Positions 1 to 64,000 of a stretch of 64,000 bases of DNA are shown piece by piece; the stretch's first letter is position 1, and the number at the start of each line of letters is the position of its first letter. A model generated the notes under the pieces. It saw only the letters and a list, made by a program, of their open reading frames with translations. It was not told where the DNA came from and did not search any database. Origin of the DNA: Trichoplax adhaerens (taxonomy: Eukaryota > Animalia > Placozoa). The DNA lies in the NCBI RefSeq assembly GCF_000150275.1, contig NW_002060956.1, positions 1,610,280 to 1,674,279 on the forward strand, read 5' to 3'. A program made the translations under genes and the position numbers.

Positions 1-131
1 CAGAAAGGCTACTGTAGAACAAGCAGTCTTTTAAGCTATTAGTGTAGAATAATTGTACTGTAAATGAGCCTCTTGAAATCCACATATTGTAAGATATTTA
101 ACAACATATCATTTTGCCTTTTTTATGTCAG

Positions 132-470
132 ATGATGACAGCTTGTTGACGGGAGAATTAAACTCTACGAAGAGTTGGCGTACGATGATGGTATGCAATA
201 GTAGCCATCATGGGCTTATTGCAAAACTGTAACAACGACGTACATTCACAATAATTACAAAAATTGGCTTATGATAGGAAATAGAAATCTTTAAAGTATG
301 ATTACCAGGATATCGACAATGTACACTTAAAAATCATCGTAGTTATGTACAAAGAATGGAAGGATAAAAGAGGTGTGGCAAGATAATTCGTGACAAAAGT
401 AACATTTATATTACAAGTTTAGAATATTGCTTGCATAACAAAATTTTTAGCCAATAAGCTCGCGATATAA
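132..470 (+). pseudogene. Degraded death-domain-like coding fragment (3' end of an upstream gene or a pseudogene)
   Basis: Putative exons 132-190 and 285-386 (GT-AG) give DDSLLTGELNSTKSWRTMM-KSLKYDYQDIDNVHLKIIVVMYKEWKDKRGVAR*. Past the stop, FVTKVTFILQVLEYC and, in a shifted frame, TKFLANKLA continue a death-domain-like pattern (W..L...L....ID / ML..W..R.G / L..AL...LA..L). Judged by eye only. Confidence 0.3.
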
Positions 471-605
471 GCTCAATGATGAAATTCCATTGCTAGATTA
501 GATTAAGTAAAAGTTGATTAAATCTTACAAAGTCTTGCAAATATGGTAATTATATAAGGATAAGCCAACTGTCGACTACATCCAATAGTAAAGCATTACA
601 TCATT

Positions 606-3064
606 TCATCTTTTGGTAAAGACAGTTATGATTTCTAAATTAAAATTTCTCTGACGTTCTATCAGCGACACGTCTCATTTGGCCATATACCTTAGAAGGA
701 GGGCTCCCTAGAAAGTAATCAGAAAAATGCCATAAATCGATCCACACTAAAGAGTTTCAGATTTCTTAGGTTATTACTGGCAAAATTTTACGTCAGATTC
801 AATTCTAAGTTTGTAATCAATTATCGCTACTTCTAAATACTGCCAATGCAATCTATCGATGCTAGACGATAACACAGTTTGTGTTTTCTTACTATTAGGT
901 ACGAATTCACTACAAGGCGATCAAAAATTACCTAAAATTAAATTGCAAATCGCTGTTTTCGCCATTCGTATATTTTGGAATGATCCCAATATATGAATTT
1001 TACTGAAAGATAATAAATAAAAAAGTTTTCAGAACGTATTGAGTCATAGTAGATATGCTAACAAAATATATTTAGAAACGATAAAAATTAGAACATTCTC
1101 CGTAGCTTAATGGCAAAACTAAAGCTTGTACAGCTTACAAAGGGTATTTCTGCATGAATTTGTATAAACGAATAAGTTTGTATTTAGAGTAAAATGCTGG
1201 TATTCACAACATTCTACAGTATAAAAATATATTTATATATTACATATACATTACCTGTCAGCAAGAACAATTCGTGTTTTCGTAACATTTTCGATGGTAA
1301 ATTTAGTCTTGCCACCACTACCAGCAATTCTACCTATAGCTCGGGATAAGTGGTCACCTTTCAGAGGCTTGACTAGAGAAAGAGAAATAGTATAACAGCG
1401 CTAATGTCAAATGATTGATTAACGAAAAATTTCTGTGACATTGTAATAAGAATTAATCAACATAAGCTATTTCAGTAGCAATAGATTAGGAAAATTCTAG
1501 TTGATTTCCTTACCATCAGTAACTTCGAATGAATCGATATATAGATCATCTAATCGGATTAGAGCTAAAGCATCCTAAATGAGAGATAAGAGTCTATTAG
1601 TCACTACGATGATATCATTCCATACTTGCAGTTCTCTATCCTAGAAACTTTAGGCCGCCATTTACTGTACCTCTACTGCGAATCCTAATACAAAAGCTTG
1701 AACAAAATCAGCAGCTTTTTGTATAGCGTTAAGGTCAGTTGTTTCTGAACCCGTCTACATAGAAGAATGGTAATACTTTAATTAATATTCGAGCAAATGC
1801 ACCATTTTTGGGTTAAGCAAAGCTAAGTATAGATTAATAATTTATTCTCTTAACTGTAACAAAAGTATTCTATCCACTAAACAAGTACAGAAATATGTTG
1901 TAGATTTAAAACATTTTTTCGATATGGAATTAAGATGAACATGTATACTGACATCAAATATATACGAGAGTTATGTAAGGTGAGAGCAGTTGTTCTAGTC
2001 ACAATCGATAACAACTAACGTGAATACAACCTTGATCTCAACATTTCTTGTCTTCAGATTAAATCGAATTTGTAGCTTCAACTTTTCGACAACTGGCGTA
2101 TAGATGTTCACCCAATTGTCCTTCAGAGGTGTATAACGATGTGATGGTATAGCTAATTTTCGTAATTGCCTGTTTACCTGCCAACGTGAGTCGATTTCAT
2201 TGAATACAAAGTTAGTATTTCATACTTTTAGGGAAATGACTTGTTACTACAATTTGCCTAGGTTAATACTTGATGTTGTATTTTGTTGCTGTTAAATTAG
2301 AATGACTATCTAGGGCAGTGTCTATACTGTACTGTATAACCTATGAAGACTGGAGAAGACCCAAGAAGGCTCTACTAATGTAGACTATCATGAATTACTC
2401 ATGCAAAAGTCGAGAAACGAGGCTCAATCACGCTGGGATATATTTTATGTTTCAAAGTTTTTAACAATGTACAATATCACTTTATATTCAACTGCAGTAG
2501 CCATTGTATGCTCTATTTCTTCTACTATGTCATTGTGAATGGTAGCGATATTGGGTTAACGATTATGGAGTTTATACGCGTACACATTGAATTCAAGCAA
2601 TTCATAGCATACGAGAATGCTCTACAGTAATACGTTCATTCATTTTTCTCTTATTGCAATTATTGTAGAGGATAGTATATAGCATAGCCACTACGCTTGT
2701 GACGTTAGCATTTCATTTGACGGAATGATTAGCAAACCGTAAGCTTATTATAGATTGCATGATAAGTTATTTGAAAGAACAGATATTAAAGCACTTGATG
2801 TCAACTTATGACCAATGGTAAGCTATAAGCTACTAAAATAGTACAGCAATGGAATGCAAGCTTGCAAGTAATTCATCTCTCTCTCTCTACCTTGGATTTT
2901 CCAGGTTTTAATGGTGGAAATTTCGGTCTATTGGAAGGATCAACAGTAAATGAGGATACTTCTGAATCTTGGTGGCCTCTCTTCTTTCCTTGTATCATGC
3001 TTTCCATTTCCGATGGCGAAGCTATTTGATCATTTGCATTGCTTTGCAGATTGTCGGCCATCAT
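606..3064 (-). CDS. PNO1: RNA-binding protein PNO1/Dim2 (KH-domain 40S ribosome biogenesis factor), 7 exons
   Basis: Exons 2891-3064, 2031-2177, 1671-1754, 1514-1574, 1255-1372, 932-1002, 606-707, all GT-AG and phase-consistent. The translation includes [89 protein letters not shown] and [11 protein letters not shown], all typical of PNO1. Confidence 0.96.
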
Positions 3065-3098
3065 TGCAATCGATCATCGGCACTTGTACAGGAACTAT

Positions 3099-3104
3099 CA
3101 CGTG
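3099..3104. promoter_or_regulatory. E-box CACGTG ~35 nt upstream of the PNO1 start codon
   Basis: tcacgtgg is present in the sequence. A start-proximal CACGTG is characteristic of Myc/Max-regulated ribosome biogenesis genes in animals. Confidence 0.55.
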
Positions 3105-3228
3105 GGATTGTAGCAAGAGTTGGTCATTTTCGACTCAGTGGTAGGGTATAGAGCTCAGACACGACAGCGTCGATAGGGTAAAACACTCGTTCTGGTATGA
3201 ATTTGTTGAGAACATGCGCAACCATGAC

Positions 3229-3581
3229 GCGTACTGTACCGTACCGTGAACGTCTAGCATGGACTGCAGTGTGTACTGAGTCTGTGCAGTACGGTACTGT
3301 ATTGTACTGTACAGTGTACAGTGTACACTCACAGGTCTAGTACTGTACACTGTATATCATATATACAGTATGGTTTATCATTGAACATAATTTATGAAGA
3401 AATTAGACGTCGTATGTAGATTTTAACTACAAAATGTTGTTATTCAACTCTTTCTCTATCGATTGATGTATTATTTGCTCACTTTCCGAAATTTATTTGT
3501 TTTTGGATGTTAAAATTTAAAATTTATCGGCTAAAATTCCTTAGGCATACTGTACTGTACAGTGTACAGTATACTGTGTAC
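3229..3581. promoter_or_regulatory. GTAC/TACAGTA-rich low-complexity tracts in the PNO1-ROPN1L divergent intergenic region
   Basis: Dense tactgtac, gtacagtg and tgtacac words at 3229-3369 and 3548-3581, between two head-to-head genes. Confidence 0.5.
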
Positions 3582-3704
3582 TCTCGACGATGCAGTCCGT
3601 CCAAGTCCAAGCCAGACACCCTACCAGGTTGCCTAGTAGGGTCCTAGTCGAACCCTAGGAGGCTTGCGCAAGCCGCTTTTGTCACTCTGGAGCTGTAGAA
3701 ACTG

Positions 3705-3717
3705 GTTGCTAGGAAAC
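3705..3717 (+). promoter_or_regulatory. RFX X-box-like element upstream of ROPN1L
   Basis: GTTGCTAGGAAAC matches the 13-bp RFX motif. It is followed by TAGCAAC, and another half-site GTTGCCTAG lies at ~3628. The downstream gene is a ciliary radial spoke component. Confidence 0.55.
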
Positions 3718-4678
3718 GATAGCAACCTCTTCTAACAATCTACTACAACAACGACACAGTCGTATAGTTTGCCCAACTTCACTACATCGCGTTATTGTAG
3801 ATTGTTGTTCAATTCGATACCGCAATCTCTTGCTGCAACAATTCTTGCGATCAACTATCTTCTTTCTCCTTGACCTGGCGTCTACTAATAAGGTAAAAAT
3901 TATGACTAATGGATTAAACAGAATGCGGTATGATATAGGTATTAGTTTAGGCTTCCAATTCGACGGATATCGTGTATTATAACTGAGAGGTAGAATAACT
4001 TCATGCTTGATTATTTCGTTATACGATTGCAGATTGCCAAAATGATATAGATACCAGCATATGTAGATACGCATACTCGATTTCATAGGCTTGTCATCGT
4101 CGTATTGTTGATCCCTTTCTAACAGTTTATAATTGCGCGTAAGATGATAACGGGATAAAATCAATCTCAACGACTATGTAAAACATCATTTATTTAAGAT
4201 AGTCAATCAAATTTACAGTATTATTGCAATTCTGACCATCATAATGCCCTCCATAACGGCGAATGCGAACCTTACCAATTTAGATTCATTTTAAAAGTGG
4301 TAGAAAAGATATATAGCTTATCATTATTAGAATATCTATACAGGAGAGTTCATTTACGCATTGGTAATCTTAGCTATTTTCCGACTAAATACAAAATTAG
4401 TCATGTTGGCTTACATCTTTTACATAACACAATATCGGTAACCATTTAATATGTATCCACTTGGGATTCTTAAGTGCAGTAACTTGAAGTCATTTTAATT
4501 TATAAGCAAATCCGCTGCAACAGAAGGTTGATCTTGATGCATTGTATCACTAAAATGGAAAATAACTCTGACATATTCAACAGATTCTAACCATTTTGCT
4601 AATGTTTAAACTATAAAAACATTCTTACAGGGCACAATTTAACCATTTCTCGATACCTCACCTGTAAATATAAAATAG

Positions 4679-5912
<1,234 letters not shown>

Positions 5913-8174
5913 TATAGCTAGGATGATTAATTAATAATTAGTTAATACGAACGGTATCAAACGTCGCTAATACACCTTGTAACAGAGATTCATTACCATA
6001 TGATACCTTGCATGTTGATAATGATGTGTTGGCATTTGCAAAGGAATTGATACATATTGTACTTAATCACTAATTTATGTGTATTAGGAACATTAACTAC
6101 ATATCTATGACTATATAGATTGTACCGCACATATAATTAGCCTTCTGAATGTACTAGAAAAATTTTAAAGATTTCATATTAAGCCACATTATAAATGATG
6201 TACGAAAACATACGTCTATAAATAATAGTAATTATAAAGCTTAACATTAACTTTCAAGTGATATTTAGTTCCTTGATAATTCTTACTACTCTAGAACAGT
6301 ATTACATATCATTTTTATTTAATTTGATGTAAGAGTATCAATAGTTTAGAAATGCTCTATTATCTACAGTACCATGGAGCAAATTAAGTTCTTCACCAGG
6401 TCGTAGAATAAATGAGCTACACCACCCTATTAAGAGTAACTTTACCAGCTAATGTTTAAACATAGCTCGTCATAAGTAGTATAGATTAAAAGATCAAATG
6501 CATTGTACTAATGCATAAATTATATAATTTATACAACTCACAACATTTTCGCTTTTTCAAGAAATTGTCTACTTATTCGAATCATAATGAGTCGCAGGTA
6601 CTTTTTAAATATATGTAACAATTGATGTAAATAAAGTACCCATCTTACAAAAAAAGAGCTTCGAATTATTTTATCGATATAATAATGTTACGGTCAATCC
6701 CGGGAATCGGTCATTCCCCGGGAAAGATCGAATCCGTTGGTTATTCCCCTGCATATATATTCTATTACAGCGATGCTTACGTTATACACGTAGGGTGATT
6801 ATAACGATTTATTAGCTTAGCCTTATGATTGTGATTATATAACCATCAGTTTTTATACCTTGTGAATATTGATTGGGACATAAATATGATCGATAAGTAT
6901 TATCAAAATTATAGTCTAAGCTTTATTGAGTGTGTCCACATTTAAGTCTCTGTGTGTAAATAAAAGCGCTTCTAGAATAAATATTACGCCTCCTCGTAAA
7001 ATAATTTACAAGATTAAACATTAAATTTGATAAGGTAGCTTTCGTGAATAATATTAATTTTGAGGCTTAGGAATGCAATTATATCTATTAGGGATTTAGT
7101 GCGAAATGTGCTTGTATAATATATGAATTTTATAAATTTTAGTAGCCTACCTTCCGAGCGATATGAAATTTGATAAATTAACGATAATTCACTCACATAT
7201 CAGTTATTAGTAGAATAATCAATGATTGATTAGATTACGTACTTTAATACCTTATTCAGTCTTTATCTTGTTTCAGTAGTATAGATTTTGGTTGTAATGA
7301 TGTTATATCTGGATTTTATAAACTTGTGTGCATTTAGTAAAATTATATATGAAATATTCTCAGGAAATTTCCTTATCAATAGTAATACTTAAATAGGCAT
7401 CATGTGATAGTTCAATTTTTTCCATATATTTCTTTTTACGTCTATACTTTATCAGCTCCGCGTACTTTTATATCTCAATGATAAAAAGTATTCATTACGG
7501 CTGCGTATATTGTTATTTGAGGCGTTACATCGTATGCTAACATATGTCAAACTATCGCGCTAAATTTGGAAAAATTAAAATGTGCCAATGTTTAAAACTG
7601 ACACATGCTATAAAAAATTTCAGTGGATAATTTATCATCGAATGCTTTGCTGCTATCAGGGAAGCTTTAATTTGGCCGGACAATTTCTCAGGATTTTTAA
7701 TTACAGATTCTTCGATTAATATACATGGTGGCATTACCTATATGATAATGCGATTGTAAGAAATTGTTGTCCTTGAATAATTTGATTCTTATACAACTGT
7801 TTTATTACGTGAAATAACCTAATAAATAAAGTTAAGAAATAAATTCTGTAATTTGCTATCCTAAACTTCCAATTGAATACGGTACTTAGCTACATTATGT
7901 TATAAATTGTCTCCACATTATAAATTAATTATAGCCTAAAGAGGGATACGTGATGATTTGGCATTAGTGGTTTACGTAAACTGCAGTAATAATAGTATTT
8001 GATCCCTATTTTAACATCTTATTGTTAACTCTTTCGCTGTATTCAAATTATCATTAACGTATACTGTATAGCACAGTATTGATGCTCTATTAACTCAGGT
8101 TGGCAATCGAAATTATTAATACAGCTTTCTTTTTATTTATTTCTATTCGATTTATCGAGTTTATTGAGTTTCTA

Positions 8175-9374
8175 ATGAGCAAGAAGGAAGCAGCTAGTAA
8201 TCGCTCTGATCGATTCTTAGCATGTGCGGCCGTGGTGATAATTACAATAATATTTTTTGTATACTTTATAACTGTAACCATAGATTTTAAAGCTTCTTCA
8301 TCGTCTATAAAATTTTTCAAGAAGAATAAACCCTTGATACTGTTTTGGACGCCGTGGTTTTCATTTGATTGGCCAATTGCAGCTGGTAACCTTAAATGTA
8401 AAGATTACGGTGTAGAATGTATTATAACGAAAGATAGAGGAGATTATTATCGAAGTCATGCTGTAGTTTTTCATGGATCATCTTACCAAGTGAGAGATAT
8501 TCATGATTATCCTATACTTAGAAGCCGTCCCTATGGGCAAAAATGGGTTTATCATAACTTAGAGAATCCAATGATTTCCACATCCTTGACTAACGGTCAT
8601 CTACCTAAAGAGATCAATGGACTATTTAATGTGACCATGACTTATACCTCCGATTCCGATGTTATCTATCGATATGGTCAGGTAGTTCCTGGCCAATTTA
8701 GGGATGGTTTTGATCCTAACCGCAATTATGCTCAGGGCAAGACGAAGCTAGTTGCATGGGCTTCTAGTAAATGTTATCCTGAAAGAACTACGTTTATAAA
8801 TCGTTTAAGTCGGCTGATGCAAGTTGATAAATACGGCAAATGTGGTAATTTATCATGCCCCAGAACTAAAGGTTGTTGGAAGAGGTTGGGTCGACAATAT
8901 AAATTTTATCTCAGCTTTGAAAATAAAGTTTGTAAGGATTATGTCACGGAGAAATTCTATGCCAATGCTTTACTCTACGATATGGTTCCTATTGTGCTAG
9001 GAGGAGCCAATTATCAAGACCCACAAGTGGCTCCACCAGGATCGTATATTAATGCGTTCGATTTCAAGAATATTGAAGAATTGAGCCAATATATTCTAAA
9101 AGTTGATAAAGATGATAGCTTATATAATCAATATTTTCAATGGAGAGCCAATTATACCATTGTACGGATGAAAATGTCAGAAGCATTTTGTGAATTATGT
9201 TACGATATTTCATTTTTTCGACGCCAAAAAATTTATCATGACTTGACAACATTTTGGAGTACTGATGAAGAAAATTGTGTAAAATATCCCAAGTCAGGAA
9301 ATTCCAAGATATCTACCCAATTTAAGTACTACGCTACGAAATCCGATAGTTTGGCTAATCGTGGCCGTGTCTGA
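8175..9374 (+). CDS. Alpha-(1,3)-fucosyltransferase, GT10 family, intronless type II membrane protein
   Basis: First ATG at 8175 (the ORF track starts at TTG 8100). N-terminal signal anchor FLACAAVVIITIIFFVYFITV; motifs ILFWT, AVVFH, RPYGQKWVYHNLENP, FNVTMTY, and the alpha-1,3-FucT motif YKFYLSFENKVCKDYVTEKF, followed by VPIVLG and YFQWR. Confidence 0.93.
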   Translation: MSKKEAASNRSDRFLACAAVVIITIIFFVYFITVTIDFKASSSSIKFFKKNKPLILFWTPWFSFDWPIAAGNLKCKDYGVECIITKDRGDYYRSHAVVFHGSSYQVRDIHDYPILRSRPYGQKWVYHNLENPMISTSLTNGHLPKEINGLFNVTMTYTSDSDVIYRYGQVVPGQFRDGFDPNRNYAQGKTKLVAWASSKCYPERTTFINRLSRLMQVDKYGKCGNLSCPRTKGCWKRLGRQYKFYLSFENKVCKDYVTEKFYANALLYDMVPIVLGGANYQDPQVAPPGSYINAFDFKNIEELSQYILKVDKDDSLYNQYFQWRANYTIVRMKMSEAFCELCYDISFFRRQKIYHDLTTFWSTDEENCVKYPKSGNSKISTQFKYYATKSDSLANRGRV

Positions 9375-10538
9375 CGTCGCTAATATTGCACCTTTTACGC
9401 CTAAAGCGCCATAATTTCTTTAGGAAAAATTCCTAAAATCAGATACATAGATTGTAACAGTCTAGAAATGGTATCTGTTGATTGCGTGTAATTATGAATT
9501 ATAAAACTTTTAGATTACATAATAAAAAGCTTTAATTGAGCAGATGTAGTAAAGTTACTTTAAAGTTTCTATTTTATATAACCACGGCTATCATTGCTTC
9601 ATTATCACAAGTTTTTGATGGCTATAATTGATCAATGTGCATGTAGACAGAACTTAACTATGCTATTCATGGAGGGGGAAATTAAAGCAACCCAGGATGT
9701 TGAATGTTTAAGTAAAGATCAAAATAAAATAACGTGAATAATACGCATACTGTAATGAAGAGTAGTAAAGTATTATAGATTTGATTATCCTATGAGATGT
9801 ACCATCCGGATATACAGCACAGTCAGTTGTCGGTAGACATGACCACTATCTTAGCCGTGTTCTTCATTAGCAGCTTAAGAATGGATACACTGAGTGAGTG
9901 AGTTTGCTTTGTAAGTAGACAGCTGCAAGTTGCAAATTGATCAGACTACAGACTTTAAATCGGTGAAATCTAGTATGTTGTCCTGTGCAACTGTATTGCA
10001 AGCCTATCACAAGCACTGAAATAGTCTGTAAGCGTATGTGATGTTTACCGGCTGGTGGCACCGATGAAGGATGCTCGAAATGTCCGCAGATAAATGATTA
10101 CTTTGATTGATGACCTTAAAAAGGAATGAAGAAGATATAGGATTCAAACTCCAAAGTTGGACATTTGGCGCAAGAATGCTCCAATCTGATGAAATGATTA
10201 TCCTTATTTATATCATCGTATAGTATGGAAAATGCTGCTGCACATGATATGATTGACATCTTCAAGAATTGCATTACAGCGATTAAAATGGAGACTTCCA
10301 ATCATAACAAAATAGATGCAATTCTGAATGGCTACAAATACTGAATATTTTTGTTTGGTGGCCGGGGGGATTCGAATGACATTTCTTCTTAGTCCAATTC
10401 CATATTGCAGTCAATGTAGGATTGAACTAGACATTATAGCCACTATCTTGAATATTACTTTGGCCAAGCTATTTATATAAATTTAACATTTATCCTTCCA
10501 TTGGCTTTCTTCCCACTGCTTAGGATAATAATTTAAAT

Positions 10539-10577
10539 TGTCCAAATCTTGCAAAATGAATTTGCAAGATTTGGACA
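10539..10577. repeat. Perfect 17-bp inverted repeat with a 5-nt loop
   Basis: tgtccaaatcttgcaaa-atgaa-tttgcaagatttggaca. Confidence 0.85.
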
Positions 10578-11509
10578 CCATCTTGAGGATTGTGCGATGA
10601 GCCCTTACTTAAGTCTCCATCCAGTTTCACTGTTATACTGAATCATAGACTGTATGGATGTGATTGTGCACACTATAGTCTACTCCATCGTTTACCATTT
10701 CTATATTGTATCCTATAGTAATCGATGATCTACTGGCTAGGTATTGTATCAGCACTGATTTTTCCAGCTCCAACATTGCCAAGTTGAAGCGTCTATAGAA
10801 ATAACTATAGTCAGGATGGCTGTCTGCGTTGCACTCCTCTAAGCGTCGTCGTCTTCGTCCCAGTTCTTGATAATTCATTTATACTAGCCGCTACTACGCT
10901 CGCCAGTAGCAGTTTCTTCTTTCTCGATTTCGATGTCTATAACAAGAGACTTGGAAGGGAAAATCTCAACAGAACCTACTGAGAACAGTGTTTAGAGTAT
11001 TGTAGCAGGATAGCACTAAAGTTGGCCTGGTTTGACTGCATGATAGTTATCCTGGATCGATTTTACGATCTTAACTAGTCTATCATTGATTTACCAAAAC
11101 ATCGGATGCGATGACTTACGTAGTGTAGAATATTATTTCATTGATTGATTTCCATTGAAACTGCATTGCTGCTTGTACCAAGTTGGATCGTTTCGACATC
11201 CTCGTTGGTTTATTTGCCTAGTCAAGAGAGAGATTTGGTTTTGTAAACTAGTCTATATAAATTAGGAAGCTGTTGATATATTTGGATGACTGTATCGCTT
11301 CTGTGTAGTGCTTAATTTAGCAATTTCGACCACGTTGGATGTTATCCAGTCCAATTAAATCATCCATTTTTACTGGCTATTTCCTGGATTGTTGTTGTTC
11401 TTGACGAGGAAGTTACTAGTGGACGTCAATCAGTCAATCGACAAAATAATTTAGATTTCCCTTTCATTTTATTTTCAATAATACGATCTGGGTACAACAC
11501 AAAATAATT

Positions 11510-14500
11510 ATGCTTTTGCTACGACAGATCGTTGTTTTGGTCTTATTATCTTCTTGGCCAATCGCATCGTTGAGTAAAGAGTCGAATGTTCAATGGTGGG
11601 CTGTTCAGTTGAAAGAAGACAGCAATAGAATCAAAGCTACTTCAGTAGAGTATCTAGACAAAGTAGCCATCGATATTGCCAGCCAATATTCGTTGAAACT
11701 CTACGGTCGTATTGGAGAATTAGCTAACTACTATCTATACTATTCATCAGTGGATTCTCATGCTGGCCATAGTGTATTGCAGCTCAATCAGAAGTTACAG
11801 AATCATCCTTTCATTCAATGGCATCAGCTACAAGAGAATCTAGTTAGACATAAACGACAAGTTGAAAGCCCTATAAACTTTCCTGATCCATTTTATCCTG
11901 ATCAATGGCATCTGGTAAGGGCATGATCTTTTCTATCCTTTACTATAAAATTAAAGAATGTTACTTTCAGTTAGATGGCATCCGGTGCGAATCATCTCTC
12001 TCTTTCGTTAATGAGACTGCACAGTATTCCAATCAATTCGATAAGAAAGTTTTACATTAATCTGACTTTTTTTCTTGAAGAGAATCTACTACTTTATCTT
12101 ATTGACATCATTGGGAAATGATAGAGGAAAAATTTTACCTTTAACCCTCATCTAGTTTTTACGTCTTATTGAGTGTAGCACTCGTACTTCCATAATGCTG
12201 CTAAACAAGTTACCGCATTTTATTTAAGCGCGATATAGTTCAGAAATAGAGTAAGTAGTTTAGTTTACAATAGTGCGCTTTTACCTGGAGTACTGTTGAT
12301 TTCAAACTGTACTCTCTTACCTGTAGTCCTTCTATGATTGGGAGACTCGGCCCAAAGAATGCTTTGGGATCAATACGAGACATACTGTAGTATAACACAA
12401 GTTTTCATTGCAAATATTTTATTCCTATATTTAATCTCTTCTCAATCTTACAACTGCATGGATTTACATTCTGTGAGATTATTTCTTTATTACTAACAAC
12501 TTTCCTTTGATCATAGCATAACTTAAGAGATCCAAATCATGATATTAACGTGACAAATGTTTGGAATCATAATATTACCGGGAAGGATGTCGTCGTCGCT
12601 ATCATAGATGATGGTAAGCTTGAAGCACCAGGGCTCGGTGATCTTTATTCATGTACCCTGAGTGGAGTTAAATTACATTACATAGCTCATTACTATAAGA
12701 TAGTGAAATCTCCTGGAAAACTCTAGACTATAAACTTCATTATTATTGAATGGAGAATGTAACCTCGTTCAGCACATTAGCTTCGATTACAACATTTCGT
12801 ATAATAATTGTTTATGTTGAACAGGTTTTTCTTAAAATTTCGTTATGAACAGTGAGGCACAGCACCTTACCAACATTTACAGTGTACAATTTATAGTACA
12901 TTTATAGTACTTTTTGAGAAAGCAATTGTAATGATTAGCTTTATAATCATAGATATAAGTAGAATCCCACAATGAACTTTTCTATGATCGTTAATGCAGT
13001 AGCTTGATTTAAGAAACAAACTATAAAGTGCAATTTCCTGGAACAGTAACAGTCTCTTGAGCGGGACCGTTATCCACCTACCGATTGCAGATAATGATTT
13101 TAAATCATCAAATCTAGTTTACCGCTATATTTTTGTGCTGGTTTTGTGTTAATTATGCAATACTTTGTTTATTCATTGTCAACTGTTTGTTGAAATAACG
13201 ATTTACCTTCTACTCTGATGGGCGTAGGTGTTCAATGGAAAAATGAAGATCTAGTAGATAATTATGTAAGTGGAATTTTGCATACTGCTGCAATTAGTGA
13301 GCATGACTGCTTACCTTATCAAAATATGCGTTATGGTCGTAATAGAATACTTAGCGTCCATTATTAGATTTAGCTGATGGATGCCTGTGACTGAATTAAT
13401 ACAACATTTGTGTAATTTAATGCCTTAAATTCGATCTTAACAAATAGTTACTATAACTCTTGTCGCGAAGTTGATAGTATTTATTATAAATGGGATTAGA
13501 TTTAAAAGTGTTTTTAACTTTGTTGATAAATTAGGTCTGTAGTGTAGCATTGCATTTCCTACGATCCAGTTATAATTGTAGTCTTGCTAGGACAACATGT
13601 AGCCAAAATTATGAAGCAGTCAGTTGCAAACTATATTGTGAATATACTGCTACTTTCATCTATTGATAAAAATTCTGATGGTAAACTAATAGGAGCCAAA
13701 AGGGAGCTGGGACGTAATCGATAATGATGACGATCCGGTACCTGCATTTGCATATCCACAGACTAATTACCATGGTACTAGGTACTGAGTAAAGTAAATT
13801 AGTTGTTAATCACTGCAGATTATCCTTAGATTTTTATACGCATTTTTAATGCAATCGTAAGGCTTTTTCTACCATAATCTTCAATGATAAAATCTCATTG
13901 TAGATGTGCTGGTGTTGCTTCAGCAGTAACCAATCAATACTGTGGTGTGGGGGTAGCTTATGGATCAAAATTTTCAGGTGCATTAAATTTCGGCATCTAT
14001 ATGCGTTATACTACTACAAATTCAAATCAATAGCTAGTTATATCATAAAGTTTCGAAATCAGGCTATTTAGCTTTGCTACCAATTGCAACTACGAGTATT
14101 TGTTCTATCTCTCCACAATGACTTTGCTATTGCAGTTTAAGTAATGGAATAAATTACAATCTTTATTTCTTGTATAGCTTGTATTTTGTAAAGATAGTCC
14201 TTAGTATTGCAGATCTTGCACAAGTGTGCATGCGATGTTTAAGCTCTCTTTTTTACAACAAAAGTAAATATTTTAAACAAGTTATTAATCTGGCTTCTTT
14301 TCGGCAATCTCTTAGCTATACGTTTACTAGATACGACCACTACCGATGCAAAAGAATCCGCCGCTTTCAGCACTAAATCACAAACCAATGATATCTACAG
14401 TTGCAGGTTAACAGAATTTTTTTAATGCATTCTTTATTAACTGCACAAGTAGTCTTGCACTGGCCATGGCACACAGGTGCTATTTTCAATTCATAGATAC

Positions 14501-17500
14501 TGTATCGCGATCATCATTTACGTATGCATACTAATATTGGCCAAAATAATTTGACGGTGATTATATGAAATTTATACTTATGATATTGACAAAGTTGGGG
14601 ACCATTGGATGATGGCAAAACTGTTGATGGACCTCGAGAACTTACAAAAGTGTTACTCTATTTTATATTTTAATTTTACCACTGCCTTTTATAGCAGTAA
14701 ATATGGTTGCGAAATCGTTTCTTTAATTAAACTCTACTGTTGATTTACCGAAATATTACAGAAAGCAATATTGGCTGGAGTTACGAATGGGAGGAAAAAG
14801 TTAGGCAACATTTTTGTGGTTGCTGCTGGTAATGGTGGCACTCTGGACGATTGTAATTACGATGGGTTTGCCAACTCAGTATACACGTTGACAATTGGTA
14901 AGAGTGCGTATGCTAAAAATATTCATTACCCACAGATTTTATATTTGCTATTCATTATTTAATATTAGGTGCAGTTACTGAAAATTTAAGTCCAACTCCT
15001 TATTCAGAGCCTTGCTCAGCGATGCATGCCGTTGCTTTTGGTGGTAGCTCCGGTTCAGCAAGTATTGTAAGAAATTATCAATGATATTATACTAATTTTT
15101 ATGTAATAAGTAAATATTCGTCTAGGGTGAATCGAATTCATGCCGTATTTGCCGTTTAATTCTAATAATTTAATTCTGATGATTTTCATTAATTATAGAC
15201 AACAACTGATTGGAAAAGCGATAGGAATTCTGGCTGCACAAGGTCATTTACCGGTACTTCGGCGGCGGCTCCAATGGCCGCTGGGATAGTAGCACTGATG
15301 TTGTCAACAAAGTGCGTTTAAGTGTATTATAGAATGATTGATTACTTGTAATTCGATAAAAAATGCCAGTAAACTTCTAAATACTAAGCCTCGACTGTTA
15401 TTTATTAAAAGTTTTTGCCTGACATGGAGGGATGTCCAATATATAATTGCACTGTCGTCTGTTAAGGTGTTATAAAATATAAGAAAAATACTATGAAACT
15501 CTTGTTAATTGAAATCATTCAAGTCTTATTACACTTTTGACGCTTTTGCTGTTTACAGATTCGAGCTAATGATAATCGCTGGATGACAAATACGGCAGGT
15601 TTCCATCACCACCCTCTCTTCGGATTTGGCTTAATCAGCGCATGGAATGCTGTAAAACTAGCTGCGGTAGTCCTTATGTTCTTTATTCTAATTTTATAGT
15701 TTTACAATATGAATGCACATCATCTGTGGTTGAATTAACGATAAATTTTAAATCTGGACGTAGCTGAAGATTTACGCTTACTCTTGAATGTTGCTTGCTG
15801 CTCTTTCCTGTTTTGTGGTCAAACTCCAAAGCATGAATTGATTAACATAGCTATACTTCCGTTATATATTGTAATTATAGACTTGGGAAAATCTTCCTCC
15901 TTCTCAACAATGGCAATCCGATAATTATATAGGAGATTCGGGCCACGTACTAATTAATAACACCCATACTTCCAGTGTTAATGTTAATTTTACGGGCCTA
16001 GTGTATACCCTTGAGCACGTTGTTGTGTCTGTAAGTGAAAAATATGTCAATGGAAAAATAGTCTCTCCTAACTACAATAATCAGGTAGACTTCCTCAATA
16101 GTTTCCTAACGTATTGTAAATTGTTCTATGCTGATTCTTCTAGGTTCATTTAGAACACTCGTTTAGAGGTAACATAGAGATTTATATACGATGTCCGAGC
16201 GGGATCGAAGCGAAACTTGCAAGTTCTAGGACTACTGATAAGTTCGTACAGTAAACTCATTCTTGATTTTAATAAAATTCAACGTCAAATATTATGATAC
16301 ATTCTGCGCCATTTACTTGTTACCTGATTACGGATTAATAGAAATTTTCATTACATTGATTTTGATACAGTTCCAGGGAAGGATTTAATAATTGGGAGTT
16401 TTCAACTGTTAGATGCTGGGGTGAAAGTCCCTACGGCTTATGGGAACTACGAATAGTAGATACTGGTAAGTAAATCTTAATATCCTGCACTGTTACTGTT
16501 TATAAATGGTAGTACCGTAATGCTGTAGTAATCAGCCATATAATAGTCTACGGAAGTAGCATATTGAGAGAAAACAAAATTTAGATTTATCTCTTACGCT
16601 GATGCAAGTATTATCAGAAACAAACGTAGATGCGTACATTCACTACGGCTTTATACTGCAGTTTTATTTTTATTTTTTAACGTAGCTATTTAGTAGAGCT
16701 TGATTAGGCGGTTATAGCCATTCGCAATTTGAGATTAACTGTAAGCTTGATAAAACTACTGTCGCTTTGAATTAATTAACAAAGTACGGTATTTACTACT
16801 GTTTATATAATATTACACAGGTATACATTTCATCTTATGAGCAACTAATAGCTCACCACTAGTTTAGATGTCCCGTACATTACATTATATTTATTCTGTA
16901 TCAATGCTATGCACTCTCATTGCAATTTAAAAATTTTAGGATCTCGAAAAGATGGCGTGTTAAAGTCATGGTTCCTTAGATTGTTTGGTTCTACAATGCT
17001 GACTTCGGACGTTGCAAGAAAAATAAGGTACAATGACAATGTTAAATTTTTTGAGAAAGTTTATTTTACAAACTTGAATGGCTTACGAGCTTACAAATTT
17101 AGCGTATTGAGTATTCAATTTAAGCTGATATCATAATAAAGTTAAGTACAAATGATCTTTATATATTTTAATATGTAGTGCTAGTGTATCGTTACTATGA
17201 AAACATGGAGTTATTGTTAACTTTTTACGGCGCAGTGCAGAGTAGCAATTTTCACTACTAAAGGAGTATAACTCATTAATTAATTGCAGTAACCACAGCA
17301 TGTTACGGTGCTACATGTAGTTCTGCTGATTGGTAATCTCGGCCTATAATTTAATTACTTGCCCTTGTAATGCAGGATTGCTCAAGAGGTATCCACATCG
17401 GATAGTTTGCAATTTAATTCTGAGTGTCCACTAAATCCGAGAAATGTAACTGACGGTGCAGAGACGAGTATTTATCAGGTAATTTATAACTAGTCTTGAG

Positions 17501-17698
17501 CAACTGACATTTCCGCTGCTCACTCCGCATCTAAATTTTATGTAAGCTATTTATACTGTATGTAAGCACAAACTCGCTAAATATTAACGTAAAATTAAAC
17601 CTTGATTTTAATGTGATTTGTAGGGAAATCCTCTTAATCTAATGTGCATTGTGGTATCGTACTTGCTGTCACGCTTCGTCGCCGATTCTTATTATTGA
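11510..17698 (+). CDS. PCSK7: Proprotein convertase subtilisin/kexin type 7-like (S8B), 18 exons
   Basis: Exons 11510-11914, 12517-12613, 13228-13265, 13693-13781, 13904-13977, 14316-14406, 14595-14649, 14762-14897, 14969-15066, 15199-15311, 15412-15466, 15559-15666, 15881-16030, 16144-16241, 16371-16465, 16940-17027, 17376-17478, 17624-17698. Signal peptide; prodomain cleavage site RHKR; catalytic Asp (VAIIDDG), His (HGTRCAG), oxyanion Asn (AAGNGG) and Ser (FTGTSAAAP); [30 protein letters not shown] and P-domain FSTVRCWGE point to PC7. The last two exons are less certain. Confidence 0.9.
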
Positions 17699-18236
17699 TA
17701 TTCGAATAAAGAATCGCCATCATAATTTAATCATTTATTGTAAAGAATTGATTAATATTTATCATGTTACACAAATTCTTAAACTCAAGACTAATAAAGA
17801 TTAATAGTAATTTAACCCTGCACTATAAAAGTTATGTACCAACGAATAATTAATCTAAAACGTAAACCTGATACATAAAAACACGTATAGCGTTATAAAG
17901 CTAATGTATTATAATAGGTAATAAACAGCAACCTGAATAAAATTTATTACAAATAAACTTTGCAATATATAAAAACTATAGTCACTTCTACTAGCTACAT
18001 TTAGCCGGATGACCAAGATTAGATCAAAAACTCCCAAGAAAATTAATAGCAAACTATGAGATGCGAATAGCCATGTAAGTCAGTATCTACGACACGATAC
18101 AATACTCGACATACATCGAAGAGTACATGCTAAAACTAAATTTCACTACATCCGTTTGCCTTAACATTACGCAAGCAAAGCGGGCAAAGTACTTTAATAA
18201 TAAATGTCTCTTTACGACATCAACAGGCTTTCCTTT

Positions 18237-21200
18237 TTATCTGGGTATAGGCCTTGATTTAGTCTTATTACTTGTCCGTTTCATAGCTCTATGGTCGGCT
18301 AATGACGCTGGCCTATGTCGCAAATTCCAGCACGTTTTGCAATAATATGCCCAACATAAACTATCGCGGCAAAAGTATGGGCCTGGGGCTTTATGACATT
18401 GAGTGCACATAGCATCTCGCAAATAAGGATCCAGTTGTATCTACATACATAGAGCATTAAATCACTTCAAGAAATACATCATAAGGTTTCAAAATAAACG
18501 TTCCTAGTGATCGTTATTAGGTTAAAAGTACCGTACATACCCGTTTTTTAAACTTTTTAGTTCGTATTTCTACAAAAGCAGCATTTACGGCTTTGATGTA
18601 GGATTTACGATTACTGAAGATCACCCGACCAGAACCTAAAATCATTAATATTTCGTAATTATTGCAGCGGTATAAATTAACATTTTGATTTAATTTTTTG
18701 TTTTTTAAAGCTACCACCTATTGGGTATTTATATTGGTCAGTATCTATGCCAGCATAGACAACTCCGCCAAACAGATCATCCATGATGTGCATAAGACCG
18801 TCTGTAAGAAAATAAAAAATTAAAGGTTTGCCAGCCTTGGATATTGCTATTCGAAGTTCACTTTGTAATATATATTGAGTTAACCAATAGTGGGAAGAGG
18901 TTCCCCACAGCAAGCAGGGATCTATTTTTATGCGATTCTACATGTAGGGCAGATAAAGTTAAGAAGTTACCTGCATTCAACATGCCATGTAATCCACCGA
19001 CAAATATCGTTTTATCTATATCCAGTCGGGAACTTGCTATTCTTAATGCATTGCTATCATTCAATGCCCAAGGGATTACTTGCACTTCTTTGCTTTTTCG
19101 TTGTCTACTGGATACCAGTTGATAATATTTATCATCTGAGCGCGAGCAGTTTTGAAGTAACTTCTTAACAGACTCGCTCGAGTTAAAAATCAGGTAGACA
19201 TACCCTAAGTTCAGTCAAATGCGCGATTATTAATTTTTTAGATACTTTCACCTTGTAAATCATGTCATGAGAGTCTAAAAATATAAACCTTTCGGAGGAT
19301 GTTTGGAATGGTCGCAATCTTTGCCCGGCCATTCGACTGTAACATTACCGTAGGTTCCAAACGAGGCCAACAATTCAACTATTTTAATAAAGTAATAAGG
19401 TTAAGAGCAATATTTCTTGAAAGGAAATGGATCATAGACAATTTGAACTTTTAAACAATGGACTATACCACTCAAGGGACACAAAATTTTTTTTAAGCGG
19501 TAATCATCAACACCTTAATTTAAGGTTTCAAGCAGAGAAACCTGCAGTTTTGTTGTCTGATAACTACTATTAAGCGTAAATTAAATCAGTCTTTGCACAC
19601 CTTCTGTAATATCCCAGGGCACCCCACCAATGAAAACCTTAACGGAGTATTCTGGCTCGATAAGAATTTTTCTAGGTAAACTACCGTGCCAAGTGATCTT
19701 AGGGTCGCATGATTCTAAAAAGATTACGTTGTATAGCATTAGATCAACCACGACTGCTAATCATGGGTACTCTTACTAATTAAAAACACAATATCTTTCA
19801 TTGTACTTGGCGACGATATATTGATTTATACATTAATGCATGGCATGTATGCATAAAAATATAGTGTAAAGTAACAAAATTTGGTAGGGTTGACAATTTT
19901 TACAGTATATTAAAACTTTGAATCATTTCCTAATATGGTACAAGTGCACCGAGGATAATTGCTAAATCTTGACTAGACTCTACGTTTATAAAATTAATTA
20001 ATTAAGTTCATTCTTACGCGCTAATCCTTTGCCACCTTGCCTTGAAGGATCATCTCGTAACTTCGGTGAGGATTCACTGCAAAAGCCACGGGTAATAGCT
20101 GAACTCCAGCCACCAGTGGCTGTCATAAATTGTATAAGGAAGGAATAAAGCAGTTAGGAAAAATTTTTTATAAATACTTTAATTAACAAGGTCGAATTTT
20201 CGTGATGGAATTTATATTGACCGAGTTTTCATACTTTACAGAAATGAATACTCACGGTGAAATTCGAGAATATTATTTTCAGTACTGCCAAATCCATTCT
20301 GATAGTTAACCAAGTCAGTTGAAGTGAAACTTAAATTTCTTTGAAGCTGAAATTAAATATATTAAATTATAATCAAAAGAGAAGTTTTGATAAAAAGCAT
20401 ATGAACAAATTTGTAGTACCGGTATTTATATTTGTATATATATATATGGACAAGTACATGGACATATATATATATATATATACTATACTCGACGTGATAA
20501 CTGAAGTGAAAAATAAGGCCAATAAATACCAGACATTTTCAAAGCGTTTAAAAAAAGATGAAAAAATTTATTAAAAATATTTCATTAATAACTTTTATAC
20601 TTTGTGCGAAGGCCATGCTCCTTCGATCATTGGTTCCACATTATGCTGATTAAGCCAGGGATGAAGAGTAAGTTGTTGAGTTTGATGGTTATTATTACTG
20701 GTCGAGTGACTTCCATTGCTGTCAATTCTCAGGAAATCACTTGAATGCACAGAATGTGCAGAATTCGCAGCTATTTTGTTCATACCGGAAAATATTAAAT
20801 GGACGGAAACAATAAGAGATGAAGTTGTTAGAAATGAGAATTTCAAAAGAGGTTTCATTAGATATATGCGTCAAACTCAATTCGCAGTTCCACCGTGTGA
20901 TGTACTGCAATATGCAGCAGTTGATATTACTTTTTATTCTGGGTACCTACCTGCAATTCTTCCATCTCCTATGGGAGAAATCAATTTTAGCGCTCTTTGA
21001 AAAGGGCTTTCATTGCTGTCTCGACTTTCAAAACTCTAAGAATGAAGTGACAAGTGCAAAGAAGAAAACAAATTAGATCGCGCCTACAGTTATTTCTGGC
21101 TTCATTTTGGATATCTAACACAAGAATAGGCTTTTAACAATGTCACAAAAAATTTTTACAGGACGTCCATGAGAAAATGAACAGTCCATATACAGTCATT

Positions 21201-21604
21201 GTAAATACAATACTTTCTAATGTCGCAAGCGCATCGAGTCCAAAACATTTGTATCCATTTCAACAGCATACCGTTCATTTCTGAATCATTGAAGGAAACT
21301 AAGCCCTTGAATAAAGCATTTAATGCTCTAAACTTGTGCGGACTATCATTTCAAACTGTTACGTGATCTACGAGACTGTGGAAATAGCTAGCACTAAACA
21401 AGTCTCTCCAACCAATCACTGGCTAAAGATAAAAAAGTCTGCAGGTTTTGTAAACTACTGTGAATTTCAGCATTTCGTTGCAGTGAAAAAATACAGACAT
21501 AACCAAATAGTCAAATGTACCATGGTATCATCATTCAATGATTAGGCGGTGAGATCAATTCATGAAGTTTTATTACAATTTACGAATCTAACCTCAGAAT
21601 GCAT
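18237..21604 (-). CDS. CPEB1: Cytoplasmic polyadenylation element-binding protein, CPEB1/Orb subfamily
   Basis: Exons 20951-21035, 20601-20770, 20256-20346, 20018-20119, 19601-19714, 19289-19378, 18971-19204, 18718-18801, 18541-18635, 18237-18440; the first coding exon 21593-21604 (MHSE) is tentative. RRM1 [33 protein letters not shown]; RRM2 [41 protein letters not shown]; ZZ-type zinc domain [23 protein letters not shown]...H. Confidence 0.93.
20434..20482. repeat. Interrupted (TA)n microsatellite in a CPEB1 intron
   Basis: gtatatatatatatg...catatatatatatatatata. Confidence 0.8.
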
Positions 21605-22520
21605 AGCGGAAGGGATCTTAGTGTAAAAAGAAACCAACTCACACCAAACAAATCTTTCCAAAAAATGGAGACTCAAGTTGAGGACGAACGGTTAAGTACA
21701 GTATTGTCAGTCGTGTAAGATCCGAATGACGCACTTTCCTTTCAGTCTTGCGTGTATCCGTACAATTGCACCTTCAAGTAGGCTCCAATACGGTACGATA
21801 CCGTTGTGAGGCAACAACTGATGCGATTGTTATGTGTTCAGATTTCGGACGTAAATAATAAATACCTAATCAAATATTCAGTCAATCCTGTAACTTTGCC
21901 AGCAAATAAAACTCGACTCTTGCAGATATGTAGTTTTTGTATGGTGCGCTAGGAGCCCACAGGAACAGTAGCACTATACTGTACTGTTTGTACTCTAAAT
22001 GTGGCGCAGTACTCTACTCTGTCAGGTACTGTACCAACCAGCCAGGCAATCAGAATTGGAGTTTTATCTTTCTTGAAGGCGTGTTGGAGATTCTTATATA
22101 GCAATTTCTTGAGTCACTACTTTTATACAGGATCATGTGCCTAGGAGATCATGGGAATGCGTCCATATGATTGGATAAATTGACAGCACGTGTCAGACTT
22201 GGTACAGTACATATCATTCCAGCTTGCAGTCGAAATGTCGAAGCGTTGAAACGATAACTACAGTATCAGCAATTCAGCATATTGAAAAATGAATTTTGAA
22301 TTTGATTGACAGATAATATGATTTTTGGGGAAGTGAAAAATTCATTGCATCCCTATTACATCGTTAATAATTTTACTTAACTTAAAAGGAATTTCAATAA
22401 CCAATGAAAGCTGTGATCACTGAAGTAGTTGATGAAGATACGTCGATAAAATGGACATCGATTTTTAGCGCTTTCGCGTTCGTGGCGAAACTCAAAAAAT
22501 GGGAGCGCACAAACCTTCGG

Positions 22521-22575
22521 TACTATACTCTGTACTCTACTGTACTGTACTATACTGTACACTACAGCACTGTCA
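22521..22575. promoter_or_regulatory. GTAC-rich tract upstream of CPEB1 (a second one lies at ~21975-22034)
   Basis: tactatactctgtactctactgtactgtactatactgtacactacagcactgtc, flanked by CpG-richer sequence. A regulatory role is inferred from position only. Confidence 0.4.
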
Positions 22576-24180
22576 AACTGTGCGACTCTCGTCATGCGCC
22601 ATTCAGCCCAGCAGCCGTTCTGTACTCTGCGCATTTAAAATGACATTAGCAGCTTACGGCTAAAATGAAATGAAAAATTAATTGGTCTGGTAGAGTACAG
22701 TAAGAGAGAAGTAATCCCTCCTTTTAGCTTACTTGTATACCAAACGGAAGTGTTCTGTCAAACGCAAATTTTGCAGTCTGACTCTGCCCTGAAAGTTTCA
22801 TTGCAATATGCTTTTTATCTTCTACGGTTTAAACCTTAAACCTTACCATAGTGCCTGTAACCAGTAATGTCGGTATTGAACTTCATTCCGAATCGGAGCC
22901 TTTCCGGTGCATTATACTGTACTTTGATACATTGCCGTTCACTTCAAGTACAAAATGATAATGATAATATTATATATCATTAATATACTGTACAGCAGTA
23001 CTTGAATTAAGTTGCGTAATATATCATCAATGTAATGTATAGCGTGCATTTCCGTGCGATATCTTACACCTTGCATGACCTATGACGGTTGCTGATGTTT
23101 ATTTAATTAATTGAATTTCATTTATTTATTTTATTTAGGGTTGCCAGTTACCATATCATTTTATTAGACTGACATAAGGAAATACAGTCATGAAAAATTT
23201 GAAACCCGTTATTAGTAGGCTACGGTAAATCAAAACAATCAGTTATACGCGACACTTGTAGCTATGTTTATTAATTTTTGCTATGCATTACGATACGAAT
23301 ACTCAACTGTATCGAGCTACCAAAGGCCTCATTTAAATTAAGTGAAGGGAAAATCGAGGATTTTAATTCATCAGTCATTATTGCAGTTAATTATACCCTA
23401 AACATGTCATTAAAATTATGACCGAAAAATTATAATATGACAGTTCATAATGGTCTAATTGTAGTTTTAATGAATGTCTTTTATTTTGGATAGGATCCGC
23501 TAAGTTAAAATAGATGCGACGTTATTTTGTAGCAAATTTAGAGGTAAACCTCTATGGTATCAAGTTTAAACTATAAGGACTCAGTACAGATTCAATGCCG
23601 AAGTGAATACTATACGATAGCTGTTGTGCGGTACGAAACCGAAAACTTGAAAGGTATTTTATGCTTGCTTTTCATCGTAAGCTATTAAGGTACGAAGTCC
23701 AAAGCACCTTCCTGCTATAGTTTGCAAGTATAGCGATATGTAAAGACCTATTGTTTTGTTTACAGCATATGAAAAAAGAAATTAATCTCACACAATAACA
23801 TACTACGCTGCATTTATTATGGATATTATATTATTTATTTAGCAAATCTAAGGCAACTTAATTTGTTTTCTGATTATTTAAATTAATTGATAATACTTGC
23901 ACAATTCACCCGCTACAACAATTAGTGTTAATAAGAAGTGAAATCTTGAATTCAGGCTGAAGGAAGCTCGGAGTGAACCTTTGCTCACGATTTCTAAAAA
24001 GTGTGATTTGTGCCAATACCGCACAGCTTAATCTACTGTACTACAAATGGATCAAGGAGCGCAGCGCAATTCTACTAGTTACCTACTACGCATAACCCTT
24101 AAATCTTAACACTAGTATTTGATCAATCGGAACGATGATTGTAGTAATTAGAAATGGTATACATAATTATACGTTACTAC

Positions 24181-27100
24181 TTAAGAGCACGTTTCCTTTC
24201 TAATGTGTAATTCCAAGTTTTCATACACACTATCGTTATCTTCGTCTTCTTTACAAGATAGACCATTATTATAAGTACCATATTCTACTTTTTCAGCTTC
24301 GCCGTTGCCTGTCATGGTAGCACTGGTCTCTTCAGTTCTTAGCTGAAACGTAAGACGTAAACGTAAATTTTTATTACATAAATTTTCTGAAAGAAATACT
24401 CTGTGATGAAATATTGACTTAAGATAATAAATAGCAAATTAACTTTACTAACCAAGTAATAAATGACCGCTATAATACTCATTAAAGTTCCAAGGGCCAG
24501 CATTGTTAACAAAACTATCGTCCATAATCTGCTACCGCTATTTGCTTTTGCTTCTATGTTTGAGAATACTGTTAAAACCTATGAAAGGTAAAGATGAAAA
24601 TGTCAAAGAAATGGTCCTGCTAAATACGAATATGAATGCTTTTAATAATAATAACGTAAACACATGATCACTTATCAACTAACTAGCAGTTCATATGATG
24701 TTTACATTGTATGCAATTGTACAGCAAAATCGATGTCAGACTTATTGATCATTGATACATATATACAGTGCGGTAAACGTTTCGAAACTGCAGCAATCTG
24801 CATTACATCAAATGATGAACGATACACTTTTAATTTTGTTAAAAGACTTTTTCAACTGCAGTACAGTTATGGACTAGTAGAAGAAGGTTTTCTTCTACTA
24901 GTCCATGTTACAATGTAGAGTAAAAGTACGAATTCAGTATATCACAGTGAAACACATTACGTGATACCAACTACCGTACTGTGGTACTACCGATTTACGT
25001 GTATTGTAATCTAAACATTCATGATTCAGTCATCACCAATTCATAACGACATTTCCAATTCGACCATTACTACACTTAACTGTTGCAGTAGTAAAGGTTG
25101 ATGGGATTCTACAGGGATTGCAGTAAAACAACTTGAGTTTTTTCGAGAGAAGAAACTAAAGTAATTAGTAATTTTATGCTGTACTACTGAATGAATTCCC
25201 GAATACAGCAAGAACTTTATAATTGACTAAATGAACTTAGGTTGTAGATCAGTTCCCCATTCATGTGCTTATTCTAACGTTGATGTTTTAAAACGTTATT
25301 TATATCGCCGATATAATTTTATTGATTATTTAACCGAAGACATTTACTCCGTAGAGAACTTTTATAGGATACAGTACCGTACTTGGAGTTTGTGGCAGTA
25401 CTAAGCTGAATTTTCCTTCGATTGAATTGACTAATTATAATTAGGTTTATCATTATTGATCGGTTTCATGAGTAAGCCTCTATAAATATTTGATGTCTTT
25501 CTTATTAAGATTGTTGGGGGCCATTTACCTTGGTATTTTGGCCCAACTCGATAAATTTAAAAAGAATTTATTCGAAAACAACTTATGGAGGTGGGAATTG
25601 CGTATATATATCTGTTTTAGAATTACTTCAATTATTGTATGCGCTTCTACAGTACTGTACAATACAAGTACCGAGCACTGTACTGTAAGTCTCTGTAAGT
25701 GTACTGTACTGTACTGTACTGTACAGTAAGTCAGCGTTACTGCGGTAAAGTAAGTACTGTAAGTGTACTATACTGTACACTGTACACTTGTACAGTACAA
25801 ACGTGTGCTGCACGGTATTGTTTGGTGCTGAAAGCTCGTCCACCGCTAAATAAAGAGCGTTTACTTGCAGTGCTGTGAATTCATCATGATGGCCACAGGA
25901 AACTGTAAATTGTGAATGATTCATTGATTAATTATTAATTACTATCCGTACGTACAATGTCAGAGTATGGACATGATTCATTCACAATTGAGAAATTGCC
26001 AATGGATAAGTCTGTGCTAGAGGCGGAGGAACTCAATTATAATGTACTGTGCTGTACTCTAGCGGCACTGATTGTGTACTTTACAAACTTAGCATCAGCT
26101 GTGATAGATCAAGGTTGACTGATGAAAAAATACGCACTGGTAAATACCACCGAATCGCATTTTTCATCGTGATAACAACTACAGCTTAAAATATCATAAT
26201 TTAGGAATTCAGATCATTCATCGGCAGATGAATTTGTTATGGTAGCGCGTTTTGAGGGAGGATTGATGCTCTAAATGCGCAGAGTGCGTTATTAAACAGT
26301 CAAAACTGGAATTTATTTCTGTGTTACGATGTCATTATTTATGAAATCAATAGACTAAGGTACGTATTTTGAGTATAACGTAATTTTTATGGGCTCTGCA
26401 GGCAAAGCAAAAGTATGGTAGTATATACAAATCCATAATCAGCAGATTCAGGATCATGAGTTAAATAAAGGCTAAGTATGGATAACTCACTCGCTGACTT
26501 CGTTATGACCATAACAGTTGGCATTAGTATTTGCAAAATATTAAAAGGGAGGGATTTCTTAAATGATTACTTATCGAAATGGTTTTAAATCAGTTACGAA
26601 AATCGGCAACTGCATATTTGATATTTTAAAATTGAACTTTGTAGTTGCCTTGTTTAGTAACTACCTTAACCCAGAATCTATGTGATGGTATTAGGGATTA
26701 TTATCAGTAATAACTGTAAGTAGATTAAATTTAAACGTATCCATCCATATCTATCAAGCCACTAGCTTTATAATATGATGTACTGTACGTATTTGACGGC
26801 CAATCAAATAGTGCATCGCCTAATGAAATACACGATGCATCAAAATTTACTATTGACATTTAGGTACATCGGTCGATGGTTCGTTCGGTTTACTTGCTAT
26901 TTTATATTCGTACCTTGCCGACAAAGGGTGTACCCAAAAATTTTCCTACCGCTTCCGGCCCCATTTTAAGTAATTGCTCTCCTGCTGCCACTGTTAAACC
27001 ATCACTTCTAATATTGACCCAGTTGTTAACATGCCAAGTAACCATGGTTTTATTGGAATCTTTTTGCCCGGTTATCTTATCGATCTTTATTTGATAGTTT

Positions 27101-27370
27101 TCAATTGGATTGGTGCTGCTTTGAAAGAAAAGTTTCGTCAACTTGACAACGAATTTGGACCTCGATTTGTTAAATTGATCTGGACCGATTCCAATATCAA
27201 ACATGACAACTGCTCTTTTATACTCCTAAATATATTTCGAGATATTTTTAAAGAAAATATCTAAAATAACTTTAATTGGATAAAATTACGACACTTACCT
27301 CTGCAACTATCGTTACCGCAGCTGTTAGTTCAGATAAGGTATAGAATTCCATCGTACGGTTAGTCATCAT
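24181..27370 (-). CDS. ~223-aa single-pass membrane protein: SEA-like ectodomain, TM helix, Tyr-motif tail; resembles the KIAA1549/UPF0606 juxtamembrane region
   Basis: Exons 27299-27370, 26914-27225, 24453-24578, 24181-24342, all phase 0 GT-AG. Spliced: MMTNRTMEFYTLSELTAAVTIVAE-EYKRAVVMFDIGIGPDQF...QLLKMGPEAVGKFLGTPFVGK-VLTVFSNIEAKANSGSRLWTIVLLTMLALGTLMSIIAVIYYL-LRTEETS...VEYGTYNNGL...DSVYENLELHIRKETCS*. The gene structure is well supported; the family call rests on recalled similarity. Confidence 0.7.
25651..25800. repeat. (GTACT)n / GTAC-rich low-complexity tract inside the 2.3-kb intron of the membrane-protein gene
   Basis: gtactgtactgtactgtactgtacagtaag at 25701-25730 plus flanking tactgtacac and tgtacagtac words. 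Confidence 0.75.
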
Positions 27371-30300
27371 GATGTTGAAATTGAGAAATTTGGATAAATA
27401 ATGTAATAAAAGTTACTATGAGATATCTTTTGCGTATATATAGCATATGTAACCTATATTGACGTTATTAAAAAGCTGAAAATGCAGTAAAGAGTATCGA
27501 ACTCTGCAATAGATTCGCGATAACTGTAATAAGAATTCCCTTTGTATGCTCTAAAATAATATATAAATATATATATATTTATATATGTAATCATAATTAT
27601 ATACATTCGGCTACGAACCGAGAAGTATCGTAGATAAAATAATTCGAAAATGTTGTTTCTGGGCCAATTTCATTTTCTACAATTAAGATAGGATGTGGTT
27701 GTGCAAAAGTAGGAAATTGCAGTGCTTAGCCAGTGCCGTACCATATAGTTTACTGAAAGTTATAAATTTAAAATTAACGGGACAGAAGAAGAATGGCTAC
27801 ACTATAAAATTTTAATCAAAAGGAGGACCTACTACTAATTCAGCCAAGAATTATAATGTAAATTAGTTTCTAAGTTAGAAATCACCCATGCTATGTTACT
27901 AATGAAAATTTTGTATTCGACTTTAATATATCGAAAAAATTGTACGATATTTCGTTATTCCAGGCAACTGTGCCAGAGAAATGAGATGGGTGACTAATCA
28001 CGAACTAATGATACGGCACTATGCGACATAGTAAATTGTATTTACTGACGGTAATATTAATTCGAATAAAAGTGATGAATGATGCATTTAGATGCGACTG
28101 ATAGTTTAAATGTAACAGCTGTTGTCATAATACTGAATACGATTGTTTTAGTTATTAATAATACTAGTAGAACTCACAGCTCGTGATACTTCGCGTACTT
28201 GTTTACTTTACACTGTGAAATATATCGCTTTATACTGTACTCTGTGCTATGTCACTAGTTTTATTGGTAGATCTGCACATTTTAAATAAAAAGCGATAAC
28301 TTTCAAAATAGACTTTATTTTGATATAACTACAAGAGTATGAAACAGTAAAATTGTGATAAACTTCGCTATGATTATGAAATTGTATGCAAACACGTTTA
28401 CATGTAAATCTTTCAGAAGCAAATAAGTAAATGTTGTTATTAAATGTAATTTCCAGAGAAAACCGCGAAAGTGAATCAGGTAGCCTAGTCTTGTTAATTA
28501 CTCAAAGATTGCTTCATCTACTGTTAGTACTCCACATTGTGCTGTACGGTAGACAAAAGTTTGAAGGAAAGCTATAGCAACTACTGGTATAAACAGACAG
28601 CTAAGTACAGAGGAAGCAATGCAAGCAATCGCCTTTGTTTTTGTAAGTATTGCTGAACAAAAATTTCAACTAGCTACATTATTTTTAGCTAATCGCGCGT
28701 TCCAGTAACAAGCGGAAGATATCAAATTCTAAGAATAAGATTTAAACTAATACAATTATTAAGATTTATAAGATTTAGTGCCTATATAAGTAATCCTATA
28801 TACAGTAGCCCAATTAGTGAATAATGCACTATATTTAACCGATATTAATACAGTTGCTTTAGGGGGACAATTGTAAATAAAGTAAATAAAGTTAATCCCC
28901 ACCTTACTGTACAAAAATAAAGTATAGAAACCGCATTGGTATCAGTGGTTTCTGTAGGGGTCAAATTTACATAGTTTATTATAATTGCAGACTATAAGGT
29001 GAGAGGGAAAGGTGTGATGCAATAGTAACAATCTACTTAAAAATATAATACATAACGTATAAATAAACACCATAACATATACCAGATAAAAAACAGAGTT
29101 AGATTCTTTGTGTGAGCTCCTGTGAACATTAATTTTCAAGCATTTCTGAGATAATCTTAACGTATTCGAGCCTTCAGCAATGCAAAACAATTACTAGTAA
29201 TTTTTTGCCTGTATTTATTCAAAAATGACGTATCGTAGTAACATACGTTGAATTTTAAATATAACGGAAATATTTTGAGATCTGCTGCTTGCTTTGCTGG
29301 TCGAGATTGAATTGATTTTCTAGACATAACGAAATTAATTGTAATAGATGAAACATTAGATTGTTACTTGGAGAAACGTTAAGTAATATCGATAAGAACA
29401 GTACACTAAAAAAATGGCTGCACCAATATATAAATACATTATAAAATTTTTGATATTAATTCAGCGAAGTAAATTAATAGCATAACAGTCGAATGTAATG
29501 AATAGCCGTTTGCCTTGATGTTTCACATTTCATACTATCTTATTTAGTGCAATTGTAATTATTCTAATGGAACTAACCCTAGAACATTAGCAGGCTAATT
29601 TTAAGTATATAAGAAGTAACCATGTAAGGATTATTAATAGCTATTACTGTATACGATCATTGCACTTAAGCAATAAGCTCAGAGTAACTATAATGTACAC
29701 TACACAGTCACTCTAAGTAGAGTAGTACATTATTGATATAATATTGTTAAGACTCTTATCTTTAATGCGGCTTAGGCAATTCTTCTATTTTTAACCAGAA
29801 GCAAGCAAAAATTTTTTACAGATTGTTATAGATCATGCGATCCTATATGTTAATGGATAACCACCTTTTTTTTTACAATAAAAGTGGATTAAAATAGTAA
29901 AGTTCTAGGATTACATTTATATTAGTTCCAATTAATATAAGTGAAGTCATATTTCTTTCCAATACTGAATAGTGATAATCTATATTTATAAAATAGAGTC
30001 TAGACTTCTTTCATTAGCGTCAAATAAGGAAAAAATTTTCAATAGCTAGCTTTTACAATCTAGTCTTAACTAAAATGATTTTGCATGAACTGTAATAACG
30101 AGGCATATTTAAGGTCTTATGCTGGAATTAATTCTATGGTAACATGAAGATATATTGAGATTATGAGTGCGGAATTCTGTTAACTAAAAGATACTAAATG
30201 CGCGCCCTAGAGATACTTTTTTACGATAAATAACTTTGAAGCGTTCAACAGGATCAAAGCACAAGTCAGCACCAAGATCAAACAAGGATAAATGCATTAA

Positions 30301-32973
30301 GAAAAATGAAATTGTATAGTTCGGCTTATCTTTTGGCTAATGAATATTTCTACTATTGATATCTAATCAGTTCTGTAGATCGACTATATTATATCATAGG
30401 CTACAAGAAGGACGACTCTTCAAAATCATTAGACATACACTAATAACTTACTGTGTATAAAATAGATCTTTGTCATTATGCCTTAAAAAGTACGGTGCTA
30501 TTGATTATACGAGTAAATTGTGCGTATAAATGTATACCAGGAAGTAATAGTAACCTGTTCAACAGAATTTCTTGTCGTGAATCACACTTGTACCTTACTG
30601 ATCGCCAAAAGAGTTGACACCTTACTGCAGTCCTCAGTTTTATTTATAACCTACATGCTATTACTACTCTTTGCTCAATCTGATTATATCATAAATAATA
30701 CTTCATTAATATAACTGGAGTAGCTAACGGTAAATAATCAAAACATTAAGAATTATTGAAGATATTTTAATGGCTTACCCGGATATTCATTCTAATAATT
30801 ATTTATAGTAATGTCTGAAATTGAAGCAGTCTTCTTATTACTTAATAAGGGTATATTTTATAAATTAGGTTTGTTGTTTATGGTACATTTAGGGTGATTT
30901 TAAATTTGTATATGTTATGCCAGCTATTCGTATCATGTTAATTTTTACTTACAGTTGCAACCATCTCGTTTTGGAAAATTAGTATGATGCTACGCTATCA
31001 CCTCTTATAAAATTACCATAAAAAGTCAAAAATAGCTGTAACTTACGTATAATTGCGTTACAGATTACAAGTATAACTAACTACTCCTGTCTCCACATTC
31101 CGGTAAGGTTAAAATTTCCTAAATATTTTAGTAGCTGGAGTCAAGTATGCTGCCCTCGTGGTTGCAGCATTCCGTATTTCGCTACAATTGGCATTTACTG
31201 TATAGGTTCAAACTGTAGGCATTATACAAATAGGAAGTTGGTATAAGATAAAAGAAGTAAATTATGCAACATTAGCAAATTTCGAAAATGCATGCTTCGC
31301 AAATTTTGCAGGTTCATAATCATTGAAAACAATATGGTGTGTCTATGCGCCCACTCATTGGCGTTTAGGATAAATAGTGCTATACAAGTACAATAGTACG
31401 TTGTTGTATAGGGAGCATGGCAGGATAATGAGAGCAAGATTACGCACTCACTAAAATTTGATGAATTTAGAATTCAATTGTTTACTTATTAAAGTTGTTT
31501 ATGCGGATAGTTTTATTAATAAATAAATAGTAGTAATTCTATCTCGTGCATGAAATGCGAGAAACTTTGCTATGATTACTGAAAAGTAGCTTAAAAGAAG
31601 GAACGGTAAGAAATTTATCTATTGCCATAATTGTTAGCTAAAGGGAGTATCGTAATCAGGTAAATAGTAATTAATCTCATGTATAGCATGTATCGAAGTA
31701 ACCTAGCCAAAGATGGCACGCTAAATGTAATATTAAGTATAAAGCTTAAGGTAAAGCATTACTATTACGTAGTTGATTTACATGACCATGCATCATTCAA
31801 CTGTATTGAATGTTGTCTGGGAATGCTAATGACCATGAGGAACACTAGGTCTGATGAACAATTCTTTTCTACTTTTTAATAAGTCAAAACGTCTAAACAC
31901 TTGCCTTGCGTTCATTTCTTCTGATCATGTAAAAGACTTGTGATTGATGATTATTGCGTTGACGCACATTTTTTTTATTATGAACGTTACGTGGCATATC
32001 ATGAATTATGCATGAGGTAAAGTAATGTATAATTATGTATTATGCGTTAATGTGTAGTATTGTACTATAGCACAGTACTAATTTCTCAGGCCATGTTGCC
32101 GTAGGGTCCCTACCGTGCCGAGAATGTCCATGGATACTTGTGGTGTATATCAATACGGTATCATATACAGTAATATGTAGTGCGGTGTACTATAGTTAAT
32201 AGGAATTTGTATTTTGCAAGATTAGTTTCGATAATACAAACATGTTATATTTTTTCTTCCATCTCTACGACTTGGAAACTCATCTCTACAGTATACTACT
32301 AGACAATCATGTCAAATGTTTTATATTACTGCTGTGGATAATATCGCTCTTCGATCTACAGACGTTAATCTTTATGGGAATGAAGTGACATAGAATTAAT
32401 TTAATTCATCGAGACCATATAAAGCTCTTTCATGTTTGCTACAGTATATGCACACTCATGCAAGTAGGATGACATATGATAAAAGCGGTAAATGATAGTA
32501 CTGTAACTAGGACTGACTGTAACTGTAATAATTAATTGCTAATTAGTAATACGTACAACTGCGGTCTTTGCACGTACCGTAAAACCGTATCGTATTTATA
32601 CCGCGACGTATTTCTCCAATGATCAGTTCTTAAGGGTTCCAAAGTCGAAATCATCAATCAACGCTATATAATACACCGTGAATGAATATCAGTAGTACAA
32701 GAACATTTTCCCCTGCAATTAGTACAATCACTATCAGGCAAATTCAAAAGTTATAATTTCTTTACGCGGTATACGTGTTTTTCAATGTAATACTGGAACC
32801 ATCACACACCTAATAGTATTTAAAAATTGAGGTAGCTTATTGAAATTTGCCTTATTAACAAATAATGCGAAATTTAATTTTATTCCAAATGGACCTACAG
32901 TAGTTGACTTAAGCCATCTCATTTTGCATATAATTAGGAAGGAAGAGAAAAAATTATTGGATCGTTTACAAGT

Positions 32974-33546
32974 ATGAACTCTAACAATGATATCGATGAT
33001 TTGGATTATCTGGTTGAGTTTCCTATTCGTGATACTTCGGAAGATTACGTTGGTATAGAGAATTATAGCAATTGTAATTATGACCCACCACTCTACCACT
33101 TTATGGAGATTCGTTCAGAAAATTCCGACTTTAATAACAATATTGCAGATATTTCACGAGAGAAGGGAAATAAAAGTAAAGATAAAGTATCTGATAAGGA
33201 CAAGTTTGCAAGGTTTGGTCTATGTGATAAGGTTTTAGAAAATATTAAAGTGCCCGACCTAAATAAACTATTGCGTGAAGAGCTGAAAATGCCACCTGAT
33301 GAAATTTTACAAATCAAAGGAAGACGACGGCTACTTAAAAATTGTAAATCAGCTAAAAAGAGTCGTAAGAACAAGACGGATAAAGTTAAATGCCTAGAGG
33401 ATAAATTGGAAGATGTGCTACAAAAATATCATCAACAACTGCAGGAGGTTATTAATCTTCGAAAAGCAATTCGTGAAATAAACGATGTAAATCGCACCTT
33501 AATATGTTGGATTGCATTACTATATGTGCGAACTAATTTACGATAG
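32974..33546 (+). CDS. Maf-like bZIP transcription factor, intronless CDS, divergent basic region
   Basis: DKVLENIKVPDLNKLLREELKMPPDEILQIKGRRRLLKNCKSAKKSR aligns to the Maf extended homology region plus basic region ([36 protein letters not shown]). It is followed by a ~6-heptad zipper and preceded by an acidic N-terminus. Confidence 0.82.
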   Translation: MNSNNDIDDLDYLVEFPIRDTSEDYVGIENYSNCNYDPPLYHFMEIRSENSDFNNNIADISREKGNKSKDKVSDKDKFARFGLCDKVLENIKVPDLNKLLREELKMPPDEILQIKGRRRLLKNCKSAKKSRKNKTDKVKCLEDKLEDVLQKYHQQLQEVINLRKAIREINDVNRTLICWIALLYVRTNLR

Positions 33547-33678
33547 GTTAGTGTACAATATAATAAGTGATTTAAAAATAAATATTCAACTTATCGTTTG
33601 TAACTATATTTTCGTAAAGTTTTCCTTTGCTTAAAGGATAACCTGTCAAGCGCATATCATATTTTCAAGTACGGTACA

Positions 33679-33841
33679 TACGAGATATAATCCAGCACAG
33701 ATGCAGATTTTAAAATGTTCGATATGGTTTGATACTTTCCGGTATCTACGAGATATAATCAAGCACAGAAGCAGATTTTAAAATGCTCGATATGGTTTGA
33801 TACTTTCCGGTATCTTACTTTTCAAGTATCTTACTTTTCAA
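33679..33841. repeat. Tandem duplication 2 x 68 bp followed by 2 x 16 bp
   Basis: tacgagatataatc(c/a)agcacaga(t/a)gcagattttaaaatg(t/c)tcgatatggtttgatactttccggtatc at 33679-33746 and 33747-33814 (3 mismatches); gtatcttacttttcaa twice at 33810-33841. Confidence 0.9.
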
Positions 33842-36800
33842 GTAATACTTACAAAATTATATATTAAGTGCAATAGAAGATCCTTAAACAAAAGATCTTA
33901 TAAACTGTACTCGAACATCAGTGGCATGAAAGAGTTTAGCTTAATCCCTTTAGAAACTATCTGTTTATAAAATTACCATGTGTAACCAACAATATTTATT
34001 ACGTACCATAATTTTAGGAAAGTTTTATGATCCGTATAGTATACGATTCTAGTGCTATCATGAGTAGCACTTTTAAATACCCTTGTGGGTCTTTACTACG
34101 TAAATTGCTTAGCAAAATGATTTAAAAGGTTCACGGTTCCTTATTACTGTCATGCTTTGATTTTATTAGTAGAGTGCCGTATTTTGCTTAAGTTATTCAT
34201 GAGTATGTCTTTTTTACCAAAATTATAGCCATACTGGTACCTATGAAGTAATGCAATTTATGTCAAGAGTAACTTGCTTATATTTTCTATTTTTTAATAC
34301 TGTAACGGGGAGTCAATCAGTGGCATTTTATAACAAAATTGACTTCAAATAAATCTAAAGTTTTAATCTACATTTTACATAGTACAGTACTTGGTGATAA
34401 ATGCCTCTATTACCTTCTTGATAATTGACATAACTTCATCACTATCAGTTTTGAAAGCAGTGTATATTACAAACAGATTTATGCTCACTTTGTTAATATA
34501 TGCTACTACGAGATATCCTGAGATATTAAATCAAACGCTTATTTCCAGATGATAACGATTACATTGATTATAATTTAAAATTATTCTAAATGCGCTAAAT
34601 TTTAATCCGAAAAATTGGTTATTTTGATATGATCCGAAGTAGTGTATAAGATTCTAGAAAATCAAGGTATAAGTATATCGATAGGCGCTACCGTTACATT
34701 CTAAGCAAATGCAGTGGAAGTGAATAATTTTTAGGAGAATAAGCTCATAGGTTGGAGAATAATTGTGGAAATATGAAACAGATACCGTTTTAAAAAAAAG
34801 ACCATATATTTGTTAGTATAGAAGTATTTTAATTCGATACCGATACCCTATTTAATGCTACCCTTGATAAAGTAATTTACTTGATTCTTTCATACAATAT
34901 ACAGTATTATTTAATTAAACTGCAGTAAGGTGCTACTGTAGTACTTCCATGACCATGTTGTGTTGTAATTTGGTATTATTTATAGTACTGTATATCTTGT
35001 ATCTTCTAACTTATTAATGTTACAACTTTTCACGGATATCATCCTACTGTACAACATAAGATAGTATAACTGCATTAGTACTTGCTGTAATAAGAGAACT
35101 ATATCCAGTCCGGTGATATGACTTATCTGTAGCCAATCAGTAGCCGAAAGACTACATACTTATAACTATACACATCGTGCAATCAGTGATTCAAGGATTC
35201 AAAGACTCAGAGGCTTTACTCATTCTAATTTCTAGAGATATACTCTAAGTAGCTAAGTTCTTGACATATCTATTGTAAAGAACATTAGTGGTAAATAACC
35301 TCTTACATTGCTAAGAGTAATTCTAATTCTATTTGGATATTAGTTAACAAACATAACTTGTAAAGATTAAACAAGAATTACTTCATCCTTGAATCTTTAT
35401 CAGAGTACTTCGACGTCAAGTCATTTATTAACACATACATATATTCATCAAGGACTACAAGTACAACATGTTGATCAGCTATTTCCTCATAAAAATGCGA
35501 TATTAGGTAGTATCTGAAGTTCGGTCAATAAATCTGACACTGTTTCTGTAGTGCCGTGTAAATTTTAAAATTCCTTCAGTATTAACTAGTTAAGTAATGC
35601 TCTAGTTATAAGTACCTATAGCAAATTGATCAAAGTGAAGTGAAGTGAAGAGAAGTAAGCGAGATCCTACAATTTCATATAAGGATAGCTGCAGTTCTGA
35701 CATATGAAATTATAATTTTATTAGCGTACGAAAATGGTATATGCGCGTAATTCTAGTCAAATTTACAGTATTTTCTGGTAATAATAATTCTGTTAGTGCT
35801 GTGCTACGGATTTTAAAGTTGCTAATGGCAGAGACTGCGCCAAAGAAAGGGAGATTAATACTACTGGAATGTCACTGTTAACGAATTTCTTTAGTCACAT
35901 TATACTTTGCAATATGTATACATCATTGCGATGATGCTGATGTACTTAATACAATAGTGCAGAATCTAATTATTGCTAGCCATATCGTACAAACAACTAT
36001 CATTATTGACAGATATTTAATACAAAATATAATTTGTCTTTGCTCATATGGCACATTACTTTACATAGATCCTGATTTCTAATATGTACATATTAGAATT
36101 GCTTTTGATCAATTAAATACAAATACATGAAAGGTTTAGCATTTTTAATAAATTCGAATACTACAGTGAAGTGATCTCTTCCTCACATAATCTGAACTTT
36201 CTTAAACAATATGAAGTGGGGGTATTCTGATTGAATTTTCAAGATTGTACTTCATACTTTTACCGCTGATAAACCCAGAACATAAATCTAAGGATTATTA
36301 TCTAAATTAGATATATTTAGGAAGAATATATAACTATAAAATGCAGTAAATGTCTTAGTAGTTATTATCTAAAGATCCTATCATTTTTATTGGGAATAAT
36401 ATATCCGGGTTACTTTAATCGTTTAGTACTTCAATCTAAGCGTGTAACCAGATATTATCTATATGCTACTTAACTCTAATTGAGGTACCATACGCCTACA
36501 TTATAATACACAGCATTATTGAATTATTGAATACTATTAGATCGGAAACTATTTATGGCACTCTTTTCAAAAAAATGAATGGATAGAACATCTGCATCAT
36601 CCGTGCTGGAGTTTAAGTATGTCATAAATGAACACTTGACTTCTGCATATTGTGATATACTAAAATTTTTGAAGACTGTGGCATTATACAGTGCTATTGC
36701 GTGTGTGTATACTGCACGAGCACAAGATTGTTTAATTAGTGTTTACCTCGGTGAGCCCTTTGCGAATTCGAAATTGACTGTCGGAAATAAAAAAGAAGAG

Positions 36801-38954
36801 GTATTACTCTAGATTATGGCATGTTCATGGAGCTTTGTAGGTAAAGTACAAGGTTCAAAGTATTTGCTACTATTTTTGTTCTGTATCGATCTACTCTTCC
36901 GAATGAAGACATTTATATTAGTAATATCTGTGGTGTTACGATAAATTCCTGTTTGTAGACTTGATTTCAGAAAAACTCTATTAATTATTATAAAATCGTA
37001 TCTACTTATTCAGTGCGGACAAGCGTTTCGACCGCCAATTAGTCTTGAAAATCAAAAATACTTTGTACACATGCGAGGATCAAAATAATATATAAATATC
37101 ACATATAGGTAGCGTAGAATTTGCGTACAGTATATTCAAAATGTATATTAAAAATTTGTAAAATTCTTTGATTGCTAACTAAAACATTACCCAAAAGTTG
37201 CATTTACAGGAATAATGCGATCATACACATATCCCGCATAAAGTAAGATTGAAAGCGATCTGCAATACTTCAACCAGAGTAGACACAAGAAGGCCACTTT
37301 AAAATGATAAACGTATGATAGTGAAACATGTAAATTTGCATAGTTTTGGGATAAGATCTTTATCTATTAATCTTATGATAAATTAGTCAGTTACCCATTA
37401 CCCTTTTCAACAACTTATCTAGCTTAGATTAAATACAACACAAATAGCAAGACTCTTCAGTGGTCCAATCTTAAATAAATCACATCGAGCATATCGATTC
37501 ACAAATCGTACCAAAGTAAAGCATAACTCGAGCGTTATTTCTTCACCGTTAAAACTAATTGAAATTAGTAGGAGTAATAACGGACGCACAGTTATTAAGA
37601 TTAACAACCTTGAATTCAAACTTAAGTTAGCTTAAGAACAAAAAACATCACTTTATTTTCACAGTTGCCAACAATCTTACAAAGAAATTATAATAGGGCT
37701 AAAGTAACCCCTTTAACAATCAAACTATCAAAGAATGAGAATGCTCACGATTTTAGGTGTATCTTAACATTTAACTTCTTACTTCACTACACCACTTTTT
37801 ATATGCTATGCAGAGCAGTTGGCGATACTAGGATACTGATTTGTCACTTTAAACTATTGTAAATCAAACTAGCAATTAATCATATAAGTAGGATAGATAT
37901 ATACTATCCTAGATACACGGAAATACTAATCGTAAATTCATTATTGTAATCACAGTTCAGCTATAAATTGTATCTTTCTACAGAGTACGGAACATAACTA
38001 TAAAATCCACAAAGACAAAGCAGCCGTCTTAGAGTAGAACTCAGATCGAAATGTCTGGGTTCATACTGTATTACATCATAAAGCAAAATAACTTTTACTG
38101 TATCTTATGATCAAAGTTGGCTGCCATTTTTTATCTTCATTAAGGCTTGAATGTTATACAGTATTAGCTAAATATATCACTTGAATTACAATCTAAGATT
38201 GTGTAAGTCTAAACTATATTACTGGATACTATTCAATTCTAATCATGATAAAGTTTTCGGGTTTACAATGTACTAAGACACATTGGAGTTAAATCTACTG
38301 TGATTAAACCAAATAAGTTATAGAATTTACTTTAGTCTACAAAAACTTCAATATTAACCTTTATCACATAGGATAGCAAAATCTGCAAAGGAATACTACG
38401 TACTAAATAAAAGAGGATAAAAAGTAAACTAAACTTGTTGAATTTGCTAAGGCTACAAATCGTTTTTATCGCGCCTACAATATACAACACACCTATGTAT
38501 AAAATACTGTTTCCGAAAAACAGTCATGCAATACGGATTTAAAGAGGATAGTTTATCTGCCATGGGCGATACAAGGAAGTTCTAAGAAAGCCTAGTTGTC
38601 TCAGAACTCCCTAACGTTACGATTAGATAGATCGTTGAGGATTCTTTTCGTAAACGTCATTGCTAATACAAAATGTACTGTAAAAATCTCTAGCAATGGT
38701 TGTTACTGCATCGCCCATACAAATAGGAGTAAAAGCGTTTGTCGATTCTCATTTATAATACTCTCTATCCGTGATTGCATAACTGTTCTCTTTTAAAACT
38801 TGCCAAATCCTTTAGTTAGCAATTTAGCAGCTTTAAAAGGCGAAACTACAAAATTTAAAATACTGTAAGAACAAAATGGGATCTTGGAAGTGCAACGTTG
38901 CCATGTGACAAATTCCAGCTTAAGCAGGTGATGCGATTTGGACGTTAATTTTTT

Positions 38955-39404
38955 TTATATGCTGATCTCCAATTTCAAATTCTCATCCGCTAAGTGTTCG
39001 ATCTGTTGAAGCTTCAGCGGCTGCGGCAGCCTAGGATCTCTTGTAACAGTACGAATTTTTTGGATTTGTAGTCGAAGTTTCGCAATGCATTTGGCATCTT
39101 CCTCCCTTTTTTCGGAAGACCGCTTTTGCCGCAGTTTCGAGTTTTTAATATTTTGATTCTTCTTTCGGATATTGCGAATCAGATTCCGTCCAGGTTTCCT
39201 AAGTTCCATCGGTATCTTACGTAGGATATCATTATAATATTTCACTCCTTCTTCTGCTAACTCTTCAGCCGTGCTCCCTGATGTAATGACTAAGGTCATT
39301 CTTAATTGGAATTCTTCATCTTGAACGATGGGTTTCACCCTGTCGTCCATAACATAGTCGACTATGTTGTTCAGATCTTTACTTGGAGAATGGTTAAGGG
39401 CCAT
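38955..39404 (-). CDS. Divergent CNC/Maf-type bZIP-like protein, intronless CDS
   Basis: STAEELAEEGVKYYNDILRKIP..NLIRNIRKKNQNIKNSKLRQKR resembles the CNC domain plus basic region ([40 protein letters not shown]). Short zipper. Clearly paralogous to 40952-41470. Confidence 0.65.
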   Translation of the reverse strand: MALNHSPSKDLNNIVDYVMDDRVKPIVQDEEFQLRMTLVITSGSTAEELAEEGVKYYNDILRKIPMELRKPGRNLIRNIRKKNQNIKNSKLRQKRSSEKREEDAKCIAKLRLQIQKIRTVTRDPRLPQPLKLQQIEHLADENLKLEISI

Positions 39405-39623
39405 TACTTCAATGTTTCCTAGTCCAATGGGCGATAACTAACAGTATCGACTTGCTACTTAATTAATCATCAAATAAGGAGAAGCTTTCGGGAGCAAATC
39501 CACCTCAGTTCTTCATCCCAATCCACTTTGATGTGTCTGATCGGCAAAACAGTCTTACTTGCTGTTCTGTAGTACAGTACCGTACCGAACTTGGGCTACA
39601 AGTCCAGTACTGTACAGTGTACA

Positions 39624-39878
39624 GTACAGTATCACATTTTTAAATTTGTACTGTACACTGTGTAGCAAAATTTGCCTTTATTTAGTTATTATTCCGCAGG
39701 TGCTTTAATAAAACAGAAATTTAACTACGGATTTGAAATCTTCAACTAATGCACTATCGTTTGAATTACTTTTTACATGATTTGGTCAATATTAAAGCAT
39801 TTACAGTACTTATTTAATAATCTGGAACGAAAAAGATCACGCTGTACTGTACAGTATCACATTTTTAAATTTGTACTG
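39624..39878. repeat. Perfect 30-bp direct repeat upstream of the 38955-39404 gene
   Basis: gtacagtatcacatttttaaatttgtactg at 39624-39653 and 39849-39878, embedded in GTAC-rich tracts. Confidence 0.85.
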
Positions 39879-40951
39879 CACAGCATCGGATTGCAATTTG
39901 CCAGTCGTAACCGCCAAAATCCATCGCTCAACGTGGCAAATTGCAAACATTTACTTACGGATTGACGGAAATAATGTTCCCTTGCACACTAAAGCTACAG
40001 TATACGTCCTGTTATTTCTTACCGTTTTCGAAAAAGGAATTGTATACCAAATTGTTGATTGGCTCAACGAACTCTGCACGATGTGTACTGTACGTGATTG
40101 GACCACTACAATGTACAGTAGTTATCCATAACACGGTATGGGCGAGCAGTACGAGTACGGTTAGGATTGAGAAAATGAAGAAGCCGAGGTTATCTGACCA
40201 GGCCTAAGGAAGCGCTTAATTCTTCAGTATACTGTACACAATCAGTGATGACCAACACTTTGACAACCATTTTCCACTGTTTTAACAATATACCTTTTAT
40301 TGATTTACACAACTACCTCTAAAATTCTCGTCAATGAGAGTCACGCCGCATGATCAAATTAACGTATTACATTTATTTATACTGTACTGAATGTCGATTC
40401 ACAAATGTAAGATTTCAATCGACACACTATTCCTTGACCGTTCAAGTACACAGCCAAATTTAAAACCAATTAAAATATATATATTTGCTACCTAACAAGT
40501 GCAACCATGACACAATTTCCGAATTAGTCCAATGTATCAAGACAAGCGTGTGATCATTTTAAAGGAAAGAAGGAAGCAGCAAGGTTGGGTCAATGTGGAT
40601 CGTATTTCGTGAAGGGTGCAAATATGGCAAAAGATCGATTGTATGGACCGTTACAGTTCTGTTAAAGACTTACTACAGTACAGTACAGAGCTGTCCGGTC
40701 CACTCCAATCGATCTTGCAATATTTGCTCTCTTCACGGAATACGCTTCACATTGACCTATCCTTGTTGACCTGTTTGTTTCCAATACTAATTCAAAAATT
40801 CTTTAGTTCACAAATGAGTAGCATAAAAACAGCCAAGCTACGAGACACAAATGTTTGACTTTAACCATTTGAGAAACTAACAACAGAATAAAACTACAGT
40901 AGACACTTTTCACGACTAATTTAAGGTCGTAAAAACGTTCTGGAGCGGCTA

Positions 40952-41470
40952 CTAATTAAAGCTACTCCAAAAATCATAACGATGATTCGCAATCATATCA
41001 AGCACCATGCGAAGCGATGATTCGCAATTATAATTCAACACGGTATGATTGATATTTTCTATGAGTTGTTCATATCTTTTGACAGTGTCTTGAAGATTTG
41101 TTCTTTCATGAGATGACCGACGTCTTCGGTTTCTTGAGTAAGAACGGCTCTTCTTCTTTCTCCGCATTTTGCTAATTAGCATTTTAGCGCTCTTTCTTTC
41201 AGCCTTTGGCATTTTCTGTAGCAATCTATTGCGTACTTTAGTATTTTTATCAGCCAATTGATCGACAGTAAATTCTGTAAGCAAGTATATGCTCGATTTT
41301 AGATAGGCTTCGTCGTCGTCCAAGACTGAACCAGACGGCAAATCGTTCCTTTGAGGATTCGAGGCTTCGACAGTTGGCGAGCTGGGGTCATTTTGAATAG
41401 CACAATCGCTGAAAATCTGGCCTAGTTCCGGGTACCAGTCATCATATTCGCTATTGCTTTTGCTAGCCAT
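40952..41470 (-). CDS. Divergent CNC/Maf-type bZIP-like protein, intronless CDS
   Basis: First ATG at 41470 (MASKSNSEY). EFTVDQLADKNTKVRNRLLQKMPKAERKSAKMLISKMRRKKKSRSYSRNRRRR is followed by heptads LQDTVKRYEQLIENI. Acidic N-terminus. Confidence 0.7.
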   Translation of the reverse strand: MASKSNSEYDDWYPELGQIFSDCAIQNDPSSPTVEASNPQRNDLPSGSVLDDDEAYLKSSIYLLTEFTVDQLADKNTKVRNRLLQKMPKAERKSAKMLISKMRRKKKSRSYSRNRRRRSSHERTNLQDTVKRYEQLIENINHTVLNYNCESSLRMVLDMIANHRYDFWSSFN

Positions 41471-41617
41471 TTTCCAAGACAGAATAACTATATTTCTAGT
41501 TATCCTCGTAAACTTCAAAATTTGGGAGAAGGAATAGAGTCTTACCGCACCCTTTTTCAGTTGACACTTTGGAGATGGCTCTCAACTAATAACTTTTGAA
41601 CGCAAAAGGAACCGGTT

Positions 41618-41900
41618 TTACAGTATAGTACAGTACTTACTGTACAGTACAGTACAGTCTAGAAGTACTGTAAAGTACACTATGTACTGTACTAAAGGTC
41701 ATTTTTTTTCTTGTACAGTACAGTACCGTAGTCATTGACATATTGTACAGTATGTCGCCTACTGTCCAGTCTCTTTGTACACTCATTCTAGGCTGTACCC
41801 TAGGGTTCAGAGTCCTGGATCAGACATGACTGGGATTACTTTCTCTTTACTGTACAGTGTACAGTACACCATTTTACGTACCGCGCGTAGTTGTACAGTA
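41618..41900. promoter_or_regulatory. GTAC/TACAGTA-rich tract upstream of the 40952-41470 gene
   Basis: Many tacagtacagta and tactgtacagtgtacagtac words directly 5' of the gene. Confidence 0.5.
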
Positions 41901-43431
41901 CTTCCCGGATTCTGAATTGAAATTCCGTACAAGTATAGAATATTATTATTAACGATTCATTATAATATTATTGTTATTATATTTTAAAGTCCAATTTTTT
42001 TCTATGCTCGGGGCTGGGTAGAAAGTACCGTACGCTGTCAAGTAACCGATTATATTATAGTAGTTATAATAGCGAAGAGAAGGAAGCTTTGTTTTAATTT
42101 TAATGCAGGTTAGCACTTGGCTTCGTTTTTGCACAGTACAATCGTACGGTAACTGCACTGGCCAATTTTCTTGCATACACGTACACTCTATAGCAAATGA
42201 ATAAGATAATTGTTTACAGAATAAAATAATTCTTGTACAGTACAGCGATACGCCTTGTCGACTTGTGAACATATGTAATTATGAACTATTTTAGGGGGGG
42301 CGGCGTTACCCATGACGTTAATTCACTGCTAATGACCGATTATTTAATTGTGCCATGGATGCTGTATGCGTACATTTAAATAACAATAATGGCACTTTTA
42401 GAAAGTAAGATAGCAAATCTATCAAGCACAATCTTTTACGATATTGCTCATTCACTGCACTTGTAAACGATAATAAATTTACCTTCAATTGATAGGACAA
42501 TCGTGTCGACATATGGAAAATAATATAATGCTCTCACTAGGTTGAATCAACGCTAATTGCATGAAATCCAGATATTATTACAAGACAATTACTCAATTAG
42601 TAAATTAATAAGCAATTGTGATCAATATTTTCCCATCTGTACTCTATCAATGCATGATTCATCTAACTAATGCTAAGGGCTTACATAGAACCGTCAACTT
42701 GTTTAGCTCTTGTAAAATATACCGGGTTAAGATGCACACAGTCAAGTTTACTTAAAGTTCTGTAGCCATCCTTTATTGCAATTAGAAGTAGGTGTGAAAT
42801 AAAGCTACTAAAATAGATTATAGTTTTGATTATCGTGGTCAACATGTTTTGTGGAAGCCAAATTAGATATAAGAATAATTTGATTTAAGTTGCCAACAAT
42901 ATGCATTTATAAGTTATAGTTATGGCAGGGTATAATACGTTGATTGAATTTCATACAGGAATGTAGTAATTATGCGCTCTCCTAAGATGGGAACAAAAAG
43001 TTCTTGTTGTATGATCGCTAGGTCGTAAACATAGAATGTACGTAAGTAGCTTCGCTGCCAGGCCGTTTACTATTGGTGATTCAATTGGACATACCATACA
43101 GTACATGTAACAAAATTCGTTATGATTAATTTGCTGAAGTAGATAGTTTTGTTTGCTATAGTCCATCTACTACTCGTAACCTATTTTAAATATACATCCA
43201 TAGTAAAATCCGTTACACGCGTATTCCGAAACTTTTGTGATGAAAATTGTGTACGATACGGTTAGAGAAGTGGGTTGCCTTACGTAACAGAAACATTTCC
43301 TAAATATCGTGTAGTATATTTATGTACTCACCCTTAGCAGCACGTAAAGTTTTCTGTTAACCAACCCAAAAATTATTTATTTACTTGTTTATTCACTTCT
43401 TGGCAGCCGCAATACACTAATATATCACAGG

Positions 43432-46400
43432 ATGGCTAGGCAAAGATTAATATACCTCGTATTTATTGGAATTACTTATTTGATGGCTTTACCTTTGGCA
43501 AATACGTTGTTGAGAGTAAAAATTGGTAAGATCATAGTTTAATTGTAATTGCACATGATATACGAATTTAAACAGCAATCAGCATATAGAAAGACTTTGC
43601 TAAAATTATTGTAAAACGATTTACAATATATTAGGTGAAATACACTTATTTTGAATCGAAATCATTTAGAGCACAGTGCTTGCTATTATGAATTAGACTC
43701 GTTATCTGGTCTTTAATTTCTTAATGGTCCTGACCGCTTATTTGCTTAAGATACGAATCTGTTTAATCGAAGATAGTGATATTTGTACTATTACGATGAT
43801 TATATTGCAATAGATCATTGAGTAAAAATAGTGTTACCCTTACTTTCAATTGATGGCCAACTGATAGGTTTAATAGTGCCATATGAAGCCGTCGAGATCG
43901 GAGATACTATGAAATCTGCTGAAGATTATATCAATCGCATCTTATTTGCCGATAAAATTAATGTAAGCTATTCAATTGTCTATGCAAATATCTCGGACCC
44001 TGTGGATAATGTTGTGAAAGGTATGCTATTCTAATTAGCACTATAATACGTTAGATTCGTGTGCCAATAACATACTCGATCAATAAATTGGACATTAACC
44101 ATAACTGTACTATAATCTTATACTTATAACTACTAATCGTATCATACCATAATGGATATCCTTGAAATCCATGTAGAAGTTCACGCTTTGAATATAGTTG
44201 TCTGACAGGGTTTATAAACTATATTTCCATATTTAGGGTGTAAAGTAATGCAAGATGGTGTCATAGCAGTAATTGGACCGCTAGCTGATAACATGGTGGA
44301 ACAACTTCAATGGATTTTCTCCTCTGTACACATACCCAATATTGCGCCGTTAGCATCAGACGTGTCCAATTCTAGAAGTTCCAATTTTCAATATCTTATA
44401 CGTTTAGTACCTCCACACAGTGTGATGGTAGAAGCTGTAGCGTCTATTTTCACTAGTTATGGCTGGAATAAAGCTGCTCTACTTGGATCAGACACAAATT
44501 TTGGTAAACATTTATCGACAGTATCCATTACTTTTAATATGTATTTCTCTAGAAAAGCCATATAGTAGAGCTGAGTGATCTTAAATGTAAATGTAGAATT
44601 AACTATGCAAGATGATTAAGAGCTGAAGAAATTGTGATAGTTAACTGTAATTATAATTATCAGTCGCTAAATGTTCAGATTGACTGTAAATTGCTTAGGC
44701 ATCAAATCGTTGACGGAATTTACAATCCTTGCTTTGAAAAACCGTTGGAAAATATTAAATTTTGAGCTATTTAGTATCATGAGCAATACTTCAACAGATG
44801 TTACGTTGGATGATCGGCTAAAAAGAATTAAAACTTCAGGTATTAACTCCAACTTGGGTGTTCAGTCATATCTTATTTTGTGTAGATACTAGAGGATGTA
44901 CGGTGTTACCCAACTATATGTCTCGATGATAGTCTTTCAGACTGGTTCCTTTTAATTCTCAGTTTAGCAAATTAATACATTAATTAAAAAAATAGGAGCA
45001 AGAATTGTAATATTAGCAGCGGATTCTCGACAAGCAATGAATGTTATAAATAAGGCTAACAAATTATCTATGCTTGAAAGTGGATGGGCTTGGATTCTTT
45101 TAGTTGACGTCGCTGATAAGGTAGTGAGTGATATTGTAACGTCCAAATTGTTACAATTTTATGCTCTTAATGATCTTTATAAGATAGTACTTTAACAATG
45201 TTAGTGCCATAGTAAGTATACCTTATAGTGCTTTTTGATTTGCATTCATATTACGGTGTTAATATTAGGATGGTTTCAAGCTAGCTTTCCCTGTATACAG
45301 TGATGGATTATTGGTAGTAACACAGACGGCTGGTAAGGGGCAACTATACGATGATGTCATTGGTCGCTATCCAAATTTACAGGTAGTGTAGGTAACAAGT
45401 TCAGAATGCTGCATTTGTTAAGCAAATCTGCTACAAGTACTTTTTTATTTGTTACCATAAGCATAAGGAACGAAGCATAGTGTCGTATAATTTAAAAAAT
45501 TAAGTACCGAACCATAAAATTTAGAATTAGTACAGCTTTCTTATTTCTATAGCCGATCCTTTTGAAATACTTTGATGCTGCATTAGCTATTGCTTATGCG
45601 GTCAATAACCTACTCGACGATGGAGTAATCATCCAACCTGAAGGGATGAATTGTATAAGAGAATCCGTTGATCCGTGGCAGCATGGCAAAATTCTCTTAA
45701 AACGCATTAATTACGTTTGTATCAAATGCATCGGCTTAAAAATTTTATATAGTTAGATGAAACTTCTGACTAATTTACCTGTTAGTTATGCCATATGAGG
45801 TTTCTCTCAAATATTGATTGATATCTTTCGTTTTATTTCTCAAGGTCTTGAGCGCTGGTAATGAGATCACTTATGATAGCGTGTCTAAATTTCCGTTCGC
45901 AAGTAGTCTATATCCACCAAATGCGGCTTATGAGATATTTAATTTTCACTATCCGAACTGGATAAAGGTGCTAGCTTTGGGCAATATGATGACTACATAA
46001 GAACTCAAAGCATGTCATAATTTAAACTATTTTCCATATAATACATATATTAATGATTACCATCGCTGTAGGTTGGTAAATGGACAAACGTTCAAAGATT
46101 ATTTCTAGACAAGAATAATACACGATTTTTGGGTCAGTCCTCGATTATATCAGATAGCGGATCTGCTATATTTGGAAAACATCTAATCGTGACCACAGTT
46201 ATAGTATGTCATATTATTTTTTTATCAATACCGCTATATGTGCTTGTTCCCTTACTTTACATCGTTGCATATAGGAGGAACCATTTATGATGAAAAACAA
46301 CAAAACAGGAAAACTTTCAGGATTTTTGGTCGAGCTACTTGAACAGTTAAGTTTAGATCTTGGTTTCACTTACACTTTACAATTTCAAGAAGATGGCCAA

Positions 46401-48655
46401 TACGGTATTCCAGAATTGACCTCTGACGGTGTAAAATGGAGTGGAATGGTTGGCTCATTAATGCGGCGGGTAAGCTCATAAGACTAATACTTTCACTAAT
46501 TACAATTAATAATAGATAGATAATTATATTTAAAGAGCAGAAATACTTAATGTAAAGTACTATATATGAACATGTATACAGCAGCAACTAAGAACTGAGC
46601 GAGCAGCTTTGCTACAAAACGTTAATATCACTACGCTTACTTGTAAGAGTATTTTTGATAATCATTATTATGTTGAAATGGTAGGAAGTAGATTTAGCAG
46701 TAGCTCCTTTGTCAATTACCAAGGAACGTGAATTGGTCATTGATTTTACAATGCCGTACTTGGAGAATGGTTATAAAATGTTAATGAAAAGACCTGAGTA
46801 TCATTCTCCGTCAGTCTTTCAATGTTTTGCTCCATTAAGACCGTTGGTTTGGTTGATGATAGCGATCGCGATATTATTAATTTCCGTAACAGTAACTTGC
46901 ATTCATTACTTTGGCCCGAAAGATTACGTCAATGAGCAGTTACATTTATTACCGAATTATCAGTACGGTGGCTTACCTTCTGAACAAGATATTCGAAATT
47001 GGGTCGAGGACAACAAGGCAGACATAAAGGCATTAAATCTTAGTAATAGTGTTTGGTCTACGTTAAGCGCATTTTTACAGCAAGGCACTAATTACAATCC
47101 AAGATCACTACCGTTGCGCTTCATTACTGCAATTTGGTGGTTAGCATGCACAATTATTATATCCACTTATACCGCCAACTTAGCCGCGTTCCTGACGGTT
47201 AATAGACTAGATCCAGGTAAATATATTTAAAACATGCAATTTCATTCATGAATGCGAATTTTTCATCGTTAATAGCCAGCAATGTTGCAACATTGTAAAT
47301 ATAAAAGGCAGTTGATCTTGTATGAGATACGTTGTGATAATAGATGGTTGAAAATAAAGTAATTTACTGACTGCTATAGGTAATATTGCGTAACATTTCG
47401 AGGTTTTAATCGCAGGACCATGGATAACTGATTACAGACTCCTCCAGCAGATTCCATAATTTCAGTTTAAATAAACTCGTCGCTTCTTCGAAAGCAAACC
47501 GTTAAATTTGTATTTCCTTACATAAAGATCTTCTCATTCTTTTTTTTTCAGAAATTACATCTTTACTTCAGCTATCGCAGCAACATAAAATCAAATATGG
47601 TTTACCTGCAGGAGGAAGTATACATAATCACTTTAGAACTTTAAATTATACACCTTATCCAGAGATGAGACCACATTTGAAGTTAGTCAATAATACTAAT
47701 GAAGGAATCAAAGCTGCCAAGAAGGGTGGTTTCGTTTTTCTTTATGATGCTTCTACGTTAAATTATCTTGTTACTCAAGATTGCTCTCTGATAACCACTG
47801 GTCAGGAATTTATCAAGTCGAGCCATGCTCTAGGCTTACCACCAAACTCTCGCTATACCACGGAGATTACATTGGGCATATTAAATCTTCGAGTAAATGG
47901 ATTTATTACAAAAGGGCTTGAACGTTGGTGAGTACGGTGTATATTATGAATTATCAATTCTGGTGAATGTTGTCAGTCTTACATTTAAATTGAGCTCATT
48001 AACAGAGAATTACTTTATTGAAATAGATATTATAGAAACTTCATATTTTTATTTTATTTGCGATGTGTAAGCTGGTTTTAATGTAATTTTTTGTTCAGGT
48101 ACGGATCAAAAAGATGTCAAAATGCTGATCAGTCACCCAAAGCAAATTATCAAACAATTGGAGTTGAACATTTGGCTGGTGTCTTCTTAATAATTCTCTG
48201 TGGAATAGTTATAAGTTGGATAATTTTAGTTATACAATGGTATATCGCTGCATACCGCAATTTCAGAAGTAAATCCAAGGGTAATATGGAACATATGGTA
48301 GGTTGATACGTGACTAAGATGATGTCTATACCGCGAGTAATTTAAATTAATTGGTCCATAAGTTTGGTATTTAATTTAAAAACTAGTACAAAGTCACTTG
48401 CTACACTCTGATATTAATATTGATCTCATAATTAATTTTATAATATATATCGATATTTTAAAATTTGCTTGTACTATCATGTTAGCAAATTACATTACTA
48501 AAACTAATTTTAGGATTTTATATAAATTTTTATAGAAATCGAAGAACATTTTAGAGGCTTCGCGTAGAAGATTTGACCTAATATTACTTATTTTAAGATT
48601 AATGAATGCCTCGGATAGCGTTGTTACCAAAAAGCAAACGGCAGTGGAAGTCTGA
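43432..48655 (+). CDS. Ionotropic glutamate receptor subunit (non-NMDA type; subfamily unresolved), 14 exons, paralog A
   Basis: Exons 43432-43525, 43868-44020, 44237-44503, 44699-44839, 44996-45120, 45269-45382, 45553-45714, 45845-45967, 46072-46203, 46275-46469, 46685-47216, 47552-47927, 48099-48297, 48536-48655. Signal peptide; ATD (GVIAVIGP); S1 (EEPF, DGQYG, WSGMVGSL, APLSITKERELVIDF); M1; pore AFLQQG; M3 STYTANLAAFLT; S2; M4 LAGVFLIILCG. Confidence 0.95.
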
Positions 48656-50496
48656 AGTGATTCAATTTATTTCAATTTTAGTTACAGGGTGACAAGATCA
48701 CTTACTTGTTTACTAGACACAACATTGTTAAGGAATCAGGAAACAGAAACTTCTGATTTTGCATTTGTTGCTATCGTAATTTTAGGATATCGGACGATCT
48801 CTTAAGATACAGAAATTAAGATTTGTGCTCTATTTGTGTAAAGGGTATGATAATTTAGTGTGGCATGTCACATTGTTAATAGATAATTAATAAAATACTT
48901 GACAGAAGAATTAATAATAGAAGCACGTTTAACTTCAGTTACGTAATTGTACATAACTAACTTTTTATAATACAATTAATGTTTGCAATGAAATCTATTA
49001 TCGTAGCGCAGTCCCCAATCAGCTTAAGGTTAAGGTTATAAATTGTACAAAAATAGTGCAAATTAGAATTTGTTAAAGAAACGGTTTTATGCGAGAAAGT
49101 GAAATTTTTACTAGACACTGAATTTTTTTCTATAATGTTTTAAAAACACGTTATCACTTACCCTTCAAGGCACCTTATTTATTGAGTTATAACAGCGTGA
49201 AACTGTTATTCATCAAGTGATTATAATGCTTAATTCAAAATCACGAAAAGATAATATTGGCATTAATTGTCAGGCTTTGTAAGAGTGTCACTGCTATCGT
49301 GAGGCTTAGAATAAAAGTCCAATCGTTTTGGATATCAAACATTTATCTGATAATGTAAAGCGTAATTCCTTTTTAGTTTGATCACCTGAATATCATATTA
49401 GTGATAAATTAAGAATAATGGCTTATACTTTAACCACCGCAGTGAAATACTATGAATAATATCAATGCATGAGTCGTACAAGCTCTTACCTGTACGTTTG
49501 TATCTGAATTAGATGGTATCAGGGCGTAATATTAATAATTATGAAGTGACTAAATCGAGCTTTGATAACCAAGTATTGTTAAATTTCAAGTAGGCTCCGT
49601 TTACGAGATGTTATTACTGTTTTTAGCAGTATGATAGCATTTATGAAGTGACTACCTAAGTTTAATTTGCTTAGTTACCAAAATAGCGATAATTTTCAGA
49701 CGTATAATTATAGTAATATACAGTAAACTTAGATCCTGTCAGTGTCATATTAGATTGACGGCACATTTTTGAAGAATATTTTTTTTATACAAAAGCTGAC
49801 TTAATAATCACTTCCTTTCAATTTTATATAACCTTACAAGCCATTATTGTAGGCTACATAATCCGTCAATATTAATCACTTAGATATAGGAAAGGTTCAG
49901 CGTAACTTACGCAATCCTGCCATTACAAATCATAAAGTTACGCCCCAGTAATATTTCGTTACTATTATCATTTGTGTAATAGAGCAAGTTAAAAGATCAA
50001 AGATAAGAAAAAATGATGATGTACTTCCGCATTTGTATTTACTGTTAAGCCATATTACGTAAGTTTGGGTGTAGACTCCAATACTGGTCTTGAAGCAAGG
50101 GCTTTTGAAGTAAACAATAGGGTACAAAAGTTATAAAGTGCTATTAATTTAATCATCCTACTTGCTAAAGGATAATGGATTTGCAATCGAGCTGATTGGA
50201 GCTAGATAATTACATTACATTAAATCAATACAACGGAAAGCTGGATTTATGAAAGTTGTGTGAACAAATCCTCGCCTTGGCAATTACGTAAGATGCTATT
50301 GTACTAATGGTTGTTTCTCTCTCTTTCTATAAATAGGAAACATTCTTAGTTGATTAGAACTTTCAACTTTGATTTTTCCGTTCAATATAATTTTCGATAG
50401 AATATTGAATTTGGCTAGATCATATTTCATTTGTTTGCAAAAACTTATTGATGATTTTTGACGCTTTATATCGCTTGAAACCTAATCTTTAATAAT

Positions 50497-53400
50497 ATGG
50501 CTTCCAGCTTAACGTTTATCATTATGATTGCTGCTGCTGTATGGACAGCAACTGAAGCAGACTCTAAAATGAAGATAAAAATAGGTGAGCAATTTAAATT
50601 TCTTGATTTGCTATTGTGCGATAAAATTAACATTTTAACATTCTTGTAGTTTCTTTAAAGTTTGTTGCCGCTTTTGGTTCAAGCTTCTACGTTTATGCTA
50701 TATTGAATCTGTTATTAAAGGATGTTATTGCATTGGATATTAAATTTACATTCGATAGCTTTAAATATTACCAATACCAGCTACCTTAGGTGATATAAAG
50801 AAGATTTTCAAGGAATATAAATTCAAAAATTGTTGAAACGTGTATTGCAGGGAATATGTATTGTAGACTACAATTTGTAGTCCATATTCGCATGCCATCG
50901 TCATTTTATAGTATTTACATTGATCGGAAGACAAACTTGTTTTTATAACTTCCATATTTTAAACTTTCTAGCTAGTAGTTGCGGAGTCTTTACTGTATGT
51001 AATAATTGTGATACATAACAAATTGCCTAAAATTACACTATATAATCAATACTTCCTGTATTGACCAACTTGTAGGAATATTTAAATGTTAAATTTTTAT
51101 ACAGGTGTGATACTGTCGAAAGAAATTAGCAGAGTTGAGAATGCTTTGAAGACAGCGGAACATTACATTAATAGTCATAAACTGCCAATCGAAACTCAAG
51201 TCAGTTTAAACATTGTCTATGCAAATTTCAGTGATCCTTTCGACAATATGAAGAAAGGTAGCTTTATAAATTTTAGAGACGCAATGCTTATAAATAATTA
51301 ATTACTGATTGATTGCTTTGGATATTACAGAATTGGGGTCATAAATTATTTTTTATTTATTAATTACATTAATTTAATAATCTTTTGTAAGATCATATAT
51401 CATAATTGCGTTCACTTGTAGCAATGACAATTTTAATAACTAGGATGCAAATTAGTGGAGGATGGCGTCGTTGCAGTTGTCGGACCATTACATTATCATG
51501 CCGTTAGATCACTTCAATGGATTTACTCCGCGTTACAAATACCTCATTTGGCGCCGTTAGCATCGGATGTGTCCGTGGTTAGAAATCCGAAATTAGACTT
51601 TCTCAGACGTTTGATACCATCAAATGACAAGATGTCGAAGGCTGTATCATCTATCTTTAATCACTACGGCTGGAAAAATGCGGCTTTGCTAGGATCTAAA
51701 ACAGACTTCGGTAAGATTTCGTTAAAGTCCTTCAAACATCAAAGATATCACATAAATAATTCCTGTCTTGTGTGCCACTGAATATTATTGTGTGAAAACA
51801 TAGCAATAAATGACTTGTCGTATTGTTGATCAATAATGCCTTCATTTGTATAGGGGTTAACACATTGACAGAATTTACACTCTCTGCTTTGAAAAATCGC
51901 TGGAAAATATCAAATTTTGAACTGTTTCAAATCAGGCATGATTCAACTATAATGAACTTGGAAGCTCACTTATTGAGGATTAAGACTTCAGGTAATTCGT
52001 ATTATCTATGGTATCTTATTTACCGTTGATTGATTTATATTTTGTCTCTTTATCCATTATCACATTGCGTTTTTGATTTCTTACTGTTATTCTCATCTAC
52101 AGTACTACATGGATTATCTTTTCAATTCTATTTTTCATTCTTCTATTGCACTCGTGATTAGGGCCAGAAATTGATGCTAATGATTTCGATTTGTTTGTAA
52201 ATAATTTAATGCAGGCTCCAGAATAATCGTGTTAGCCACCGATATTAAACTTGGTGCAACTGTTTTAGAGAAAGCTAACAAACTGTCGATGCTTGAAAAG
52301 GGCTGGGCATGGATTGTGCTCACTGATCTTAATGACAAGGTGATTTCATTGATGAAATAAACATACTGTAATTAGATTTTGCACTTGTTAGGTGGTTACC
52401 CTTTTCAGCGTATGTTCACTTGCTCTGTATCGCGTATTACAGTATAACATAATCTTGTAATAAAATCGATCAAGCTAATTTTCATGGCAATATCAATGAG
52501 TTTTAATCTATCACCGCCCATAGAACGATTTATCTACTGTATCGCCTCAATATACCGATGGATTACTAGCTGTAGGAATAGCTGCCACTAAGGGCCGACT
52601 ATTTGATGAGTTAACGGAATTATATCCAGATCTTCAGGTATACATCATATACGATTTTAATACCTTGCATACGAGATGAGCCATATATTAGGCCAAAATG
52701 ATGGATAGTAGGCTGCTAAGGAAGTTTAAATTTCCTATTTCATCTTTCCGTTATCAATATATAGCCGATTTATCTAAAATACTTTGATGCTGTGGTGGCA
52801 GTTGCGTCTGCCGTAGATTACTTAAGGAAGGATGGAATCATTATTCAATCTGAAAGTATGTCTTGCATACATGAATTTTCAAAAGCATGGCAATATGGGA
52901 AGCTTCTTTTACAACGGATTGATCAAGTTTGTACAGCATAGATTTATAATGCATAAGCATAATTCATCATAGTAATAATTGCAATAGACGTCATAAGTAT
53001 AAGTTGAGAAAATATCATTGGTATGTCTTGAAATCATGTTATATCATTCATAATTATTTTAAGATAATTGACCCTGTTACAAGTACCCACGGGAATAAGA
53101 CGCTCTCCCCTTTTTCAACAATTATGGGTCAGTCATCTGAGAAATATGAAATATTTAATTGTCATGGCGCCGACTGGATACAGGTACTATGCTGATTTCT
53201 TGAACTAATTGATGCAGTAATTGAATAGTTACAGAATATGGGCGTAATTTACATCAAACCATTGCAGCTCTATGACTAGCAACATTATTTACTATATGTA
53301 GGTTGGCACTTGGTCGAATAATACTTTTGAGTGGAATGCTACTCTAACCTACTTTCCTGGCCGACCTCTGGTTGTACCTGATACCGGTTCGGCTTTATTG

Positions 53401-56247
53401 GGACGACATCTTCGAGTTATAACAATTAAAGTATGTATATTAATTTATTTTTGATACTGTTAATATTGCGACTTACAGAAATTGGTAATATTAAACTTTG
53501 CTTAGATAATAGATGGTATCTAAGGGTGCGATAATCAACGCGTGGAATGATCCTGAATTTATAAACTGATATCAATAATATGTAAATTTAAAATGACTTT
53601 AATTTAATGTTGCAATATTTATCAATTAGGAACCTCCATTTGTCATGATAGATGATGAAACAGGGAAACCTGTAGGAGTTATGATCGAATTACTGAAAAA
53701 GTTAAGTTTGGAATTAGGCTTTACGTACACAATAGAGTACCAAGATGATGGTCAATATGGAAGAACAAATTTGACTGCTGATGGCTTACGAGGGACTCAT
53801 ATGATCGGTAAAATAGTACGAAGAGTAAGTTAAAAGCCTGAAATTAACTATATTTAGTGCTATAGCGATAGCTATCGTTCGGAATATTCTAGCTGCTAGT
53901 GCCGTTCGTAGAGATCTTTGATCGTATAGGAATTCACTATGATAACTTAAAATGACGTTACCCTATATAGACTGGGAATGCTATATAAGCTATGTTTTAT
54001 TCCAATAGTAATAAAAATTATGTCACTTAGGAAGTGGATCTTGCGCTTGTACCATTATCGATTACTGCAGAACTACAAGAACACATGGATTTTACAGTAT
54101 CTGTTATGGAAAAAGGCATAAAAATATTACTTAATAAACCAAAATATCAGCCAATATCGATTGATCAATGTTTTACTCCCTTAAAGCCAATGGTTTGGTT
54201 CATGATCGCGGCCGCGTTGCTGTTAGTATCTGTAACAGTTACTTTTCAACATTATTTTAACCCGGCCGAATATACGAATCAACATTTAGATTCATTAATA
54301 CCTGCAAGCTTTGACTATAGCCATCTACCCCCTGAAGAAGTCATTCACCAATGGGAAGATAGTTCTAAAGAAGTTTTACAAGCTTTAAACCTTGTCAATA
54401 GTATTTGGAATTCACTGGCTGCATTTTTACAACAAGGAAGCGACGTTACACCAAGGTCTTTTCCGTCACGATTAGTTACAGCAGTATGGTGGCTATCATG
54501 CACCATTATTATATCCACTTATACGGCCAATTTAGCAGCATTTCTGACGATCAATAGACTAACTCCAGGTGAATATTTGATTGCAGTAATGGCGCAAACA
54601 CCTGCATATATATATATCCACAATTAAAATTTTTTTTTTAATTCATTATATTAATTCATTGCTTAAATTAATTGCTCTGATAGATACATGATAGTTGTAG
54701 TAAGTAATCACTTTAAATATCGAGCTATCTAGGTTAAGTATTCTACCTATATAGCTATTGAAATTAGAATAAAGGCTTCCATTAGCAATAAATTTGATAC
54801 CATAGGGTAATCCTGTATGTGGAAATACACGTGAAAATGGCATAAACTAAAAAATAAATTTTTATTAAAATTTCTCGTTATTTTAAATTAATAGCGTTCT
54901 TTATCTTTGTTTTAGAAATTACCTCTTTAGTACAATTGTCTCAGCAGTACACAATAAAATATGGCGTCCTTAAAGAAGGAAGCACTAACAACTATTTTAA
55001 CACATTAAAGAGCTCGCCTTATGCCGATATGAAACCATACCTTCACTTGTTTAATAATATTACTGAGGGAATCAAGGCTGTTAAGCACGGTAAATTTGCT
55101 TTTATAGCTGATTCAACTATATTAAGCTATCATGTTGCTCGAGATTGTTCGATCATGACTGTTGGTGCAGAAGCTCTTATCGTGGGTCATGGTTTGGGTT
55201 TACCGCTTAATTCACCTTATACCAAGCAACTATCAGAAGCTATATTAAAGCTTCGAATGAATGGTTTTATAAAAGATAAATTAAAGATCTGGCTCAAGTA
55301 TGATCATTTGTACATGTAGCCGCTAGTGAATTTAAGTAGTTTAAATTCTGTAGTAATTTTGCATTTTTATTAAGTACCATAAAATTGCTTAGACATATCT
55401 TTACTTTCGAGAGAATATACATATACTAGTTGATATTTTTTCATATTAATGTAAATTCTTACAGATATATGCGAGCTGTGCTTTTAGCTAATAAAATTTA
55501 ATGTTATCTAGGAACCGGTCTAACCCAAAATTATGTCTTTCACCTAATTCGAACTCAAATTCTGGTTTCCAGACTATCGGGGTGGAACATTTGGCAGGTG
55601 TTTTTTTGCTAATTGGTAGTACAATCGTCGTGAGCTTTGCTATTTTAATGACGCAGTGGGTGTTCGTAGCTTACCAAGACGGCAAAAAAATTGCGCATCA
55701 TAATAGGCAACAAATGGTGAGTTAGTGTAATTATTGAAAAATGATATGTGATCGGTGTATTTTTGATTATATAGGACTAGTGTACCCAAGCGTATATAAA
55801 TACCGCTGAAGATGTCTAGTGCACCCATCGCTCAATTTGCTTGTGTACCTTACTTGTACTTTTTTACTAATAATATCTACTGTAATATGCACATACACAC
55901 AAACACACACACAAAATCTCTTTATATAATATAGATACCAGGTGCTTATGATTTGATATTACCAATATCATAATTGAAAAATATACCATAGTAATTATCA
56001 TGATACTAGTAAAATGCGATTGCAGTTGTCTTGAATGAAATGTTGATTAAATTAGCGATGTAATATAGCTTATGCTGTAATATATGAGTATCTGTGCTTA
56101 ACATTTGCTCTACAATGGTTTTAGAATTTTAAATACGTCTATCAAGCTCTTTATGGACGATTACATCTTATAATTAAGATCTTAAAATTACGATATATCC
56201 ATCATGGTGGCATTTTACGAAGTGAGAGTAATGGAATAAAAGTCTAA
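50497..56247 (+). CDS. Ionotropic glutamate receptor subunit, 14 exons, tandem paralog B with a degenerate ligand pocket
   Basis: Exons 50497-50584, 51105-51257, 51444-51710, 51854-51991, 52215-52339, 52524-52637, 52765-52926, 53064-53183, 53302-53430, 53630-53824, 54031-54568, 54916-55297, 55512-55716, 56125-56247. Near-identical exon layout to paralog A; AFLQQG, STYTANLAAFLT and LAGVFLLIG present; no internal stop seen. Confidence 0.94.
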
Positions 56248-56858
56248 GAGGAATATCATTATTCATATCATTTGCGCTGTTATGCAACAGAATTCGATAT
56301 TTGAGTCTCAATTAATGAAAGATTAGATGAAGTGAAAGTCAATATTAGAAACTAAAACATAGATCAAATGATTACGATAATTCACATATGCAGAATGTTA
56401 TAAATAAAATAAAAAATTAAGAGGATCAATATTCTTCTAGAAAACTAAATTGTCAATAAATTCACTTCTATTCATAGTAATTTATTATAGATCGTGAAGC
56501 AATGATGTAGGCAATTTTTTACTGATAAGCTGCAAACAAATTTATTGCTAAAGAAGTCTTATAATAGCAGTTAGCTTGATTTAAAAGTAATATAATACAA
56601 AATATATTAATAATTAATCGCTATTTCTAAAGAATACCATAATACCGTTGCAAGACACAAAGATTATTGATTTATAGTATGTCAAAGCTATGCTCCTTTT
56701 ATTATGTGATAGAGCAAATAATTGATGCATATTTAGTTTTAAAGATATTCAAATATTTGATTAAATACTATGCTTCTAGTCTACAGTTGCTGCCAACGTA
56801 TGGATTACTTTGTAGCTATTTACAATGATGTTCTACATTTAGCAGAATTAAAATGGAT

Positions 56859-59250
56859 TTATTCAACAACTTTGATCAAATGAGCTGATTTACTAATAGC
56901 TCCAGCTGTTTTTCTACTCTTACTATCGAGGGCCTTTTTAGATACAGCTGAACGTTTTTTGGATAATACGTCGCCATGTGGTGTAAGTATACTGTCACTA
57001 TGGCGTTCAACCTTAACTTTCGCTGCTGGGTTTGGTAGTTGATTTCGCGTCGCTAACGTAGCTTTTATCGTCGCTTTATTCTGGTTGTTAGTTTCTTTAC
57101 TACGGTTATTTAAGTCAGTCACTAAATGTGGTTGCGCTGGCACATCGTTTGGTTGATGTATTTGCAAAGTCTGATTCTGTGTCCATTGTGAGACACTGTC
57201 CATGAACTCTTTGCTTATAGCTATACCAGGTTGAACATTATCACGATCAGGAGAAGCTTCTTCTTCTGAAGCCATAGCTGCTTCTTGGAACATGGTCATT
57301 GCCTCTAAATTTAATGCACAAACGCCACGCATAAAAGCTTTTTTCATCGTTTCTTCATAATGTTGTCTTTCCTTTTGCATTCGAGCAATTTCAGCTCTAG
57401 AGTCTTCATATTTCCTAGATAGCTAAAATAAATAAATGTAATATTGAAAAATTTGACGTGAAATCTCTTTTTACTTGCGATACATCTGCATGATTGATAA
57501 AATCAGGCTACATCGATGGACATTGGTCTTACTGCGGCTAACTTTTGTTCATATTCTTCTGTTAAAGCCATACATACTTCTTGTGCCCTAGCCTGTCGAT
57601 TACATTAGTATTGAATTTATAAATGAACGATGTATTTGAATATGTCGGTGATTTATTAACAATATAAATACTGAGATCTACTTCAGTTATAAGTACCTGG
57701 CAAGACTTTTCTACTCGCTGTCTCCATTTAGCTTCTACAACTCCATGCCATGCAACCCATGCACGTCCCGCGATAGTTCGACGATAATGTTTAGTAGCTA
57801 ACTTAGTAGCAAATGCTTCGCGCTTTTTATCAAATAAGTGCAATTTCCATTTGCAAAATTGTTGAGATAATGCTAAGCGTTCACGCTGTGAGATGAGAGA
57901 AAGGAAATTGTTTTAATAGATATTTATTTTTGCGGTGATAGTTCTATGTACGATCTATACTTATAGTGTCTACTACATATTCTTTGATTGCTGAAGTCAT
58001 GCCACAATTTGATAAATTTTACTAAGGCTATAATTTTTATTCTTACTGACCTGTTTCTCTAATGCCTTGGTTAGATCGGATACAACACAGTCTTTTCTCT
58101 GTATTGAGTGTTCGTATGTGGATAATAATTCTTTTAAACTTTCAATCTCGCTGTTATATTTTTCTATTTCAATCACATGTCTGTTTGTAATTCAGATTAT
58201 TATATTAGTTAACTTTAACTAGAGAAATTATTTTATACTTAATTGTACGATTAAACTACGTATCATGAACGTTATATACCTTTCTTTTTCCTCTTTGATC
58301 AACTCTTTATACTTACTTATAAGTCCTAGTTTAGATTGAGTGAATTCAGCCTGGAAAGATAGGTAAAAATCTTAGAATTTACTAGGTAGACTTAATGAAA
58401 TATGCTCTAGCTTAAATGATTTATAAGATCAGTATGATAGCCTATTAATATTCGTACCAATATATTTCTTTTAAAGTCAAGACTCCAAGAATTCATTTGA
58501 TTTTCTAATCTAGCTAAATCTGCATCAATTGATGGTGATTGCGCTTGACTTAGATTAGATAGTATCGAATTCTGACTATTTTCGCTATCTTCATCGCTGA
58601 TTACTGTGACGAAACTCTTTTTAACACGTAAATTTTGTTCTAGAAGCAATAGAAATAATATTCCTCAGGCTTACATTCTTCGCAAATGTTATTGACAATT
58701 TCCTGTATGTTGCTATCGATCCATTTTTTAAATGGGGTAATTTTAAAATAAGCTTGATTTTTACCCTCGTCTTCATCTTCAGGATCTACGAAGTGGCGAA
58801 TAACAGTTTCTTTTGGTGATGTATGATACCGTATATTTGTCATCTTTTCTGCAAGATTACTCTTGTCTTCTTGCTTATCATCGCTAGCCAATAAAAATTA
58901 TGTGGTTAATCATCACTTGAACATAATATCTACCATTCATTTATCATAGGGTAAAACTGCATTGCCACGATAATAATTGAAATCGTACAGCATATAACAA
59001 ATTACTACGGAGTAGAGATGATAAACTTGTTGATATTTGAATATACAAAAAGACAGCTAGTATCCTATCTAGCATACATTAATCCGTTGCTTTTATGAAC
59101 TAACGGTACATTAGGGGTAACAACAGCATAGCGCAATAGTTCATCATATTCTTCTTGTAAGCGCGAAGAAACAGAACTTCCAGCACTATCTTCTGGTAGT
59201 AGAACGCTAGAAGATAGTTCATCGCTGCTATTTCCATCGGCAGCAGCCAT
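56859..59250 (-). CDS. POC5: Centrosomal/centriolar protein POC5, 8 exons
   Basis: Exons approx. 59078-59250, 58765-58883, 58458-58639, 58280-58350, 58051-58180, 57697-57885, 57533-57592, 56859-57422. N-terminal [22 protein letters not shown], Sfi1-like centrin-binding Trp repeats (FCKWK, AWVAWH) and the POC5 box [25 protein letters not shown]. Confidence 0.94.
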
Positions 59251-59273
59251 ATTTGAATCATTTAAACTTTAAC

Positions 59274-59328
59274 GATTGGCCCAAGCTAAGTCAACCGTTG
59301 CTATAGTATTTAGGTACTTAGTCACGTG
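59274..59328. promoter_or_regulatory. POC5 proximal promoter: CCAAT box (attgg), RFX half-site GTTGCTATAG, E-box CACGTG
   Basis: gattggc at ~59274, gttgctatag at 59297-59306 and tcacgtg at ~59322, all within 80 nt of the ATG. Confidence 0.45.
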
Positions 59329-59392
59329 TCTTAAGCCTAGTTAATTACCCGCGCAAAGTTCTCATCTATTGTTTATTTATACTGTACAAGTT

Positions 59393-60400
59393 GGAGGATT
59401 ACCTTGAGCTTTAGAATAGGAATAGAAATATTGGCATTATTTAGTGCTATATGATGCCTTATACTATAATTATACTCGATTTAAGGTGTATCTTGGCACT
59501 TTCTTGCCTCCGTATTCGTTAACGAAGTATCAAAAAATTGCTATATAGCTGCGATATAATTAGTATATTGCGGTAAAAACTAAATGTTCTAAGTACTACA
59601 ATTTTATAAAAGTATTTGTAGCGGCCTATATGGTTAGAATAAGTTTTACTAATAGGATTATCTTAAGCTTTAAAATAGGAACATTGGCATTGTTTAGTAC
59701 TATATAAAACTTTATACTATGACTGTACTCGATTCAGTACGTATCTGGATACTTTCTTGCCTCCGTACTCGTTCAAGAAGAATTAGCAAATTGCTATATA
59801 GCTGCGATATGATATATTGTGGCGATAACTAAATGTTCTGAGTACTATAATGCTATAAAAGTATTCGCTACAGCCTATATAGTTAGAATAAGTTTTACGA
59901 ATAGGAGGATTATCTAGAGCTTTAAAACGGGAATATTGGTTTCGTTTGGTACTATATAATACTTTACTTTATACTGTGACTATACTCGATTCAGTGCGTA
60001 TCTGGATACTTCCTTGCCTCCGTACTCTTTAAAGAAGTATTGGCAAATTGCTAAACAATTGAGATATAATCTATCATGGTAATATCTAAATGTTCTAAGC
60101 ACTTTAACGTTGTAAAGTATTCGTCACGGCTTATACAGTTAGAATATGTTTTACGAATTGGAGAATATTTTGAGCTTTAGAATAGAAATATTGGCATTGT
60201 TTTGTGCTACATGACACTTTATAATTTAATCACACTCAATTTAGTGTGTATCTAGACACTTACTTCCCTCTGTACTCATTAAAAAGTAATAAAAAATAGC
60301 CATACAACTGAGATACAATGTATCGCAGCAATAACCAAATGTTCTTAGTATTAAATTGCTATAAGAATATTCGTTGCAAGCTATACAGTTAGAAAAGTTG
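59393..60400. repeat. Diverged tandem repeat, 4 units of ~255 bp
   Basis: Units start near 59393, 59655, 59904 and 60160. Each has gagcttta(g/a)aa..aatattggcatt..tactcgatt..ttgcctccgta(c/t)tc..aaatgttct..agttagaa with substitutions and indels. Confidence 0.9.
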
Positions 60401-61457
60401 TATAATGTACTCGTAAGGTTAAATATTATGGGCAACCCGAAATTTAGTAGTATTCCGAACTGTTAGAATATACAGTAAGTGTGATCGCATTCCTCAACGT
60501 TGAATATATGCATTACAGCTAGGTTATTATTCTAGATTTTAATCTACCCTCAGGTTAGTTAGTGGTAGTGAAATAGTTGATCACATATATGATATCGTGC
60601 TTTTGCACAGTATAGGAGATATAAGGGCAGTACATGTAAGTCTTAAATACGAATGTAGCAGCGAAGCTATCATGACAAATGCTAATATTCATGCCGAGTA
60701 GTAAAAGCAACAAATCACTTAAATGTAGGGCAGAATGGACAACATTTTATGCAGAGGGTTGTACAATTTTGATTGGGTAGTACCTGGTATTATTGATTCT
60801 TATCCTGGCTTTGATTAATTAGTAAAGTAATCGATTAATTAAGCTAACCGTATCACGTAAATAACTAAGATGGTGACTGCCAAAGCTTAGAGCTATTACA
60901 GATTGTGCGGTGCAAGATAAGGATCGCACCCTATCTTGAGTACTATAATCTATCCCACTAATGTAGGGAAAGGTTAACAGTTTTTCCAGTAGCTTTAAAC
61001 ATGAATATAGCAGCTATATTGTCTTTCTTGACCGCAATTTTATTTCAGATTATTATCTATATTATTTGGTTCTACATTTGAGGTAGTAAATAGTATTAAA
61101 ACCTGTTAATATGTCTATTACAATACTCAATATGCTGAATAAAATTATGCCTTAAGTTATACGAACTTCACATGCGTATAACTATTCGTATTTATACTAT
61201 TGATATTCGTGGCAATGAAATAGTCTTGTTTCATTTTATCAATGAAATTTTTTCTTACTATTACTGTGAATCTTTACTAGCATGAGCATGCTATCTCTCC
61301 GTTCTTATAATTTTTTAAACTCTAGGAATTATTTACACTATGAACATCAAAACAATGTCTTATTAAACTTAAAACCTGATAATTTATTTTTTGTCTACAT
61401 TAGCGAATAAAAGCGTACTATGAGCACTCATATTCTATTTCTAAGTAATAAATACCT

Positions 61458-64000
61458 TTACAGCATATACACTACTTCATCCCGCTGCAGCTTTTCTCCG
61501 CTACTTATTTCTATATCAAGTGAATTATTATTCGATATTTCATCACTAACATTACTAGGTTCTAGAACTGAGGTTTTGTGATCTAGCTCGATATCTTTGT
61601 TAGAGGTTTGGATAGTAACTGGTATTTCATCAGCCTTCTGGCCATGGTTTTGCTGCTGTTTGTCATCGTGCTTTTCTATTAAGACGGAACTATCAGGGGA
61701 TGTTCTATAGTTTTCAATGCTGCTATGATCAATTTCGATTTTAGCGGAAGTCAAGTGTTCCTGTTCAGGGTTTTGATCGTCTGACTGATTAGCCTTATTT
61801 TTGTCTTCAGCAGAGCCTGCAAAATCCATTGCCTGTGGGTTGTTTATATTCATATTTTCTTTCTGTCCACTATCAATAGTATTGAAATTACTGGGATTAG
61901 CTTTCTCTAACAGAGAATTCACGGATAGTCGTTTTTTTCTCACGGCTGCTTTGCTATCTTCTTTCTTCTCTAATTCTTCTATCTCTTTTAATTCTTCTAA
62001 GTACTGAGTGCGTAATTTGCGCAAATATTTGTTACGAATTAATCGTACTGCTAAATGCCAGTGATTAAAAGCCTTCTTATTTTCAATCTTATAATTGGAT
62101 TGCTTTGGATTTTGCATGGAATATCTATCTTCTATCTCCGTTGCTAGAGATTTTAGACGATACTTAATTTAATATTTTAATCATTTTTCGTACAAAATGA
62201 TTGCAGTCTCACCTGAATGAGGAGTATCCATAGCAGCAACACATTGATCGAATTCCTTGTTTAGCAGAATTTCGCAAAATGTTATAAGGACTGGATGGCA
62301 ATGAAGATGTTCAACATATAAAAATCCTAAATAGCTATTGAATCCTAAATTGATTTTAAAGTTGAACGTGAGACTATTAGCAAAAGATGTTTATATTTAT
62401 TCGTAATTAAGGAGTTATTAACCTGAATCAAACATCTGAAATGGCATCATCAATAAACTGTAGTCCATTCTTGGTAATAATATTAATCCAAGTATAGCTG
62501 CTTTGCCAATACGAAATAAGCAGGAAAATAGACCACACATGACATTGTAGAAGAAAATAAAGTAGGCAAAGTTATGGAAAAGTCGCCTACAGAAAAGAGC
62601 GATTGATTATATGATGAGAATTCACAAATATGCTCTTTTTGGCCAAAAATTGAGATTGGAAATGAAGTACCTGTTGTTTATACCATATGCTTTACCATAT
62701 TCTAGGCTTAAGGCGTACTTACTAACCAAAAGCTGACTGAAGCTGACAATAAGCGCACAAGAAGCAATTGGTCTGTTTATAAATTTGTGAAATGAAAGTT
62801 AGCAATCGTTTTAGTAAGATTAGTAACGATATTGCTCTAATGATAATTAATAAGGTAATGAATTCTTTGCCTAACATTACAAATTCGAGAAACCAAGTAC
62901 TAGCAGTTCCCGCCAGTGGATGAATGATGCAATAAATGACAAACATGATTGTAAGGAAAATAATTATTTGGATGATGGCGAATGCTAAAGATGTATAAAG
63001 TAAATTTTAGTCTTCCAACCTTATCGCATCGTGATTATAAAAAAATTATAGATCAACAATATTTACCCCATATCATATAGGAAATTTGATAGCCACAGTA
63101 GCAAATACTTGATCTCTAAACGATCGTAATATAAAAGTTACAGACTTAAATGCTATTATTAGATAAAGAATAAATCGGAATATAAATATTGTAGACTTCA
63201 ATTCTATTTACTAGACAAGAAATTAATCAATAAGCGATGTTGAATGTAGAAAGATGTCATAAACTTACAAGAATACTGCCGAAAGAAGTAAAAGTGTCTA
63301 CTGGAAGCATTGTTTTATCACCTCGATATAATTTCAGTTTATTCGTTCTGTTTGAAGTATAAAAATTAAATGTGAACATAAAAAGCGCTCACAAATTATG
63401 AATAGCAATAGTCAGTTTTAATTCTTAAAGAAAAGGACGTATTACAATAGTTTCAGTGTCAAATATTAATATTTTTCATAGCTATAATTTCAAATTGACT
63501 TTTACAGTATTCTGTATATGGAGGATATTACTTTACCTGTAGCGTATAAACATGGAAATCAAATAAATAGTATTTAAACAGCAGGACAGAATAATCCCTA
63601 CTATCCATGCATCTATATTTAAAATAAATATGATTTATATATAGTTAACGACTGGAAAGAATTATTAATTCATTAAATGTATACGTATAATAACTTAGCA
63701 TCTTACGTTTGCCGTTATATACAAACTGTAGGCTGCTTGCGTCGGAGACATTAAGAAGCAGTCTTAGGCCACGTGCATTTCTTCGAACCCAAAGTTCCAT
63801 GGAACCAAAAATATTTGTTGTTATGTAACTATAAACCATTGTAAGCTGAATCATTTACAAAATGTTAGTTTTAATTATTTGCCTAAAAATTACGACAGTA
63901 TTATCAGCAAGTAATACATCGTCTGATTAGAAAAACTATCCAACCTCATAAAGAGCGATTGCAGTAACAACGAAAGTACAGATTATCTTGGGTGGATATT
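61458..64000 (-). CDS. STRA6 / STRA6-like (RBPR2) receptor family member, 5' end outside the window
   Basis: At least 10 exons (approx. 63945-64000, 63708-63846, 63537-63612, 63269-63347, 63067-63115, 62876-62984, 62671-62772, 62423-62586, 62213-62344, 61458-62143). Translation includes YPPKIICTFVVTAIALYE, KLYRGDK, YCGYQISYMIW, INNRRLFHNFAYFIFFYNVMCGLFSCLFR, RMDYSLL..FDSGFNSYLGFL, HPVLITFCEILL and NHWHLAVRLIRN, all matching STRA6-family motifs. Confidence 0.88.

Follow-up and report, generated by a model that had tools for sequence, protein, structure and literature searches.

Two tandem epsilon-class receptor genes

The window, a stretch of 64,000 nucleotides from Trichoplax adhaerens contig NW_002060956.1, carries on its + strand two ionotropic glutamate receptor (iGluR) genes in tandem, paralog A and paralog B, the second located ~2.2 kb downstream of the first. 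The two genes share 13 homologous, stop-free coding exons, separated by 12 introns that occupy the same positions and phases and are all GT-AG. Exon 1 of B (50497-50584) begins with a start codon and the signal-peptide-like sequence MASSLTFIIMIAAAVWTA, aligns to exon 1 of A and ends at a phase-1 GT donor positioned as in A. The amino-terminal domain is encoded by exons 2-9 (51105-53430), collinear with those of A and delimited from the exon pairs and junctions of both genes; they lie at 51105-51257, 51444-51710, 51854-51991, 52215-52339, 52524-52637, 52765-52926, ~53064/53100-53183 (exon 8, whose acceptor is ambiguous) and 53302-53430. Exon 10 (53630-53824), recognized by Pfam Lig_chan-Glu_bd (PF10613) and by paralog alignment, provides the first half of S1, with the equivalent of Tyr450 (53756-53758) and a divergent helix, RGTHMIG (53789-53809), that replaces the (K/Q)W(S/T)GMVG of other paralogs. 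The second half of S1, M1, the pore loop and M3 are encoded by exon 11 (54031-54568), which matches GluA2 by phmmer (E 1e-27) and Pfam Lig_chan (PF00060, 7.6e-25). A gap-free alignment places a Leu codon, CTA (54073-54075), at the GluA2 Arg485 position. The pore (54430-54444) runs from the Q/R-site Gln (54430-54432), in the triplet QQG, to an Asp at +4 (54442-54444), and the M3 gate motif STYTANLAAF, identified by alignment with GluA2, lies at 54514-54543. Exon 12 (54916-55297), with phmmer similarity to the ligand-binding domains of GluK1/GluK2 (E 5e-14), encodes the S2 lobe and contains the Gly-Ser-Thr equivalent to 653-655 (54978-54986), the Asp705 equivalent (55110-55112), which is opposite the Glu of GluK1/2, and a His at the 732 position (55188-55190). 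The pre-M4 linker and M4 are in exon 13 (55512-55716).

The exons of A (43432-48297) follow the same plan: 43432-43525, 43868-44020, 44237-44503, 44699-44839, 44996-45123, 45269-45382, 45553-45714, ~45845-45967, 46072-46203, 46275-46469, 46685-47216, 47552-47927 and 48099-~48297, with an Arg codon, CGT (46727-46729), at the GluA2 Arg485 position. A conserved GT donor closes exon 13 in A and B, so that a 14th exon must exist, although the C-terminal exon 14 was not located in either gene. A previous sequence-only reading had credited B with all 14 exons: 13 of them were found and the last is implied by the donor. The interval on which that reading centred (53630-55297) corresponds exactly to exons 10-12 of B, that is S1, M1-M3 and S2.

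Paralog B is T. adhaerens GluE2alpha (TRIADDRAFT_30612 / XP_002116224.1), an epsilon-class iGluR subunit, and paralog A is GluE2beta (TRIADDRAFT_30609), also of the epsilon class. Exons 10-12 of B correspond to the database protein P0154, named TRIADDRAFT_30612 [Trichoplax adhaerens], exon 11 being identical to its residues 61-239, and exons 10-12 of A to P0006, named TRIADDRAFT_30609 [Trichoplax adhaerens]. A search of protein representatives did not return B itself; A and B share one 50% cluster, represented by a partial model of A, and a word search starting from P0006 led to P0154. These two were the only multi-exon proteins used, the queries derived from the window being single exons. TriadG30612/XP_002116224.1 is mapped to GluE2alpha, formerly called GluE6, and TRIADDRAFT_30609 to GluE2beta in the table of Singh et al. 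(2025, Commun Biol 8:994, PMC12226733), from which the placement of GluE2alpha in the epsilon rather than the AKDF clade is taken. The diagnostics published there, absence of R485 and an acidic residue at Q/R+4 in GluE2alpha, and no acidic +4 in GluE2beta, agree with the residues of B (Leu and Asp) and of A (Arg and Asn). Another paralog of the T. adhaerens genome includes a 40-residue stretch identical to the GluE1alphaA sequence printed in the same paper (PMC12226733). The public gene model of B is a protein of 373 aa limited to exons 10-12, from which exons 2-9 are absent.

The retained receptor machinery and the missing arginine

The amino-terminal domain of B is recognizable as such, with an ANF_receptor match (PF01094) on exon 3 at 2.4e-11, its 43.7 bits exceeding the cut-off of 25.4. 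PF10613 reached 34.4 bits on exon 10, above its cut-off of 30 but below the 51.6 bits of exon 10 of A, and 24.3 bits where exon 11 begins, and within the 14 paralogs of the genome the S1 scores of B are the lowest (35.1 and 27.1 bits). A two-lobed S1+S2 ligand-binding domain was nonetheless recovered by Pfam, phmmer, AF2 and Foldseek. The AF2 model of B reached a pLDDT of 89.8 and a pTM of 0.75, and its best Foldseek matches were the LBD-TMD chains of GluK2 and GluA2-4, with a probability of 1.00 to GluK2/GluA2. The best PDB sequence matches of B are also AMPA/kainate receptors, which says little on its class because full-length epsilon structures are lacking. The Q/R-site Gln, the M3 STYTANLAAF and the M4 exon are present in both A and B, the last aligning with A and with the orthologue described below, in agreement with the earlier proposal that B keeps its pore, M3 and M4.

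The agonist site of B is altered selectively. Tyr at 450, Pro at 478, Ser at 480, Ser 654 and Thr 655 are found, and the acidic residue 705 is kept as Asp, while Leu takes the place of Arg485. In GluA2 this arginine binds the alpha-carboxylate of amino-acid agonists. Exon 11 of B reads EVDLALVPLSITAELQEHMDF from 54031, with Leu at the CTA codon 54073-54075, and exon 11 of A reads EVDLAVAPLSITKERELVIDF from 46685, with Arg at the CGT codon 46727-46729. The gap-free phmmer alignments to the PDB set 'plsitaeLqehmdf' of B and 'plsitkeRelvidf' of A against 'pltitlvReevidf' of GluA2, so that both codons named in the sequence-only reading are confirmed and the leucine of B indeed stands opposite the GluA2 arginine. 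A single transversion separates the CTA codon from the CGN codon of most paralogs. Arginine occupies the position in 13 of the 14 iGluR genes of the genome, with B as the sole exception, and in 206 of the 209 fetched relatives that cover the site, the other three having Leu (B and its orthologue) or Lys (one). The absence of the arginine in B is more than chance. Of 204 animal iGluR genes, 97% conserve Arg485 (Seljeset et al. 2024, bioRxiv 10.1101/2023.08.03.551817), and this residue gave the largest attractive energy term for glycine and glutamate docked to a model of Trichoplax GluE1alphaA (Table S3).

The absence of R485 in GluE2alpha orthologues was reported by Singh et al. (2025, Commun Biol, PMC12226733); the missing arginine is hence a known feature, in print since 2025, and no new fact of that kind is added here. 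What is supplied is the full exon map of B as against the 373-aa public model, the change at codon level, the census within the genome, the explicit tandem with GluE2beta and a further, diverged orthologue that also has Leu and shares the microsynteny. The description of A and B as an unusual pair has to be tempered accordingly, the more so as R485 or the acidic residue 705 is lost in 28 of 122 proteins of the non-classical iGluR groups (Ramos-Vicente 2018).

The upper-lobe helix that follows Tyr450 diverges as well. The sequence-only reading correctly set GTHMIGKI of B against WSGMVGSL of A; the orthologue of B has KWKNLIR where B has RGTHMIG, and the PDB alignment of exon 10 ends before this helix. 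Two residues after the Tyr450 equivalent both B and its orthologue have an arginine (Y-x-R) that is absent in A, in a stretch whose alignment is ambiguous and where the model of B has its lowest confidence (residues 31-50). This arginine could in principle compensate for the lost Arg485. Overall, about 5-6 of 9 pocket positions are conserved between B and its orthologue, not clearly above the background of ~50%.

Age and constraint of the leucine

A diverged positional orthologue of B (P0001/L029), found in a Logan assembly, shares ~50% identity with B, has open exons and encodes the leucine as CTG. Its exon P0001 was the sole match of a word search with B exon 11, confined to a range of lengths that left out full-length relatives. 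The derived motif DFTVS(V/I)M is common to both genes, in exons 3, 5, 6, 9 and 12 the orthologue resembles B more closely than it does A, and the same convergent downstream gene (62% identity over 141 aa) lies beside each of them. Phylogenetic trees were built exon by exon with the paralogs of the T. adhaerens genome and the Logan orthologue, all sequences being placozoan. The exon 11 tree grouped B with the orthologue (94/93) inside a clade of A, B and orthologue (100/98); that wider clade reached 100/98 and 96/99 across the per-exon trees, and the trees of exons 10 and 12 did not separate a grouping of the Logan gene with B from one with A and B together. The orthology rests on exon 11, the identities in the amino-terminal domain, the shared derived residues and synteny. 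On these grounds the leucine is old and has been kept, having arisen before two placozoan lineages split.

Neutral evolution of B, which the sequence-only reading had named as a result that would count against it, was looked for by comparing B with its orthologue. No stops were found, and NG86 dN/dS was 0.1-0.4 in every exon, with the lowest value in the S2 exon (0.106); dS is saturated (at or above 1) and these ratios thus indicate constraint only approximately. The relative-rate comparison of A and B showed B to be mildly faster, with no strong acceleration, and the idea that its ligand-binding domain is decaying as a whole was dropped. Data from scRNA are recorded as available for both GluE2alpha and GluE2beta (PMC12226733). 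B is intact and, from these comparisons, under purifying selection.

A subunit without the canonical clamp, and its relatives

The retained pore, M3, lower-lobe contacts and predicted fold point to a working subunit that lacks the alpha-carboxylate clamp. A single CGN-to-CTN change removed the clamping arginine before two placozoan lineages split. GluE2alpha would be a working pore-forming subunit whose pocket has lost the canonical, high-affinity hold on alpha-amino acids; if so, classical gating by glutamate or glycine would be lost or much weakened. GluE2alpha would then be either a poorly binding or non-binding partner in a heteromer, or a responder to a ligand for which the carboxylate clamp is dispensable. 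To this explanation as a whole, based on comparison of sequences and predicted structure, we assign a probability of roughly 0.55. We think that the poorly binding heteromer partner is slightly likelier than a new ligand class, by a small difference. Singh et al. (PMC12226733) still predict glutamate specificity from the residues that contact the side chain, so some residual amino-acid gating might be expected.

The sequence-only reading offered two functional options, a heteromer subunit or a channel for a non-amino-acid stimulus. Its premises hold, including a tandem sister gene that keeps the arginine and a host, Trichoplax, without neurons, but the two options are not exhaustive, as a leak channel and weak amino-acid gating have to be weighed as well. 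That B is simply a decaying duplicate on its way to a pseudogene, as its lowest-ranking S1 scores and its fragmentary public model might suggest, is largely refuted by its 13 open exons and intact splice sites, the equally intact orthologue at ~50% identity with its low dN/dS, the confidently predicted fold and the recorded scRNA data; it deserves very little credence. A constitutively active channel, possibly inhibited by ligand, is conceivable on the model of Trichoplax AKDF1 (TRIADDRAFT_19383), for B too has a hydrophobic residue instead of a charged contact with the ligand backbone. Hydrophobic substitutions at Asp705/GluN1-D732 bypass ligand binding, and the natural Tyr of AKDF1 produces a leak current that is blocked by glycine (Seljeset et al., bioRxiv 10.1101/2023.08.03.551817). 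That effect, however, concerns the lower-lobe acidic residue, which B keeps as Asp, and an Arg485-to-Leu change is not known to close the clamshell. In classical receptors the loss of Arg485 abolishes activation rather than causing it, and a leak channel is improbable. An obligate GluE2alpha/GluE2beta heteromer, in which beta binds the agonist and alpha, blind to ligand, tunes gating, trafficking or pore, has precedents in subunits that require a partner (GluK4/5, GluN1/2 and the insect tuning IRs with their co-receptors). It would fit the tandem arrangement on one strand in T. adhaerens, the adjacent gene numbers TrispH2_000861/000862, which suggest a tandem in Trichoplax sp. H2 too, and the complementary pore residues (+4 Asp in alpha, Asn in beta). 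The obligate form of this pairing is nevertheless weakened because another placozoan, Cladtertia collaboinventa, has alpha without beta (Hoilungia hongkongensis has neither; Singh et al. 2025, PMC12226733). All epsilon receptors characterized so far work as homomers, gene adjacency by itself says little about a complex, and alpha keeps lower-lobe ligand contacts that would be needless in a truly blind subunit. As weak evidence in the same direction, a word search with A exon 11 had a GluE3-type exon as its best match, and no beta-like one, in the Logan runs containing the alpha orthologue, and among other species yielded GluE3-like and more remote fragments in place of a GluE2beta orthologue. 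The obligate heteromer is accordingly judged unlikely.

The two other alternatives differ in what the altered pocket would accept. The subunit could be a retuned receptor, comparable to an insect tuning IR, that takes a ligand without alpha-carboxylate, for instance an amine, or responds to another stimulus. Only the carboxylate clamp is radically altered, the alpha-amino contact Asp705, Gly-Ser-Thr 653-655, Pro478 and Ser/Thr480 being kept in B and largely in the orthologue; the S2 exon is the most constrained by dN/dS; and iGluR ligand preference often switches among close relatives, as the GABA-, glycine- and aspartate-selective epsilon receptors illustrate. Yet there is no candidate ligand to name, conservation of the pocket is not significantly above background, and the different divergence of the post-Tyr450 helix in the two orthologues looks more like relaxed constraint, which leaves retuning a rather doubtful proposition when taken by itself. 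Alternatively, B could still be gated by amino acids at reduced potency, with the carboxylate bound by another basic residue, such as the Y-x-R arginine, or by backbone amides. This agrees with the glutamate prediction from side-chain contacts (PMC12226733), with a lower lobe of glutamate type (Gly-Ser-Thr and Asp705) matching GluK1/2, and with the presence of Y-x-R in B and its orthologue and its absence in A. Opposed to it are the dominance of Arg485 in the energies computed for glycine and glutamate in GluE1alphaA, the near-universal retention of the arginine among the relatives and the ambiguous, low-confidence position of Y-x-R; we regard weak amino-acid gating, too, as rather unlikely.

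A working GluE2alpha subunit without the canonical alpha-amino-acid clamp is therefore the reading that we retain. In a bolder and more tentative form, argued by analogy, GluE2alpha may be an independent placozoan counterpart of the insect tuning IRs, which, in an animal with neither neurons nor synapses, would have abandoned agonism by alpha-amino acids further back than a single split of placozoan lineages. It would now sense another chemical class, such as amines that carry no carboxylate, or open in the absence of ligand, whether by itself or together with epsilon partners that have the Arg. Placozoans have no neurons, yet their 14 iGluR genes are accompanied by responses to both glycine and glutamate, and the ligand of each of their receptors bears on the origin of chemical signalling ahead of nervous systems. 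A conserved subunit that lacks the clamp offers a natural experiment in the acquisition by iGluRs of new ligands or of ligand-independent roles, shifts already exemplified by insect IRs and by the AKDF1 leak channel of Trichoplax. The value of GluE2alpha lies in a well-defined target, in the evidence for an ancient leucine and for constraint, and in the argument against an obligate alpha/beta pair.

The GluE2alpha of Singh et al. (2025, PMC12226733) is the same gene as B, and its nearest characterized relatives are GluE1alphaA, gated by glycine, and GluE3alpha, gated by D-serine/glycine (PMC12226733; PMC13648236). As in B, their M1-pore loop is long and their exons and domains follow the same general arrangement; unlike B, they keep Arg485, form amino-acid-gated homomers and belong to clades separate from A and B in the per-exon trees. 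AKDF1 resembles B as a Trichoplax iGluR in which a natural replacement of a ligand-backbone contact is conserved across placozoans, but the replacements are the reverse of each other: in AKDF1 Tyr replaces the acidic 705 and Arg485 is kept, while B keeps Asp705, and so does not have the hydrophobic 705 of an AKDF1-type leak channel, and has lost Arg485. AKDF1, a member of the AKDF clade, has been studied in oocytes, whereas B is of the epsilon class and known here from sequence. The IRs of insects and other protostomes are reportedly variant iGluR subunits. Like B they have lost agonist contacts, in their case one or more of Arg/Thr/Asp, and they are thought not to bind glutamate and to act as ligand-specific subunits. 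They constitute, however, a protostome clade in which most tuning IRs have no amino-terminal domain and depend on the co-receptors IR8a/IR25a; B belongs to the epsilon receptors of placozoans, has a complete amino-terminal domain and has lost the Arg alone, and so falls outside that family. Hence, the resemblance of B to the IRs would be convergent.

Structure and identity of the two paralogs

The window consists of eukaryotic DNA that is rich in AT (about 33% GC) and has short introns. Its + strand carries two homologous iGluR genes in head-to-tail order: paralog A spans about 43.4-48.3 kb, and paralog B, about 50.5-55.7 kb. Exon-by-exon alignment revealed 13 homologous coding exons, stop-free throughout, separated by 12 common introns with the same positions and phases, all GT-AG. 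A conserved GT donor closes exon 13 in A, in B and in the orthologue of B described below, and therefore a further C-terminal exon must exist; a similarity search of A and B found none after exon 13. From the 14 exons that the sequence-only reading attributed to B, 13 were thus verified, while the last one is implied by that donor and was not located. Exons 10-12 of B occupy exactly 53630-55297, the interval singled out by that reading. Other coding segments of the window are a single-exon GT10 fucosyltransferase (8094-9371, +; PF00852, 7.8e-55), the pro-domain exon of a subtilisin-type proprotein convertase (11450-11923, +; PF16470, 1.7e-14), a Maf-type bZIP exon (32938-33543, +; PF03131, 1.7e-8) and two ORFs on the - strand (38958-39437 and 40955-41581) with basic bZIP-like stretches and no Pfam match.

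Window sequences were searched as single exons, and the multi-exon proteins used were the public database entries P0006 and P0154. P0006, a match from the representative search with B exon 11, corresponds to A exons 10-12. A word search with it gave its name, 'TRIADDRAFT_30609, partial [Trichoplax adhaerens]', and P0154, 'TRIADDRAFT_30612 [Trichoplax adhaerens]', which shares a 1.9-Mb contig with P0006 and matches B exons 10-12 at every residue, with the joins of our exon map. Both public models are fragments restricted to exons 10-12 (373 aa for TRIADDRAFT_30612, 356 aa for TRIADDRAFT_30609), and in the latter 12 codons within exon 11 are spliced out; neither model annotates the amino-terminal domain or M4, which exons 1-9 and exon 13, respectively, encode in the DNA of both paralogs. 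TriadG30612/XP_002116224.1 has been named GluE2alpha and TriadP30609 GluE2beta (Singh et al. 2025, PMC12226733, Supplementary Table 2). The same study reports that R485 is absent in GluE2alpha only and that the acidic residue at Q/R+4 is absent in GluE2beta, states that fit the Asp of B and the Asn of A at the latter position. Absence of R485 from GluE2alpha is hence a published feature and not a new discovery. In our literature search this was the sole relevant paper naming GluE2, and the accessions of the gene appeared in no main text.

The ligand-binding site of GluE2alpha

Exon 11 starts with EVDLALVPLSITAELQEHMDF in B and with EVDLAVAPLSITKERELVIDF in A. Both exons matched the GluA1/GluA2 segment 'pltitlvReevidf' without gaps in a phmmer search of all PDB chains (E 1e-27 for B, 2e-30 for A), and the codons at the GluA2 Arg485 position are CTA in B (54073-54075, +) and CGT in A (46727-46729, +), which confirms the proposed Leu versus Arg difference. 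The A/B exon alignment also bore out the claimed WSGMVGSL (A) versus GTHMIGKI (B), and the retention of pore, M3 and M4 in B, with Gln at the Q/R site, Asp at +4, STYTANLAAF and the M4 exon, was upheld. In addition, B keeps an amino-terminal domain of the ANF_receptor type (Pfam), the equivalents of Tyr450, Pro478 and Ser480 in S1 and, in S2 aligned to GluK1/GluK2, Gly-Ser-Thr at 653-655 and Asp at 705. Besides Arg485, the changes in B comprise the helix (K/Q)W(S/T)GMVG, which reads RGTHMIG (KWKNLIR in the orthologue), and the 'KPF' after the DF motif, which reads 'VSV'; its PF10613 scores are the lowest among the 14 genome paralogs. The AlphaFold2 model of P0154 (66-sequence alignment; mean pLDDT 89.8, pTM 0.75) had GluK2 and GluA2-4 LBD-TMD chains as top structural matches, and its one stretch of lower confidence, residues 31-50, covers the loop and helix that follow Tyr450.

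Age and constraint of the substitution

A word search with B exon 11 yielded a single close relative, P0001 (Logan runs SRR30664516/7). Its 4.4-kb contig, L029, has the exon layout of B (amino-terminal-domain exons, S1, S1-M3, S2 and M4) and carries Leu (CTG) at the Arg site within VPLTITPSLEKEIDFTVSIM. Each of the two Leu codons is a CTN, which a single transversion separates from the CGN that most paralogs use. B and this gene have in common the derived 'DFTVS', where A and the other paralogs have 'DFT(M/K/I)P', and the gene is nearer B than A in exons 3, 5, 6, 9 and 12 (exon 5, 70% versus 48%). The exon 11 tree joined it to B with 94/93 support, nested in an A+B+orthologue clade (100/98); exon 10 and exon 12 trees do not resolve the inner branching of the three. 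A convergent neighbour gene lies downstream of both (62% identity over 141 aa, E 2e-48), and thus the L029 gene is the positional orthologue of B. The last exon of this neighbour, at 56862-57422 on the - strand, follows B at a distance of about 1.1 kb. It gave no Pfam match, and its product looks coiled-coil or centriolar-type. Runs SRR30664515-17 contain the GluE2alpha orthologue (about 50% identity), the downstream neighbour and a GluE3-like exon (protein P0002), and presumably represent another placozoan lineage. No GluE2 gene was found in Hoilungia hongkongensis (Singh et al. 2025, PMC12226733).

The dN/dS check suggested by the sequence-only reading gave 0.11-0.41 in every exon between B and the orthologue (NG86), a rough value as dS is saturated. 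When A and B were compared for relative rate, with five outgroup paralogs as reference, B-specific changes were mildly in excess in exon 11, whereas exons 10 and 12 showed no excess. On this evidence a decaying copy was rejected. The Arg-less feature of B is real and ancient, and we show, at the level of sequence, that the pore-forming subunit B is intact, conserved and devoid of the carboxylate clamp.

Possible function and rarity of Arg485 loss

From established iGluR structure-function, canonical high-affinity alpha-amino-acid binding would be impossible for B, so that classical gating would be lost or much weakened. Conservation of Asp705 and lower-lobe contacts is mild evidence that the pocket still has a ligand of some kind. 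Retuning of the receptor to a different class of ligand is conceivable, although improbable. Much the same standing is given to a weak amino-acid receptor with compensation, whose candidate would be the Y-x-R Arg common to both alpha orthologues. This Arg lies two residues past the Tyr450 equivalent (Y-G-R at 53756-53764 in B; Y-H-R at about 2360-2380 of L029), and GluE2beta reads Y-G-I at these positions. The shared Arg may be fortuitous, or it may be a basic residue that has moved close to the pocket; this stretch aligns ambiguously and is the least confident part of the model. A poorly binding heteromer partner, in the form of a strict alpha/beta pair, seems somewhat less probable still: alpha occurs without beta in Cladtertia, and Hoilungia lacks both (Singh et al. 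2025, PMC12226733), a search of the Logan runs gave no beta-like exon, and every epsilon receptor tested to date is homomeric. Nor is adjacency special, because most other iGluR genes of the genome (loci L001-L012) also occur in tandem clusters: three genes at C1393:904-931 kb, one being GluE1alphaA, three at C1414:8739-8771 kb and two at C1410:1259-1293 kb. Least probable is a leak channel like AKDF1. Heteromers of B with other epsilon subunits, or mixtures of these readings, take the remaining probability. GluE2alpha is a reasonable electrophysiology target.

A six-frame search of the T. adhaerens genome (105,631,681 bp, 1414 contigs) with PF10613 found 14 iGluR genes, 13 of them with Arg (CGN or AGA) at the site, B being the sole exception. 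Among them, L007 has a 40-residue stretch identical to T. adhaerens GluE1alphaA (Singh et al. 2025, Supplementary Data 1), and L006 and L009, far apart on C1414 (8.74 Mb and 4.75 Mb), are almost identical to each other. In a census of 220 fetched proteins, the 209 covering the site had Arg in 206, Leu in two (B and its orthologue) and Lys in one. This agrees with a published set of 204 animal iGluR genes, 97% of which conserve the Arg (Seljeset et al., bioRxiv 10.1101/2023.08.03.551817). Of 122 proteins from non-classical iGluR groups, however, only 94 retain both Arg485 and the acidic residue 705 (Ramos-Vicente et al. 2018).
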